This document shows, one piece after another, positions 1 to 64,000 of a stretch of DNA of 64,000 nt. The notes under the pieces were generated by a model. The model ran no database searches and was not told the DNA's origin. It saw only the letters and a program-made list of their open reading frames with translations. Positions within the stretch are counted from its first letter, which is position 1, and each line of letters starts with the position of its first letter. The translations under genes and the position numbers were made by a program. The stretch spans positions 1-64,000 of the forward strand of contig CAZYCQ010000001.1 in NCBI GenBank assembly GCA_964645535.1, in the 5' to 3' direction. This stretch comes from an uncultured archaeon (GTDB lineage Archaea > Asgardarchaeota > Heimdallarchaeia > Heimdallarchaeales > Kariarchaeaceae).

Positions 1-666
1 TTATGGTTCTTTGGGTGGATGTTTGGTACTGGTCAGCAATCTTCATTTCAGTGGCTGGATCCGTAAAGATTAAGGCGGTCATGGCTACAAAGGCTAGGTC
101 GAACCTTTGGTCGGAGCTATCTAAGCCTTCCCAGTCGATGATACTGAGGGTGTTATTTTCGACGATGATATTGTTGGGGATTGAGGGCAGGTTCGTGTTC
201 TTGAACTGACTTTGCGTCTTTTTTGATTCAATCAGCCATTTCATTGAACCCATATCTCTTTTCCTCTTTACTGATTTTCTGCGTCATTTTCATTATTGAA
301 GTTAATTTTCCTTTGGAGAAGAGGGGTTTCCAGTCGAGGCTGTGGATTCTGAACAAGTTTTCTACATAATCCTCTATGAGAAATGGATTTGGTTGAAGGA
401 TTTTGCCTAGCAATGATCCTTCAATGGCAAGAAAAGAATCATTTTTGAATTTCTGGACTTGCAGTGGTTGTGGAACGGGTATTTGTGCCTCATGTAGCTT
501 TTTGAGAATGCTGAATTCGTATTCTGCGAGGTCAGGTTTTCCGAGAAAGGCATGGATCAAAACCGGCTGTTGCTCATTGAGTTGGACTTTGTAGATTTAG
601 GCATGGTGCTGTGTGGAATCTGGGTAATGCAACAGGGGTTGAGTGTTTGCCGATGAGATCCTCCAT
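1..666 (-). pseudogene. Decayed aminoglycoside phosphotransferase/choline kinase (APH) family gene, runs off window start
   Basis: Fragments read IYKVQL..AEYEFSILKKLHEAQIPVPQP..L.RIHSLDW and, in a shifted frame, PNNIIVENNTLSIIDWEG..SDQRFDLA. In-frame TAA at 597-599, TGA at 228-230, and a frameshift near 180 exactly where the HGD catalytic motif should be. Confidence 0.75.
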
Positions 667-740
667 GCATTATCTAGGTTCTACGGAATAAAAGGATGAG
701 CCAACTAGAAGGTGTAATTTTAGGAGGTTGTTTGATTGGT

Positions 741-1316
741 TCATGTCCCCAGCAGAATAAGTATTCCAGCGATAAAGAAGAGGGCAGCTGCAAGATACTT
801 GAGGAAATTTTCAGGAAGTTTTTTCAGTAAGGTCTCACCTATAAGGGCGGTAGTGAAGAGAATGGTTGCCATTCCCAGAGCTGCACCAAGAAAGACTGCC
901 AGGAGATCCCCTTTAAGAGCCTGTCCGACAACGAACAGTTGGCTTTTGTCTCCGAGTTCGGCAAGGGCTACGAGCGAGACAGCAGATAGGAAGGGATGTC
1001 GGATTTGTTTTTCTTCCGGGTAATCCTCCTCTTCTTCTTTGGAAATGGCTTCCTTGAGGGAAAGAACCCCCAAAATGATGAAGACAATACCTGAGACAAG
1101 GGGAATGAGATTGGAATCAATGAATTCAGATAGCAGGATTGCGGCAATTAATCCCAGCACAGTTGTGAATACAATGCCAATTGTTGCGCCGAGGGCAACA
1201 CGGAACGGTTTTCTGGATTTTGTCATGATCGAGAGTGCAACAAGCTGGGTCTTGTCACCGAATTCGGCAATGAGCATGAGGAGGTAGGTGGTAGCAAAAG
1301 TGCTCAGGAACATCAA
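741..1316 (-). CDS. TMEM165/GDT1 (UPF0016) family Ca2+/Mn2+:H+ antiporter
   Basis: Two copies of the family motif (EFGDKTQ, ELGDKSQ), 6 TM helices, acidic central loop. Confidence 0.93.
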   Translation of the reverse strand: MMFLSTFATTYLLMLIAEFGDKTQLVALSIMTKSRKPFRVALGATIGIVFTTVLGLIAAILLSEFIDSNLIPLVSGIVFIILGVLSLKEAISKEEEEDYPEEKQIRHPFLSAVSLVALAELGDKSQLFVVGQALKGDLLAVFLGAALGMATILFTTALIGETLLKKLPENFLKYLAAALFFIAGILILLGT

Positions 1317-1409
1317 GTTGGGTACCTTATATCCGATAAAAAAAGTACGGCTTGTGATTCAGGATCATTTCTTGGCAACCTTGAAATAATCCCGATTTCC
1401 TATTGATTC

Positions 1410-2018
1410 ATGCGGAGATCGGAGTTTTTCTCTGACGATGAGGATGAGTTCCGTGAGATCGTTGGACGTGCCCATGTTGGTCATTTGGGATTAATTGATG
1501 TTAAAGGGTATCCAAGAATTGTTCCATTGAATTTTGTGGCAATCGGGCGGGACATCTATTTTCATGGTGCACAGGAAGGGGAAAAATTTGATTTGCTGAA
1601 GGAATCACCCAAGGCAAGTTTTTCGGTGGATTTGCCGTTTGCATTTATTCCCTCGTATTGGCAGAGCAAACGTTCGGCTGAACCGACCAGTGTTTTCTTC
1701 AAATCCCTCCATATCAGGGGGAGAGGAGAGGTCGTGAATGATTTGACGGAGAAGGCACATGCTTTGCAGGCAATGATGGAGAAATACCAGCCGGAAGGTG
1801 GATATGAAAGAATAGAGGTGTCAAACCCCATTTATCGAAAACCGCTTGAACGGGTAGGTGTGTTCAGAATTGTTACAGAGGAACTGACGATGAAAATTAA
1901 ATTCGGGCAGAACATGGATGCCCGAAAAATCGGTAGGATCATTGAAGGGCTGCGTGAGCGTAATCTACCTATGGACTTGGAGACAATCAAGAATATTCTC
2001 AAGTATCGAAAAAGTTGA
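1410..2018 (+). CDS. Pyridoxamine 5'-phosphate oxidase-like / NimA-family flavin-binding protein
   Basis: GHLGL..GYPRIVPLNFV...IYFHGAQEGEK, FKSLHIRG, EKAHALQAMMEKYQPEG pattern. Confidence 0.85.
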   Translation: MRRSEFFSDDEDEFREIVGRAHVGHLGLIDVKGYPRIVPLNFVAIGRDIYFHGAQEGEKFDLLKESPKASFSVDLPFAFIPSYWQSKRSAEPTSVFFKSLHIRGRGEVVNDLTEKAHALQAMMEKYQPEGGYERIEVSNPIYRKPLERVGVFRIVTEELTMKIKFGQNMDARKIGRIIEGLRERNLPMDLETIKNILKYRKS

Positions 2019-3150
2019 TGACAGTATCTTTAAGGATTTGGACAGTGGGAACAAGTGAAGGGATATGCAGACGTTCGTCCATGCTATGCAGGTCGGATCC
2101 CTTGGGACCGAAGACAGCAGTTGGGATTTTGGCCATTCCCATAAAGATGTTCGCATCAGTGATCATTTTTTCATAGGAGAATTTTGGGAGACGATTGAGG
2201 GTATTTTGGTAGGCATTTTCCAAAGATTGGATGAGGGGATGGGATCTTTCGATTTTGTATGGATAGTAGAAGGGTGGAATGATATCGATCTTCACAGTTG
2301 ACATGAGGTTCAAGGAATTGATCATTGATTTAAGGTCATCAACAACGGATTTCTTTGTTTCATTGGGGAGTGTCAATCTATTGAGAATAATGGTGCACCG
2401 ATCAGGGACATTGACATTATAGACTTTGTAGCCTCCTTCAATTTTGAGTGTACAGAATGATGCAGAACCGAAGTTTGGATCCAAGGAGAAGGTAAATTCC
2501 ATTTTTCCAGCCATTGCATCCTCTATGGCAGTCACGATTCTGGCAGCATCAGTGATGGCATTGACACCTTCATGAGGACGAAAGGCGTGAGCACTTTTTC
2601 CATGGACTTCGATGTTGTAGAGAACTTTGCCAGTCATTCCGAGGATAATGGATTCATCAAAGAAAGGTTCAGCAATAAGGATGGCATCCACATTTTTCCA
2701 TTGGGGGTTGCGTATGAGTGCTTTTGCGCCTGCTCCATGCCCTTCCTCATCGAACACAAAAGAGACGGCAAGAGTGCCTTTCAAGTCGAGTTCAATCAGT
2801 TGGTCAACTGCTTCGAGGATACAGGCAATACCTCCTTTCATGTCTGCAACACCAAGGCCATAAATCCATTCTTTTTCGACTCTTGTCTTGAAAGGTTGTT
2901 TCATCCCCTCTGATGGTTCCACAGTGTCCAGATGACCATTGAGCATCATGGTTTTTCCGTTTTCAGAGAATTTGAAAATCCCATACAGATTTGCCCTCTT
3001 GCCAAGTTGTACAAGTTCAGTCTGTAGACCCATGCTTTCGAGTTTTTCCTTTAGGAAGACCGCAAGATCCAGTTCCTTTCCTATCCGAGAATCTATGGAA
3101 ACCATTTCCCTGATCATTTTTAGAATCCGGGATTGATTGGGGTATGCCAT
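1999..3150 (-). CDS. M20 family metallopeptidase (ArgE/DapE-like)
   Basis: NGHLDTV, GLGVADMKGG, DEE, AEP, GKSAHA and terminal H..DE motifs. Start moved to ATG 3150 (MAYPNQ); the longer ORF overlaps the upstream gene. Confidence 0.9.
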   Translation of the reverse strand: MAYPNQSRILKMIREMVSIDSRIGKELDLAVFLKEKLESMGLQTELVQLGKRANLYGIFKFSENGKTMMLNGHLDTVEPSEGMKQPFKTRVEKEWIYGLGVADMKGGIACILEAVDQLIELDLKGTLAVSFVFDEEGHGAGAKALIRNPQWKNVDAILIAEPFFDESIILGMTGKVLYNIEVHGKSAHAFRPHEGVNAITDAARIVTAIEDAMAGKMEFTFSLDPNFGSASFCTLKIEGGYKVYNVNVPDRCTIILNRLTLPNETKKSVVDDLKSMINSLNLMSTVKIDIIPPFYYPYKIERSHPLIQSLENAYQNTLNRLPKFSYEKMITDANIFMGMAKIPTAVFGPKGSDLHSMDERLHIPSLVPTVQILKDTVINFFDT

Positions 3151-3191
3151 AGGCAAGGTATAGGCAAGGCAACAATAAAAATCTGCGGGAT

Positions 3192-4310
3192 TTATTTTGG
3201 ATAGAGAGATTCGATGACTTCGGTTTTTCTCCTTCTCCATATTTTCCTCAGATAAAGAATGGAAGTGAGGAAGATTGCAGATAGGAGAGCAGATGAGGAA
3301 ACCACTACTGTTGGATCGTCTAAAGGTGAGACCGGTTGAACTGAGGGGCATTCGCCTTGGAATGGTTTAGCTTTTCTCATCGATTCAAGGTCGAGAGGGA
3401 GATTGGATGCGATAATTTCAACTTGATCCTGAACAAGTTTGATTGAAAGAGGATAGGTTTCGACAAGAACCTGTGCGTTGACAAAGAAGGTTAGGTTCAG
3501 GATTGCTGCGTTGCCGATTGTGAGGTTGAAATTCAATAGGCTGACGCTGTCAAAGGAGAGCTGGGTCGATGCACCAGGGGGAACGCAATGATCTGTCCCA
3601 AGGAACGGAAAGGAGTGCTCTTGTTCAATCTCCAAGGTTTCAGAAGAGAAATTGATATAACCGAGGGTTGGGGAGAATGTCCTGAGAACCAGAATACCAG
3701 GTTCACTATTATACACTCTGATTGTACTTGCAAAGGTCAAATGGGTAATAGGAATCAGGTTATAGCTTTGGATGATTGAGATGGTTGAAAATCTGAAATG
3801 AAGTGGTCTCTCTGGAGAGAGGGGGGAAACTCCCCAATTAAGGGGAGGATCTATCGAAAAATGGGATTCTTGAGTTTCACCAGGGTTTAGAGGATTGAAT
3901 CTCTCAAATTCAGCATTGTAGATTTCTCCGGCAGGCGCAGAGCTAATGACAAACTGCAAAGAGAGGGTGGAAAGAGGTTCAACCAATTCAAAGGCGAGGG
4001 AAAGGTTGAATTCGTGGATTCCGTTGCCAAGGATGATTGTATCGGGATAGCAGGCTTCAAATGATTCAGGGGGAGTGATACGTATAGCTACAGAGCAGGT
4101 TTGATTTCCGGAAAGAAGACTATAGGTTTGATGAACTTCGTTCCAAATTTCAAATCTAATTGTCATGAATACTTTGTTCTGTCCTTTTGAATCGATTTCG
4201 GCGGATTGGATTGAGGTATCTAGAACCGCAAAAGCAAGGGGAGTCTGGCCGCTAGTGGATGACGGAAAAATCAGGAGGATGAGGAAAAGCCCGATAAGGG
4301 AGTTCCGCAT
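3192..4310 (-). CDS. Secreted beta-rich protein with C-terminal membrane anchor, unknown function
   Basis: Signal peptide MRNSLIGLFLILLIFPSSTSG|Q from ATG 4310; C-terminal hydrophobic helix followed by RKIWRRRK. Confidence 0.7.
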   Translation of the reverse strand: MRNSLIGLFLILLIFPSSTSGQTPLAFAVLDTSIQSAEIDSKGQNKVFMTIRFEIWNEVHQTYSLLSGNQTCSVAIRITPPESFEACYPDTIILGNGIHEFNLSLAFELVEPLSTLSLQFVISSAPAGEIYNAEFERFNPLNPGETQESHFSIDPPLNWGVSPLSPERPLHFRFSTISIIQSYNLIPITHLTFASTIRVYNSEPGILVLRTFSPTLGYINFSSETLEIEQEHSFPFLGTDHCVPPGASTQLSFDSVSLLNFNLTIGNAAILNLTFFVNAQVLVETYPLSIKLVQDQVEIIASNLPLDLESMRKAKPFQGECPSVQPVSPLDDPTVVVSSSALLSAIFLTSILYLRKIWRRRKTEVIESLYPK

Positions 4311-4357
4311 AACTTTATGTCTATTGTTGATCTTAAAAGTATTCGGAGAAGAGAAAA

Positions 4358-5122
4358 TTAATGGGGAAGCTGCAGGGAATATCGACTCCGTAAATGTGTA
4401 CTGATATGGAGTTTTCTGAGATTGGGAAGGGTAAACACACATGCCAAGGATTCATCAAGGGGATTGTCGGTTAGATCCAGTTCTTCAAGTCCCAATAACA
4501 TTTTGAAAGTCGGGGGGAGTCTTTGAATTTTGTTCTTGTTCAATTTGAGAACCTTCAATTCCCTTAGCATGGAAATTTTGGGATGGATATGAGAAATCCG
4601 ATTTTGGGACAGGATCAACGTCTGAAGCTTTTGGTTTCTTGAAATTGTTTCTGTGACAACAGTCAGAAAGTTGTTGGAGAGATCCAAGTACCTTAGGTTC
4701 TGTAGGTTTGTCAAGAAGGGAGGATAGGAAGTGAGCCGATTGTTCGGCAAGAAAAGGAATTCAAGTGAAGTGAGGTTTGAGTAATGTGGAGGAAAATCAT
4801 GGAATTTAAGGTTCTGGATTGAAAGGGTGGAAAGGTTTTTCAGACCTTTCAATGCGGGAGGTTCATCAGTTGAGACCATGATTGTTTCAAGGTTTTTCAA
4901 CTCCTGTATGGTTTTCGGGATGTAGTTGAGATGCTTGTCAATGGAGAGCCCAACTAGCTTTCCTTCGTGTGCCATAATGTTCAGGTTTAGAACAGAGGCA
5001 CCTTCAATGAGGCGGAGTTCTCCCAAAAGGATTTCCAAGATTTCCCATTCTTCAGCGTTCAACCTGTTTTGATAGTAAGAGACGGGAACTGAAGAGGATT
5101 GGAACATCATCATTCCTTCCAT
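4358..5122 (-). CDS. Leucine-rich repeat protein
   Basis: Repeated LxxLxLxxNxL units (LEFLFLPNNRL, LRYLDLSNNFL, LQTLILSQNRI, LKVLKLNKNKI, LEELDLTDNPL). Confidence 0.9.
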   Translation of the reverse strand: MEGMMMFQSSSVPVSYYQNRLNAEEWEILEILLGELRLIEGASVLNLNIMAHEGKLVGLSIDKHLNYIPKTIQELKNLETIMVSTDEPPALKGLKNLSTLSIQNLKFHDFPPHYSNLTSLEFLFLPNNRLTSYPPFLTNLQNLRYLDLSNNFLTVVTETISRNQKLQTLILSQNRISHIHPKISMLRELKVLKLNKNKIQRLPPTFKMLLGLEELDLTDNPLDESLACVFTLPNLRKLHISTHLRSRYSLQLPH

Positions 5123-5220
5123 TTGGTGAAATAAATGTTTTTGGGTTTCAGAGTCTGAAATGCTATTTTATGACCAATCCAGCACTTTTGGTATGATAGA
5201 CGGAGTATCAGAGATGATAA

Positions 5221-5865
5221 TCAATCGACAACAATGAAATCATCATCCGTATCATCTTCCGACTTGTCAGTCCCATTTGGAGCCATGGATTTGGAATCTT
5301 TCAGAGAAGAAATGATGTTTTTTCCGATATTGACGATATCATCTATTGTATATGATTTCCCAGTGGTTTTGTTGATGAAGCCCAAGAGCTTGTTGGTCAG
5401 GGTTGTTGCTCCGGAAAGACCTACCGCGATTTTTTGCAGTTGAGAGGGGGAGAAGCCCCTTCCGATGACAAAAGATTTCCCTCCTTTTGTAGTGATCATG
5501 AGATAGGGTTGATGAGCATTTGGAAACAGAGGAGAACGAACCTCAACAAGATCAACATTTTTGATGGCATCAAACTTTATTGACCGTTTTAATGGGATCC
5601 ATCCAAATCCTAGGACAGGAGTTTCCCTGAATTCGATGGCGGTTTCAGTCACCTTGATGTAATTCTTGTGCAAGGTAAGTTCTCCATAGAGTTTGCCAAA
5701 ACCATAGGTCAAAAGAATTGTTCCCAATATTATGGAAAGGATGTCAGTATTGTCAAATCCATTTGAAAGAAACACAGTAATAAAGAAAAAAAAAAAAAAA
5801 AGGATTGAGGTTACTGGAATAAGGAGCTGTTTTTGTGGATGATCCGGATGCCAGATTTTTTCCAT
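5221..5865 (-). CDS. Two-TM membrane protein with PH-like beta domain and acidic tail
   Basis: Two N-terminal TM helices, then YIKVTETAIEF..SIKFDAIKNV..YLMITTKGGKSFVI, typical of bacterial-type PH domains. Confidence 0.6.
   Translation of the reverse strand: MEKIWHPDHPQKQLLIPVTSILFFFFFFITVFLSNGFDNTDILSIILGTILLTYGFGKLYGELTLHKNYIKVTETAIEFRETPVLGFGWIPLKRSIKFDAIKNVDLVEVRSPLFPNAHQPYLMITTKGGKSFVIGRGFSPSQLQKIAVGLSGATTLTNKLLGFINKTTGKSYTIDDIVNIGKNIISSLKDSKSMAPNGTDKSEDDTDDDFIVVD
5786..5801. repeat. A16 homopolymer inside CDS (poly-Phe codons on minus strand)
   Basis: 16 consecutive A read directly from the sequence. Confidence 0.9.
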
Positions 5866-5993
5866 AATAAGATTTCAATTCTGGCCTATTTAAGATAATG
5901 CAGTATGGTAAGTTTCATGTGGGAAATTTGTCTTCAAAATGGATGATGTGGCTCCGATTGATTTAATAACGAGATTACGGATTCATAGTTGGA

Positions 5994-6737
5994 ATGACAA
6001 AAGAAGATGTAAACAATGCACTTCAAAAGTTGAAGCTGGATTTTCAATCTTTGGAAAGTCAAGCAAATGATTTTGTTTCCCGATATAAAATAGAGATCGA
6101 GAGGTTTGAAGAAGACCTCAAAGCCCTCTGGGAAAATATGGAAACCGCCCAATCAGAATTGGCTGCAAACAATGAAAAGATCCGGGAACTGACACAGAAA
6201 TCAAACGAACTGCAAAAGCAACGGGATGAGCTTTCCACTCGTCTCGCAAAATTACAGGAGCTAAGTCAGACCCTGAAGGCGGAAGTAGACAAAAAGAATT
6301 CGGAAAAGGAAAACCTTGAGAGAGAGGTGATGGAATTGGAGAGGGAAAGGGGATTGTTGGAGAACGACAAAACCAAACTCCAGTCCGACCTTGATAAGGC
6401 TTCGGCAGATCTGTTGGCGGCAGAAGATGAACACAAGGCACGAGTCAAGGGAATTGCCGATGAACTCCAAGCAACCGAAGAGAAAATCAGTCGTATGGAG
6501 ACCCAATATAAGGTCTTGGGAGTCCTGTTGCGAGATGGCTATGTCAAACACCCCAGTTATGAGGTTCTGAAAACACTTGCAGAAGGAAAGGTCAGCAACA
6601 GCAAACAGTTGGCCATGGCCAGTGGTGTAGCTCAAAACACTGTTGATGGTGTCCTGATGTCGTTGCATGATCGTGGCATAATAGCTTTTGAAAGACCTAC
6701 TGGTAATTTTGAAATCAAGAGGAGGTTGGTCATCTAA
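5994..6737 (+). CDS. Long coiled-coil protein with C-terminal winged helix
   Basis: About 175 aa heptad-rich helix, then YEVLKTL..SKQLAMASGVAQNTVDGVLMSLHDRGIIAF (wH). Confidence 0.75.
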   Translation: MTKEDVNNALQKLKLDFQSLESQANDFVSRYKIEIERFEEDLKALWENMETAQSELAANNEKIRELTQKSNELQKQRDELSTRLAKLQELSQTLKAEVDKKNSEKENLEREVMELERERGLLENDKTKLQSDLDKASADLLAAEDEHKARVKGIADELQATEEKISRMETQYKVLGVLLRDGYVKHPSYEVLKTLAEGKVSNSKQLAMASGVAQNTVDGVLMSLHDRGIIAFERPTGNFEIKRRLVI

Positions 6738-7474
6738 TGGATGTCATGAACTTGCGAAATCAATTGGAAAGTCAGGAACAGAGATTCAATGAAAACATCA
6801 CAAGCATGAAAGGTCTGCTGGAAGTGCTTGATCAGAAGTTAAAGGAGGTAAAGGGGGAAGATGAGGAACTTTCCTTGAAACTTCAAAGATCCAAGGAGCA
6901 AATTGAAAGTTTGGAAAATACCATTTCGAAACTGACCAATGAGGTCAATGAATTGGAAAGCAAGATTAACAACCAGCAGGAAATTCAAAATCAGCAGGAA
7001 GAAACCCTTTCAAAACTTCGAACCACCATTGATGACTTGGAAACACGCAAAGCCAACCACCAAAATGCAATAACGGCATTAAAGGCTGAAATTACCACCA
7101 TGAAACAGCAATTGGATCAAAAACGTACTGCACGCGAAACTCTACTTGCAAATCTCGACAAAGAAGTAGAAGAGGTAACTGCCAAGTTGGAAGAGGCCAA
7201 AAAGAAATTGGAATCTTTGGCAGAAGAATACTCCGGGATGGACTATTTGATGAACAGCGACTTGATGCAAACTCCAGAAGTTGAGATTTTGGCTATCATC
7301 GCAGCTCAAAGACCTGTGTCGAGTGAATCCATTAAAGACCAGGTGAAAAGCGTTTCTGCTGTTTTAGTAACGCGAACCATCACCAAACTTGAAGCTGATG
7401 GAATGATTGTATCAAAGGACGGGTTATGGGATCTTTCAGATGATTTGATTAAGAAAATCGGGCAACAATCGTAG
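6737..7474 (+). CDS. Long coiled-coil protein with C-terminal winged helix (paralogue of upstream gene)
   Basis: TAATG stop/start overlap; coiled coil then VEILAIIAAQRPVSSESIK..VTRTITKLEADGMIV..GLW. Confidence 0.75.
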   Translation: MDVMNLRNQLESQEQRFNENITSMKGLLEVLDQKLKEVKGEDEELSLKLQRSKEQIESLENTISKLTNEVNELESKINNQQEIQNQQEETLSKLRTTIDDLETRKANHQNAITALKAEITTMKQQLDQKRTARETLLANLDKEVEEVTAKLEEAKKKLESLAEEYSGMDYLMNSDLMQTPEVEILAIIAAQRPVSSESIKDQVKSVSAVLVTRTITKLEADGMIVSKDGLWDLSDDLIKKIGQQS

Positions 7475-7493
7475 ATCGAAGATGCTATAAGTA

Positions 7494-7685
7494 ATGAAAG
7501 TGATAGAACAAACTGTGAAAAAGTGCCATATCTGTACCAAGATGGATGAGAATGTGACAGTGGAAATCCCATTGACTACTGGAGAAATGGTGATGGTTCA
7601 TCCAGATTGCCTTGAAGATCTATTCAGTAGAATGTTGCCGATGAGATCATGCAATGGTTGCACAGGTGACGCGGGATGTTGCTAA
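7494..7685 (+). CDS. Small Cys-rich metal-binding protein
   Basis: CHIC...HPDC plus C-terminal CNGC..GCC; fills the gap in a co-directional cluster. Confidence 0.6.
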   Translation: MKVIEQTVKKCHICTKMDENVTVEIPLTTGEMVMVHPDCLEDLFSRMLPMRSCNGCTGDAGCC

Positions 7686-7740
7686 CTAATCCGTTATTGA
7701 GTCAATTGATTTAAAGGCGGAAAAACTAAGACAGAAAATA

Positions 7741-8124
7741 GTGTCCGAAAGCAAAACTTGCCTATCCTGCTCTGCCCAAATACCTGCAAGAGCAAGATTC
7801 TGTTCCCATTGTGGAGAACCAGTGGTGGATGACCCCGCGTTGAAAAATAGATGTCCGAAATGCAAAAGGGTCTTGAAACCTGAAGCAAAATTCTGTCCAT
7901 CATGTGGAACTAGAATCAAATCAGCAGGTTTTGCAAAGATGCGGCACCTGTATGCACCTGAAGGCGAACGTCACAAATGTACCATTTGTGCACAGGAAAT
8001 AGATATTGACCTGATTTTTTGCCCTTCCTGCGTCAATCCGTTTCATTATTCCCATTTGGTTAATTGGTTGCTGAAAGAGAAAAAGTGCCCAGTTTGTCGA
8101 ACAAAGCTAGAATTTATTGACTGA
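7741..8124 (+). CDS. Double zinc ribbon + RING-finger protein (putative E3 ligase)
   Basis: CLSC/FCSHCG/CPKC/FCPSCG double zinc ribbon; C-terminal CTIC-x10-CPSC-x4-HYSH-LVNW-x6-CPVC. GTG start. Confidence 0.85.
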   Translation: MSESKTCLSCSAQIPARARFCSHCGEPVVDDPALKNRCPKCKRVLKPEAKFCPSCGTRIKSAGFAKMRHLYAPEGERHKCTICAQEIDIDLIFCPSCVNPFHYSHLVNWLLKEKKCPVCRTKLEFID

Positions 8125-9484
8125 AGACCTTTCCGAGCATCATCTTGGAGAGGCTCTCAATTCCTTCCGCAAGAATCGGGTGTCCATAGACCATATTGGC
8201 CAATTCTTTCCAACCCAATCCATTATCCATCGCCAAGATGACCATCTGTAGAAGGCTAGCAGTTCTTATACCCCAAAGGTGGACACCGAGAATTTCGTTT
8301 GACCCTTTGAGACCGATTCCTTTCAGGAAACCTGTCCAATCACCAACAATCATGGATTTGCCAAGCCATTTGTTGTAGAATTTAACCACAACAACGTTTT
8401 CTTCCCCATATTTTTCTTTCGCCTCCTTTTCGGTTAGGCCCGTGGAAGCCAATTCAGGATGGGTAAATGTCAATCGAGGAATATGTGGCATGCGCAACGG
8501 TTCCCATTGGTCAGACTTTGTCTTGTTTTTCTTCAGGTTATTTAGGACAACCCCTGCCTGCCATGCAGCCCAATTGGTAAACATAGGGTTTCCGGTCACA
8601 TCGCCTACCGCAAAGATATGGGGCTGGGAAGTCTGCATGAATTCGTTTATTACAACTGCCCTTCTGTTGGTTTCCACCCCTGCCGCTTCAAGGTTTAGAC
8701 CTGATGTTCTAGGGACACGTCCTGTTGCAACAAGAAGGTAATCACCTTCATATTCCCCTGCATTTGGGCCATCCTTTAGAACGACTGTATAAGTGGTCTT
8801 TCCATTTGCTTTTGATTCTCTCACTTCATCCACGAATTTTCCGGTATAGATTGAGATGCCCTGTTCCACCAAATGAGCCTTGATGGCGTCTGCCATCTCT
8901 TCATCTTCACCGGGAAGAAGATGTGGAAGTCCTTCGAAAACGGAAACCTTTACTCCAAGATTGTGAAATGCCTGACCGAATTCAAGACCAATCCGCCCAC
9001 CACCAATGATCAGCATGTGCTCTGGTAGATGATTTAGATCCAATGTGTCTTTGGAAGTCTTATAACTTACCTCCGATAAACCCTTGATAGGTGGTATTGC
9101 GGGTTCACTTCCAGTGGCAATGACAATGTAGTCAGCAGTATACTTCTCACCGTTTACTTCAATGGTATGAGAATCAACAAACTTTGCGAAACCGTTGATG
9201 ACCGTCGTTCCAACCTTTTCTCGTGCATTCCTCAATGTTCCGGAATGGATACGTTCAACGATCTTGTTCTTTAGTTCCATTGCGGTTTTGAATTCCCTTA
9301 CAGTATTCGAAACTTCCACTATAGCCTTGGTAGGAATGCATCCAGTATTAATACATGTCCCGCCGAAGTGGTGGTCAACGTCTGCTTCGACAATAGCGGT
9401 GTTCCAGCCTGCTCTTTTAAGGCCAACTGCAATTTTGCGACCAGAAGAACCGGATCCAATAGAAATAAGATCAAAATGGGTCAT
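8114..9484 (-). CDS. Class I pyridine nucleotide-disulfide oxidoreductase (dihydrolipoamide dehydrogenase-like)
   Basis: GSGSSG FAD loop, GGTCINTGCIPTK redox disulfide, GGGRIGLE, ATGR.P, AVGD, HPILAE. Confidence 0.88.
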   Translation of the reverse strand: MTHFDLISIGSGSSGRKIAVGLKRAGWNTAIVEADVDHHFGGTCINTGCIPTKAIVEVSNTVREFKTAMELKNKIVERIHSGTLRNAREKVGTTVINGFAKFVDSHTIEVNGEKYTADYIVIATGSEPAIPPIKGLSEVSYKTSKDTLDLNHLPEHMLIIGGGRIGLEFGQAFHNLGVKVSVFEGLPHLLPGEDEEMADAIKAHLVEQGISIYTGKFVDEVRESKANGKTTYTVVLKDGPNAGEYEGDYLLVATGRVPRTSGLNLEAAGVETNRRAVVINEFMQTSQPHIFAVGDVTGNPMFTNWAAWQAGVVLNNLKKNKTKSDQWEPLRMPHIPRLTFTHPELASTGLTEKEAKEKYGEENVVVVKFYNKWLGKSMIVGDWTGFLKGIGLKGSNEILGVHLWGIRTASLLQMVILAMDNGLGWKELANMVYGHPILAEGIESLSKMMLGKVFSQ

Positions 9485-9606
9485 ATTTTTATTTCAACTC
9501 CATAGAATATGTATATCCACTAACAAAATTCGTACATACTCAAAAAATATATCCTTTTAGGACATGACCTATTGATTTTTTAAGAGCAGTATAGACTGAA
9601 GGTCAT

Positions 9607-11772
9607 ATGTTAACTGGAGTTGACGTCAGGGTACTCGTCCACGAGATTGAAACAAGCATTTCACGGAGCTGGATCACCAATATTTATCAGCTACCATCCA
9701 ACATTTTTATCTTCAAACTCCGCGATCCAAAAGAAGGCACATATTTTCTTTTAATTGAACCTGGAAAACGATTTCATACCACACAATTCAATCGAGAAAT
9801 GCCTCCTGAACCACCAAATTTCTGTCGTCAACTTCGTTCCCATCTGCGTGACAGGAGGATCAATTCAATCATTCAACGTGACCTCGATCGGATTATCGAG
9901 ATGAATATCGGTCCAGACCCCGGCTATCGCCTTGTTGTTGAACTTTTTGGGGAAGGAAACCTGATTTTGGTATCTCCCAACAACAAAATACTCACTGCAT
10001 TGCGATATCGGAAAATGAGAGACCGTGACATCCATCCAGGACGGGAATTTGTCCAAATGCCCCCCGCACCTAGGGATATTATTCGTACGGGTCTAGATGG
10101 ATTTGAAGATGAGATTAAGAAGGAACAGAAAATTGTTGTGGCATTGAATAAAATTCTTGGTTTGGGACCTTCTTATTCAAGATATGTTTTGCAAGAGGTA
10201 GGTATCACCAAAAAAAAGGTGGACGAATTGACAGAAAAGGAGATAGAAGCAATCAAAACAACCTGCCTTGATCTCAGGGAAAGACTTCTCCAGCACAGAT
10301 ATCAGCCAGTTGTATATCTTGAACCGGAAGAAGAAGGTATGGAACCAGAAGTGGCAGAAGAGGAGGATCAAGATGAAGATGATGATATTGAAATTGTTGA
10401 AGCAGAAGGATTTGATGAGCAGTGGGAAGATGACGCACTTCCGTTTGATCCAGAACGAGTCATCAAGATCTTACCATGGCCGCAAGGATTGATTGAGGGG
10501 GCAATCCTCTTTTATCCAGAAAGCCTCAATCAAGCCCACGATGTATTTTATTCATCACAAGAAGATCAATCTTATCTGATTGAGGACGCCGTTGTTCTTG
10601 AAACAGAAGCGGACAGGTACAAACGCAGATTGGAACAGCAGCGGCTTCATCAGCAGACCATGTTTGAACAGGCAGAATTGGAACGGAAGAAGGCAGATAC
10701 AATCTATGGCTATTTCAATGAAGTCAACGAGCTGATGACAACAGTATACAATGCACGGAAGAAAAAGATTCCTTGGGAAACAATCATCGAGAAATTGGAA
10801 TATGCCAAAGGAAAAGGCATGAAATCTGCAAAAATCCTTAAGGAAATTAACCCGAAAAAAGGGACTATTGTCGTTGAACTTGAAGGGGAAAACGGGCATA
10901 TGGACATAGAGCTCGATTTCACCAAACAGATAACCGACATTGCCAACTCAATGTATGAAAACGCAAAGAAAATGGAAAGAAAAGCCAAAGGTGCAGATAA
11001 AGCAATCGAAATGACTTTGGAGAAGATCAAAGAGGCTGAAAGTTCAGCAGCCGAAATGAGAAGAGAAGCTGCAAAGGAAACAACGGTACTGAAAAGAAGA
11101 AAACGCTGGTATGAAAAATGGCATTGGACTATTGCTCCAGATGGAACAATCATCATTGGTGGATTAGATGCAAGAACAAACGAACAATTGGTAAAAAGAT
11201 ACCTTGAGCAGGATGATTTCTTCTTGCACGCAGATTTGGTGGGAGCGCCTTTTGTCATTATCAAGGCTAACGGAAGGGAGCCATCACAACAAACAGCCCT
11301 TGCAGCCGCTACTATAGGGGTGGCATATTCATCAGCATGGAAATCCAAGAGAGTTGTAGCAGATGCCTACATTGTCAATCCAGATCAAATTTCCCTTCAA
11401 GCGCCTTCAGGAGAATTCCTACCTAAAGGAGGGATAATGATCTATGGTGAGAAGAATTATGTCAGAAATGTTCCTGTTGAAATATTCATCGGATTGATTA
11501 TTGAAAACCATTGGTCAAGGCTTGTAGCAGGAACCAAAGCAGTGATGGAAACCCAACCAATATCAGCCTATGTGAAACTTAAACCGGGAGATACACCTCG
11601 AGGGAAAACTGCAAAGCACATAAGAGGCATGTTTTCGAAAGTAGGCAAACCTGAAGATGGAAGAAAGGTACTGGCGCTTGATGTCAGTGAATTTTCGAAA
11701 ATGGTTCCCGGCGCCTCGGAAATTGCGGAATTCGTTGTCTTGAAGGAAACCAGATCAGAAGAAAATGATTGA
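9607..11772 (+). CDS. rqcH: Ribosome quality-control protein RqcH/Rqc2 (NEMF/NFACT family)
   Basis: NFACT-N (LRSHL, DLDRII, VVELFGEGNLIL), coiled coil, WYEKWHW, GGLDARTNE, FLHAD, APSGEFLPKGG NFACT-R motifs. Confidence 0.93.
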   Translation: MLTGVDVRVLVHEIETSISRSWITNIYQLPSNIFIFKLRDPKEGTYFLLIEPGKRFHTTQFNREMPPEPPNFCRQLRSHLRDRRINSIIQRDLDRIIEMNIGPDPGYRLVVELFGEGNLILVSPNNKILTALRYRKMRDRDIHPGREFVQMPPAPRDIIRTGLDGFEDEIKKEQKIVVALNKILGLGPSYSRYVLQEVGITKKKVDELTEKEIEAIKTTCLDLRERLLQHRYQPVVYLEPEEEGMEPEVAEEEDQDEDDDIEIVEAEGFDEQWEDDALPFDPERVIKILPWPQGLIEGAILFYPESLNQAHDVFYSSQEDQSYLIEDAVVLETEADRYKRRLEQQRLHQQTMFEQAELERKKADTIYGYFNEVNELMTTVYNARKKKIPWETIIEKLEYAKGKGMKSAKILKEINPKKGTIVVELEGENGHMDIELDFTKQITDIANSMYENAKKMERKAKGADKAIEMTLEKIKEAESSAAEMRREAAKETTVLKRRKRWYEKWHWTIAPDGTIIIGGLDARTNEQLVKRYLEQDDFFLHADLVGAPFVIIKANGREPSQQTALAAATIGVAYSSAWKSKRVVADAYIVNPDQISLQAPSGEFLPKGGIMIYGEKNYVRNVPVEIFIGLIIENHWSRLVAGTKAVMETQPISAYVKLKPGDTPRGKTAKHIRGMFSKVGKPEDGRKVLALDVSEFSKMVPGASEIAEFVVLKETRSEEND

Positions 11773-12402
11773 CATACCTACGGCTACACCTACCAAGAAG
11801 ACGCCAATGCTGAACCAAAGTATATTGGTTTCCAAGGATTTGAGGTATTCATCCCTTCCTTCTTTTACAGTTAATCGACGAATCTGGAGGGGGTTGGATT
11901 CGATCTCAACCAATTCCTCGTCAGAGAAATCCATGATATCATAGAATGTAACCAGTGATTTGTTGCTTCGTGTACCATTTTCCGCAAGTAGTTCGAGTTC
12001 AACAACATCTTTCCCACCGAAGTCCTTGATTGTATATTCCTTTTCAAACACACCCCCCTTGAATTCAATTTCTTCAATAGGATTCCCATTTGCAATCAAT
12101 GTGGCTTTTGTAATGTGGTCTTTAGCGGTAAAAGCGGAAATTACAACCTTATTGTAATATGATGAACCGGATCGTGGATAATACAATATAATATCATAGA
12201 CCTTCCTGTACCTACCAGGACCGATGCATCCCGCCAATGTAAAAAGGATACCCGCCGATCCAAAGGTAACGAGACTGACAGGGAAGGAACTTCCCTTTGG
12301 GTAAACAGCTATCCAAAGAATCCAGACCAGTATCAGGATTGCAACGGTTATTCCAATTCCTGTTAATAATCCGTTCCTGAACTGTTTATTATCAAATACC
12401 AT
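11755..12402 (-). CDS. Membrane protein (2 N-terminal TM, small beta domain, C-terminal TM), unknown function
   Basis: Hydrophobic segments at both ends; 215 aa ORF with no competing long ORF. Confidence 0.6.
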   Translation of the reverse strand: MVFDNKQFRNGLLTGIGITVAILILVWILWIAVYPKGSSFPVSLVTFGSAGILFTLAGCIGPGRYRKVYDIILYYPRSGSSYYNKVVISAFTAKDHITKATLIANGNPIEEIEFKGGVFEKEYTIKDFGGKDVVELELLAENGTRSNKSLVTFYDIMDFSDEELVEIESNPLQIRRLTVKEGRDEYLKSLETNILWFSIGVFLVGVAVGMSIIFF

Positions 12403-12450
12403 AAGCAGGTAAAGTGTTGAACACTAAAAAATCTGAGGATTGAATGTATC

Positions 12451-13029
12451 TTATTCTGTCCTTTCAGTTTCTGCATTTTGCTTGTCGTATTCACCCATCA
12501 GGACTTTTCTGAGCCTGTCTCTTTCCAGTTTTTCTTTTTCTTTCTTTTCTTTGTTCAAAATTGTGATGGTATCAAAGTAATCCCTAGTTTCTTCCACCCT
12601 TTTCTTTTTCCTTTGACGCATTTGTTCACGATATTCCTTGTCAAAAAGATCACGTTTGATGATTTGGAGAATTGGCATCTGCTCTTTCTCTTCAAGATCA
12701 CGAATTATCCTCTTCACGTAAAAGTATTGGATGAGGAAGGTAAATACAATGAAAAGAACCAAGATAGTTGTTGTAAATGCTTCAGCATAGGCGGTTGTCC
12801 CTATGAAAAGCCCGAATGCGAGAATCGGAATGCTAAGGAAAATTGCAACGATCAGCGGGACTGCAAGAAAGAGATAGCCTAATTGAATGAGCATCTGTGT
12901 TAGGAATGGACTGCCATTGTAGAAAAACACCATCCAGACGAGAATGACGATGAAAGGCAGAATAATGACTGGAAGGTAGTAAAACAACTTTTGTCCTACA
13001 AGTTCAAGAAGTTGATCTAAAATTGCCAT
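12451..13029 (-). CDS. Membrane protein (3 TM) with charged C-terminal helix, unknown function
   Basis: Three hydrophobic helices then a K/E/R-rich tail. Confidence 0.6.
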   Translation of the reverse strand: MAILDQLLELVGQKLFYYLPVIILPFIVILVWMVFFYNGSPFLTQMLIQLGYLFLAVPLIVAIFLSIPILAFGLFIGTTAYAEAFTTTILVLFIVFTFLIQYFYVKRIIRDLEEKEQMPILQIIKRDLFDKEYREQMRQRKKKRVEETRDYFDTITILNKEKKEKEKLERDRLRKVLMGEYDKQNAETERTE

Positions 13030-13088
13030 AACTGAGCCACCAATTATCTATCTATTCGGTCACTTATTTATGTATGCAAAAGAACAAT

Positions 13089-14363
13089 TCAGGTTCCCTC
13101 ATCGTATGCGGTTAGGTAAGCTTTCTGAGCATCCGACAATTCATCAATTTCGAATCCCATCAATTGCAATTTCAATCGGGCAATTTTTTCGTCCAGTTCC
13201 TTAGGAAGCTCGTAAACATGGTTCCCTTCGGTTCCAACAGTACCATTGGCCAATGAAACAAGGCTGAGAAGTTGACCGGCAAATGACATGTCCATCACTT
13301 CAGAAGGATGACCTTCCGCCGCTGCCAAATTGACAAGCCGTCCCCTTGCCAATAGGTAGATGCGGTGACCTTCCGGCATCACAATTTCTTCATTGTTCGG
13401 TCTGATTGTCCGTACGGATTTTGCGTAATTCAGCAATGCTTCGACTTGGATTTCTACATCATAATGTCCTGTATTGCAGACAATGGCACCATCCTTCATC
13501 GTTTTCAAATGATCCAAAGTAATGACATCCTTCATTCCTGTTGCAGTAATGAACACATCACCGATCTTAGCTGCATCAGTCATTTTCATTACCCGAAATC
13601 CTTCCAAGGTAGCCTTCAGTGCATTGATTGGATCCACTTCAGTGACAACCACATTGGCACCCAATCCTTTTGCCCGATTGGCGACACCTCGTCCACAATG
13701 CCCATAACCTGCGACAACAACCGTTTTACCAGCCAACAGGATTGAGGTGGCTCTCATAATTCCATCAAGGGTTGATTGACCAGTCCCGTAAACATTATCG
13801 AATTCCCACTTCGTAGGGGTGTCATTTACTGCAATGATTGGATACATTAATTTGTTATCCTTGTCCATTGCTCTAAGTCTATGTACTCCAGTTGTGGTTT
13901 CTTCCGTTCCTCCAACGATATGTTTGGCCAATTCAGGTTTCTTTGAATGAACTCGGAATATGAGGTCTGCTCCATCATCTAAAGTAAGGGTGGGTTCAAA
14001 TTCCAACGTTTGATCAATTGCCCAATAATATTCCTCAGTGTTCATTCCATGCCATGCCCAAATCTTGACTCCATTGGCAGCCAATGCAGCGGCAACTTCA
14101 TCGTTAGTGGAAAGCGGATTGCAACCACACCAAGCAACGTCTGCACCTGCCGCAACCAAGGTCTCAACGAGAACAGCAGTTTCCTTGGTGACATGGAGGC
14201 ATCCAGCAATTCGGTGACCCTTGAGTGGTTTGGTTTTGCTGAATTCTTCTCGTAAAGACATCAGAACAGGCATTCTTGATTCTGCCCAATCGATTCGTTT
14301 TCTTCCTTCTTCAGCCAAAGAAATATCCCTGACCTTGAATGGATGGGTTAAATCTTGTGTCAT
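13089..14363 (-). CDS. ahcY: Adenosylhomocysteinase
   Basis: GCLHVTKETA, CNPLST, DDGAD, EETTTG, KWEFDNVYG, GYGHCGRG, GRLVNLAAAEGHPSEVMDMSF. Confidence 0.98.
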   Translation of the reverse strand: MTQDLTHPFKVRDISLAEEGRKRIDWAESRMPVLMSLREEFSKTKPLKGHRIAGCLHVTKETAVLVETLVAAGADVAWCGCNPLSTNDEVAAALAANGVKIWAWHGMNTEEYYWAIDQTLEFEPTLTLDDGADLIFRVHSKKPELAKHIVGGTEETTTGVHRLRAMDKDNKLMYPIIAVNDTPTKWEFDNVYGTGQSTLDGIMRATSILLAGKTVVVAGYGHCGRGVANRAKGLGANVVVTEVDPINALKATLEGFRVMKMTDAAKIGDVFITATGMKDVITLDHLKTMKDGAIVCNTGHYDVEIQVEALLNYAKSVRTIRPNNEEIVMPEGHRIYLLARGRLVNLAAAEGHPSEVMDMSFAGQLLSLVSLANGTVGTEGNHVYELPKELDEKIARLKLQLMGFEIDELSDAQKAYLTAYDEGT

Positions 14364-14407
14364 AAGTTGTCCATCGAGACCATCAAAAAAAGACTTGTGG
14401 ATGAGGA

Positions 14408-15148
14408 CTAATGTGCAAAACCTAGGAATTTTTCGCCCAATTGTGGATCCTTAAGGATTGCTTGGGCATCATCATGGTGAACTACACGCCCACTTGCAAA
14501 AACATACCCATAGTCTGAATGAGCCAATGCAGATTTAGCGTTTTGTTCAACCAAAAGGATACTGACACCTTCCTCTCGTAATTCCTTGATTTTGCGAAGG
14601 ATAGTTTCAACATAGGTCGGACTCAGAGCTGCGGTAGGTTCGTCCAACAAGAGAAGTGTTGGACCAGTCATCAAAGCTCGACCTAGGGCAAGCATCTGTC
14701 TCTGACCTCCAGAAAGGTTAGAGGCAAATTCAAACCTTCGTGGCTTAAGATCTGGAAATATTGAAAATACATAATCAATAGCATCTTCCAAATTACCATC
14801 CGAAAGATAGAAACCCATTTCCAAGTTTTCCTCTATTGTCAGATCAGGAAAAACATTATTGACTTGAGGTACATAGGAGATACCCCAACGCACCAACAGG
14901 TCCGTTCGTTTTTTCATTATTGGAGTTTGTGCATATTCCACGTATCCTGAATAATATGAAGCAAGTCCATAAATTATTTTGAGAAAAGTAGATTTACCAC
15001 AGCCATTTGGTCCAATGATTGTTACAATTTCCTGCTTGTCCATGGTTAAGGAAATGTCATAAATAATCTGTACTTTACCATACCCACCCTGTAGGTTTTT
15101 AACCTTCAGAATAGGATTGGCCACTTCTCGAAGTTCTTTGCCGTTCAT
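14408..15148 (-). CDS. livF: Branched-chain amino acid ABC transporter ATPase (LivF-type)
   Basis: GPNGCGKST, LSGGQRQMLALGRALM, LLLLDEPT, LLVEQN. Confidence 0.92.
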   Translation of the reverse strand: MNGKELREVANPILKVKNLQGGYGKVQIIYDISLTMDKQEIVTIIGPNGCGKSTFLKIIYGLASYYSGYVEYAQTPIMKKRTDLLVRWGISYVPQVNNVFPDLTIEENLEMGFYLSDGNLEDAIDYVFSIFPDLKPRRFEFASNLSGGQRQMLALGRALMTGPTLLLLDEPTAALSPTYVETILRKIKELREEGVSILLVEQNAKSALAHSDYGYVFASGRVVHHDDAQAILKDPQLGEKFLGFAH

Positions 15149-15152
15149 CGCA

Positions 15153-15926
15153 TTAACCTCCTAGATAGGCGTCAATTACCGCCTTTTCTTTTATGATCTG
15201 ATCTGGCGTGCCTGATGCAATGATCTCCCCCAAGTTCATAACATAGATCATATCCACTTCCTCTTTAAGAATGAATTCCAAGTTGTGTTCAATAATCAGG
15301 ATTGAGATATCCCTTTCCTTTCTGAGGCGATCTAAATAGTGGAATATTTTTTCAGCAAGAGGTCCAGCAACACCAGCAACAGGTTCATCCAAAAGCAACA
15401 CTTTCGGATCACTCATTAACACCCTTCCTATATCAACTAATTTTGATTGACCTCCAGAAAGTTCAGAGGCAAGATTATATGCCATGTGGCTGATTTCAAG
15501 GATTTCCAAAATCTCAAATGCTTTTTCGATCAATTCCTCCTCCTGTATCTGCCAAGTCTTGAATTTGCGGAATAGACCTTTCAACGAAGTCCCAAGTTGG
15601 TGTTTTGGAGGGAGTAAAAGGTTTTCAATCACAGTCAATTCTCTCCAAAGTCGAGTATTTTGGAAAGTTCGGGAAAGACCAAGATGATTGATTTCATGTG
15701 GCGGGAGACCAGTAGCGTCTTGTCCGAAAATTGTCACAGTTCCTTCATCATAAGGGATCAATCCCGAAATTGTATTGAACGTAGTGGATTTTCCACAACC
15801 ATTCGGTCCGATAAGCCCGGTAATGGAATTTCTCTCTACTTTGAAGCTGATTCCTTTGACGGCTTGAAGACCTCCAAAGCTTTTTCGTAAGTTTTCGACT
15901 TTCAGTGCAATATTCTCGTCCATCAT
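15153..15926 (-). CDS. livG: Branched-chain amino acid ABC transporter ATPase (LivG-type)
   Basis: KSFGGLQAV, GPNGCGKST, RTFQ, LSGGQ, DEPVAG, IIEH, VIDAYLG. Start placed after a GAGGTG SD. Confidence 0.92.
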   Translation of the reverse strand: MMDENIALKVENLRKSFGGLQAVKGISFKVERNSITGLIGPNGCGKSTTFNTISGLIPYDEGTVTIFGQDATGLPPHEINHLGLSRTFQNTRLWRELTVIENLLLPPKHQLGTSLKGLFRKFKTWQIQEEELIEKAFEILEILEISHMAYNLASELSGGQSKLVDIGRVLMSDPKVLLLDEPVAGVAGPLAEKIFHYLDRLRKERDISILIIEHNLEFILKEEVDMIYVMNLGEIIASGTPDQIIKEKAVIDAYLGG

Positions 15927-15934
15927 GATCCACC

Positions 15935-18520
15935 TCATTTACCCATTCTTTTTCTTGGAGGTCGATATGGCATTTCTGGGATCAGACCTCGGTTAAAGAA
16001 AATAGTGAATACAATAATCGTTACACCTATGGCAAGAATCTGAAGAAATGTTAAGTCAAGGACGACATCTTCACGGTTGGGGCCGAAATAAGCTTGCCAA
16101 CTTGAATTGCCAAATAGGAAACCTCCAACATCCACAACAAAGAAACGGAAAATGTCATCCATGATTTTCACGATCAATACCTTGTCCCTATTGACATTGC
16201 TTAAGTTTCTTACAACTCTAGAGGTAAGAGCAAGGAAGGTAGAACCGACAATCATACCTTTATTGTTTCCTTTTCCACCCAAGATGAATGCGCCCCAGAC
16301 CAGAAAAGTTGAAGAAACAGGATTCATCAGATCTGGGAAGATGTTCACCAAAAGCCAAGCCCACATTGCACCACCTGCGGCAGCAACTCCTGCACCAATA
16401 GCAAGTGAAGTGGCCTTATATTTGAATACATCATAACCATATGTTTCGGCAACGTCTTCATCTTCCCGGATAGTTTTCCAAACCCTTCCATAGGGAGAAT
16501 TCACTAAATACTCAACAATGAAGAAGATCAGAATCAAGACAATGACGCTGAATCCTGCCAAAAAATTGAAGTAATGTGAAGAGAAGTTGGCTTCCCACCA
16601 ATCCCTTCCAAATCCTCTAATGTTGGCGATACCAGGAACTGAGAAATCTTGAGTGTCAGCAGTTCTGAATTTCAGCCATGGCTCGACATTAAGCATAATA
16701 CGAACGACTTCCCCAAGTGAAATCGTAACAATGGCGAAATAATCGGTTCGAAGATTGAGGGTAGGAAAGGCAAGCAAATATCCGATTACCATTGCAAGAG
16801 CAATCCCGATAAACATGGTCGTAAGTGGTTCAATGTGGTACTTTGAAATCAAGAGACCTGAAGTAATTGCGCCTATTCCCGCAAAGAACACCACGCCGAA
16901 ATTGACAAGCCCAGTGTAGCCAGTATGGATATTAAGGGAAATTGCGAAGATTGAAAAAATTGCAGAGTAGATTATAAATTCAAGCAAGAAATTTCTTTTT
17001 GCCTCAAAATTTACAGCAGGCTGCAACCATGCAATCAAAGCCAAAATTAACATGAAAACGACAAACAGCGTCAGTTGATACCATTTTTGGTAAAGATGAG
17101 ACCTATGTAGATTTCTCAACCAAATGAAAAGGTCATACAATTTTATTGCCTTGAAAAATTGGAAAAGCATTGAATTGATTTGAAGTCGTATCTGTCCAAT
17201 GAAAGATCCAAATTGTTCAAAAAAGGCTGCCATTGCCCCCATGGGAACTGCATTTTGCGGGGTTTTGACCCCTACAAGAATCGGTTCGGCTTTGGTAATT
17301 TCTTCCTCTGGTTCACCGTCTAGAGCCTTTAATATCTTTGGAAGGATTTCCTTCATTTTTTCCTCAAGCATGAATCCTATTCCTTCTGAAAAGAAAAGCA
17401 GGATAATGATAAGAAAGACAAATGGAACCACATCACGATATGAGGTCATTTGTTGACGAAACGGCAATGCACTCATTGCACCAAGAAATGGATCAGAAAA
17501 GGCTCGTGCAAATCCAATAATGTAAGCACTGAAAAATGCACCTACCAATGAACCTACACTTCCCAACACGATGACTGCAAACGCTGGAAGCAGATAAACA
17601 GCACCTGTATCAGGTTTGAATTGAATGGTTGAAGCAAGGATTGCACCTCCGAAACCTGCAAATCCACCAGAAATGAACCACGTAATCCGGTAAACACCTT
17701 CAACATTAATTCCAGAACTTGCAGCGAGGTCAGGATTGGAAGCGGTTGCACGAATGGCTTTTCCTAATTTGGTAAATTGTAGGAAGAGAAATAGACCTAG
17801 AATCATTAAGAAAATGATGGCAATCATGATAAGATCAATGATTTGAACACTGAATGTTGAAGTTGAAATAAAACCTGAGCTTCCCTTACCTATATTCCAT
17901 CTATAACGGATTGTCGGAACCAAGAATGATCCAAATTCGTCTCGTTCACGAGGGGTGAAATATTGGAAAGCGCCACCAAATCTAAGATAAATCAGAGATC
18001 GCAAAACCAAGGCCAGACCTAATGAACTTATCATCATTGTTTGAGGAGGAGAGTTCCGATCTCTTAGAGGTTTGAAAACGAAAATATCCGCAATTATTGC
18101 AATCAGACCAGAGATTACAAACGCCCCTAACAGAGCAACAGGAAGGAGGAAATTGTACAACGGCCCATTATTTTTCACAAACAACGGAAGACCCTGTAAA
18201 AAAATCGCAACATAACCACCTATTGTCAAGAATTCAGCATGGGCAAAATTCGCAAATCGCAGGGTTCGGTAGGTAAGGGTCAATCCCATGCCTATCGCTA
18301 AATAAATGGAGCCCCAAAACAGAGTATCTTTTGTAATTGAGGCAAAATTGAATGTTGCAGTCAACGAGTTACCGCTAATCGTTGCAAGAGCTTCTGTAAA
18401 TAGAGAGGCCAATCCCAGAATAATCACAGCAGAGACAACAAAATGGGTTTTCGGTCTCTCTTCTTTAAAAGAGGAAATTCGTCCTCTGAAAGTTAAACGA
18501 TCGTTTTCCTTCTCTTCCAT
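15935..18520 (-). CDS. Fused LivH-LivM branched-chain amino acid ABC permease
   Basis: N-half GLTLTY..FANFAHAE, TKLGKAIRA (LivH); C-half SLNIHTGYTGLVNFG, LRTDYFAIVT, SPYGR..IREDEDVA (LivM); one uninterrupted 861 aa ORF. Confidence 0.9.
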   Translation of the reverse strand: MEEKENDRLTFRGRISSFKEERPKTHFVVSAVIILGLASLFTEALATISGNSLTATFNFASITKDTLFWGSIYLAIGMGLTLTYRTLRFANFAHAEFLTIGGYVAIFLQGLPLFVKNNGPLYNFLLPVALLGAFVISGLIAIIADIFVFKPLRDRNSPPQTMMISSLGLALVLRSLIYLRFGGAFQYFTPRERDEFGSFLVPTIRYRWNIGKGSSGFISTSTFSVQIIDLIMIAIIFLMILGLFLFLQFTKLGKAIRATASNPDLAASSGINVEGVYRITWFISGGFAGFGGAILASTIQFKPDTGAVYLLPAFAVIVLGSVGSLVGAFFSAYIIGFARAFSDPFLGAMSALPFRQQMTSYRDVVPFVFLIIILLFFSEGIGFMLEEKMKEILPKILKALDGEPEEEITKAEPILVGVKTPQNAVPMGAMAAFFEQFGSFIGQIRLQINSMLFQFFKAIKLYDLFIWLRNLHRSHLYQKWYQLTLFVVFMLILALIAWLQPAVNFEAKRNFLLEFIIYSAIFSIFAISLNIHTGYTGLVNFGVVFFAGIGAITSGLLISKYHIEPLTTMFIGIALAMVIGYLLAFPTLNLRTDYFAIVTISLGEVVRIMLNVEPWLKFRTADTQDFSVPGIANIRGFGRDWWEANFSSHYFNFLAGFSVIVLILIFFIVEYLVNSPYGRVWKTIREDEDVAETYGYDVFKYKATSLAIGAGVAAAGGAMWAWLLVNIFPDLMNPVSSTFLVWGAFILGGKGNNKGMIVGSTFLALTSRVVRNLSNVNRDKVLIVKIMDDIFRFFVVDVGGFLFGNSSWQAYFGPNREDVVLDLTFLQILAIGVTIIVFTIFFNRGLIPEMPYRPPRKRMGK

Positions 18521-18640
18521 AGGTTAGTTTTGACAGAACATTTTTAACCTTAATTAATCCTGATGCTAAAATCGTAAAAATTATTCGGTTATTATCGGAT
18601 TTATTGCAATTTTCTACTTAATTCGTGTTGCAGTTACGAT

Positions 18641-19927
18641 TTAAATTTTCTTTAATTTTTTCCTCAATGGGATCATGAGTACCAGAGCAAAGAGGAAGGG
18701 CATAAGGTTGATTGGAGATGTAGCTTTAGTGGCTTTTGCGACAGTCTTGCTTTCATCAAGGGTTAAACCATTGGTGGCGTCCCAAGATCCGACAACAACA
18801 ATTGCACCATCTCCATTTTCATCCTTCTGTGCCTGCCAGATGTCGTATGTTCCTCCAAGAATATCTCCGTTGGAATCAAAGGTGATCGTTCCAGAAACAC
18901 CCTGATAATTGTTTCCAACAGTTGGAAGAGCAGCCTTGACATCTGCACCATCAGTTGAGCCAGCTTCCATAACTGCCTTTCCGATGAGCATGGTTGCATC
19001 ATAGGCTTCTGCAACAAAGATACCAGGGTCTTCACCGTACTTGGCTTTATAAGCAGCAACGAAGTCAGCTGTCCCAGTTACTTTTGGAGCAGTTCCAAGA
19101 ACACCGATGAAGCTGTCGTTTGCACCAGGCTTTGCGAACATTCCACTTGTGGCAATACCATCCGTTCCGATGACAGGGACGTTCACGCCTTGCTCATAAA
19201 GCTCATTGATTATGGAAGCACCATCATCAACAAAGCTTACCATGAAGACACCATCAGGATCTGCATCCTTGATGGCAGAGACATGTGAGGCGAAATCAGT
19301 TTCCTTCTCTTGATCATAAGCTCTATTGATAGCAATGGTGTTTGAGGAATCTTTTGCTTTGAAGGCTGTTTCGAATGCACCGGTCAATCCCTGCCCATAA
19401 GGATCATCTATGCCGATAATGGCAACATTGTGAAGACCCAAATGGTCAGCAAGATCGGCAGCAGCTTTACCTTGGAAAGCATCAGATGGGACAACCCTGA
19501 AGAGGTACCCGTCATCGTCTGCGGTGGTAATGGCTGGTGAGGTGGAAGCATATGAGATCATGGGAATCTTGTTTGCCTTGGCGGCTTCCATGGCAGCCAA
19601 TGTGGAGGATGAAGCAGCTGCACCAACAACACCAGAAACACCGGCTGTAACTAGATTGTTCATAGCTTCACGAGCGCCGTCAGCAGATGTTTTTGTATCC
19701 TGAACGACAAGCTCGAATTCATAGTCGTTTGTCATTGCATTAAGGTCTTCGATTGCCAAGTTTGCACCATTTTCGAAAGTTTGACCCAAAACACCCAAGG
19801 ATCCAGTTTTCGGGGTCAATAGCCCGATTTTGACAGGAGTCGCTTGAGCTTTGGTCTCAAAAACGGTGGTGAAACCAAAGACCATAAGCGAAAGTACTAT
19901 TATGGTCAATAATGATTTTCTATTCAT
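18641..19927 (-). CDS. Branched-chain amino acid ABC substrate-binding protein (LivK/LivJ-like) with C-terminal membrane anchor
   Basis: Signal peptide, VKIGLLTPKTG, ISYASTSP, YLFRVVPSDAFQG, AYDA, GVSGTITFDSNGD; terminal TM + basic tail. Confidence 0.93.
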   Translation of the reverse strand: MNRKSLLTIIVLSLMVFGFTTVFETKAQATPVKIGLLTPKTGSLGVLGQTFENGANLAIEDLNAMTNDYEFELVVQDTKTSADGAREAMNNLVTAGVSGVVGAAASSSTLAAMEAAKANKIPMISYASTSPAITTADDDGYLFRVVPSDAFQGKAAADLADHLGLHNVAIIGIDDPYGQGLTGAFETAFKAKDSSNTIAINRAYDQEKETDFASHVSAIKDADPDGVFMVSFVDDGASIINELYEQGVNVPVIGTDGIATSGMFAKPGANDSFIGVLGTAPKVTGTADFVAAYKAKYGEDPGIFVAEAYDATMLIGKAVMEAGSTDGADVKAALPTVGNNYQGVSGTITFDSNGDILGGTYDIWQAQKDENGDGAIVVVGSWDATNGLTLDESKTVAKATKATSPINLMPFLFALVLMIPLRKKLKKI

Positions 19928-19934
19928 TTCAATT

Positions 19935-19980
19935 ACCTCTGAAATAAGGTATGTTAGGTATTATATTCACTTTATAAATT
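19935..19980 (-). promoter_or_regulatory. Putative TATA box (TTTATAAA, 19971-19978) and SD (GAGGT, 19935-19939) of the liv operon
   Basis: Archaeal consensus elements at plausible spacing upstream of ATG 19927. Confidence 0.5.
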
Positions 19981-20162
19981 TTAGTCACGTCAAATCGAAG
20001 AGAAAAAAGATTCGAACCAACCAATTGACATTTATACGATATATTTATTTTTCATAGGTAAAAAATAAAAAACTCGAATATTGTGTTCGAAATACGAACG
20101 AGATACTCACATGAGTCGACAGTAGTCCCATTGCTCTTAATACGATTTGCTGATTTTTTTCA

Positions 20163-20774
20163 ATGATGAATGGATTTCTCCAAAGGCTGTTCACCAAGAA
20201 GAAATGTGCATCGGTTTGCCTGATTGGTGAAGTAAACACAGGAAAATCTACTCTGGCCAATCGAATTTCCAAAGATTTCACGGGTAAAGAAATGTCGTCA
20301 GTATCCCATATTGCTCATGAAACCAGAGATCTAGTGTCTCTCGAACACGTCGATTTCAGAACGGAGAAAGGAGAGTTGGATCTCACTTTGGTTGACACTC
20401 CAGGCATTGCAAGTGCCATTGACTATAAAGAGTTCATAAAAGAGGGATTATCCGAAGAAGAAGCAATGAAAAGAGCAAAAGAGGCAACGGCAGGAGTGAT
20501 TTCTGCTATCAAATATCTGCAGAAGGTTGATGTTGCATTGGTTCTTATGGATGCAACAAAGACACCTTTTGATCAAGTAAGTCTAACTCTGTTGGGAACC
20601 TTGGAAATGCAGAACAAGAAAACGATCATTGTGGCGAACAAATCAGATCTACCTGAAGCAAAGCCAGATCTCATTAAATCTACCTTTCCCCAACACCCGG
20701 TCGTTCCCATATCTGCTTTATACGGATCAGGTATTGATGACCTGTACAATCAGCTTATTGAGGTGGCAAAATAA
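20163..20774 (+). CDS. oapA: Era-like small GTPase, OapA/ArvA family
   Basis: GEVNTGKSTLANRI, HETR, VDTPGIA, EEAMKRAKEATAGVISAIK, ANKSD, ISALYG; followed by OapB- and OapC-like genes. Confidence 0.85.
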   Translation: MMNGFLQRLFTKKKCASVCLIGEVNTGKSTLANRISKDFTGKEMSSVSHIAHETRDLVSLEHVDFRTEKGELDLTLVDTPGIASAIDYKEFIKEGLSEEEAMKRAKEATAGVISAIKYLQKVDVALVLMDATKTPFDQVSLTLLGTLEMQNKKTIIVANKSDLPEAKPDLIKSTFPQHPVVPISALYGSGIDDLYNQLIEVAK

Positions 20775-21112
20775 TGGTACCAGTTGTGGATTTTGTCCCT
20801 ACTGATGTTCTGAAACGGTTCAACCCGGAACAGCGAGCGGAATTCATTATTGACCGTACAAAACAAGGAAGAATACTGCTCCTAGAGATGGGATTGACAC
20901 CAGAGGAACGATTGGTATTGATGCAAAAGGCGATGGAGCATTATGACGAAACATTCATTGGAATTAAGCTACGAGAGTTGAGTGTGCGGACGAGATCAGC
21001 TGGACTGATCCGCCAAAAGGAAATTGTATCAAATATTCTTTTGGTCGCTCCAGGCGATGCAGAGATCACCTTGAAGGATCAAGGAATCCTCTCGGTGGGA
21101 ATTGCTGTTTAG
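20774..21112 (+). CDS. oapB: DUF2073 / OapB (ArvB)-like protein
   Basis: FIIDRTKQGRILLLEMGLTPEERLVLMQKAM..ETFIGI; TAATG coupling to the GTPase. Confidence 0.75.
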   Translation: MVPVVDFVPTDVLKRFNPEQRAEFIIDRTKQGRILLLEMGLTPEERLVLMQKAMEHYDETFIGIKLRELSVRTRSAGLIRQKEIVSNILLVAPGDAEITLKDQGILSVGIAV

Positions 21113-21125
21113 GAGGAGGCTTGAA

Positions 21126-21434
21126 ATGAATCTGAGTACAACGTGTCTTAATTGTGGTCTGGAAATGGATAACTTTGCAGAAGCCTTCAAAAATGGTTGT
21201 CGACAGTGTGGTGGAAGAAAATTTTCTACGATGAAAATAACCAAGAATAACGATACAGTTAGGTCGATAATAAATAGAATTAATATCGCAAACGAGGTTG
21301 CTGTTCGAGTAAGTGGAAGAGGAAGCTATAATATTAATTTGGAACAACTTCTGAAGAGGAAACCAAATGAACCGATTGCTTTCCAAGACCCCACAGGCAC
21401 CATACGATTAGTCTTAAATCCAGAACTTGAATGA
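21126..21434 (+). CDS. oapC: Zn-ribbon protein DUF2072 / OapC (ArvC)-like
   Basis: CLNCG..NGCRQCGGRKF, VRVSGRGSYNINLEQL; AGGAGGAGG SD before ATG 21126. Confidence 0.78.
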   Translation: MNLSTTCLNCGLEMDNFAEAFKNGCRQCGGRKFSTMKITKNNDTVRSIINRINIANEVAVRVSGRGSYNINLEQLLKRKPNEPIAFQDPTGTIRLVLNPELE

Positions 21435-21955
21435 TGAATAGAATGGTTCAGGTCATTGTAATAAACGGAACCCCGGGAACAGGAAAATCGACGGTTGCCC
21501 AAGAGCTTGCAAATTTCGGGTTCAAAGTCATAACAGAAAGAGAAATGACAAAACTGAGCGATTGTATGATGGGAAGAGATGAAGAAAAGAAGACGTCCAT
21601 TATCGATGAAGATTGCTATGAAGCATATCTCCATCAGTACTTCCAAAATGAAGATAAAGAATTGGTAGTTTACGAAGGGCATTTGGGAGATTTGGTTCCA
21701 TCGGAATTTGTGCTGAAGTGTTTTGTCCTTTCCTTACAGATTGAGAAGTTACGCGAACGATTGAAAAAGCGTGGATACCCCCCTCAGAAAATCGAAGACA
21801 ATATTCTGGCAGAGATAATGAAAGATTGTCTGATTCTTTCACAAGAGGCGTTTGGAGTTGAGAAGACTGTAGAAATTGAAAATCACGATAGTCACGCCAC
21901 TGCTAAAAGGATCATTCAGGAAATCAAAATCCTTTTGAGAGACCAAAACGGTTGA
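21431..21955 (+). CDS. Adenylate kinase 6 / Fap7 (hCINAP)-like NMP kinase
   Basis: GTPGTGKST, VVYEGH, LRERLKKRGYPPQKIEDNILAEI. Confidence 0.88.
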   Translation: MMNRMVQVIVINGTPGTGKSTVAQELANFGFKVITEREMTKLSDCMMGRDEEKKTSIIDEDCYEAYLHQYFQNEDKELVVYEGHLGDLVPSEFVLKCFVLSLQIEKLRERLKKRGYPPQKIEDNILAEIMKDCLILSQEAFGVEKTVEIENHDSHATAKRIIQEIKILLRDQNG

Positions 21956-21961
21956 TGGATA

Positions 21962-22393
21962 ATGATCGATGTTGATGATGAACTGCCAAAAGTCAAATGT
22001 GGTTTTAGGGATTGTCATAAATGTTGTCTTGAAACCGAAATGTTGCTTACTACGGAGGACCTTGAACGAATAGAATCACATGGTTTCAAAAGGGAGGATT
22101 TTTGTCTAGATCCGAAAAAAGCCAATGGATTTTGGCAGTTGAAAAACATCGATGGAAGATGTTTTTTCCTTGATGAAAAGGGCAGGTGCAAAATTTATCA
22201 GATCAGACCACTGGGATGCCGTCTCTATCCATTGATACTTACTTTGGATACAAATGAGGTCATTGTGGATGAAGATTGCAGAGAACAGGAATGGTTCAAA
22301 AAACAGACTTACACAAAACAGCAGGTCATAAGCGTTCACAGCTTGGTTTCAACATTGCTTTTGGAGAATCCGGAATATTCCTTTGATGATTGA
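21962..22393 (+). CDS. YkgJ-family CxxCxxCC cysteine-cluster protein
   Basis: C..DCHKCC, GRCFFL..GRCKIYQIRPLGCRLYP. Confidence 0.88.
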   Translation: MIDVDDELPKVKCGFRDCHKCCLETEMLLTTEDLERIESHGFKREDFCLDPKKANGFWQLKNIDGRCFFLDEKGRCKIYQIRPLGCRLYPLILTLDTNEVIVDEDCREQEWFKKQTYTKQQVISVHSLVSTLLLENPEYSFDD

Positions 22394-22402
22394 GGAATAT
22401 CA

Positions 22403-22957
22403 ATGAAAGCCATTGTTCCATTTCGAGGCATTAAAACAGGGAAAACGAGATTAAGGGAACGATTGGAGGATAAAGCGGTTGAAAGGTTATTGGAGGAGAT
22501 GTTGTCGAACACGTTAACTGTTCTGCATGCACTCCATTTTGAACCCGTTATTGTTACAGCGGATGTTGAAGTAAAGAATGATTACCCAAGGGAAGTAATA
22601 ATTTTGGATGCCGGTGAATCATTGCAAGGTGCAATTTCACAGGCATTGGATAATTTTGATGTAAAGGAAAATATCCTGTTTGTTATGCCTGACCTTCCGT
22701 TCATCAATGTCCAGTCTCTTGAGCATTTTTGTTCAAAAAAGGGAGAAAGGAAAGTAGTTCCCGCTTTCGATGGAGGCATTGCAATTGCCTATGGAAAACC
22801 AAAATGGATAAGGAAAATTCCTTTCGGAAAAGATTCTTTCAAAAAGTTGTCTGCTATTTTTCCCGATGTCGAAGTCATTTGGGATGAAAATTTAGGATTT
22901 GATTTGGATACCTATGAGGATTTTTTGAAATGGAAAAATATGGTCAAAGAGTCTTGA
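22403..22957 (+). CDS. cofC: 2-phospho-L-lactate/PEP guanylyltransferase (F420 biosynthesis)
   Basis: AIVPFRGIKTGKTRL, VMPDLPFI, PAFDGG, FGKDSF, LGFDLDTYEDF. Confidence 0.82.
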   Translation: MKAIVPFRGIKTGKTRLRERLEDKAVERLLEEMLSNTLTVLHALHFEPVIVTADVEVKNDYPREVIILDAGESLQGAISQALDNFDVKENILFVMPDLPFINVQSLEHFCSKKGERKVVPAFDGGIAIAYGKPKWIRKIPFGKDSFKKLSAIFPDVEVIWDENLGFDLDTYEDFLKWKNMVKES

Positions 22958-23978
22958 GCTCTCCTTCAATATCTATAATTTGATCAATTGATTTGTCAAC
23001 CTCATCGAGATAGGCGATCGAGGTTTCAATTTCTTGGCCGATAGTTTTAGTGAGGGAATCTATTTCTTTAAGGAAAGTTGTGATCTTGTTTGTCTTTTCC
23101 AAGAGCTCCCGTTGATCAATCAAAATTTCGGAGCTTAACCGTTTTATGTTTTCGTTAAGTGTATTTGCAGATTCTCGTGACTGGACAGACAAGTTGTGAA
23201 TATTGTCTGCAACAAGAATGAAACCTTCTCCTCGGTCTCCTGCTTGGGCAGCCTCAATTGCCGCATTGATGGCAACAAGATTAATCTGATCATTAAGATA
23301 TTCAACCAATTTAGTAGTTTCCTTCATCTGTTCAATTGATTCTATCAAAGACTTGTTCTGATGCCTCAGTGTACTTGAAATCTGATTCCAGAAGACGTTA
23401 TTATTTTTAAGACCGTCAATTAGGTCGTTATTGAGTTTGTTCAAAGTGAAATAATAATTGGAAAGTGAATTCAGAATAGTCTTGATCTGATCAACTGCCT
23501 TAACTAACCTCTTGGCATTCAAATTGTATGCATCTTTCATCTGAGACATCGTCAGCTCAAGCTTGAGTGTTGCATTCCGTATATCTTTGAATTCGCCCTT
23601 GTTGTAATAACCCATCCAGTTTAGAGGCTCATTTTGCAAATCGCTTAAGGAGGAGAGGTTTTGTGACACGATTTTCGTGGATCTATTTATGAAATCAAAA
23701 TCTGAAAGAAAGAATACGTAAATCACGAAGACCAGACCAAAAATGGAATATTTGATTAGAAAAGAGAGAGTTTCCGCAGTTGCAAAAAATCCCATGTCCT
23801 GAAACTGTTCAATGATTACATCTGCAACAATGAAGGAAACTGGGGCGATAAAGGCGATATTTGCCATCTCTCTAGATACGATACCTCTTTTGACCGTCAA
23901 TTGGATTAGTCGTGAAAGGACGAAAAGTCCGACAATGGAAAATCCCGCGATGACGTAGACAGCGGTGAGATGACTCAT
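22944..23978 (-). CDS. Membrane protein with methyl-accepting chemotaxis signalling hairpin
   Basis: 3 N-terminal TM; QINLVAINAAIEAAQAGDRGEGFILVADNIHNLS hairpin tip. Confidence 0.85.
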   Translation of the reverse strand: MSHLTAVYVIAGFSIVGLFVLSRLIQLTVKRGIVSREMANIAFIAPVSFIVADVIIEQFQDMGFFATAETLSFLIKYSIFGLVFVIYVFFLSDFDFINRSTKIVSQNLSSLSDLQNEPLNWMGYYNKGEFKDIRNATLKLELTMSQMKDAYNLNAKRLVKAVDQIKTILNSLSNYYFTLNKLNNDLIDGLKNNNVFWNQISSTLRHQNKSLIESIEQMKETTKLVEYLNDQINLVAINAAIEAAQAGDRGEGFILVADNIHNLSVQSRESANTLNENIKRLSSEILIDQRELLEKTNKITTFLKEIDSLTKTIGQEIETSIAYLDEVDKSIDQIIDIEGELKTL

Positions 23979-24252
23979 GAGCTAACGCAGATTTTAATGC
24001 TAAAAAGTCATTGGAGGTGAGTTCGAAGTTGGGTTGAATTTATGCGAATTTCTTGGCAACTTGATTGCAGAGTGAAAAATGGGGGAAAGTGCAGTGTAGG
24101 ATTAAGTTAAAAAAAATCTTGGTTGAAAACAAATCATTGAATTCATTCCTCAGATGGTCTAGTGGTATAAGAGATTGGAGATGAAACCATCAATGAAAAG
24201 GTGACCTTAAAAATCAGACCGTTGTAATTAATATTGATTGTGTGATTGAGTT

Positions 24253-25014
24253 ATGGGAAAAGAAAAGAGAGCCGTACTATTGATGCACCCATTAAGAAGA
24301 AAAATTTATCAAATAATTTCAGAAAGCCCTGGAAGTTATTTTTTTGAAATTGCATCTGAATTGGATCTTCCCCACGGAACAGTTGCTTGGCATTTGAAAA
24401 AACTTGCGGAAGCAGGTCTGGTAAGCACCATGAGATTTGCTGGAAAAAGAGTTTTCTTTTCAACAGCCTTGCGAAACGCAGAAGTAGAAAAAGCATTTGT
24501 CGTCCTCAGAAACAATGTAAGCCAAAAAATTTTCGAGTATATTCTAAATAATCCAGACTGTTATCAATCACAGATTGCCCAAAGTCTAGAATATCACCAT
24601 GACACCATCAGACACCATATTGTACGACTCGAAGAGGTTGGATTGATTACATCATATAAAAAAGGAAGAAATGTCCATTATCAAATTGGAAAATTGGGGA
24701 AGGAAATTCTGGCATCAAATACGGAAATCATATCGAGAGCCTACGTGGAATTTCTTTTTGAAAAATTGAAAGAGGAATGTCTTCACCCGGAAGTTGTGGA
24801 GCATAATGAGAACCAATTGACCATCAGGGTGAGTTGTCCAGGAAAGGATGATGTTTATTTTTCCTTGGAATTAAAATCTTGGAAGTTCCTTCCTTCAGAA
24901 GAAGAAGAAAGGGAAGAAACGGATGATTTACCGGATTTGGAGCCACCAAAGATCAAATCACTTGATGGGGAGATTTCAAAGCCAAAAATCCAAAAAATCG
25001 ATTTCGAATTTTAG
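24253..25014 (+). CDS. Double winged-helix (ArsR-like) transcriptional regulator
   Basis: HPLRRKIYQII..PG..GTVAWHLKKL..AGLV, and a second wH (IFEYILNNP..TIRHHIVRLEEVGLI..GRNVHY). Confidence 0.85.
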   Translation: MGKEKRAVLLMHPLRRKIYQIISESPGSYFFEIASELDLPHGTVAWHLKKLAEAGLVSTMRFAGKRVFFSTALRNAEVEKAFVVLRNNVSQKIFEYILNNPDCYQSQIAQSLEYHHDTIRHHIVRLEEVGLITSYKKGRNVHYQIGKLGKEILASNTEIISRAYVEFLFEKLKEECLHPEVVEHNENQLTIRVSCPGKDDVYFSLELKSWKFLPSEEEEREETDDLPDLEPPKIKSLDGEISKPKIQKIDFEF

Positions 25015-25071
25015 CTTAGTACCTTATCTAAAACCCAACCTATTAAATAGACAAAACCAATTCTTTCAGGT

Positions 25072-26049
25072 ATGAGCACAGAAAGAAGAAATGTCGTGGT
25101 CATCGGCGGAGGTCCCGCAGGATATACAGCAGCAATTTATTTGGGAAGAGCGGAACTGGAACCTCTTGTTTTTGCAGGTTATCAAGCAGGTGGTCAACTG
25201 ATGTTGACGACCGAAGTTGAAAACTTTCCGGGATTTTCAAAAGGCATAATGGGTCCTGAATTAATGCAAGAGATGCGAATGCAGGCGGAAAGATTTGGTG
25301 CAACCATTCTAAATGAGGATGTTACAGAAGTTGATTTTTCTTCAGGATCTCCATTCAAGATAAAGACATATGATCGTGAAGTTTTGGCCAATTCAGTTGT
25401 GATTGCGACTGGAGCAAGTGCGAAATGGTTAGGTCTGGAATCTGAGCAAAGATTGATTGGATCAGGGGTCTCTAGTTGTGCAACATGCGACGGTGCCTTT
25501 TACAAAGATAAGATTGTAGCCTTGGTTGGTGGGGGAGATTCTGCAATGGAAGAAGCCCTATTCCTTACCAGATATGCCGAAAAAGTTTACATCATTCATA
25601 GAAGAGACCAATTTAGAGCTTCAAAAATCATGCAGGAGAGAGTTTTCAAGAATAAAAGGATCGAGATCATCTGGAATCATGTGGTCAAAGAAGTACTTTC
25701 AGAAAAGGACGGATTTCTTGAAAAAGTCACTGGTGTTGAAATTGAAAACACCAAAACAGGAGAGAGATCCACCTTACCAATAGACGGCTTATTCATTGCC
25801 ATCGGCCATACACCAAATACGAAAATTTTCAAGGATCAAATAGAGCTTGATGAAATGGGATATATCAAAACTTATGAGCATACTATGACATCCAAGGAAG
25901 GAGTTTTTGCAGCAGGTGATGTTGTTGATATTCGATATCGTCAAGCGATAACGGCAGCAGGTGATGGATGCCGTGCAGCCATCGATGCCAGCAGGTGGCT
26001 TGAAGAAAACCACCTCATTATCGAGGAACAAAACATATTACGAGGCTAA
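25072..26049 (+). CDS. trxB: Thioredoxin-disulfide reductase
   Basis: GGGPAGYTAAIY, ENFPG, CATCDG, GGGDSAMEEA, HRRD, GVFAAGD, QAITAAG. Confidence 0.97.
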   Translation: MSTERRNVVVIGGGPAGYTAAIYLGRAELEPLVFAGYQAGGQLMLTTEVENFPGFSKGIMGPELMQEMRMQAERFGATILNEDVTEVDFSSGSPFKIKTYDREVLANSVVIATGASAKWLGLESEQRLIGSGVSSCATCDGAFYKDKIVALVGGGDSAMEEALFLTRYAEKVYIIHRRDQFRASKIMQERVFKNKRIEIIWNHVVKEVLSEKDGFLEKVTGVEIENTKTGERSTLPIDGLFIAIGHTPNTKIFKDQIELDEMGYIKTYEHTMTSKEGVFAAGDVVDIRYRQAITAAGDGCRAAIDASRWLEENHLIIEEQNILRG

Positions 26050-26118
26050 TTTGAACTTAAATTTGCCATAAGTGAAAGAGAACCTTTTTTACCTGACAAA
26101 TCAATTTGTTTTTGCATT

Positions 26119-26877
26119 ATGAACTGTGAAGTATGTGGCAATGAAGTCAAAGACACATGGAAATATTGCAGGTTTTGTGGAACAAAGCTTAACTTTAGCA
26201 AGCCTGTTGAACAGAAGGTTGAAGAGAAGGAAAGGGATTTGGTAGAAGACTTGGTGAAAGAAGAGGAAAAAGAGAGACAGGAAATTGTTTTTGACAAGGA
26301 TTTGTACTACCGTGTCCTTTCCACTCGATCAAAACGTAAAAGACTTGCAGAAAAGAAGGAAGAGCTATTGGAGGAAGTAAATTCCCTTCTTGAACAGGTC
26401 AGGTCTGGATTGGTGAAAGCAGACTATGCCAAACCTAAAATTCAGGAACTTAAGGAAGAGGTAAAGAAAATCACGGAAGAAGAAGAGAAATTTAGTTCCC
26501 TTCCCGAAGAATTGCCTTTTGAAGTTTTATTGGATGAAATAGATGCAGCAAAAGAAAAATTCAACAGGTTGCTTGAGATTAAGAAATCAGAAGCCATCTC
26601 GAAAGAAACGCTTCAAGAAGCAAAAAAACAATACCTAGAAAACATTGAACTCCTTGAAGGACAGAAAAGGACAGTTGTAGGCCATTTGCGTCAATGGGTG
26701 CATGAACTGAAAGCCGAACAGAACAAATTGCGTAAAGAAAGGGAAACATTGTACCTAAAAAAAGAATTAGAGGAACTAACCAAAGAAGAGTATGAACGGA
26801 GAAATAAGGAACTAGTCGAAAAAATATCTGAATTAGATCAGGTTGTTCGTTTAGTGTCCATTCTCATCGAATCTTAA
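26119..26877 (+). CDS. Zinc-ribbon protein with CdvA/SHOCT-like helical repeats
   Basis: CEVCG..YCRFCG then coiled coil with three hairpin turns (QVRSGLVKADY, IKKSEAISKETL, KKELEELTKEEY). Confidence 0.65.
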   Translation: MNCEVCGNEVKDTWKYCRFCGTKLNFSKPVEQKVEEKERDLVEDLVKEEEKERQEIVFDKDLYYRVLSTRSKRKRLAEKKEELLEEVNSLLEQVRSGLVKADYAKPKIQELKEEVKKITEEEEKFSSLPEELPFEVLLDEIDAAKEKFNRLLEIKKSEAISKETLQEAKKQYLENIELLEGQKRTVVGHLRQWVHELKAEQNKLRKERETLYLKKELEELTKEEYERRNKELVEKISELDQVVRLVSILIES

Positions 26878-27266
26878 TCCCAAAAGGATTTCCGGATAAA
26901 TTTGATTGCATCAACGAATCTCACGGAACTTGCCATTTCATCGAGAATATTTTGATATTCTTTGAATCCAATATCTGAAAGAAAATAGGTATGAATTTGC
27001 CTTCCATCTTCTGTTCTGATGTTCGTGCTGTCTAAAACACCTTTTCTAGCCAATTTTTCGATGAACTCTTCAAAAGTTTTCTGGGAAGGAATATGATACG
27101 GAAACTTGTTTCTTAACTGTGAGACCAAAGCCTGAAAAGCATGATAAGCTTCATCAATTGAAAGAGGCGCCGCAGGAGTCCCTACGGCCAGCAGAACCAT
27201 CTCTCGAAGAGAAAACCCCCTATTTGGTTCATGATTGTAAGGCGCCTCCACAATATCTAATGTCAT
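26874..27266 (-). CDS. Winged-helix (PadR-like) DNA-binding protein
   Basis: FIEKLARKGVL..GRQIHTYFLSDIGFKEY wing motif. Confidence 0.65.
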   Translation of the reverse strand: MTLDIVEAPYNHEPNRGFSLREMVLLAVGTPAAPLSIDEAYHAFQALVSQLRNKFPYHIPSQKTFEEFIEKLARKGVLDSTNIRTEDGRQIHTYFLSDIGFKEYQNILDEMASSVRFVDAIKFIRKSFWD

Positions 27267-27514
27267 CTTTGATTATATATAATTTGTTCACATTAATAAT
27301 ACTCGCGAGAGGTATTTCAAAGTGAACAATGAGGAATTAAAGCGCCACTTCATTAAAGCAATGAAACATCTAAACCAAAAACAAAAGTCACCCGATTCGT
27401 TCTAATAAAGGGAGTTAAATTCCATCCAAGTCAGAAGAGCATTCTGAATGGATTATTTATCAGTCAGGACTCAGTCATTTTTAAGGAAAGCCTCCATATA
27501 ACTTTAGATACAGG

Positions 27515-28201
27515 ATGATTGGAAAGAAACCTGACATTGAATTTCCAGATTACCTGAACCCTAAGGAACCAATCCATGGGACTACTACACTGGCCTTGAA
27601 ATTCAAGGATGGTGTAGTAATGGCAGCGGATAATAGGGCTTCTGCAGGGTACATGGTAGCTTCACCCCGAGCGAAAAAACTCCACCGTCTGAGCAAGAAA
27701 ACAGCGATGTCTATTGCAGGGATGGTCTCCGATGCCCAATACTTGATCAAACTGATGAGGGCGGAAATCAATCTTTACAAATTGAATCGCGGCAAAGAGA
27801 TGCCCACAAGAATGATCGGCAACCTACTTTCCACAGTAATGTATGGTCAATACAGAAGTTTCTTCCCCTTCTTTGTAGGACCGATTGTTGCTGGTGTTGA
27901 TGAAACAGGGGCACATGTGTTCAGCATGGACCCATCTGGTTCAATTACAAGCGAACCCTATACCTCAACTGGTTCAGGGTCTCCGTTTGCTTTCGGTGTT
28001 CTTGAGGCAATGTATGAACCAGATATGGACGAAGACCAAGCCAAAAAGGTCGCTTTGTTGGCCTTGCGGTCTGCAATCAAAAAAGACATTGCAACCGGGG
28101 ATGGAATTGACCTTTTGGTTATTACAGATGATGGGATCAAGGAAATTCCCAAGGATGAAATCAAGAAAATCTTGGGTGAGAAATACCCGTTTAAGGATTA
28201 G
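27515..28201 (+). CDS. psmB: 20S proteasome beta subunit
   Basis: Propeptide ending HG|TTT, DGVVMAADNRAS, KKL, AGMVSDAQ, STGSGSPFAFGVLE, KDIATGDG. Confidence 0.96.
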   Translation: MIGKKPDIEFPDYLNPKEPIHGTTTLALKFKDGVVMAADNRASAGYMVASPRAKKLHRLSKKTAMSIAGMVSDAQYLIKLMRAEINLYKLNRGKEMPTRMIGNLLSTVMYGQYRSFFPFFVGPIVAGVDETGAHVFSMDPSGSITSEPYTSTGSGSPFAFGVLEAMYEPDMDEDQAKKVALLALRSAIKKDIATGDGIDLLVITDDGIKEIPKDEIKKILGEKYPFKD

Positions 28202-28216
28202 GAGGATTGAAGAAAA

Positions 28217-28930
28217 ATGTTACCACCTGGATCTTCACTAGGCTATGACCGTAGCTCTACAATGTACAACCCTGATGGGAGAATTATCCAAACAGAATAC
28301 GCAAGGGAAGCCATGCGAAGAGGTTCAATCTCTGTTGCAATTCGATCCCACGAAGGAGTTGTTCTTGCAGGAAGAGTGAGAGCCTCCGACTTGGATCTTC
28401 CCAATAGCAAAATTTCACAGATCGATGACCATTTCGCAGCGATTTTTGCCGGATTTGCAGCAGATGGGCGGGTGTTGATCAGCAGAGCCCGTGTTGAAGC
28501 TCAAATACATAAGATGACGTATGGTGCAGCAGCAGACATAAAGTACGTAGCAACTAGGCTTGCAGACTATGCCCATATGTTCACCCAACAGGGAGGACTT
28601 AGACCCCTTGGAGTAGGATTGCTTCTTGGAGGAATTGAGACCGATGGTTCACCAAGGATTTACTTTGTTAACCCTGGAGGAGGTCTGCTAGAAACTAGAG
28701 CCAAAGCAATTGGTCATGGAGATAGCGTAGCAATGAGTTACCTCAAAGAACATTATCGAGAAGATATGACCCTTGATGAAATCATTCAGCTCGCTAAAGA
28801 CACCATCAAGCAGACCGAAGGTGACCAAACCATCGGTGACAAGGAAATCAAGGAGTTGAGTGACAAGGACATTGAGGTCTGGTCCATATCAGTAGACGCA
28901 GAACTACCTAAATTCGACGATATATTTTGA
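28217..28930 (+). CDS. psmA: 20S proteasome alpha subunit (divergent)
   Basis: GYDR..YNPDGRIIQTEYAREA, KISQIDDH, AGFAADGRVL..ARVEAQ, TQQGGLRPLGV, AKAIG; AGGAGGA SD. Confidence 0.92.
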   Translation: MLPPGSSLGYDRSSTMYNPDGRIIQTEYAREAMRRGSISVAIRSHEGVVLAGRVRASDLDLPNSKISQIDDHFAAIFAGFAADGRVLISRARVEAQIHKMTYGAAADIKYVATRLADYAHMFTQQGGLRPLGVGLLLGGIETDGSPRIYFVNPGGGLLETRAKAIGHGDSVAMSYLKEHYREDMTLDEIIQLAKDTIKQTEGDQTIGDKEIKELSDKDIEVWSISVDAELPKFDDIF

Positions 28931-29020
28931 AATTAAGCATTTGGACGTAGTTGATATAAAATTATTTAAACCATTATTTTTGTGGTTTTGATAACCTATA
29001 CAAGGTTTTGGTGAATAGAT

Positions 29021-30901
29021 TTGAAGATATTGCTACTTCATTCAGATGATTTCAGATACGAAGTGAAGAAAAAAGCCATCAAAGCAGCGGAAGAAGTTTC
29101 AAAAGAACCTGTCGAAATTAAGGAAGCTCTTGTCGCCATGATGGCTGTTGAAAAAGAAGATGAAGGTAATTTCGAGGCTACGGCTAGCAGAGCCGCGAAA
29201 GAGATCCAAAAGGTAGCAGACGAGCTAAAAGTCAAAAATGTCGTCTGTTACCCGTGGGTTCATCTCACCTCAAATCCTTCAAGACCTGATATTGCACTTA
29301 AGGTGCTTAGAAAAGTTGAAACGGAATTGAATGAGACAGGCAAGTTCGAAAAAGTCATTAGAGCACCTTTTGGATGGTACAAGGGGTTCTCGATTACTGT
29401 CAAGGGCCATCCTCTTTCTGAATTGAGTAGAGAATTCACCACAGACCTTAAGGAAGAAACTACAGAAGGAATAGAAGAAAGTGCCGCAATAAAGGCTGAA
29501 GATGAGGCCAAACATGAGTTCTATGTAGTTGAACCAGATGGTACCCTTATTCCCTTTGACAAGTACAAGTTCAAGCCAAAATCCGACTTTGGCAAGTTTT
29601 TCGAATATGAGACGCAGAAGCGCAGAGCATCCGAAGAACCACCCCCACATGTTGCTTTGATGCAGAGGTTGGAATTGGTGGACTATGAGGAAGCTAGTGA
29701 TGCAGGAAACATGAGATGGTACCCTAGTGGTTGGGTGGTCAAACGTTTGATTGAGGATCATGTAACGAATACAATGATTGAACACGGTGCATATGCTGTT
29801 GAAACCCCAATCATGTACGATTTCAATCACCCAGCCCTAGCCAGTTACATGAACCGATTTCCAGCAAGGCAATACGTCATCTCAAGCGGAACCGACAAAT
29901 ATTTCCTTAGGTTTGCAGCCTGCTTTGGTCAATTCCTTATCGCTTCAGATGCAGTTTTCTCGTATAAACAGCTGCCGCTCAAGTTGTTCGAAATGACCCA
30001 TTACAGCTTTCGGCGGGAACAAAGAGGAGAACTCGCAGCTCTCAGGAGACTGAGAACATTCTCAATGCCAGACCAACATACAATTGTGGCAGATATGGAT
30101 ATGGCAAGGGAAGAATTCCGGAACCAATATAATCTTTGTGTCCAAATGATGGAGGACTTCAATCTCGAATATGAAGCTGTTTTCAGGTTCCAGACTGATT
30201 TTTATGAGGAAAACAAAGATTGGATCATGGATATGATCAAAATGCTCAATCGTCCAGTCATGTTGGAACTTTTCGACAAACGTTATGCCTATTTCGTATG
30301 CAAGTTTGAATTTAATGTAGTTGACGGACAGGGTAAAGCAGCAGCCCTTTCAACAGTCCAAATAGATGTCGAAAATGCCAACAGGTTCAACATCTCTTAT
30401 GTTGGAGAAGATGGGGAAAAGCATACTCCACTAATCTTGCATGCTTCTGTCAGTGGGGCAATAGAGAGGGTACTCTATGCCATACTTGAAAGAGCTGCCA
30501 TCAAAAGCAAGCAAGGTAAGAAACCGTCGTTCCCCTTTTGGTTGGCACCGATCCAAGTTCGTTTTTGTCCAGTTACTGAAGCACAGGTTGAGTATTGTGA
30601 ATCATTGGTTGATGAACTCAATGAACATGGCATTAGAGCAGATCTTGATGATAGGGGAGAACGAGTCGGAAAGATGGTCAGAGATGCAGAAAGAATCTGG
30701 ATACCGTATATTTTCGTTATCGGTGATGAAGAAATAAACTCAGGTGTTTTCAAAGCAAGAACAAGAGACGGATCAACGGAAAGCTTTACCAAGAAAAACC
30801 TGATAGAGAAGCTACTGGAGAAGAGCAAGGGATATCCAAAACGCAAACTTCCCATGGCCACAAGATTGAGTAAAAGAGCAATTTTCCGTTCGTCAAATTA
30901 A
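29021..30901 (+). CDS. thrS: Threonine--tRNA ligase, archaeal type with N-terminal editing domain
   Basis: MKILLLHSD, YPWVHL, RAPFGWYKGF..GHPLSELSR, LRFAACFG, FRREQRGE, STVQID, PFWLAPIQVR. TTG start. Confidence 0.97.
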   Translation: MKILLLHSDDFRYEVKKKAIKAAEEVSKEPVEIKEALVAMMAVEKEDEGNFEATASRAAKEIQKVADELKVKNVVCYPWVHLTSNPSRPDIALKVLRKVETELNETGKFEKVIRAPFGWYKGFSITVKGHPLSELSREFTTDLKEETTEGIEESAAIKAEDEAKHEFYVVEPDGTLIPFDKYKFKPKSDFGKFFEYETQKRRASEEPPPHVALMQRLELVDYEEASDAGNMRWYPSGWVVKRLIEDHVTNTMIEHGAYAVETPIMYDFNHPALASYMNRFPARQYVISSGTDKYFLRFAACFGQFLIASDAVFSYKQLPLKLFEMTHYSFRREQRGELAALRRLRTFSMPDQHTIVADMDMAREEFRNQYNLCVQMMEDFNLEYEAVFRFQTDFYEENKDWIMDMIKMLNRPVMLELFDKRYAYFVCKFEFNVVDGQGKAAALSTVQIDVENANRFNISYVGEDGEKHTPLILHASVSGAIERVLYAILERAAIKSKQGKKPSFPFWLAPIQVRFCPVTEAQVEYCESLVDELNEHGIRADLDDRGERVGKMVRDAERIWIPYIFVIGDEEINSGVFKARTRDGSTESFTKKNLIEKLLEKSKGYPKRKLPMATRLSKRAIFRSSN

Positions 30902-31816
30902 ATCCAGTATAAATTTGGCTAAATTTGTTTTTTCATGGATATCCTTCATTGAAATATTCGTAAAAACAGGCTCAATCCCATAGTCTGAAATCTCTTTTGA
31001 AAATGACCTGTCTGCATCATCCAGAACAAGAATATCAATAAGCCCTTGGTAACGTTGTCCAAGACCAAGAGGAGATTTGGCAAATCCCATTGCCTCCATC
31101 AATTTTCCGGTTGGACCAGAAAAAGCCTGATTGCCAATCATCGGAGATACGGCAATTACCTTTTTCTTTCTATTGGAAAACCAAGAATGATATGCAGGAA
31201 TTGAAAGAATCGGACCAATGCTGGTTATTGGGTTACTTGGACCTATAATCACGGAATGAGCAGTATCCAGAGCCGTTGACACCTCTTTTGGCATGTCAGC
31301 CTGGTTCGAACCTGAAAAGATAACATCCTGCACTTCGACGTTTGTCTGGTATTTAACGAAGTACTCTTGAAAGTGAATTTGTCCTTCCAATGTTCGGATT
31401 AAAGTAGTTACAGGTTGATCTGCCATTGGATATACACCTGCTTGAATTCCCCACTTGAGACGAACGTTATTTGTAATTTCTGTCAACCTTTTGCCTTGTT
31501 CCAAAAGGTGCGATCGGAAAACATGAAGTCCCAAATCTCGATCACCCACCTTGAACCAGACAGGTTCTTCCAAGGATTCAAGGGTTTCCAATGCATGAAA
31601 GGTTTCATTTTTTCTTCCCCAATATTTTCTGAGATCAAGCTTGTTCGAGAACAGATAAAGAACAGTGTCGAGATCTGGGGAAATATGGAGGGAATTCCAT
31701 TTGAAATCATCCCCGGTATTACAGACAACATCAATATTGGATTCATTGATCAATGTTGACATACCTTCCAGAAGTTTAGGAGTGCCCGTTCCTCCTGAAA
31801 AAAACAATAGCTTCAC
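30893..31816 (-). CDS. cofD: 2-phospho-L-lactate transferase (F420 biosynthesis)
   Basis: SGGTGTPKL, NTGDD, SPDLDTVLY, WFKVGDRD, HFQEYFV, IGPSNPITSIGPIL, AVSP..FSGP. Confidence 0.95.
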   Translation of the reverse strand: MKLLFFSGGTGTPKLLEGMSTLINESNIDVVCNTGDDFKWNSLHISPDLDTVLYLFSNKLDLRKYWGRKNETFHALETLESLEEPVWFKVGDRDLGLHVFRSHLLEQGKRLTEITNNVRLKWGIQAGVYPMADQPVTTLIRTLEGQIHFQEYFVKYQTNVEVQDVIFSGSNQADMPKEVSTALDTAHSVIIGPSNPITSIGPILSIPAYHSWFSNRKKKVIAVSPMIGNQAFSGPTGKLMEAMGFAKSPLGLGQRYQGLIDILVLDDADRSFSKEISDYGIEPVFTNISMKDIHEKTNLAKFILDLI

Positions 31817-31847
31817 AAATTGTTGCTCGTGAAATGGAAACTTAAGT

Positions 31848-32765
31848 TCATTGAATCAGATGATATTTGTCCCCAGCCAACTGAATTTTTTTCTGTTTGG
31901 TTAAGAAGTCAAGTAAACGGGTAATTTTGGTCTCAATGAAATTGAGTCTCGAATATGGGTAGAACAAATCATCAGGATGCAATGTACGATATTCCTTCAC
32001 AATCATGTCAAATGACTTGGGCTCTTCCTTCAGTATTTGCTGGAGCCTGTCAACATCTGATTCAATTGAAGCTTTGAGATAAGCCGTTGAAATGGGTTTG
32101 TTTCTTAAGAGTTGAGGTTGGTCGTAGCTAGGAATATGAATCTCGGTCGTTGCCTGCTGGATGAATTCCAAACCTTGGAAATACTGATCTAAAGATGAGG
32201 AGAGATCGAGATAATAGAAATTTGGATTTAATGGAGTTAGGGACAGGAAGACCCCTGAGAAAAGCGCTTTATGTGCAGTTGAATAAAGAAAAGTGTGACC
32301 TCTATGTGGTCCCGGGAAGGGTATGATGAGGAGTTTTGTCTTCCCAGTCTGTAGGGTATCTCCCCGATCTATTCCTACCAAACCTTCTATTTTCTTGGGG
32401 AGATGTTTTTCTATCTCCTTCAATTTCGTGTGGTTGATGAAATGGTGTTGCAGATATTCGGATCGAGGTCTAGCAATTTCCTCCAGAATGGTTTTGTAAA
32501 CGTGTATCTTGATATCCTTATATTCTTTTCTGAATTCCTTGATGGTCAGAAGTTCTGTAACTGTTACATTTGGAAGGTAAACTCTGAATTCCCCAATGTC
32601 CAGATCAGAAATGGTTTCTGTCAGGTTATCAACCAGTTTTTTTCCCGATATCCCTATGAGAATGGCAGGATCATCTTTAATCAAATAGGCACCAAAGTTT
32701 TCGCCACCGTCACCAAAACCACCAGAAATCTGGTAAAGGTTGTCTTTGATTGCTTCATAGCTCAT
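31848..32765 (-). CDS. Metallo-beta-lactamase-fold protein, metal ligands degenerate, C-terminal wH-like domain
   Basis: N..AYLI..ILI, PFPGPHRGH, ALFSGV, HIPSYD align to the MBL scaffold but HxHxDH is absent. Confidence 0.6.
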   Translation of the reverse strand: MSYEAIKDNLYQISGGFGDGGENFGAYLIKDDPAILIGISGKKLVDNLTETISDLDIGEFRVYLPNVTVTELLTIKEFRKEYKDIKIHVYKTILEEIARPRSEYLQHHFINHTKLKEIEKHLPKKIEGLVGIDRGDTLQTGKTKLLIIPFPGPHRGHTFLYSTAHKALFSGVFLSLTPLNPNFYYLDLSSSLDQYFQGLEFIQQATTEIHIPSYDQPQLLRNKPISTAYLKASIESDVDRLQQILKEEPKSFDMIVKEYRTLHPDDLFYPYSRLNFIETKITRLLDFLTKQKKIQLAGDKYHLIQ

Positions 32766-32827
32766 ATTAGAATAAAATCATGCATAGTATAAAATTGATT
32801 TCTAGCCCATATGAACGTTTAGCTCAT

Positions 32828-33268
32828 CTAAGCTTCAAGCATATCAATAGTGACTGAGGCCACACCAGGAATGGATTTGAACTCTTGTTTGATGGTATCA
32901 ATGGACACGTTTTCAAGTTCTGAACTGTCGAAATAGCCTTCATAAACACAGGCATCTTGTGTGAAACATAATCCAGTGGAGTATAATGTTTTGATTCCTA
33001 GCCGGATAAAGATCGACCCCATCTGTCTCAAGAAATCAGGAGATAATTTCCCAATATTGATATTGATCTTGGCAACCGATGAGGAATTTGTTGGAATAAT
33101 CCGGATTATTCTAGTATTGGGAGCCAAGATAATGACCGCATATCTTCCCTGATCTGGTTGAAGGGCCTCAATGAATTTATCTGGCAATTTAATCGGATTA
33201 TTCTCGTCAATGACAGTCATATGGGCAATGGTTACTTCTGCTGGTTTTTTGGGTTCTTCTTCGCTCAT
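32828..33268 (-). CDS. AbrB-like + ACT-like domain regulator
   Basis: IDENNPIKLP N-terminus; PDFLRQM..LYSTGLCF..CVYEGY..FKSIPGVASV ACT-like fold. Confidence 0.55.
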   Translation of the reverse strand: MSEEEPKKPAEVTIAHMTVIDENNPIKLPDKFIEALQPDQGRYAVIILAPNTRIIRIIPTNSSSVAKININIGKLSPDFLRQMGSIFIRLGIKTLYSTGLCFTQDACVYEGYFDSSELENVSIDTIKQEFKSIPGVASVTIDMLEA

Positions 33269-33454
33269 CAGAATTCCTCGTCTAACTATGCATATTATTG
33301 ATTTATTCTTTTAAAGCTATTCCCCATTAAGTGAAGAAGAAAGCTTAGTTTTTGTATCGTTTTAGCAGATGCCCTAAAACCAATTTATGATTCCTTTTAA
33401 AAAATGGCACCAGAGTAGCCAAAAAGCTATAACTGGAGGATTTCAACATCAAAT

Positions 33455-34597
33455 ATGAATCTTCCAATCTATTGGACCGATCCTACAAACGTTGGTCCGT
33501 TCTCGACTGTTGTAGAGGAAAAGGAAGGGACAAAAATCAAGCTGAGAGACAAAATTCTTTATCCTGAAGGTGGCGGGCAACCGGCAGACAAAGGAATTAT
33601 AGAAATGAATGGAGCGAAAGTAGAAATCCTAGATGTAACGGAAATTTCAGGAGACATATGGGTAATAGTGGATAATCCAGATATTCTCAAAATAGGAAGT
33701 CCAGTAACCATTTGGGTAGATCACGAAAGACGACAGATCCTAAGACAAATGCATAGCGGTCAGCATTTGTTTTCAGCCATTCTGGAAAGTGAGTTCAACG
33801 CAAAAACCACAAGAGTTCAGATGTCTGAAGAAGAAAGTGAAATCAACACAGATGTGAAGCTGTCAGAGAGTCAACTAAATAAGGCAGAAGATTTGGTAAA
33901 TCAGAGAATACTGGAAAACCATCCCATTATCTCACAATTTGTCAAAAAGAACCAAGTTGAACTTGGGAGAATAAGAGGTGAAATGAAAATTGGAGAAATT
34001 GAGGGAGATGTGGTACGATTGGTGCAAATTGGAGAAAACGCGTCAATTGATCTGAATCCCTGTGGAGGAACACATTTGCATTCCACCTCAGAAATTGGCT
34101 TGTTCCTCATCACTTCAGTAGATGGAAAAAGAATAAAGTTCAAGTGTGGCAAACCGGCATTCCAATATGCGGTAAAGATTGCCCAAATGACTCGAAAATT
34201 AAGAAACGAGTTGTCTACCAAACCTGATAAAATGATCGAAAAAATCAGTTCAATGAAAGAAGAAGCAAAACGGGCTCGAAAGTCCCAAGAGAAACTGGCA
34301 CTTGACCTTCTTGAGAAACATTTGGTTTCAGATTATCCCTCCTCGGTTTTCATTGAGTTAGAACACATTCCAAGAGAAATATTCCAAAAATGGAAACCAA
34401 GCACTATTCCTAAGCAACCGATCTTTTTTGGACTTGAAAATAAATTCCTCGGAATTCTAGGTCATGATGATATGCTCGAGAAAAAAATAGACCAACTGAA
34501 GCAGATGGGATTCAAAGGGAATGGGAAAAAAGGAAAATACTTGTTCAAGTACTTGGGAAAAGCGCCAAACTATGATATCACTAGGGTTATAGAATAG
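33455..34597 (+). CDS. AlaX-family alanyl-tRNA editing protein
   Basis: LYPEGGGQPADKG, MHSGQH, PCGGTH zinc ligands; no aminoacylation domain. Confidence 0.9.
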   Translation: MNLPIYWTDPTNVGPFSTVVEEKEGTKIKLRDKILYPEGGGQPADKGIIEMNGAKVEILDVTEISGDIWVIVDNPDILKIGSPVTIWVDHERRQILRQMHSGQHLFSAILESEFNAKTTRVQMSEEESEINTDVKLSESQLNKAEDLVNQRILENHPIISQFVKKNQVELGRIRGEMKIGEIEGDVVRLVQIGENASIDLNPCGGTHLHSTSEIGLFLITSVDGKRIKFKCGKPAFQYAVKIAQMTRKLRNELSTKPDKMIEKISSMKEEAKRARKSQEKLALDLLEKHLVSDYPSSVFIELEHIPREIFQKWKPSTIPKQPIFFGLENKFLGILGHDDMLEKKIDQLKQMGFKGNGKKGKYLFKYLGKAPNYDITRVIE

Positions 34598-34648
34598 AAC
34601 AATACATTACCTTTCACTAAGATGATTTATTAGATAAAACGAATTAAG

Positions 34649-36493
34649 ATGCTTATGGCCTATTTCAACTTGTATTGTGTAGACACCAACTTTTTCATTA
34701 CCCTTTATTCAGCTCAACCCAAGGATTTCAAAAGACTTGTTGCAGTCTTGCGTAAATTAAGGATTAAATTTGTCATCTCAGATTTTGTTCAAAGGGAAAT
34801 GAGATGGTATATGAGGAGACATATTGAACCTCATGTCAAAATTGAGGCAGTTGACAAAAGGAAACTTGCAGAATATGAAGCCAATTTGAAAAGAAAATTG
34901 GGGAGTTTGCCTCAAACTCCAGATGTCTCAGTGATTTTTGTGGCTGAAAAGCTTAAAATTCCAGTTGTGTCTTCAGATCTCAAACTTGTTGAAACAGCAG
35001 AAAAAATAGGAATTAAAACGTTCATGAACAGTGCCTTTGCCATTTTCTTGAAAAATCAATTGGAAGATGCTGAAGACAAGGCGTTACTAGATGAAGTCTA
35101 TTCAAAATTGTTCGCAGAAGAAATTTCCTATTCAGTTAAAGGTCAGCATGTTTACGATCCAGTTGTACGAATCAAAAAAATCATGGATTCTGCTTTGGAA
35201 GTGGTCAAATCACAGCAAGAATTAGAACAACTGTCCACTGTTCATGTCGCAGAGACCTCTTCCGAAGGGAAGTCGGAACCACAATTTGAATATCAAGAAT
35301 ATGAGGATCTCAAACAATTGACAACAGAGACCAGAACTGACCTCAGTGATTTTTTGGAAATGTTCGAGGAAGGAAGATTCAAAGACCTTAAGGTGGTTTT
35401 AGATGACCATTCCGATATGCTCATGGACAGATGTACAGAAGTCCGTCTATTGGGAGTCCCCGAAACTGATCTGGTATACAGGGAAGCAATTACTACTTTA
35501 GCTCATCTGCTTCTTCTTGGTGCAGCAGTAGATTTGAACCTTCAAAACCTGAAGGAAGCCGAAGCAAAAGTGGACCTTCTTCTTCTTCTAATATTTGAAA
35601 TACGGGAAGCAGCAGACCGACTTGAAATAGAGGTGCATCTCCAGAGAATCATTATATTTTTCTTGACAGGACAACTGAAAAGACTGAACATATATTTCTC
35701 TCCTAATTTCATGCAAAGATGCAGAGAAAACAATCGAGAAGATGTTGTCGAATTATTACGGACTTTTGCTATCATATCTGCCGTCTTGACAAACAATGAA
35801 GCCGAGAAAAGCGCTCAAGCACAAGACCTCTCGGAAATTGAATTTATTATTCAGCTCGGTTATCAATTTGTTTCAATAGGAAAACCGAAGAAAGCATGGT
35901 TATTGTTTGAGCAGGCAATTTATATGAGTATCAATTCAAAGATGACTGGACTCCTTTATGCTTTGTTCGAGATTATGCTGCCACTTCATTACTCTTCTGA
36001 TGGATTTTCTCCCAGTTTACCAGACCTTCTTGCATATACTAAAAAACAGATACAGGGAATTGATCTCAAAAGCTATGAACAAAGGTTAAAATTGAAAACC
36101 TCCTTCGATCCGTCCATTTTGATTAGGAGGCAGAAATCGGTCAATGCCCTTCCATCTAGTTATCAAGGATTTTTGGATGTGCTCTCTGTTGAACAGACTT
36201 CATTCAAAAATTTGGGACGGGCAAATTTGGTGAAGGTTGTTGATTGGCAAAGTCTCACACTAGTTGGAATAATTGATCCATCCTTAACCTTAGGGGAAGA
36301 CCTGACGGTAGGAACAAGCGTTAGGATTGTTTCAGGAAAAGTCAGGTTGGTGGAACCTCCTAAACGTCTCAAAGAGAGAACCGGAGTGACTCTTCTTATT
36401 GTTTGCATGAAAGACCCACGTTTCATTGTCAGAAGAGCAGGAACCATTTCTTTCGCAAAGCCCAAGGAAAAGATTGCAAGCTATGACCTATAG
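34649..36493 (+). CDS. PIN-domain protein with TPR-like helical middle and C-terminal OB-like beta domain
   Basis: VDTNFF, VQREM, PDVSV, VSSDLKL (four PIN acidic residues); helical repeats (IIQLGYQF..KKAWLLFEQAI); beta-rich C-terminus. Confidence 0.75.
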   Translation: MLMAYFNLYCVDTNFFITLYSAQPKDFKRLVAVLRKLRIKFVISDFVQREMRWYMRRHIEPHVKIEAVDKRKLAEYEANLKRKLGSLPQTPDVSVIFVAEKLKIPVVSSDLKLVETAEKIGIKTFMNSAFAIFLKNQLEDAEDKALLDEVYSKLFAEEISYSVKGQHVYDPVVRIKKIMDSALEVVKSQQELEQLSTVHVAETSSEGKSEPQFEYQEYEDLKQLTTETRTDLSDFLEMFEEGRFKDLKVVLDDHSDMLMDRCTEVRLLGVPETDLVYREAITTLAHLLLLGAAVDLNLQNLKEAEAKVDLLLLLIFEIREAADRLEIEVHLQRIIIFFLTGQLKRLNIYFSPNFMQRCRENNREDVVELLRTFAIISAVLTNNEAEKSAQAQDLSEIEFIIQLGYQFVSIGKPKKAWLLFEQAIYMSINSKMTGLLYALFEIMLPLHYSSDGFSPSLPDLLAYTKKQIQGIDLKSYEQRLKLKTSFDPSILIRRQKSVNALPSSYQGFLDVLSVEQTSFKNLGRANLVKVVDWQSLTLVGIIDPSLTLGEDLTVGTSVRIVSGKVRLVEPPKRLKERTGVTLLIVCMKDPRFIVRRAGTISFAKPKEKIASYDL

Positions 36494-36522
36494 GAAAGTC
36501 ATTAAGCTTGAATAAATGAAGG

Positions 36523-37623
36523 GTGATTGAAATGGAAAAAAATGATGGATTGTATGGAAATTTCAAGGAGCCACCCGAATTTAGGGCAGATCCATTGCAA
36601 TCATATCAGATTGATGATGGAATCGTTGTTGGTTTTGTTACGGTTGTTGTTCCCGCTCGTGGAAAGAGACCAAGAGAAATCCATCCTGAAAAAAAGCAGG
36701 TCATGGATACGCCGAAGGATAATCTCCTATTGAAAATATCAAATGGTGAAGAATCTGCTATTGTGGTCTCAACCAATCACGAATTTGTTTCAAATCCTTT
36801 TGACATCAAATTGAAACCTAGCAAGAGGGAAATTAAAGCTGAAGCAGTAACTATCTTGAACAAATTTCCGATGTTTACTAAAAATGACAATGTATTCCCT
36901 CATGGTGTCATGCTAGTGACCTTTCCCACTAAGCAATTGTATTATCCCAGACATAATCCTGAAGCAGTTTATTGGATGCTAAAATCCATCCAAAATGCCT
37001 TGGAAGGATTGAAATCAATTAAGAAAAGTGGCTATCAAGTTTTGAACTTCTTCAATGTGGGACCAAATAGTGGAGCAAGCCTTCGACAACTCCATTCTCA
37101 GACCTATGTTTGGCGTCATTCGCTACCCGTTTATGGGAAGGAAGCAATGGCGTTTTATGAGGCATATAAGAGGAATGGCTGTTTAGCATGCCGTTTTATT
37201 GAAAATGGAATAATCTCGGATCCATTTGGAAATGAGGTCAGCATTGAATCTCTGAAAATTTTTGAGGATGAAAACGTAATTGTAATTTTTGCATTTGCCC
37301 CAATACGTCTCCTTCAAACCAGGGTCATTCTTAAAAGTCACAACGCTAATCTGTACACTCTTTCAGCCTCTCAATTGAAATCTTTGGCCAAAGGAATCGC
37401 CATTGCCGATGATGGTATTTTTGAGGTAAGTAGTTACATCAATTTCAGGTTTGAAGATAGATCAATTGCATTCAGGGAAAAATATGATGGTGATTTCCAT
37501 ATGATTGTTGATGTTCTGCCTGCATGGCCCCTTGCAGGTGCAGAATTGGTCTCTTCCATGACATTTGCCAGTCGCCCCCCAGAAAAAGCCGCCGAAATCT
37601 ATCGAGAACGCAAGCAAATATAA
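36523..37623 (+). CDS. GalT/HIT-superfamily nucleotidyltransferase-like protein
   Basis: FRADPL, VPARGKRP, NKFP, FFNVGPNSGASLRQLHSQ, CLAC, FAP, FHMIV. Confidence 0.8.
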   Translation: MIEMEKNDGLYGNFKEPPEFRADPLQSYQIDDGIVVGFVTVVVPARGKRPREIHPEKKQVMDTPKDNLLLKISNGEESAIVVSTNHEFVSNPFDIKLKPSKREIKAEAVTILNKFPMFTKNDNVFPHGVMLVTFPTKQLYYPRHNPEAVYWMLKSIQNALEGLKSIKKSGYQVLNFFNVGPNSGASLRQLHSQTYVWRHSLPVYGKEAMAFYEAYKRNGCLACRFIENGIISDPFGNEVSIESLKIFEDENVIVIFAFAPIRLLQTRVILKSHNANLYTLSASQLKSLAKGIAIADDGIFEVSSYINFRFEDRSIAFREKYDGDFHMIVDVLPAWPLAGAELVSSMTFASRPPEKAAEIYRERKQI

Positions 37624-37666
37624 GTTGTCATCAATATCCTTATTTGCTGGAAGGAAATAACAAATT

Positions 37667-38005
37667 ATGAGCAAAAGACCAAAGCTGGAAATCGATGTTC
37701 CTGACGATGTGGCAGAATTTTTTATAACTGGAGCATTTGGGGGATTGAGCCCTGCAGGTGGCAACATTCTTTTCTATGTTGAAGACCCTGAAATCGCTAT
37801 GGATGAATTTGATCAACAGATCAAGGTTCGAAAGGTTGTTCGAAAGGGAAAAGTCATTTTGAGAATGTCGCCTTCAACTTTCAAAAGTATTGCATTATGG
37901 ATGAATGCAAATCTGGCGGCGTATGAATCTAAATTTGGTGAGATTTTTGTGCCAGAACATCTGAAATCTCAAAACAAAAATACCCCAATGGAAGATTTCC
38001 ATTAA
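37667..38005 (+). CDS. DUF3467-like small protein
   Basis: PDDVAEFFITGAFGG..ILRMSPSTFKSIALWMNANLAAYESKFGEI. Confidence 0.7.
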   Translation: MSKRPKLEIDVPDDVAEFFITGAFGGLSPAGGNILFYVEDPEIAMDEFDQQIKVRKVVRKGKVILRMSPSTFKSIALWMNANLAAYESKFGEIFVPEHLKSQNKNTPMEDFH

Positions 38006-38012
38006 GTGGAAA

Positions 38013-38297
38013 ATGATGTGCCTGAAGATTGTAAAGGTTGAAGGGAGCAGTATGGAGCCATTTCTCCGACCAGGACAATTCGCAATTATCCGAAAAACTA
38101 AACAAGTGAAAATAGGGGATGTCATTTGTTTTCCAGATCCTCAAAATCCAAAATTGCTTTTGATCAAAAGAGTCCAAGCGATTAATGACAACTCTGCTTT
38201 TGTTATTGGAGATAATCTTACAAAAAGTCGGGACAGCAGGCATTTTGGAATGATAAGTAAGGGATCAATCATCGGAAAACTCCTATTCAAGATCTAA
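38013..38297 (+). CDS. sodX: Nickel-type SOD maturation protease (S26 family)
   Basis: VEGSSMEPFL, DPQNPKLLLIKRV, GDN..SRDSRHFG; lies directly before sodN. Confidence 0.9.
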   Translation: MMCLKIVKVEGSSMEPFLRPGQFAIIRKTKQVKIGDVICFPDPQNPKLLLIKRVQAINDNSAFVIGDNLTKSRDSRHFGMISKGSIIGKLLFKI

Positions 38298-38341
38298 ACA
38301 TTGAGATTACCCGGTAAATCACTCAAAAATTAATTTATAAA

Positions 38342-38390
38342 CGAAAAGATTTATATAAATCCCCATTCAGATTTTTCTCGCTAGAGGTGA
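38342..38390 (+). promoter_or_regulatory. BRE-TATA promoter (CGAAAA..TTTATATAAA) and SD (GAGGTGA) of sodN
   Basis: Canonical archaeal elements at 38342-38359 and 38384-38390, ATG at 38395. Confidence 0.6.
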
Positions 38391-38394
38391 AATC

Positions 38395-38889
38395 ATGAAC
38401 CTGATAAGAAAGACTCTTGAAATAGCAGATAAGTTACTTCACTTTGATGTCGCAAAGGCTCATTGTGACGTCCCCTGTGGGATCTATGACCCGCACCAGA
38501 TGCAAGTCGATGCCCATACGGTTCTTAGAATGATACAACTGATGCAAAACTTGGATCAAAACAATCCAGAGTATGCCCAAACCTACGCACGATATGTTGC
38601 TGTCAAGGAACATCATGCTGAAAATCTTAAAAGGGAGGTTAGAGTTCTTTGGGGAGACTACTTCAAACCCCAACATCAAGAACAATTCCCTGAGCTCACT
38701 GATTTGGTCTGGGACATCATGCGAACTGCATCACAGGCTCGCCAGCATGTTGACATGGATGCAGCAAAAGACTTGTTAAAGAAAGTACAAAGACTTGCTG
38801 AGATCTTTTTTGAAACCAAAGGCAAATCATACGCAAAACTTCCTGCCCCATATCCTACTGGAGAAACCATTGTAGTGCAGACAAACTGA
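38395..38889 (+). CDS. sodN: Nickel-containing superoxide dismutase precursor
   Basis: 22 aa leader then the nickel hook A|HCDVPCGIYDP; KEHHAE, LWGDYFK, AEIFFETK. Confidence 0.96.
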   Translation: MNLIRKTLEIADKLLHFDVAKAHCDVPCGIYDPHQMQVDAHTVLRMIQLMQNLDQNNPEYAQTYARYVAVKEHHAENLKREVRVLWGDYFKPQHQEQFPELTDLVWDIMRTASQARQHVDMDAAKDLLKKVQRLAEIFFETKGKSYAKLPAPYPTGETIVVQTN

Positions 38890-38934
38890 GAATTTAAGAA
38901 AAGAATGTCTTATTGAAATTCTTTTTAAGTTCTC
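38888..38934 (+). terminator. Imperfect AT-rich hairpin immediately after sodN
   Basis: GAGAATTTAAGAAAAGAAT pairs with ATTCTTTTTAAGTTCTC; T-rich tract follows. Confidence 0.4.
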
Positions 38935-39041
38935 AAAGCCTATTTTTATCATGGAAATTTATAAAACATATATCTCTAAAATTTCAGACCAAGAAGAAAT
39001 ACCAACTAACCGTCAATTTCTTGCTCTGACCAAGCAGGAAA

Positions 39042-40913
39042 ATGAAGAGACCACATGGAGAAGGTTGGATAGACGAGAACGAGATGAGGAATTTCTGTTA
39101 CGGTTGGATTCCTCAACTTCAAGTTAAACGGTTGGCGGTTAAGATGCAAACCTCCATTGAAGCAGAAGCGAAGCTTCCACCACTTCTAGAAATGAGGTGG
39201 AAGTACTTGAAGACAGAAATGCACCGAATATGTGTCCATCATGAAAAGAAAGCTCTTATTAGAGCACTGCTTGCAGAAAGAGAACATCACACCACTGCAC
39301 CGACTCTTTCTGAAATCACAAAACTAACAGGGTTTGATGTTGCAATCCATACCATTGTAAATTGGGATTGGGAACCCAAGGGACAAGGGAATCTAGAAAT
39401 CGATGCAAAAATGATTGGGGATGTTGGAGCTGAGCTGATGGTTTTGCATGCCATCAGAGAATCAATTAAAAATCAGCTAATCAAGTTCGACGAAAATGAC
39501 TTGGAACTAACACCGCTAGGTTCAAGACATTTTGAAACTGTTAATTCTTTCAATGTGGACATAACGGGAAACAGGATTGATATAGCAAAAAAGAGGTTTA
39601 CGATTTCAAGAATGAATAAAACCCAGAGAGAGATGGATCCCGTCAACAAATTGAGGTCGGTAAGGAGACTTTATTGGGAAAATTCCATCATCATGCTCCT
39701 AAGGGCACCATTACCATTTTATAGGGCAATGAAATCCTTGACGCCAAAAGAGATTGATTTGACCATAGAACTCCTCAACAAGTTAACCGAAAAAGAGGAA
39801 AGCAATACAACTGGATTGAAAAAAGTACGTGTCCCCACGAAATCCACGATTTGCACTACTCTTCGGAAGTTGTCTCCAGAAAAAGGAGAGGACCGAAGAC
39901 CAAAGTTTGTAGCTTGCATCGAAGAAGAGGAAAATGAATCAAAGACTGAGTTTTCAATTGGAATTGGCGCACTAACCATGTTCGTCATGTTCCTCCAAGG
40001 GTTTAAGCGTGATCAACTTGATGAAAAAGCCAAACGGGCAGAATATGCAGTCAAAGATGTCATAGAGTTTTCAGATTATTGGGAAGTCGTTGAAACAAAC
40101 ACAGAAATCGTTGATGAGGGAGGAGAGACTGTAACCGAAATTGACATCATTGCTCGTTCCAAGAAGGATCCCGACCAATGGGTTCACTGCGAAGTTAAGG
40201 ATTTCAGTTACTGGAGAGGATGGATTTTTGGCAGGAATATCGAAATCAGAAGGCAATATTATGAAAAGGCTGTAGAAAAGTTGCCCATTAAGGAACAATA
40301 TATCAAAGAAAAATTTTCGTGCAAGAAAATAAAGTCATTTATTGTCACAAGCATCCCTGAAGCATTTGAGGAAATAAACGGGGTTCCATTGGTGTACCTG
40401 AGTGATCTCAGGGAAGTTCTTGCAAGCATAAATCACAGGCCATTTACTCCACGAAAAAGGTATTCCAGTCAAAATTTCCTGATACGGTACTTCAGAAGGT
40501 TGAAAAATGATTATGAAACCGCAAAAGAATCTGACAGCAAATTAAAGAAACTAGAAAAGAAGTATCGGGAACTGAAAAAAGAAGAAAACCAAATGAAAGA
40601 AAAATTTATCGAGAAAAAATCGCTTTTGGAAAAACACAATTCAACCTTGGCTACACTGAAAATGAGTCAAAAGTTTACCACGAAGAGACTGCTAAAAGAC
40701 GATGGATCAAAGCATTTCCAAATTGAAGAGGAACTTGCAAAGATCAAAAAGGACATCAAAAGAGTTCGAAGGGAGATGATCATTTGCCAAGAACGATATA
40801 AGGAAGTTGCTCTTGCCCTTAAAACAAAGCAAGCAGCCCTTAAGAAAATTAAAGAAGAAATTAACAGGCTAAAACAGAAAAAAGCAAGACTTCTTGCACC
40901 TAGAGGAATTTAA
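39042..40913 (+). CDS. PD-(D/E)XK (NERD/Mrr-like) nuclease-domain protein with C-terminal coiled coil
   Basis: AKRAE..TEIDIIAR..WVHCEVK motif; about 140 aa K/E-rich coiled coil at C-terminus. Confidence 0.7.
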   Translation: MKRPHGEGWIDENEMRNFCYGWIPQLQVKRLAVKMQTSIEAEAKLPPLLEMRWKYLKTEMHRICVHHEKKALIRALLAEREHHTTAPTLSEITKLTGFDVAIHTIVNWDWEPKGQGNLEIDAKMIGDVGAELMVLHAIRESIKNQLIKFDENDLELTPLGSRHFETVNSFNVDITGNRIDIAKKRFTISRMNKTQREMDPVNKLRSVRRLYWENSIIMLLRAPLPFYRAMKSLTPKEIDLTIELLNKLTEKEESNTTGLKKVRVPTKSTICTTLRKLSPEKGEDRRPKFVACIEEEENESKTEFSIGIGALTMFVMFLQGFKRDQLDEKAKRAEYAVKDVIEFSDYWEVVETNTEIVDEGGETVTEIDIIARSKKDPDQWVHCEVKDFSYWRGWIFGRNIEIRRQYYEKAVEKLPIKEQYIKEKFSCKKIKSFIVTSIPEAFEEINGVPLVYLSDLREVLASINHRPFTPRKRYSSQNFLIRYFRRLKNDYETAKESDSKLKKLEKKYRELKKEENQMKEKFIEKKSLLEKHNSTLATLKMSQKFTTKRLLKDDGSKHFQIEEELAKIKKDIKRVRREMIICQERYKEVALALKTKQAALKKIKEEINRLKQKKARLLAPRGI

Positions 40914-40951
40914 ACCAAAAGAAATTAAGAAAGAGAGCTCAATTTAGATTA

Positions 40952-41593
40952 ATGAATAAGGAGAAGACTACAGAAGTTATTGAGAAATTAAAGAAAGCAT
41001 ACCCCAATTCCAAAGTTTCTCTTGATTTCAATAATGCCTACGAATTGTTGGTTGCCACCATTCTTTCTGCTCAAACTACGGACAAAGCAGTGAACAAGGT
41101 TACCCCTGATTTATTTAGCAAGTTTCCCAATATTGAGGCATTGGCAGAGGCAGAAGTTGAAGAAGTAGCCCAAATTATCCGTACTCTTGGCTTTTACAAG
41201 ACAAAGGCAAAGAATCTGGTAAAAATGGCCAGAAAGGTTGTAGAAGAATTCAATGGAGAAATTCCTAGAAACATGGAGGATTTGACAAGCTTGCCAGGAG
41301 TCGGCAGAAAAACAGCCAATGTTGTTTTGGGAAATGCATTTGGGATTCCCGATTCGGGAATTACGGTTGATACGCATGTCAAACGGATAACTCGTAGACT
41401 TGGATGGACCAAGGAAGAAAAACCAGAGAAAATAGAAAAAGATCTAATGAAAATCATCCCCGTCAAATATTGGGTTGAATTTACACCCTTGATTATTGAT
41501 CATGGGAGGGCAATTTGTAGAGCACGAAAACCCATGTGTGAAAAATGCCCAATTGAGGAAGATTGCCCCAGTTCAACAATCCGCCAAGTATAG
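40952..41593 (+). CDS. nth: Endonuclease III
   Basis: LLVATILSAQTTD, LPGVGRKTANVV HhH, VDTHV, CRARKPMCEKCPIEEDC Fe-S motif. Confidence 0.97.
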   Translation: MNKEKTTEVIEKLKKAYPNSKVSLDFNNAYELLVATILSAQTTDKAVNKVTPDLFSKFPNIEALAEAEVEEVAQIIRTLGFYKTKAKNLVKMARKVVEEFNGEIPRNMEDLTSLPGVGRKTANVVLGNAFGIPDSGITVDTHVKRITRRLGWTKEEKPEKIEKDLMKIIPVKYWVEFTPLIIDHGRAICRARKPMCEKCPIEEDCPSSTIRQV

Positions 41594-41767
41594 GGAGTAA
41601 GAAAAATGCAATTTAATCAAGCTTAAACTTTGATTTAACATTGGATTTTTTATCAAACAGCGGTTTAGAATATTGAACATCTTCATTGTGTCAGTCTAAG
41701 CACATTTAAAACAGTCTGAACGAACAAGAACTTAGTTAGCAAAAACCACTTCACAGGGAGTCATGAA

Positions 41768-42781
41768 ATGGCAGAAAACAAAGCAATGGACAAGGAAGAT
41801 ATTCTCATAGTTGACGACCTTCACACATATTTCTTTACAGAAGACGGTGTGGTTAAGGCAGTCGATGGTGTAACCTTTACAGTAAAAAGAGGGGAAGTAT
41901 TAGGTCTTGTAGGTGAATCAGGGTCTGGTAAATCAGTCACTGCAATGTCGATCTTGAGATTAATCCCTCAACCGCCCGGAAAAATAATTAGTGGTGACGT
42001 GATTTGGAAGGGACAGTCAATCCTCAATATCCCAGAAACAGAAATGCGGGCCATTAGAGGTAACCAGATAGCGGTCGTTTTCCAAGATCCGATGACATCT
42101 CTCAATCCAGTCCTCACCATCGGAGATCAAATCAAGGAAGCCATCAAGCTTCATCAACAGGTTAGCGACATCGAGGCAGAAGAGAAGACACGAACCCTGT
42201 TGGAACTCGTGGGAATTCCAGATGCAGGAAAACGTCTCAAGGACTATCCTTGGCAATTTTCAGGAGGCATGAGACAAAGGGTAATGATCGCTCTAGCCTT
42301 GTCATGCAATCCTGATCTTCTTATTGCAGATGAGCCAACAACTGCATTGGATGTGACCATTCAGGCTCAGGTTCTTGATTTGATGCGAGATCTGAAGACC
42401 AGATTCCAGACTTCAATCATCTTGATCACTCACGACATCGGAGTAATTGCAGAAATGTGTGACCGGGTAGCGGTCATGTATGCAGGAAACATTGTCGAAT
42501 TGGCAGACGTGATTACGATCTTTAAGGAACCAAAACACCCCTACACTAAAGCATTGTTGAAGGCTATTCCTTCAGCTTCTGCAAGTAGGGAAGAAGAGCT
42601 GTATGCCATCCCAGGAACAATTCCCAATCTAATTAACCCGCCATCGGGTTGCAGATTCCATCCCAGATGTGCAGAAGCAAGACCTGAATGCTCGGAAATT
42701 GTACCTGAGACCATTGAACTTGAACCTGGGCATTTTGTTAGATGTCTTCTTTATACCGGACAGATTGAGATAACCAAATAG
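41768..42781 (+). CDS. oppD: Oligopeptide ABC transporter ATPase (OppD/DppD)
   Basis: [50 protein letters not shown]. Confidence 0.93.
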
Positions 42782-42861
42782 TGCATTGTCATCATACGAA
42801 GGTTCGAACTAACAACATTATTAAAAAGGTCTGAGTTATTCAAGGAAATGAGGTTAGCAAC

Positions 42862-43968
42862 TTGTCTTCTACAAAGGCTGAATTAGAATCTTCGGTTGAA
42901 GGTAAAACAGGAAATGGACCAAGCAATGATCCCGATGTGGTGTTGGAAGTTATTAATCTTAGAAAATACTTCCCACTTGAAGCAGGTTATCTTTTCAAAA
43001 GAAAGGTAGCCGATATTAAGGCTGTTGATGGAGTTTCTTTCAAACTCAGAAAAGGGGAAACTCTTGGACTAGTGGGAGAATCCGGTTGTGGGAAGTCAAC
43101 TATAGCAAAAACATTGACCTTCCTTCACAAACCAACTTCCGGGGAAATTTGGTTCAAAGGGAGAGATCTAAGACTGCTTTCTAGGAAGGAACTGAGGGAA
43201 GTTGCAAGAGATTTGACCATGGTTTTTCAGGATCCGGCTGCTTCATTGGATCCACGGTTTACAGTGATGCAATCGATCTTGGAGCCATTGGAAATCCATA
43301 ATCTGGTTGATGAAAGCGAAAAATATGGGATCGTAAGAGACCTATTGCTAAGGGTGGGACTGTCTCCCCACCATGCCTATCGATATCCTCATGAACTTTC
43401 AGGAGGTCAACAACAGAGAGTTGGTATTGCACGTGCATTGACCCTCCAACCACAGGTGATTATTCTTGACGAACCAGTAAGTGCTCTTGACGTTTCGGTG
43501 CGAGCATCTATCATCAACCTGCTCATTCAATTGCAGGATGATTTCAAGTTCTCGTACATTTTCATTGCACATGACCTGTCAGTTGTTCGAAAAATTTCGC
43601 ATAGAGTTGCAGTCATGTATCTAGGAAAATTGATGGAATATGGGGAAGTGGAAAATGTCTATGATGACCCAATGCATCCATACACTCAAGCATTGATGTC
43701 AGCGGTTCCGATTCCGGATCCAACTGTAAAGAAAGAGAGAATCCATCTAAAAGGAGAAGTTCCAACACCCATTAATCCACCAGTAGGATGTAGGTTCTGT
43801 ACACGCTGTAGATATGTAAGACAAAAGTGCTTCCTTGAGGAACCGGAACTCCGGGAGTTTGACAATGGCCATCTTGTGGCATGTCATTTCGCTGAAGAAA
43901 TCAAAGCAGGAACCCATAAATTGGCTGACGAATTGGCAGATGCCGAAATTGCCGATCAACAAAAATAA
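42862..43968 (+). CDS. oppF: Oligopeptide ABC transporter ATPase (OppF/DppF)
   Basis: KAVDGVSF, GESGCGKST, YPHELSGGQQQR, DEPVSALD, HPYTQAL, GCRFCTRC, VACH. TTG start. Confidence 0.93.
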   Translation: MSSTKAELESSVEGKTGNGPSNDPDVVLEVINLRKYFPLEAGYLFKRKVADIKAVDGVSFKLRKGETLGLVGESGCGKSTIAKTLTFLHKPTSGEIWFKGRDLRLLSRKELREVARDLTMVFQDPAASLDPRFTVMQSILEPLEIHNLVDESEKYGIVRDLLLRVGLSPHHAYRYPHELSGGQQQRVGIARALTLQPQVIILDEPVSALDVSVRASIINLLIQLQDDFKFSYIFIAHDLSVVRKISHRVAVMYLGKLMEYGEVENVYDDPMHPYTQALMSAVPIPDPTVKKERIHLKGEVPTPINPPVGCRFCTRCRYVRQKCFLEEPELREFDNGHLVACHFAEEIKAGTHKLADELADAEIADQQK

Positions 43969-43994
43969 GAAACGCCATATTGACATACAATTGT

Positions 43995-44333
43995 ATGGAT
44001 TTAAGAGAAATACAAAAAAAACAAAAGGAATTTATCCTTTCTCGAAGATGGGATCGATTTTCTGCAACCCAAGTTTTCAGTCATCTGATTGAGGAGCTCG
44101 GAGAAGTAGTCAAATTCTTTCTCTATGAAGAAGGTTATAAGGTCAAAGGAGCAGGCCATGAAGGGATAAATAGGGAAAACATGGGCTCTGAATTCGCCCA
44201 AGCGTTCAATCTTTTCCTTCAATTAGCGATTGCAGCAAACATTGATCTTGAAGAGGTATGGAAAAAAGAAATGAAAAAAATGGAACAACGTTTTTCAGAA
44301 CAGGTTTGGAAAGATCTTGCAGAAAAGACCTAG
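43995..44333 (+). CDS. MazG-like nucleotide pyrophosphohydrolase
   Basis: HLIEELGEV, EFAQ..LAIAANIDLEE..KM..RF; start at ATG 43995. Confidence 0.8.
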   Translation: MDLREIQKKQKEFILSRRWDRFSATQVFSHLIEELGEVVKFFLYEEGYKVKGAGHEGINRENMGSEFAQAFNLFLQLAIAANIDLEEVWKKEMKKMEQRFSEQVWKDLAEKT

Positions 44334-44935
44334 GAAATCATCTTCAAAAAGTATTGATGAATGCCTGTATTGCCAGAAAGTTCTGGGTGAAATGTTGATG
44401 CGAGGATTTTTTCTTTTTGCACAATAACGGGATGGCCATCAAAACTTGCAAGAACATCCAACTCCTCTCCTATCTCCTCAATGATTGGCGCACGGATGAA
44501 AATAGCATCTAAATCCGTTTCTATTTTTGAGATATGCAGTGGAACGGAAAAAGAATCTTTTTGCCGGCCGTAGCCATTTCGTAAAATGGTCATATCAAGG
44601 ACAGGAAAGGCACCTTCCTTGATTTCACTTTCAGCATTCCGTTTGACCCGCTTTGCCAAAAGGATTGCACCTGCGCAAGTGCCAAAGGCAGGAAATCCAT
44701 TTGCAAGGAGATCCCTTAGTGCTGGGAGCAACCCCGATTTTGAGCCCTGCTTGATCATGGCGGTACTTTCGCCCCCTGGCATTATTATCCCGTCTAAACC
44801 ATCAAGATCTTCAGGAAGCAGAACCTGGCGAATTTCGATATTTATTCCGAGGTTCTTCCCAGCTTCTTTGACAGTAGCTTCATGTTCTTCGATGGCTCCT
44901 TGGAGCCCAAGTAAACCAATAGTTCGATCCTTCAC
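44330..44935 (-). CDS. pdxT: PLP synthase glutaminase subunit
   Basis: LQGAIEEH, PGGEST, GTCAG, RNGYGRQ, FIRAP, FHPEL. Confidence 0.97.
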   Translation of the reverse strand: MKDRTIGLLGLQGAIEEHEATVKEAGKNLGINIEIRQVLLPEDLDGLDGIIMPGGESTAMIKQGSKSGLLPALRDLLANGFPAFGTCAGAILLAKRVKRNAESEIKEGAFPVLDMTILRNGYGRQKDSFSVPLHISKIETDLDAIFIRAPIIEEIGEELDVLASFDGHPVIVQKEKILASTFHPELSGNTGIHQYFLKMIS

Positions 44936-45877
44936 TTAGAGATTTGCACCCCTGAGCTGTAATTTCTTGTCTTCATCCAGATTTGAAACATCAAGCCCAG
45001 GCATAGAAGCCCTTTCACTCACCATGCTTTGAGCTTCTGCAACTTTTTCTGGGTTTTCCCAGTGAGTGACAGCCATCACTATTGCTTCAGCTCTTGCTTC
45101 AGGATCTTCGGATTTGTAGATCCCAGATCCGACAAACACCCCATCACACTTCATCTGCATCATCATTGCTGCGTCAGCTGGTGTAGCGATCCCACCTGCT
45201 GCAAAATTCACCACAGGCAATCGTCCAAGTTCTGCTACTTTGAGGACAGTCTCATAGGACACACGCATTTCTCTTGCCAAGATCATCAGTTCTTGTGGAT
45301 TGTCTTTTGCGGCAACCACTTGACGAATTCCGTTGTTTACCATTCTCATGTGACGGATTGCTTCGGCTACATTTCCAGTACCCGCCTCCCCTTTTGTTCG
45401 GATCATGGCACTTCCTTCCTCAATACGGCGAAGCGCCTCTCCAAGGTCTCTGCATCCATTCACGAACGGGACCGTGAAATCCCATTTCCATACGTGGGAG
45501 GCCTCATTTGCGGGAGTGAGGACTTCAGATTCATCGATCATGTCAACGCCGATCTCTTCAAGAAGACGTGCTTCCATTGTATGACCAATCCTGCATTTTG
45601 CCATAATAGGTATGCTGACAGTTTCCATTGTTTCTTTTATTGCCTGTATGGTTGCCATACGAGCAACACCTCCTCTAGCTCGGATATCGGCAGGCAACTT
45701 GTCGAGAACCATTACTGCAACTGCACCAGCATCCTCTGCAATGCCTGCCTGAGTGGGATTGGTCACATCCATTACAACTCCGTGCTTGACCATTTTGGCA
45801 AATCCACGTTTAAGGTTAGTGGAACCAAGCGTAATTTCGACATCCCCATATTCCCTGAGGATCTTTCTGTCTTTCAT
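44936..45877 (-). CDS. pdxS: PLP synthase lyase subunit
   Basis: [66 protein letters not shown]. Confidence 0.98.
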
Positions 45878-45946
45878 AGGATGGCTTCTGTTAATATTAT
45901 TTAATTCCTTTTACTTTGAGAAATCAAAATTCAGCCCAGACATTTT

Positions 45947-46402
45947 CTAATCCAAATCTTTAGTCCGAACCATATGCTCTTTGGCTATTTCTGTCTCATA
46001 AGCAGCAATTGTGAAGAAACCTCCTATTACGAACCCTATATTGAACAAGGGAACTTGGAATCCTTTTGGTTGGAGAATGATGCCAAGTAAAGTAAGGATA
46101 ATGAAAATCAAGGCAAACCGAAACAAGAAGGAAGGGGCAATTTCGTGAATGTCCCAAACTTTGTTGATATACGGTCGTATCAAAATACCAATCCCAATGA
46201 GAATGCCTACAATTATCCCGATAAAAAGCCATATAGTAATTGTTCGAAACAGCGCCAGAGTCGCGGTAGGTGATGGATTCAGAAGAAAAACTAGTAGGTA
46301 CGTGAATAACACCATGCCAAATTGAATCACGAGGACTATGCGGAAGAAACGTGCATATTCAATTCTATTTTTTTCAAAGAATGTATTGAGCGCCTGCATC
46401 AA
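45947..46402 (-). CDS. Four-TM membrane protein, unknown function
   Basis: Four hydrophobic helices; co-directional with its neighbours. Confidence 0.6.
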   Translation of the reverse strand: MMQALNTFFEKNRIEYARFFRIVLVIQFGMVLFTYLLVFLLNPSPTATLALFRTITIWLFIGIIVGILIGIGILIRPYINKVWDIHEIAPSFLFRFALIFIILTLLGIILQPKGFQVPLFNIGFVIGGFFTIAAYETEIAKEHMVRTKDLD

Positions 46403-46406
46403 AATC

Positions 46407-47561
46407 TCACTGATCAGATTTTACAAGTTTTTTGAGAATTGCAAGAAATATCCAAGCAATCAGTATATTCCAAATGAAGGAGGTCCAAATCTCTGTGAAA
46501 TAAACTGGGAAGAGTTCCAAGGCCACAAATGTTCCGCCAGGATAGGAAAGGTCTTGAATTGGTTTCAACCCGAAGAAAAAGAAAAGAACTACGAAAATTG
46601 AGGGAGCAAGAAGTATCATGTCGTAATCTCCTTCTCTCCATGCTAGAGTATCCTTTTTTGATGCAATCATCCTTAGAAGTATTCCCATGTTAAAGAAAAG
46701 AGTGGAAAGAACCGATGCAAAGAAGACATTTGCCGGAGATATCATCACAGACCCCATAGAACCTTCTGTGAACAGATCATATAGTGGTTCCAAGTAAGTT
46801 GGAGAAGAAAGGTCAGAAAGCAAAGAATGATCCAATCGATGGACAAACAAGAGAGCAGGTACCAAGGTTGAAAGGAAACCCAATATTACAAGTGCAGTTC
46901 CAAGGAAGGAAAGCTTTGAAGCAACATCACTACTGTATATATCCTTAGAACGAATTCTCAAGAAGAGAAAGAACATAAGTAAAATAGCAATCAGGGATAA
47001 GATTAAATCAGCTAAAGGTAGAGGACCTCCAAAAAGCATTATTTTGATCCCGCCAATGGTTCCACCAATGCCTAGATCTACATCGATTGCCCAGTAATCT
47101 GGTGCAACAACTCTTCCAAAATGTCCAAGTGTCATCACGAAAATCGTGAAAGCAATGGTGTGAATCATCAAAATTGTACTCCATGATGTAATTTGGGAGA
47201 ATTTGGTGACTAGCATACCTGTCAACAGGGTTGTGAGGATCAATGTACCTAGATAGGTTTCGAACAAAGCAATTGAAGGAGAACCAAAGTTATTGGTTAA
47301 TCCCAACCCCGCTGCCAATGTTACCAGCAATGTTGATGTAGCATTTTTCGTGTAACCCACAACAATGAAAATTACAGCTAAAGTAAATACCAAAGTTGAA
47401 GGGGCAACATCAAAGCCAAAAATGTTTTTTAGATCAAACCAAGTTACATTGAATGATCCTGTCACAAAAACAAGAACCATTCCAACTATAGTAAGGAGTA
47501 AGTTGTCTCGTCTAAGGGCGAAATCCACATCCCTAAAACGAACTCTGTTTACAGCGCTCAT
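46407..47561 (-). CDS. Polytopic membrane protein (about 10 TM), unknown function
   Basis: 384 aa, almost entirely hydrophobic helices. Confidence 0.65.
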   Translation of the reverse strand: MSAVNRVRFRDVDFALRRDNLLLTIVGMVLVFVTGSFNVTWFDLKNIFGFDVAPSTLVFTLAVIFIVVGYTKNATSTLLVTLAAGLGLTNNFGSPSIALFETYLGTLILTTLLTGMLVTKFSQITSWSTILMIHTIAFTIFVMTLGHFGRVVAPDYWAIDVDLGIGGTIGGIKIMLFGGPLPLADLILSLIAILLMFFLFLRIRSKDIYSSDVASKLSFLGTALVILGFLSTLVPALLFVHRLDHSLLSDLSSPTYLEPLYDLFTEGSMGSVMISPANVFFASVLSTLFFNMGILLRMIASKKDTLAWREGDYDMILLAPSIFVVLFFFFGLKPIQDLSYPGGTFVALELFPVYFTEIWTSFIWNILIAWIFLAILKKLVKSDQ

Positions 47562-47676
47562 ACAATTGTGAGAGCCAGATTAATATATTAACTCTTTTCA
47601 GAGGTCACGGCGCACACAAGGAAATATTCCATGGAATTTTGATTGCTGTTTTTATCTGAAGAGAAAATGAACCAAT

Positions 47677-48246
47677 ATGGAAACAATAAAGTTGATTACA
47701 TCAAACGTCCATAAATTCGAGGAAATTCAGGTAAGATTTTCTGATCTTGGCATCAATCTTGAACATATTCAATTTCCCTATCCGGAAGCTCAAGCAGAAA
47801 CCATCAGAGACATCGCCATCCAAAGTGCCGCGACAATTTTAACCTATATTCAACCCCCTTTTCTGATAGAGGATTCAGGAATTGCGATCGAACAGTTGAA
47901 GGGATTTCCAGGTCCTTACAGTTCATTTGTTTTTAAAACGGTAGGTTGGAAGGGAATTTTGAAATTGATGAGAGACGAAAAAAATAGAAAGGCGAGATTC
48001 ATCTCGGTAATTGTTTTCATTGATTCTTTTCGCCAGATGCATGTGTTTGAAGGAATTCAGGAAGGGCATATTGCAGAAGAAGGGCGTGGCAACAAAGGAT
48101 TTGGATTTGATCCTATCTTCATTCCCGAAGGATCAAAACTGACCTTTGCAGAAATGGATATCCAAACAAAGAATGAATACTCACACAGAGGAAAATCCTC
48201 AGGACAACTATACCACTTCTTGGCAGAAAAACAAATGAAAGGATAG
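47677..48246 (+). CDS. rdgB: Non-canonical purine NTP pyrophosphatase (Ham1/ITPase)
   Basis: TSNVHKFEE, EDSG, GFPGPYS, GFGFDPIF, SHRG. Confidence 0.95.
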   Translation: METIKLITSNVHKFEEIQVRFSDLGINLEHIQFPYPEAQAETIRDIAIQSAATILTYIQPPFLIEDSGIAIEQLKGFPGPYSSFVFKTVGWKGILKLMRDEKNRKARFISVIVFIDSFRQMHVFEGIQEGHIAEEGRGNKGFGFDPIFIPEGSKLTFAEMDIQTKNEYSHRGKSSGQLYHFLAEKQMKG

Positions 48247-48342
48247 TTCAACAAATGTAAGTAAAATGGGAAATGTGGATTTGATGCAATAATTCTTGGA
48301 GAATCAAGAAGGCTTTTATCTCAGAATATAGCAAGGAAAGAT

Positions 48343-48741
48343 ATGGGAACATTTGGAACAGTACTAGGTTCAATACTTGGAGTTGGAGGCCTTGTAGTTG
48401 TTATCTATGCAACAGCAGTCCTTACATCCGGCTTTTTACCATTCCTATGGTTCGGTCTTTTTGGATTTATAGGAGGAGCCGCTTTAGGCGCACTGAATTC
48501 AAGAAAAGCTAAAACTCAGGCAAAATACAAGAATGAATATGTGTTCTATGCATCCTCTGCTTTTGTAGCAACAATTGCCTTATTGATCTATTATTTGGTG
48601 TTTGCACTTGACAAAGTCAGGGAAAAGGCAGCAGACCCCTCAACATTTCCTGCTGAAATGTTGGTATCTACCGCGGCAGGGGCAGCCATTGCCATGATGA
48701 TTGGGTTCGGATTGGTGATTGCAAACTCAATCGCGGACTAA
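48343..48741 (+). CDS. Small four-TM membrane protein
   Basis: Four Gly/Ala-rich hydrophobic helices. Confidence 0.6.
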   Translation: MGTFGTVLGSILGVGGLVVVIYATAVLTSGFLPFLWFGLFGFIGGAALGALNSRKAKTQAKYKNEYVFYASSAFVATIALLIYYLVFALDKVREKAADPSTFPAEMLVSTAAGAAIAMMIGFGLVIANSIAD

Positions 48742-48790
48742 ACTCAACAAAAGGTTTTTAGGAAATTCTAGATCAAATTCAAACAATCCT

Positions 48791-50074
48791 ATGATTGATC
48801 CTAAACTAATTCGAGAAAATCCAGATTTTGTCAAGCAAAATCTTGCTCGACGACAAAATGAAGAATACCTGAAAATGGTGGATGAATTCCTAGAGAAAGA
48901 TGAGAAATGGAGACACATAACCAAAGAGGTTGAAGCCCTCAGAAGAGAAAGAAACACCTTTTCCAAAAAAATACCTAAACTTCAAGGAGAGGAGAGAACA
49001 CAAGCCGTCAAAAAGATGAAGGATCTTAAGGCACAACTTGACCAAAAGGAAAAGGAACTGCAGGAAATAGAAGAGAGAAGAAAATGGTTACTTGATAGAA
49101 TTCCAAACCTTCTCCATGAAACAGTACCATTTGGTGAAAGTGATGAGGACAATGTACCTATAAGAACATGGGGAGAAAAACCAACCTTTGATTTTGAACC
49201 CAAAGACCACCATGAACTTCTTGAATTAAATAATCTTGCAGATGTCGATCGTGCAAGAAAAGTTTCGGGAGCACGGTTCTATTACCTCAAAAATGAAGCC
49301 ACAATTCTTGAACTTGCTTTGATTCAATTTACCTTGAACATTCTGAAAGAAGAGGGGTTCACTCTTTTTACCCCACCCACTTTGGTGAGAGAAAGAGCCC
49401 TATATGGTACAGGTTTCCTGCCAACAGGAGCTGAAGACATTTACCGAATTGAAGGAGAGGATTTGAATCTAATCGGGACAAGTGAAGTTGCTTTAGGCGC
49501 CTACCATATGGATGAGACACTTCTAGAGGATCAGTTGCCCCTGAATTATTGCGGTATCTCAAATTGCTATAGAACTGAGGCATCCGCCTCAACAAAAGAT
49601 GATAAAGGAATTTTCAGGGTTCATGAATTCAAAAAGGTGGAAATGTTCAAGTTTGCTCACCCAGAACGTTCATGGGATGAACAAGAAGAGATGATACGGA
49701 TTGCAGAACGGGTATTTCAAGAATTGGGAATTCATTATCGAGTTGTCAATATCTGCACGGGAGATATTGGAGCAGTTGCAGCAAGGAAGTATGACATAGA
49801 AGCATGGATGCCAGGACAGGGACGATACAGGGAAGTCGTGTCCTGCTCGAATTGTACGGATTATCAGGCAAGAAGGCTGAACGTCAAGTACCGTGAAAAA
49901 GAAGGTGCTCCTCCAAAAGGGTTTGTTCATACTCTGAATTCAACCGCCATTGCAACAACACGTGCAATTGTTGCAATTCTCGAGAATTACCAGCAAAAGG
50001 ATGGAAGTATTGTTATTCCTGAAAAACTAAGAAGGTACACTGGATTTGACAAAATCAGTCCAATCAACGCTTGA
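48791..50074 (+). CDS. serS: Serine--tRNA ligase (standard type)
   Basis: MIDPKLIREN, IPNL, SGARFYY, GTSE, GIFRVHEFKKVE, KYDIEAW, SCSNCTDYQARR, HTLNST. Start at ATG 48791. Confidence 0.97.
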   Translation: MIDPKLIRENPDFVKQNLARRQNEEYLKMVDEFLEKDEKWRHITKEVEALRRERNTFSKKIPKLQGEERTQAVKKMKDLKAQLDQKEKELQEIEERRKWLLDRIPNLLHETVPFGESDEDNVPIRTWGEKPTFDFEPKDHHELLELNNLADVDRARKVSGARFYYLKNEATILELALIQFTLNILKEEGFTLFTPPTLVRERALYGTGFLPTGAEDIYRIEGEDLNLIGTSEVALGAYHMDETLLEDQLPLNYCGISNCYRTEASASTKDDKGIFRVHEFKKVEMFKFAHPERSWDEQEEMIRIAERVFQELGIHYRVVNICTGDIGAVAARKYDIEAWMPGQGRYREVVSCSNCTDYQARRLNVKYREKEGAPPKGFVHTLNSTAIATTRAIVAILENYQQKDGSIVIPEKLRRYTGFDKISPINA

Positions 50075-51896
50075 ATTTTCTTTTTATCCAGACTAGAATT
50101 AATGGAGCAATTAGAATTGCATAGAAGGGAATAGGACTAGAATTGGCAGAATCGGGAGTAGCTAATCTTGTTAATATTTCAACCTGATCTGCCCTTCCAG
50201 TAAATATTTCTGTTGAATCTCCATGGCTATTTTGATCTGGGATCAAGGTGGAGAGGATCATTGCAGTATAATCTGGGACTAGCAAACCATATTGAATTCC
50301 AAGCGAGACAATCTGTTGTTTGAATTCGTCGGTACCAATCAATGTGTTCAATCCAACCAAGTACTGTATCCTTTGGAGCGCCCACATCTTTTCAGCATAG
50401 GGTTGTCCGCCTTCCGTTATCAGGGCATTTTCAGAGACACGAAACGTCTCATTCCCTATCCGGTAATTAGCGGTGATGGTAACATTTTGTTCCACAAATT
50501 TTCCAGAAACAACAATTTCACTGCCATTTGATAAAGCAAGGAAACCGGAGGTAAGATTGATATTAAGACTTTCAAGAACGACACCTGCGGTAAAGGTGAA
50601 GGATATTTGATCGATTGGGGGTACATAAAGTTGTGAAAAGAGTGCAGAAATGGCATCACTTATCTCTTCATCGTTTCGAACCAATACGAATGTTCCATTG
50701 TTATCCAATGCAATTCCTTCTAGGAGTGCCTCCACACCAGATTCACCGATCGCAATAGTTGAAATGCCCACTCCCAAGGTATTGCTTTCTCTTGTATGAG
50801 ATCTGATGGCGTCGGGATCAGTAATTCCAGCAGTTGGTACACCATCAGATATGAGAATCATCAATTTTTCAGCATCTGATTCAAAAAATTGATTGAGCGA
50901 GACCGTAACGGCATCATAGATGTTCGTACTTGTCTGCGCATGGAGGGTTTCAACGAAACCGATTGCATCTTCTTTATTTTGTTCTGTTGCCGCCCTAACT
51001 TCCGCCCACATGGTTGTTGCCTCATCGCTGAAGGGGACAATATTGAATTGGTCATTAGGTCCCAAAGTTTCAATGATTTCCGTTAAGGCAAGCTTTGCCT
51101 GATCCAATCTAGTTCCACTCATTGAACCGGAGACATCAATGGTAAATATAATCTGCCTTGTTGATGGAGAATCTGCCAATTCAAGTTTCGGAGCCAAAAA
51201 GAAATTGAAGAATCCATTCGTCCCGTCTGAATAGGAAACTATGGAAGCACTAAGATCATAGTCTGAAAGGACATAATTCAAGGAAACAGCACTTGTGGGA
51301 AGTGCATCGTTCACAACCAATTTAAAACCATTTCCGATCCGCGTGAGAGATTGGCCTTCCAAACCCTTGACCTCTATTGCAAGCACGGTAGAGACTGTTG
51401 AAGTTATTTCCAAATCCACATCAAGTTGGAAGGACAAAACCGTGTCAGGGAGCAAGGGCAATAGATACCGTCCGAAGTCTCTTGTTAGCATACCCTCAAG
51501 GAATAATTTTACTTCCAAAGATTCTTTGACAGGGTTATTTATTGAAATAAGGTATTTGTCTTCGACAGGATCAATAAGCATTCCGACCTCTTCTGCGGTC
51601 ACAGTTTCATTGTAGATTTGTTCGGCTTCTTTGGCTTCTGTAACTCTACCCCATAGAGTAATGTTGGAATTGGATAGGGATGCATTACTCAGAAACAGAC
51701 CTTCTTGTCGAGGAAGAACGATGGTAAAATCCCTCTGTTCAGGCGCTACAATCAGACTATAAGTCAGATTGGCATAGTTGTCTTTTACTGTTCCCGAAAT
51801 GGACAAGTCCAGCCTATCTTGGCCTTGAGTGATTTGGGGAACAGATACGGTAATCATGAACACGATGATAAGGATTGAGAGTACTTTTTTTTCCAT
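50064..51896 (-). CDS. Secreted VIT + von Willebrand A domain protein (ITIH-like) with C-terminal membrane anchor
   Basis: Signal peptide; EAKEAEQIYNE (VIT); IDVSGSM MIDAS, STNIYDA, ISDG, KMWALQRI, YTAM; TM + KRKFKR. Confidence 0.9.
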   Translation of the reverse strand: MEKKVLSILIIVFMITVSVPQITQGQDRLDLSISGTVKDNYANLTYSLIVAPEQRDFTIVLPRQEGLFLSNASLSNSNITLWGRVTEAKEAEQIYNETVTAEEVGMLIDPVEDKYLISINNPVKESLEVKLFLEGMLTRDFGRYLLPLLPDTVLSFQLDVDLEITSTVSTVLAIEVKGLEGQSLTRIGNGFKLVVNDALPTSAVSLNYVLSDYDLSASIVSYSDGTNGFFNFFLAPKLELADSPSTRQIIFTIDVSGSMSGTRLDQAKLALTEIIETLGPNDQFNIVPFSDEATTMWAEVRAATEQNKEDAIGFVETLHAQTSTNIYDAVTVSLNQFFESDAEKLMILISDGVPTAGITDPDAIRSHTRESNTLGVGISTIAIGESGVEALLEGIALDNNGTFVLVRNDEEISDAISALFSQLYVPPIDQISFTFTAGVVLESLNINLTSGFLALSNGSEIVVSGKFVEQNVTITANYRIGNETFRVSENALITEGGQPYAEKMWALQRIQYLVGLNTLIGTDEFKQQIVSLGIQYGLLVPDYTAMILSTLIPDQNSHGDSTEIFTGRADQVEILTRLATPDSANSSPIPFYAILIAPLILVWIKRKFKR

Positions 51897-52037
51897 ACAT
51901 TAATCATTTGTTTCAAACATATATATCCCAATCGGGTATTATTGACATCCCCATAAATTGTATATAATGGATAAATTATTCCAATTCAAGCCATGTTGAG
52001 ACTAAATATAAATACAAGTTGTTCCGAGGGAGTATAG

Positions 52038-54230
52038 ATGCAGAAAACCGTACCTGATTCCCTTTTCAATTTATTTTATCGAGTAGAAGAGTTGAACTCA
52101 AATATTTACAAGAGTTCTGCATATCACGAGACTGCATCAATTTCCGATATTTGGGAGAAATTCATCACGGATGTTTTTCCTTTGTTGGTTAAGTTGCTTG
52201 AAGAAAGTTCTTTGCTCTTTGAACGATATTATGACGAGTTTCGGATCATCCAGGAAAACCAAGAGAATCAAGACATGAAGATTTTGACTCGTCTAAAAAA
52301 TATCATTGAATTAAGAGCTCATCTGGTTTTTCTTGCCTTTACATACAACAATTTTCTATCTGAAGGAATTTTTGATTTCAGATCTGAACATGCAACGGAT
52401 GGTAAGATTAAAGTCATCTCAAACCTTCATTCAATGCTTGATCTTTTTTTTGATATTAAGCTTCCCTTGGAACTATTCGAATCGATTTCGGATATTGCCA
52501 AACGTGCGCTTCATACCTTGAAAAATGAAAAACTAATCCCGATGATTGAGAGTACCTTGATAAGCAATCCAGATAACATTTTTTCTCTTTTGGAAGGCTG
52601 GCAGGAAATCGGGGATTTTTATAATCTCTCCCTCCCCAATCAAATCAAATTAATTGCAGAAGATTGGTGGTGGGAAGATCCTTTGGCTCTCTACCACCTT
52701 CATGATCAGGGAGAACGTTATTACCTGAAGATATTGGAGGTAATTTCCGCGTATCCTGACTTTGAATATAAAGAAAACTTGAAACAGGTAAAAGAACGCA
52801 GTATTCCCATTTCCAAAACATTGGCTTTTTACAACCTCTCCCGACATCATCTAAATGTAGCCATGGCGGCATTGCGTGAGGGAAATTTCAAAACCGCACG
52901 GGAATTTCTTGAACAGTCCTCAAATTTTGCACGGGTGGCATACGAAAACGTGATGAGCATAAGTTATTTCAAAGGGAAGGGTGAGATTCTTGAAGAAATC
53001 ACGGAACATCTCAGCCATGTTGAAAATCTAGTCAACCTTTCGGAAATTGCCTTGAAGTTTCAGGATCTTTTTGAAACCTATGATGTGAAAAAGCCGGAAA
53101 ATACATTGAATCTGATTAAGGAATTGATTGTCGATTTGGAAGGATTTTCAACGTATCAATCAAGAGATTATGCAACCATTATTCTATTATACAACATTTC
53201 ACTTTCAAACGGACAATTTGTCCTCTCCCGAAGGTCAAACCCTTCAACTTTCAGAAAAGAAATTCTCAAGCCATTTGAAACGTTCAAGCACACTGTTTAT
53301 AGCCGACTCCCCAATTTCTTTAATTTGGAAAATCCCCTTATTGTTCGAAAACATCAAGAGGAAATGGAAGAGATTCATTTTGTGTCGCTTTTTTTCCCAG
53401 GAGAGGTAGATGAAAAACAGAGTTTTGTGAAATTGGTTGAATCGATACAAAGGGTGCTAAAAGCAAAGGAATTAGATGAAAAAGTAGAAATCATCCAGCA
53501 GGACAATATCATTCTCTCAATTCTTCTTCAAACCCGGGCATACTTTTATTTGGTCTCTTCAGGAAAAACATTGGAACCATTGCTCAATGAACAGCTTCAA
53601 AAGATATTCCAGAGGTACATCTTTGAAACACAAAGCAAAGTGTTTCTCTTCCAAAACGATTTCAACCAGCTCATATTGCAGTATATTACCATTCATCAGA
53701 TTCTGCAAAGGTTTACTCTCATCGCAATTGGTTTACTTGAACAAAACCAACAAAAAGATGATACAATAATAGTATCAATAAAAAATGCAATAGAGGATGA
53801 CCAAAAGTTCTCCACATATATTGACCTTGTCCAAGAAGGGTATCTGAATTTGCTGAACATTGCATCAAATCAAGAAGACATTCCACCAGACCTAGTGGCA
53901 AAAATCAAAGCCAAGCTTGCATTGATAGATGCCATAAAAAAATTTTATGGAGCATTAAAAAATTTCTTTCTTGGATTGGCAACCACCATCCATGGAAAGC
54001 CAAGTAACGCCTTACAATTTTTCGGGAAAGCAAAGGATCAAGCCTTTGAAGCCGCAAGAATATTGGAACGAAATAGTACGGAGGAACCCCAGGAACAACT
54101 CCTGGAGGATATTTTTTCATTCGGTGTTCTCTCGCAACACCATGAAAATTCCCCGTCACAAGTTACAGTAAATATGAAAAACGTTGAGAAAATATTGCTT
54201 CTGCTTAAGGGAATAATTTTCAACCTCTAA
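52038..54230 (+). CDS. Large all-alpha (TPR-like solenoid) protein, unknown function
   Basis: 730 aa ORF; helical pairs such as ALREGNFKTAREFLEQSSNFA and ALQFFGKAKDQAFEAA. Confidence 0.65.
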   Translation: MQKTVPDSLFNLFYRVEELNSNIYKSSAYHETASISDIWEKFITDVFPLLVKLLEESSLLFERYYDEFRIIQENQENQDMKILTRLKNIIELRAHLVFLAFTYNNFLSEGIFDFRSEHATDGKIKVISNLHSMLDLFFDIKLPLELFESISDIAKRALHTLKNEKLIPMIESTLISNPDNIFSLLEGWQEIGDFYNLSLPNQIKLIAEDWWWEDPLALYHLHDQGERYYLKILEVISAYPDFEYKENLKQVKERSIPISKTLAFYNLSRHHLNVAMAALREGNFKTAREFLEQSSNFARVAYENVMSISYFKGKGEILEEITEHLSHVENLVNLSEIALKFQDLFETYDVKKPENTLNLIKELIVDLEGFSTYQSRDYATIILLYNISLSNGQFVLSRRSNPSTFRKEILKPFETFKHTVYSRLPNFFNLENPLIVRKHQEEMEEIHFVSLFFPGEVDEKQSFVKLVESIQRVLKAKELDEKVEIIQQDNIILSILLQTRAYFYLVSSGKTLEPLLNEQLQKIFQRYIFETQSKVFLFQNDFNQLILQYITIHQILQRFTLIAIGLLEQNQQKDDTIIVSIKNAIEDDQKFSTYIDLVQEGYLNLLNIASNQEDIPPDLVAKIKAKLALIDAIKKFYGALKNFFLGLATTIHGKPSNALQFFGKAKDQAFEAARILERNSTEEPQEQLLEDIFSFGVLSQHHENSPSQVTVNMKNVEKILLLLKGIIFNL

Positions 54231-54286
54231 TCATCAGGACCATAACGTTAAGTAAAAAAACAGGGAAAGAATAGAAGAAACAGCCT

Positions 54287-54359
54287 GCCATAGTAACTCA
54301 GTTGGTAGAGTGGCAGATTCGTAATCTGCAAGTCGCGGGTTCAAGTCCCGCCTATGGCT
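54287..54359 (+). tRNA. tRNA-Thr (anticodon CGT), no intron, CCA not encoded
   Basis: GCCATAG/CTATGGC acceptor stem, ACTC/GAGT D stem, GCAGA-TTCGTAA-TCTGC anticodon arm, GCGGG-TTCAAGT-CCCGC T arm, discriminator T. Confidence 0.97.
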
Positions 54360-54371
54360 TTACTAGTTTGA

Positions 54372-55088
54372 TCAGAGAGATGTGATCAACCTCTTTTCGT
54401 TTCCGTGTCGAATTTCAATAACCTTGCCTTTCTTGATATGTACAATCCTGTCTGCCTTTTCAGCCAAGGAGGGATCGTGGGTAACCAAAACCACTGTTGT
54501 ATTTTTCTCTTCATTCGCCCTGATAAGAAGATCAAATATTCGAGTTCCTGTATCAACATCAAGGCTACCTGTCGGTTCGTCTGCAAAAATAATCTGGGGT
54601 TCCGTCACCAATGCGCGAGCAATTGCAACTCGTTGCTTTTCCCCTCCAGAAAGCTCTTCCGGGCGATGATTTGCCCGTTCATCAAGACCAACCAATTCAA
54701 GATATTCCTCTACTTTCTGTTTCCTTTGGGAAGAAGTCATTTCCTTTAATCTCAAAGGAAGCTCGATATTTTGATAAGCAGTCAATACCGGGATCAAATT
54801 ATGGTCTTGGTAAATCGTGGATATGACATTTCTCCGGATTTCAGTCCTTACCGATTCTGGCGCTTTTGCAATTTCCTTTCCTTTGATCCAGACTTCACCG
54901 GAACTTGGACGGATCATGCAACTGAGAATATCAAGAAGTGTAGTTTTTCCTGATCCTGAATGCCCCACGATTGCGAGAAACTCACCATTCTCTATTTGAA
55001 AAGAGACATCGTCAAGAGCCCTGACAATATCTTTTTTCCTTCGGTATTCCTTGACCAAATTCTTAATTTCTATTGCAGGTTGCAACAA
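54372..55088 (-). CDS. ABC transporter ATPase, LolD/MacB-type
   Basis: GHSGSGKTT, HRPEELSGGEKQRVAIARA, ADEPTGSLD, VTHD. Confidence 0.92.
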   Translation of the reverse strand: MLQPAIEIKNLVKEYRRKKDIVRALDDVSFQIENGEFLAIVGHSGSGKTTLLDILSCMIRPSSGEVWIKGKEIAKAPESVRTEIRRNVISTIYQDHNLIPVLTAYQNIELPLRLKEMTSSQRKQKVEEYLELVGLDERANHRPEELSGGEKQRVAIARALVTEPQIIFADEPTGSLDVDTGTRIFDLLIRANEEKNTTVVLVTHDPSLAEKADRIVHIKKGKVIEIRHGNEKRLITSL

Positions 55089-55129
55089 TATTTCATTTGT
55101 AAAATCGTTTAAAAGGACTCATATCATTT

Positions 55130-55747
55130 CTAGTCTGCTTCTGGAAACTTCAGAACCTTAACTTTGTTGACTTCAAATACTTTGACGGGGAAATATTCCT
55201 CAACCTTTTCTTGGATTTGCTCTGCGAATTTGTTTTGGAGCAAATTAGTAACAAAGGATTGGAAAGTAAGATCACCCACTAGTTCCATTAGGGTTTCTTG
55301 CATGATTTTTCGGATTACCTTCTGTTCCGATGTTTTAACCCGAATAGGTGTAACACAGGTGAGCGTGATTCTCAGTTTAGATTTGTCTTTGAGTGTAAGA
55401 TTGTAAATTCCGTCAATTCGGGATCGGTGATTTCGGACTTGGGAACGGATGAAATCTCTTGAAAGCTCATAACGGAAGAATTCAGTATGAGCCACATTGC
55501 CTTTAAGATCAACGATTTTGAAAGTGATAAGTTTGTTCATGTCCTTGAAATTGGCGGTCAAGGTCATGAGGTCAATTTTCACCGTTCTTCCTATAATACT
55601 CTCCTCAGAACTTGATGGGGTTTCCCCTATCACCTTGTCATCAATGTACAAGGGGGTCTTGATTTCTACCCAAATCTTGTTTCTCCATTTTTCAATGGAG
55701 GACATTACTTTCTTTTTTCTGCGGGTTGCGCCTCTTCTTGCACTCAT
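55130..55747 (-). CDS. rps3ae: 30S ribosomal protein S3Ae (eS1)
   Basis: KWRNKIW, IGETP, GRTV, ELSRDFIRSQVRNHRSRID, IRKIM, FPV..EVNKVKV. Confidence 0.93.
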   Translation of the reverse strand: MSARRGATRRKKKVMSSIEKWRNKIWVEIKTPLYIDDKVIGETPSSSEESIIGRTVKIDLMTLTANFKDMNKLITFKIVDLKGNVAHTEFFRYELSRDFIRSQVRNHRSRIDGIYNLTLKDKSKLRITLTCVTPIRVKTSEQKVIRKIMQETLMELVGDLTFQSFVTNLLQNKFAEQIQEKVEEYFPVKVFEVNKVKVLKFPEAD

Positions 55748-55854
55748 TGGACTATTCCTCTAGTCGATGTATAATTGAGGATGAGATCGATTCCATTTTA
55801 AACTTACCATAAGTCACAGATCGAAGCTTTCAATTCTCCTGCCCAATAGGTGGT

Positions 55855-56043
55855 TCAGTATTTTCCCTCATATTGCCTGATCAAGTCACGCAGAGCCATC
55901 CGAATTACTTCCGATCTATTGGCGTACCGTTTCTTCCTAACCAATTCATCAATGGCATTGATCATTTCTGGTCTCATTTTTGCGGATGTGGGTTTCAACT
56001 CAGCTTTGGGTTCTTCATCGACAATATTTTGTTTTGGAGCCAT
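55855..56043 (-). CDS. Ribbon-helix-helix (CopG/CdrS-like) regulator
   Basis: TSAKMRPEMINAIDELV..YANRSEVIRMALRDLI. Confidence 0.85.
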   Translation of the reverse strand: MAPKQNIVDEEPKAELKPTSAKMRPEMINAIDELVRKKRYANRSEVIRMALRDLIRQYEGKY

Positions 56044-56134
56044 GATTAGTATGAGATATCAGAAAATTTAAACCTAGGTTTTACAATTTTTGGGGTCAAA
56101 AACATATTTAACAGCTTTTTCTCCATGGGGAATT

Positions 56135-56323
56135 GTGTGGTTTGTGATTCAATGCAGCAGGTATGAGTGTGCAAAATTCCTAGTGACTAAGGGGGGAACA
56201 AAAACAAGAAAATGTCCATATTGTAGGAGGGTGAATAAGGTGACGGATCGTCTAATTGCCAGATTCCAGACACAGGAAGAGGCGAGGGAATACGCCAAAA
56301 AGAAAAACATGATTGTTCCATAA
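56135..56323 (+). CDS. DUF1922-like zinc-ribbon protein
   Basis: FVIQC..CAKFL..TKTRKCPYC..EEAREY; probable GTG start at 56135. Confidence 0.7.
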   Translation: MWFVIQCSRYECAKFLVTKGGTKTRKCPYCRRVNKVTDRLIARFQTQEEAREYAKKKNMIVP

Positions 56324-56390
56324 CGTTACGGGGATAGCCCATCAGTAGTTCATATGTATATAGTTTCAAATATATCGCAAAGAAGTGTAA

Positions 56391-56999
56391 ATGATGAACC
56401 TCGCAAATTTCTTGAATGATGTATTTGTCATTCATGAAAATGGATACTGCCTTTTTCATGAGAGTTATGGCAATTCTGATTTCAAGGTCGATGGTGTGGT
56501 TATCAGTGGGTTTTTGTCTGCGATTGATTCTTTTACACATAATTGGGATTCCGGTGCAAGAAAGTTAGAAACCGATAATTACCGATTGATATATCATCGA
56601 AGAGAAGACCTGATCTACGTTGCTCGAGTTCCTCGAACCGTTGATGAGGAAACGATCTTCAATTTTCTTCAGGAAATCTCAATGAAAATGGAAAAACTTG
56701 TCCCAAAATCCTTAGAGCTGAATGGAAATGTTGAACCATTCAAGATTATTAGCCAATTGGTATATCAATATTTCAGCGGTATACGTGCGCCATTGACAAT
56801 GGAAACATCGCTGGAAATTAGTGGAAAGACCTTGAGAATCAAAAATCCCTATGAGGCTAAAATTTTCTCCTATCTTAGACTGAAAGGACGGGTGAAGCTA
56901 AGAAAAGTTGTTGAAGCCTTGAAAATCCCTGAGGAAAAAGCCATGCTTGCTACCAAGCAATTGATGGAAAAAGAGCTGATCAAGGTCGCAGTCTCTTAA
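56391..56999 (+). CDS. Longin-domain protein with C-terminal winged helix
   Basis: VFVIHENGYCLFHESY..ISGFLSAIDSF..LIY..LIYVARV longin pattern; EAKIFSYLRLKGRVKLRKV..LMEKELI wH. Confidence 0.75.
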   Translation: MMNLANFLNDVFVIHENGYCLFHESYGNSDFKVDGVVISGFLSAIDSFTHNWDSGARKLETDNYRLIYHRREDLIYVARVPRTVDEETIFNFLQEISMKMEKLVPKSLELNGNVEPFKIISQLVYQYFSGIRAPLTMETSLEISGKTLRIKNPYEAKIFSYLRLKGRVKLRKVVEALKIPEEKAMLATKQLMEKELIKVAVS

Positions 57000-57087
57000 A
57001 TTCCATAAAAGCAGATTTTTATGTTTGATTAATGATGTTTTTATTTTCTTGACTCACCTATTAGAATGGAACAGCCGAGTGGACACA

Positions 57088-59175
57088 ATGAGTACGGAAA
57101 GGATTCTTGAACCCATGAAGTTTATGGAGCCATACTTGGATGAAGAAACCACGGAAATTGATGTTGAAGCTTTGATTGGGCTTTTATTGATTTCAAAAGA
57201 AACAAATGTCAAAAGCATTTCCAGAACCCTCGGAAGGAAACAAATCGAAGTAGAGGAACTGCTTGGACGAATACTCCAATCGGGACTTTTCAAATTGAAG
57301 TTTGATGGATCCAAGGTGATCGTTCAAGAGAAAAAATTCAAGCCCAAGACAAGTAATGCTCCCTTGACTGTTCAAGATCAATTCTTTCTGTCCTATGTTA
57401 AAGCTCGGCATATGCTAAGTCTAAAAGAACTTGCAGAGGTTTTTGAGGCAAGAGTGTCTGAAATTCAGAAAAAAATTGCCATCTTTGCCGCACGAGGACT
57501 CATAGAAATAATCCACCAAGATGGAGATTCCTATTTCTTCATTGTGAAATACCTAAGGGAGAAAAAAACACCAGAAACCATCTCGGTAATGGACATTATG
57601 ATTATTGGGTATTTGATGGTGAAGGGGGTAACCACAATCGAAGAAATAAGTCTTGATCTAGATGTTCCAACCCATAGAGTTCAATCCGTGTTGGTTGATC
57701 TCCTCCTTTCTGAAACTATCATTTGTGTCTTTGAATATCAGAAAAACTTTCTACGGGAAAACTCATTGACTCTCAAAATCCGCCAAGTCAACATTACCTT
57801 TCCGACCAAGGAGATATCTGCCCTCAATGAACACCAAAGAACACTCATCGGATTGGTGGGACTCGCCCAAAAAATATCAATGGATAAGCTCACCACAATT
57901 ACCGGACTTTCACGAACAAGAATCATGGAGCTTCTGTGTACATTGACTGTGATGACAACCTACCGGTTTATAATGGACTTCGAAGAGGATGTCATGCTAG
58001 AAGAACCACCAATTTTCTATCCAGCCCGTTCATTGGAAGAAATGGAGGATTTGAACTTCTTCAATTACAGGGAGCTACTTGGGAGAATTTCAACCTCCAA
58101 AAAAATTAGGTTGAGCCAGCTTTCAAGAAAAATGAAAATTCCAAAAGATGAGCTTTACTTACGCTTGATTGACCTTTATGTGGAGGGTCACCTCAAGGGA
58201 AGATTAATCTCAACTGATGAATTCGTTGTGGAAACAATACGGAAGTCAGAAACTTCACAGGTTGAAACTTTATCCAGTGAAGAAAAAATCATTTTAGGAG
58301 GGTTGATTGCTTCAAAAAGACTTACTTGGCCAGAAATAGGAGTTCTACTGAAAATTGATAGAGAACAGTCGATTACCCTTGCATATTCCATGGTGGCCAA
58401 AAACATTGGTGTGATGGAAATCAGAAATGAGAAGGAACTTTTCCTTTTGCAAGAACCATCATTGCCACCATTGGTGACTGTTGAGGAATTGAGTTTTGAG
58501 GATCAAGTCTTGCTAGGATATATGGCTTCTGCTACAAACCCCAATTTAAAAGAAGCCAAGGCGATTCTCCGCAAACCAAGGGTACATCTGCTCTCTCACA
58601 CCTATCTTTTGATAGGATCAGGTCTTCTTGTAGCAAAACAATTGAAACAAAGGTTCAATGTTCATAGGATCCGGATAGAACAACCGAAATCGTCAATTGA
58701 AACAAAATCATTCATTGTTCAGAAGGTTGCTAAAATTTTAGATCAGAATGTAGGATCCAAAGTTTCTCTTAAGAAAATTGCGAAGGAGATGGGGGAGGAA
58801 CCGCGAGTGATCTTTCAAACAGCCCTATTTTTGGTGGCCCAAGGATACATTGTGGGTAAACTTAGAGGAAATGATTTTATTGTGACTCGTTCCTTTGTGA
58901 AATTCAAGGTAGACCATTATTGCTATTTCTGTAATTCTAAGATTGAGAATAAGGATGAACCGTGTCCAGTATGTGAAAATGCCCCAATCAATTGCAGTGT
59001 GTGCAGAGGTTTTATCTCAGCCACAGATGATGTCTTGAAATGCCCGACATGCCAGAATCTTGCCCATCCTGAGCATCTTGAGGAATGGCTACGAATGAAA
59101 GGAGAATGCCCCATTTGCAAGATGAAACTTAGGGCAACACAATTTATCAGAATAGAGGCACCCCTGAAAATCTAA
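57088..59175 (+). CDS. Tandem winged-helix repeat protein with zinc ribbon and C-terminal RING finger (putative E3 ligase)
   Basis: Eight wH-like repeats of about 70-80 aa; CYFC..CPVC; CSVC-x12-CPTC-x4-HPEH-LEEW-x6-CPIC. Start set at ATG 57088. Confidence 0.82.
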   Translation: MSTERILEPMKFMEPYLDEETTEIDVEALIGLLLISKETNVKSISRTLGRKQIEVEELLGRILQSGLFKLKFDGSKVIVQEKKFKPKTSNAPLTVQDQFFLSYVKARHMLSLKELAEVFEARVSEIQKKIAIFAARGLIEIIHQDGDSYFFIVKYLREKKTPETISVMDIMIIGYLMVKGVTTIEEISLDLDVPTHRVQSVLVDLLLSETIICVFEYQKNFLRENSLTLKIRQVNITFPTKEISALNEHQRTLIGLVGLAQKISMDKLTTITGLSRTRIMELLCTLTVMTTYRFIMDFEEDVMLEEPPIFYPARSLEEMEDLNFFNYRELLGRISTSKKIRLSQLSRKMKIPKDELYLRLIDLYVEGHLKGRLISTDEFVVETIRKSETSQVETLSSEEKIILGGLIASKRLTWPEIGVLLKIDREQSITLAYSMVAKNIGVMEIRNEKELFLLQEPSLPPLVTVEELSFEDQVLLGYMASATNPNLKEAKAILRKPRVHLLSHTYLLIGSGLLVAKQLKQRFNVHRIRIEQPKSSIETKSFIVQKVAKILDQNVGSKVSLKKIAKEMGEEPRVIFQTALFLVAQGYIVGKLRGNDFIVTRSFVKFKVDHYCYFCNSKIENKDEPCPVCENAPINCSVCRGFISATDDVLKCPTCQNLAHPEHLEEWLRMKGECPICKMKLRATQFIRIEAPLKI

Positions 59176-59286
59176 ATTAGATAAGAATGTTGTCAATTGG
59201 ATTTAATAGAATCATGCTTACATGGGAAGATGTATAGAATTCCTTTTTAATTATCTTTCAGGCAGGGGAATCGAGAATTTCAAAAG

Positions 59287-61149
59287 ATGGCGTTTCTTAT
59301 GAAAGGAAGGATTATTGTCTTATTATTATTAATGTCCATATTTGCTGCGGCCATTCCCACAACAGTCCTAGGTCAGGAACAAGAGGGAATACCTTCTCCC
59401 GAGTTTACAGGGATAAGTGTGGATGGCAATACTGTCACTAGGTATGTATTTGATATAAATACAACAGTAAAGATTTCCTATACTGCAGACCGATTTGCAG
59501 TTGATGGAATTTTGCTGTTGGGTCAAGGAAGCAACTTGACTGAAGATATCGCCACCGCCAAATCTTCGAACTATTCCATGACCTTGGACGACCAGTTCAG
59601 AGACAAGAAATTTTTCTCAATTGAAATCAATGTAACGGAATTCACAAAGTTCTACGCATGGGCATGGTTCGGAGATATCACCAATGGAACCCGGGAAGTT
59701 ATAGACAATTTTGATGTGGATCGAGAAGGTGGTAATGGATACCATTATCTTTGGATCAAACAAGGCGAACGATATCCAGAATTCCAAATCATCAGAAATG
59801 CTACATTATATGAAGGTTCAGCAACAGATTTTGTGACAGAGCTCGGTACAACAGTCACTATCGAGTACAGAGTTTATAATCCACAAAATGCGACCAATGC
59901 TGTGATTGCCTTTAGCGACAACAATACAAATGTGTATAACAAAACCACCTCTACACAATTCAACATGACGTTTATTGAATTTGACCAGGCAACCAACTAT
60001 ACAACCTTTGCATTCAACTATACTCTTAATACAAGGGTCGTTTTCTTCTCTGCTTACAATTCAAAAGGTTGGGAAAGAAATGGTATCGATTCGAGAGCAG
60101 GAGTTGTCCACAAATTATCTGCCTATTTCAAATTCAATTCAACCCTTTATGATCTTGACACAAGGGAATTTACGGATTTAGACATTATTGCTCTTAATGT
60201 GACGACGTACAACCAGACTCAAGACGATCTGGTCTTCATGAGATACAGAACATACGACAATCTTACCGATACAGAGCCCACAAACTGGACTGAAGTGCAA
60301 CTGTTCAATATTTCCAACCCATATGAGGTGAACAAAACTGTCAACAATGTCACAGTTGCAACAACATTGGTCACGGTTTATGGATTTCAAATGAACGAAA
60401 CACTCAAATTTGACCAAAAATTAGAAGTACAACCGTTCGTGAAAAATAAGAACTTTACTGAATATTTGGATAAGAAAATTTTCGAAATAGTTGATTCAAG
60501 ACCATCTGGAGAATTGTTCATTGGAAATAACTCATACACAAATGTAACGGATTACACTGTCTTTTTCAAGGCAATCACTGAAAAAGGAGATCTCAAGGAA
60601 GTTGCAATTCTTTACGGTACTGATCCTGAAAACCTTACGAAGACTGTGGTCACCAATAAACCAAAAATAAAACAACGGGCAAATACAACAATAACATTAG
60701 ATCAGGAAGGAAATTACACATTTATTCTCAATATCACCAACTCTTTGAATCGAACAAGAATTTATACATCATTCCTGATTGTAGATCACACTGCCCCAAC
60801 AGTTTCAATTTCTCAGAAAGGTCAAGCTTCTCAAGGAATGATTGAAATCACTATCAATGTGGAGGATGAAAATGGCATATTGATAACCTATATCGATTGG
60901 GGTGACGGATTGGTTCAAGATGTCACAAATATGACAGAAGAAAGCCATACATACCGGAAATCAGGAGAGTATCAAATAACCCTCGTGTCAATTGATAAAG
61001 CAGGCAATATTGCAACCACAAGCATTAATGTGACAATTTCATTACCCACAACTACCGAAACACCAGTAAACACCAATCCAATTGGACTGGTTTCAATCCT
61101 TTCTGCTATAGCCATTGTTCCTTTCATTGGCAAAAAGAGGAAGCCTTGA
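59287..61149 (+). CDS. Secreted surface glycoprotein with Ig-like/PKD domains and C-terminal anchor
   Basis: Signal peptide; about 30 N-x-S/T sequons; VDHTAPTV, IDWGDG..HTYRKSGEY..DKAGN; Thr-rich linker, TM, KKRKP. Confidence 0.85.
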   Translation: MAFLMKGRIIVLLLLMSIFAAAIPTTVLGQEQEGIPSPEFTGISVDGNTVTRYVFDINTTVKISYTADRFAVDGILLLGQGSNLTEDIATAKSSNYSMTLDDQFRDKKFFSIEINVTEFTKFYAWAWFGDITNGTREVIDNFDVDREGGNGYHYLWIKQGERYPEFQIIRNATLYEGSATDFVTELGTTVTIEYRVYNPQNATNAVIAFSDNNTNVYNKTTSTQFNMTFIEFDQATNYTTFAFNYTLNTRVVFFSAYNSKGWERNGIDSRAGVVHKLSAYFKFNSTLYDLDTREFTDLDIIALNVTTYNQTQDDLVFMRYRTYDNLTDTEPTNWTEVQLFNISNPYEVNKTVNNVTVATTLVTVYGFQMNETLKFDQKLEVQPFVKNKNFTEYLDKKIFEIVDSRPSGELFIGNNSYTNVTDYTVFFKAITEKGDLKEVAILYGTDPENLTKTVVTNKPKIKQRANTTITLDQEGNYTFILNITNSLNRTRIYTSFLIVDHTAPTVSISQKGQASQGMIEITINVEDENGILITYIDWGDGLVQDVTNMTEESHTYRKSGEYQITLVSIDKAGNIATTSINVTISLPTTTETPVNTNPIGLVSILSAIAIVPFIGKKRKP

Positions 61150-61197
61150 ACCCTGCTTAAGATAGCCATTTTATATTCGATTGAAACGATTATATAC

Positions 61198-64000
61198 ATG
61201 GATTATAGAATAATTACAGTTTTTGTTATAGCGTTAATCGCCATTCCACAGAATGGAGTGGGGAATGTCCCAGTTAATGACAATAATTTAGGAAATTTTC
61301 AGGAATATGATTGGGATCATAACAAGATTGAGGATAGTATTGAAGGTTTTTTTGGTTCAGGTGAATTTCTGGTAAGAACTAATGGTCCTATTGACTGGTA
61401 TGCCTACGGCTATAAATTGAAATATCAGACAGGTGATAGGTCAATCTCATGGATTAAAGGAAAAGGAAACAATCTAAGGATACTTGCACAGAATGAAAAC
61501 GTTGTTTTCATTGAAGGAGTCAAAAAAATCGAACCACATTTGTTTTATTCTTCAAAACAGATTGGAGTAAACCCAGGCATTTGGGATCTTGGATACACAG
61601 GATCGCAGGAAATGTCGGTTGCAGTGCTTGATACAGGAATTGATGCGACACATCCAGCTTTTCAAAACAAACAGATTACATGGGTGGATTTGGCAGGCGT
61701 TTCTCTTTCAGTCGATGGAGATGAATATGCAAATCCTGTTGACAAAGGAGGTCATGGAACCCATGTTGCAGGAATAATTGCCGGTTCCCCAACTTCAAAT
61801 TTGGAAGAAGGGTTTGTCGGTCAAGTTCCTCCTGTATCCTCTTTTCAAATCGTGAAGAGTGTATCTGACCATCAAAACAATATCGTACTGAACTTTACAA
61901 TTGATTGGGGAAATGCAGGAGATGACAATCCGGGGAATCATTTGACAGTCATTGCCACACCAAGTAACAATGTGGGAAATGTTGTTGCATTTTTGGATAC
62001 TGACACAAGTGGGTTGTTCCAAGGTACATTAACTCTAAGTCCTGGAGAGTACCTTATCGGAGTAGCCAATCAGGAGACAAACGGCCCAAATCCGGAAGGA
62101 TTGCCATATTCAATAAAGACTACAATAATAAAGGATTCAAACGAACCAGAGACGGGGTATAAAAATTGGCGAGGGATTGCACCGGATGTTAACCTTGTAG
62201 CGATTAAGGTCTTTGATGATTCCGGGAACGGGAACACAGGATCTTTACTTCAAGGATTAGATTGGATCAAGAACAATTATGACACCTACAACATAACAGT
62301 CGTAAACATGAGTTTGGGAACAGATTCAATTTCATCAGTTATTGATTCTGAAGTTGAGAACCTTGCAAATCTCGGAATACTTGTTGTAGCTTCAGCAGGT
62401 AATGAAGGAGTGAACGCAAACGGAATTGGATCGCCAGGGTCGGCTCCTTTTGCATTGACTGTTGGGGCAGTGAATCGAATGAATGAAATCGCATATTATT
62501 CCAGCAATGGGGATCCGAATGTAAATACAGTGACAAAACCAGATATCTTGGCACCTGGTGGGTCAGCGGCAATTCCAGGTTTGGGAGATGTTTCAGGATA
62601 TACCGCAGGAAACGGTTTGATATTATCGGCAATGCCTTTTGGGCAGACGCCATTCGGGAATGCATTAATTACGGGAAAGCAAGGAACAAGTATGGCAGCA
62701 CCCCATGTCAGTGGTGTTGCAGCCATTCTCTATCAGATTTTGAATGAAAAAGGAGAATTGACGCACAGTATCAATGATGTCAAACGGGTTAAACAAGTTC
62801 TTGAATTATCTGCGTTTGAAGTTGGAAATATTCTTAATGGAGGGGAAAAAATCCAAGGTGGTACACAACAAAATCCACCAATTGATCCAGAAACAAAAGA
62901 TTTTGTGGAAGGATGGGGGGCAATCAATCCTCTTGCAGCAGTTTCTCTTGTTTTGGAAACTGCTTCTCCAAATTCGCCCAAGGCAGATGAATTGAGTTTA
63001 GAAAATTCTTTCATTCAAAATAGTGTTGCCCGAAAAATTACCCTCTCAGGAGGAATATCCTATACATTTTGGTCAACCATTCCCCAAGGAGCAAGTGTGG
63101 ATTTCATACTATATGATGGTAATCCAGATCAATATGGAGATCCTGTTCCATTGGTGCATAGAAATATAGATGCAAGTTTACAAGAGGGAATTCTGAATCT
63201 TCCTGTTTTAATCAACCAATCAGGAGAATACTATTATTCTCTGAAGCTTCGGGATTCTGTGAACGCTATTGACCGGATACACCATGTTGTCCTTGAAGAT
63301 AATTTTGTTCCATTCATTAACCCTCTTTCTCCAGTTCCTGATGGTTATGTCAACCAAACCAATCTAGAAATTCGGTTTGAATCCATGACAAATCAGGTTG
63401 ATGCTTCGATTGACGGGAACAATATCGGCGTGATATCAGATGGATACGTAATTTCTGGGCTTTCACAAGGGGAACATAGTCTCTCTTTAGAAGAAAGAAA
63501 TGAAAATACAGGTACAAAGGCAAATACAACATTCACCTTCACTGTTGATCTCACACTTCCTCAATTAGTTTCAAACCTGACATCCATTACCACTGATCAA
63601 GCATTATTAATTGAATACAATGCAACGGATAACATGGGAATTGACTTTGTAAGGGCAAGAATTGGTAACAGTATTCTTGCACAATCTAATGAGAGTTCAG
63701 GAACACTGACAGTAAATCCACAACATTTGCCTCCAGGAACCTATGATTTGGTGGTTGAAGTGTTTGATCATGCAGGGAACGTTGCAAGGGAAAGTGCACA
63801 AGTCACCTTTGTGCATGATATTTTCATTGAAGGAGAAGATTTGATGGAAGTCGAATTCGCCGATGCGATCACCTTGCGTTGGAATGCAGGATCACAGAAA
63901 CCCTCACAATTCAAAATATTTATTGACGACGTACTTGTTCACGAGGAAAATTGGAATGGAGGAGACATAGTCTATTCATTTTCTCCAGTTTCATTAGGTG
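61198..64000 (+). CDS. Secreted S8 subtilisin-like serine protease with C-terminal Ig-like domains (truncated by window end)
   Basis: Not in the ORF track because it has no stop in the window. Read from ATG 61198: MDYRIITVFVIALIAI signal; VAVLDTGID, GHGTHVAGIIAG, NMSLG, SAGNEG, KPDILAPGG, GTSMAAPHVSG. Confidence 0.93.
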   Translation, partial: MDYRIITVFVIALIAIPQNGVGNVPVNDNNLGNFQEYDWDHNKIEDSIEGFFGSGEFLVRTNGPIDWYAYGYKLKYQTGDRSISWIKGKGNNLRILAQNENVVFIEGVKKIEPHLFYSSKQIGVNPGIWDLGYTGSQEMSVAVLDTGIDATHPAFQNKQITWVDLAGVSLSVDGDEYANPVDKGGHGTHVAGIIAGSPTSNLEEGFVGQVPPVSSFQIVKSVSDHQNNIVLNFTIDWGNAGDDNPGNHLTVIATPSNNVGNVVAFLDTDTSGLFQGTLTLSPGEYLIGVANQETNGPNPEGLPYSIKTTIIKDSNEPETGYKNWRGIAPDVNLVAIKVFDDSGNGNTGSLLQGLDWIKNNYDTYNITVVNMSLGTDSISSVIDSEVENLANLGILVVASAGNEGVNANGIGSPGSAPFALTVGAVNRMNEIAYYSSNGDPNVNTVTKPDILAPGGSAAIPGLGDVSGYTAGNGLILSAMPFGQTPFGNALITGKQGTSMAAPHVSGVAAILYQILNEKGELTHSINDVKRVKQVLELSAFEVGNILNGGEKIQGGTQQNPPIDPETKDFVEGWGAINPLAAVSLVLETASPNSPKADELSLENSFIQNSVARKITLSGGISYTFWSTIPQGASVDFILYDGNPDQYGDPVPLVHRNIDASLQEGILNLPVLINQSGEYYYSLKLRDSVNAIDRIHHVVLEDNFVPFINPLSPVPDGYVNQTNLEIRFESMTNQVDASIDGNNIGVISDGYVISGLSQGEHSLSLEERNENTGTKANTTFTFTVDLTLPQLVSNLTSITTDQALLIEYNATDNMGIDFVRARIGNSILAQSNESSGTLTVNPQHLPPGTYDLVVEVFDHAGNVARESAQVTFVHDIFIEGEDLMEVEFADAITLRWNAGSQKPSQFKIFIDDVLVHEENWNGGDIVYSFSPVSLG

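Follow-up and report, generated by a model that had tools for sequence, protein, structure and literature searches.

A candidate RING-type E3 ubiquitin ligase with an array of eight winged helices in Heimdallarchaeia

The 695-amino acid protein encoded on the forward strand at positions 57088–59175 of the window (the whole 64,000-nucleotide stretch of DNA that was analyzed) joins eight winged helices to a C4 zinc ribbon and a C4-H2-C2 RING finger. It is probably a RING E3 ubiquitin ligase of undescribed build, in one form or another. We lean modestly toward one such form, a single-chain RING-type E3, found in Heimdallarchaeia and in a handful of related Asgard lineages, that works independently of the longin–winged-helix protein encoded just upstream. 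An earlier note on this DNA had proposed a winged-helix solenoid E3 served by a longin adaptor. The winged helices, the RING with its invariant E2-binding and linchpin residues, and the presence of ubiquitin, E1 and E2 in the genome all speak for the ligase half of that proposal, whereas the adaptor half is not supported, since the adjacency of the gene pair is not conserved.

The reading frame was counted from an ATG. An alternative TTG start at position 57025, which would extend the protein to 716 amino acids, was rejected because the close orthologues P0004 and L003 begin at the ATG position. The AF2 model (mean pLDDT of 89.7, pTM of 0.71) places the array at residues 23–601 (positions 57154–58890, forward strand), wherein each of eight units, bounded by residues 23–86, 95–153, 167–234, 248–304, 327–384, 397–455, 470–528 and 542–601, follows the order helix-strand-helix-helix-strand-strand. 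The eight related units named in the earlier note thus do model as winged helices, with single-unit fold matches at Z values of 8–9.7, and its five quoted repeat motifs and two wing motifs (EGHLKGRL and QGYIVGKL) are all present in the translation. Profile-profile comparison of the units with one another by hhalign gave scores of 25–67 (probability 71–98%), and column-shuffled control units reached a maximum of 16 (5%). Note that a winged helix from outside the array, taken from the longin protein, scores 30–44 against the same eight units, and therefore the similarity among repeats is in part a generic winged-helix likeness. Only the best pairs (R2–R7, R3–R4, R6–R7, R2–R6, R2–R4, R4–R7 and R5–R8, at 53–67) stand clearly above that level.

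The winged helices are of the PCI type, as the Pfam PCI profile matches the array in 20 of 22 family members and scores 23.6 bits against a cut-off of 22 on the 695-residue protein itself. The best profile matches of the repeats are CSN2 (E = 3.7e-4), RPC34 and DDRGK1. A full PCI-domain architecture, with TPR-like helical repeats and a single C-terminal winged helix, was rejected on the grounds that the model contains eight serial winged helices and no helical solenoid. No solved structure matches the array as a whole. NCBIfam assigns no family to this protein or to its 202-residue longin–winged-helix neighbor, and the ESM Atlas returned no query match above a TM of 0.25 and only a 0.81 feature match, a result that shows neither novelty nor absence. 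A stretch resembling a steadiness box in the relative P0042 found no support among PDB sequences.

The fold matches of single units to DNA-binding winged helices tie with those to PCI and DDRGK1, so that a protein-docking role stays a proposal. The helix-turn-helix parts of the units are approximately charge neutral (2.4–4.1 K/R versus 2.0–3.9 D/E per unit). It is conceivable, though we rate it as rather unlikely, that the protein is an E3 ligase in which the array serves to bind nucleic acid or a ribonucleoprotein (the ribosome, RNA polymerase on DNA, or chromatin). Its targets would then be proteins of stalled translation, transcription or repair complexes, by analogy with the UFL1 complex on the 60S subunit and with Nse1 in Smc5/6. 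The top whole-model Foldseek matches are indeed multi-winged-helix proteins of nucleic-acid machines, namely UFL1–DDRGK1 (E = 1.1e-5), TFIIIC tauB, SelB, RPC82/62 and Nse1, but these superpose at an rmsd of 15–34 Å and a TM of 0.12 or less, which indicates likeness at the level of the unit only. Likewise, most orthologues are basic and repeats 5, 7 and 8 each carry a charge of about +3, but pI values among orthologues run from 5.6 to 9.5, with some neutral or acidic (5.55 and 6.34), and basic residues in the helix-turn-helix parts or recognition helices are seldom conserved. The same reading gains from the relative P0085, in which the array is fused to an Mrr-like nuclease fold in place of the RING.

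The ligase reading itself turns on the putative zinc-binding region at the C-terminus. The ribbon, CxxC-x10-CxxC (C612, C615, C626 and C629; positions 58921–58974, forward strand), is followed by a RING variant (positions 58993–59121, forward strand) whose predicted zinc ligands, C636, C639, C652, C655, H660, H663, C674 and C677, have cross-brace spacing. All twelve cysteines and histidines, together with W667 and P675, are kept in 31 of 31 homologues; the earlier note had read the same ribbon and a RING with the conserved tryptophan. In the same 31 proteins, position 638 (here V638), the hydrophobic residue after the first ligand, is always V or I, and the linchpin position 678 (here K678) is always K or R. 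Selection for activation of E2~Ub would predict this retention of the helix tryptophan, the last-loop proline, the hydrophobic E2-binding residue and the basic linchpin among proteins of approximately 25% overall identity. Across all fetched proteins carrying this finger, the linchpin position is K or R in only 87 of 158 matches. The ribbon–RING module recurs at 11–14 places in the same genome.

The closest sequence matches of the finger are RING-H2 ligases (RNF165/ARK2C and Arkadia, E = 4e-6), and its fold matches the U-box/RING class at Z values of 8.0–8.3 (rmsd of 2.6 over 67 aligned residues at Z 8.0). Membership in the RING-H2 (C3H2C3) class was nevertheless rejected because the ligand order is C4-H2-C2 and the Pfam zf-RING_2 match (E = 3.9e-5) reaches 24.3 bits against a cut-off of 27.3. 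The possibility that the finger is a PHD, which the earlier note had set as a check, was also rejected, since the sixth ligand is an invariant histidine and no PHD family or protein appears among the matches. The subthreshold score and non-canonical ligand order weaken the E3 reading, as does the fact that related fingers have other roles, for example in GATOR2 and in aS34, a RING-like ribosomal protein without a shown ligase role (PMC11698992) that matches the finger at E = 0.0016.

These other roles raise the alternative, which we consider unlikely, that the ribbon and RING serve in dimerization or docking, as in GATOR2/SEA, IFT-A and aS34, and that the protein is a non-catalytic scaffold. 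The ribbon–RING tandem matches WDR24 and WDR59 (E = 5e-4 to 9e-4) and, by Foldseek, IFT144/WDR19 (88 columns, rmsd of 3.8), and the RINGs of GATOR2 build CTD–CTD and CTD–RING junctions that act as a scaffold (PMC10938194); reuse of the module within the genome would also suit a structural part. Against this stand the retained residues V/I, W, P and K/R, which fit selection for activation of E2~Ub, and the matches of the RING alone to active RING-H2 ligases, which are approximately 100-fold stronger than those to GATOR2.

A RING E3 requires partners, and the check for ubiquitin, E1 and E2 in the genome came out positively. The genome encodes a pro-ubiquitin ending in GG-YGNF beside an E1, as well as a UBE2D-like E2 that has HPN, the catalytic cysteine and, in its loops, the motifs YPF and PA. 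A second cluster combines UBL, E1, E2 and MPN genes. An E2-family gene is present in 46 of the 47 genomes of the host order and in four carriers of the array outside it. Two observations weaken the E3 reading here: in the loci examined the candidate ligase gene does not lie near ubiquitin, E1 or E2 genes, and one carrier (G013, 85% complete) yields only weak and partial E2-fold matches.

With this machinery established for the genome, E1 would charge ubiquitin onto the UBE2D-like E2. The C-terminal RING would then bind E2~Ub through V638, W667 and P675, as their conservation suggests, and K678 may hold E2~Ub in a closed, active state in the manner of the I30/W58/R69 set of the Caldiarchaeum srfp. 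In the final and weakest step, the eight PCI-class winged helices might act as a long arm on which a protein substrate or a large complex docks, so that the bound substrate is presented to the E2; the zinc ribbon would connect this arm to the RING. In this reading, the longin–winged-helix gene is conserved in its own right and came to lie next to the ligase gene through a recent inversion.

That neighbor (positions 56391–56999, forward strand) has 202 residues, and the earlier note's description of a longin-like domain fused to a winged helix was accurate. The model of residues 6–131 contains a five-stranded sheet between helices in the longin order beta-beta-alpha-beta-beta-beta-alpha-alpha, and a winged helix occupies residues 153–199. 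The longin part matches many longins at Z values of 11–13.4 over 115–130 residues, among them a CPLANE subunit (Z 13.4, rmsd of 3.2, 124 aligned) and Vamp7 (Z 12.5). NPRL2 carries an arginine finger; the beta4–beta5 loop of the longin–winged-helix model is only two residues long, and hence, judged by loop length, this finger has no evident counterpart there. Pfam NPR2 and NPR3 do not match the protein. The genome holds at least 14 longin-like ORFs, and thus longin neighbors are not rare. The more constant companion of the gene is a small DUF1922-like zinc-ribbon gene (positions 56090–56323, forward strand; Pfam E = 3.5e-6), which adjoins it in 10 of 12 loci and is close by in additional ones.

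The two-gene module that the earlier note had envisaged was not supported by comparison of gene neighborhoods. The longin–winged-helix gene adjoins the candidate ligase gene in 1 of the 39 genomes that have both, plus one close relative. Misassembly was rejected as the source of this adjacency because relatives in runs DRR684995 and DRR684990 have the same gene order and both genes lie on one 13-kb contig from the run that is the probable source, although this is not independent evidence. By synteny and tblastx, a 12.7-kb block (positions 44330–56999) comprising pdxT, pdxS and onward to SerRS, VWA, ABC ATPase, eS1/S3Ae and longin–winged-helix genes runs in the opposite direction in the congeneric genome G002; the left breakpoint of this inversion lies between a MazG-like gene and pdxT. 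The right breakpoint falls in the 88-bp intergenic region ahead of the candidate ligase gene (positions 57000–57087, forward strand; four-sequence alignment and tblastx). Six genomes of the family have pdxT directly upstream of the ligase gene; most likely, this was a recent inversion that put the longin–winged-helix gene in that position. An AT-rich element approximately 40–65 bp upstream of the ligase ATG, common to relatives with either gene upstream and clear in three of the four aligned sequences, could possibly be a promoter belonging to the ligase gene. A promoter and terminator scan with a sigma-70 model, which is not suited to archaea, gave nothing usable.

Elsewhere the two genes lie 2–96 kb apart or on different contigs, and in the two complete genomes they are separated by 89–96 kb. 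This distribution makes it quite improbable that the longin–winged-helix protein serves the ligase as a dedicated adaptor (or substrate) and ties it to small-GTPase or membrane signaling. In favor of such an adaptor are the conservation of the two genes throughout the order, the co-occurrence of a full-length array and a full-length longin–winged-helix protein in the two lineages outside it that have such an array (f8 and f21), and a spacing within 3.3 kb in three of the 39 genomes (G000, G003 and family f8) and of 10 kb in a fourth. In G006 and G008 the gene two positions upstream encodes a different longin, and G016 has an upstream gene for a Rab-like GTPase. The protein also aligns with NPRL2/Npr2-containing complexes over both domains (Z 9.2 and 8.8, rmsd of approximately 12), and the WDR24 RING is reported to ubiquitinate NPRL2 (PMC10938194). 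However, the loose regional linkage is common also to pdxS/T, the MazG-like gene and the ABC ATPase, eight other gene families are more frequent neighbors of the ligase gene, glnA is directly upstream in eight loci of the sister family, and four genomes in which no array was found (G146, G206, G139 and G166) have a full-length longin–winged-helix gene. A complex prediction for the two proteins, both supplied as alignments, scored 0.00 and speaks neither for nor against pairing. Very improbable, though in keeping with the loose linkage seen across distant lineages, is a nutrient-sensing pair paralleling GATOR2–GATOR1, in which nitrogen status would govern ubiquitination of an NPRL2-like longin–winged-helix GTPase regulator by the ribbon–RING ligase. 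The glutamine-handling enzyme (pdxT or glnA) encoded directly upstream of the ligase in both large families would also agree with such a pair.

Within the host order, 45 of 47 genomes carry the array, mostly in single copy, and four other Asgard genomes also have it, for a total of 49 of 400; in two further families of the class no array was found. Long branches meet in the tree of 22 array proteins, which was not used for claims of origin. As the earlier note had supposed, no characterized precedent for the architecture was found in the literature searched, a search whose coverage stopped short of most subscription journals and the supplementary asCOG tables. If the protein is a ligase, then close relatives of eukaryotes would have substrate-selective E3s in the form of a large single chain with an eight-winged-helix docking arm. 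Because the genome also supplies its cognate ubiquitin, E1 and E2, the protein is a clean target for in vitro work.

Among eukaryotic systems, the UFM1 E3 UFL1–DDRGK1 (UFBP1; PDB 8b9x, 8ohd and 8c0d) shares tandem PCI-like winged helices with the protein and provides its top Foldseek match. Single units match DDRGK1 at Z values of 8.4–8.9, and weak Pfam DDRGK and UFL1 matches occur in 4 and 2 of 22 members, respectively. UFL1 is described as a non-RING, scaffold-type ligase (PMC9627666). Membership in this class was rejected because PF09743 (UFL1) does not match the protein and no multi-domain backbone superposes (Foldseek rmsd of 15–26 Å, TM of 0.10). PF09743 likewise found no match in the genome, a weak test given that its control also had none. 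The likeness extends to the shared winged-helix fold, and homology beyond it is not supported by this evidence. The finger of Nse1 is of the C4HC3 type. Nse1 also places winged helices before a RING variant, and Foldseek matches it at E = 5e-3 to 2e-2, but it has two winged helices rather than eight, has no ribbon between them and the RING, and works with Nse3 and Nse4; membership was rejected on the number of winged helices, the extra ribbon, the C4-H2-C2 finger and the weak fold match. ESCRT-II (Vps22/25/36) has no entry among the listed Pfam or fold matches, which is not an exclusion, and no ESCRT gene was recognized in the ligase neighborhoods examined. The longin–winged-helix protein resembles NPRL2/NPRL3 of GATOR1 and the Asgard "NPRL2-like longin" families (bioRxiv 10.1101/2020.10.19.343400) in having a longin followed by a small C-terminal winged-helix-type domain, but it is half the length of NPRL2/NPRL3 and its better longin matches are CPLANE, Vamp7, Mon1–Ccz1, TRAPP and AP/COPI subunits (Z 11–13).

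RING-H2 ligases (RNF165/ARK2C, Arkadia and EL5) have in common with the candidate the E2-binding hydrophobic residue, tryptophan, proline and basic linchpin; they differ in their C3H2C3 order, and no matched one has a winged-helix array. GATOR2/SEA (WDR24 and WDR59) and IFT-A (WDR19/IFT144) also carry a zinc ribbon directly before a RING, but after a beta-propeller and an alpha-solenoid instead of winged helices. The protein thus joins parts that are separate in eukaryotes, PCI/UFL1-type winged-helix arrays and the GATOR2/IFT-type ribbon–RING, and bears on the origin of those complexes. In the literature searched, the characterized archaeal E3 is srfp of Ca. Caldiarchaeum subterraneum, a tiny RING that stands alone, has shifted third and fourth ligands and an extra cysteine, and requires I30, W58 and R69 for activity (PMC5654768). 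The two proteins share the cross-brace finger, the shifted ligands, the extra cysteine and cognate ubiquitin, E1 and E2 in the genome, and, by the residue numbers in the description of srfp, I30/W58/R69 are spaced by 28 and 11 residues and V638/W667/K678 by 29 and 11. Unlike srfp, which is encoded in a ubiquitin–E1–E2 operon, the candidate ligase lies outside the ubiquitin clusters and carries 600 residues of winged-helix array, together with the ribbon, ahead of its RING.

The two neighboring ORFs lie in the same direction with a spacing of 88 bp: one of 202 amino acids (positions 56391–56999, +) precedes one of 695 amino acids (57088–59175, +), whose translation contains every sequence motif quoted in the earlier note. 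An AlphaFold2 model of the longer protein, built with 34 homologues (pLDDT 89.7, pTM 0.71), displays eight helix–strand–helix–helix–strand–strand units in residues 23–601, followed by two cysteine-rich modules. The eight winged helices (wH) proposed from the sequence are borne out, and the 202-aa protein, here called longin-wH, also models as the proposed longin plus winged helix (longin matches up to Z 13.4). Scores from hhalign among the array units were 25–67, with column-shuffled controls at or below 16. Because an outside winged helix scored 30–44 against these units, the fold is certain, and internal duplication is clear only in the best unit pairs.

The finger that follows the zinc ribbon has ligand order C4-H2-C2. 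All 31 homologues compared keep the four cysteines of the ribbon, the eight ligands of the finger, W667, and P675 unchanged, and all carry V or I at position 638 and K or R at position 678 (K or R at the equivalent position in 87 of 158 matches when all fetched proteins with the finger, orthologues included, are counted). Its top sequence matches were RNF165/ARK2C and Arkadia (E 4e-6 to 1e-5), its fold matched the U-box, and no PHD match was obtained, which argues for a RING rather than a PHD finger. The ubiquitin, E1, and E2 that had been presumed are encoded in the window genome, where a pro-ubiquitin gene adjoins an E1 gene, and an E2 has HPN, the catalytic Cys, and both RING-contact loops. 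A second cluster (contig C22, 6928–11273; L061, L069) holds two ubiquitin-like genes ending AG-VW and AG-K, an E1, an E2, an MPN gene, and a gene for a membrane protein whose RING tail is degenerate. All but one of the 47 genomes of the order have E2-family genes, as do the array carriers outside it. Elsewhere in the window genome (contig C52, 4294–5647; L062), a Vps23-like UEV gene precedes a gene that is Vps28-like by eye.

Sequence and model show this architecture, a catalytic surface that is conserved, and a genome that encodes the cascade, and we favor with moderate confidence, as the most likely reading, a single-chain RING E3. Its RING would bind and activate E2~Ub, and the array would dock a protein substrate or complex, which is the least certain step. 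Pfam PCI was matched by 20 of 22 array members, and profile matches were to CSN2, RPC34, and DDRGK1. Fold searches returned only unit-level matches (60–77 residues, Z 8–9.7), tied among transcription-factor, PCI, and DDRGK1 winged helices, and no known structure matching the whole-array arrangement. The helix-turn-helix parts of the array are approximately neutral, conserved basic residues are few, and the pI varies from 5.6 to 9.5, which favors protein docking over sequence-specific DNA binding, although the array may bind RNA, ribosomes, or chromatin. The same ligase could be aimed at nucleic-acid machines, which we regard as unlikely.

That the protein is a noncatalytic scaffold seems quite doubtful. 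Caution about the ligase reading is invited by the finger's Pfam score, which falls below cut-off, by the ribbon-RING domains of GATOR2, which are of similar type and serve as junctions (PMC10938194), and by ribosomal aS34, which resembles a RING but has no demonstrated ligase role (PMC11698992). In the Caldiarchaeum ligase srfp, whose finger has shifted ligands and an extra cysteine, ubiquitylation is abolished by I30Q and impaired by W58A and R69A (PMC5654768). The spacing of these residues fits V638, W667, and K678 of the 695-aa protein, the ligands of which are likewise shifted. A 127-aa protein encoded at 7741–8124, with a double zinc ribbon and the same C4H2C2 RING, is a small srfp-like candidate.

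The window stretch was present in one DNA run only, a hot-spring metagenome from which it possibly derives; among named relatives, a Candidatus Heimdallarchaeota MAG is the nearest (67% identity over the part searched). With a profile of the array alone, applied to 400 Asgard genomes, the array was found, mostly in single copy, in 45 of the 47 genomes of the order (44 of 46 when the window genome is left out). It was found in none of the 22 and none of the 12 genomes that represent two further families of the class, and in four genomes outside these groups, including Ca. Sifarchaeum CR_Bin_142; because these MAGs are incomplete and scoring was limited to the top candidates in each genome, these counts do not prove absence. 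The ribbon-RING tail occurs in 11–14 places in the window genome and accounts for most of 758 library matches. It is a widely reused Asgard module, and what sets the present protein apart is that this module is fused to the array. Additional diverged array–ribbon-RING paralogues occur in G004, G006, G009, G014, and G018 (e.g. L091:8058). Library protein P0031 (892 aa), another such paralogue, begins with a MerR-HTH/resolvase part that may be an IS607-type insertion read in frame, and P0085 (942 aa) joins the same array to an Mrr-like nuclease fold, its active site apparently degenerate, in place of the RING. P0042 of CR_Bin_142 (L070:6001–7992), encoded after a proteasome-subunit gene, has a zinc ribbon at its N-terminus, an array that is shorter and weakly matches UFL1 (E 1.2e-5), a helical stretch of steadiness box or SHOCT likeness by eye, and a terminal ribbon-RING.

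The earlier note had also proposed a ligase module with longin-wH as adaptor and named a lack of conservation of the gene pair as a refuting finding; the adjacency proved not to be conserved. The two genes turned up together in 39 genomes, on one contig in eight of them, at distances of 0.8 (window genome), 2.4, 3.2, 10, 49, 55, 89, and 96 kb; direct adjacency was observed just in the window genome and one relative at 83% identity. In the congeneric genome G002, the end of pdxT directly precedes the ligase gene, and a MazG-like gene adjoins longin-wH; the window has the reverse arrangement, with pdxT next to the MazG-like gene and longin-wH ahead of the ligase gene. A single inversion of 44330–56999 interconverts the two orders, save for a small nested inversion around the ABC/eS1 genes. 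Because pdxT lies directly 5′ of the ligase gene in six genomes from several genera of the host family, parsimony suggests that the window order is derived. An AT-rich element 5′ of the ligase gene, a weak signal, is common to relatives whichever gene lies upstream. The upstream gene encodes a glutamine-handling enzyme in both families, pdxT (glutaminase) in the host family and glnA in the sister family (L077:7785–9080, L036:7296–7916, and other loci), and in the distant family f8, pdxS/T is one gene away; this may reflect regional synteny or hint at a nitrogen link.

A small DUF1922-like zinc-ribbon gene (56090–56323) is the constant neighbor of longin-wH. Across most of the order's genomes it lies beside or near longin-wH, in either orientation, and it is a better candidate partner than the ligase. 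Several of these loci have an added small gene, UPF0047/YjbQ-like by eye. Commoner ligase neighbors than longin-wH are pdxS/T, the MazG-like gene, an ABC ATPase, two membrane genes, and a PKD surface gene, and since loose linkage is common to all of these, we interpret it as an old chromosomal region. Membrane-protein genes at 46407–47561 and 48343–48741, without a convincing Pfam match, recur close to the ligase gene, each in 12 loci. A PKD gene is near it in 12 loci from both large families; that of the window (59287–61149) is followed from 61198 by a homologue of the relatives' subtilase (S8) gene. A 730-aa helical protein (52038–54230; SRP68/TPR matches weak) has homologues near longin-wH in G002, G016, and G020. 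The pairing is largely rejected, with loose linkage remaining, and a module with longin-wH as adaptor is improbable: the genes are two apart in G003 and three apart and convergent in f8, and longin-wH and array co-occur in f8 and f21, but one inversion explains the adjacency, and longin-wH is present in four genomes where the array was not found.

Among known systems, UFL1–DDRGK1 was the top Foldseek match of the whole model, at an rmsd of 15.8 Å and a TM of 0.10, and UFL1 membership was rejected. Assignment as an Nse1 or PCI-complex subunit was also rejected, and strict RING-H2 membership was rejected given the ligand order and a Pfam RING score below cut-off. No ESCRT-II entry appeared among the Pfam and fold matches listed. 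The array–ribbon-RING architecture had been called undescribed, and we found no description of it in the literature searched. Liu et al. (bioRxiv 10.1101/2020.10.19.343400) describe Asgard archaea as commonly having NPRL2-like longins and multidomain architectures specific to a lineage, which makes the protein less surprising. In its predicted action, the single-chain RING E3 that we favor would resemble srfp and the RING-H2 ligases.
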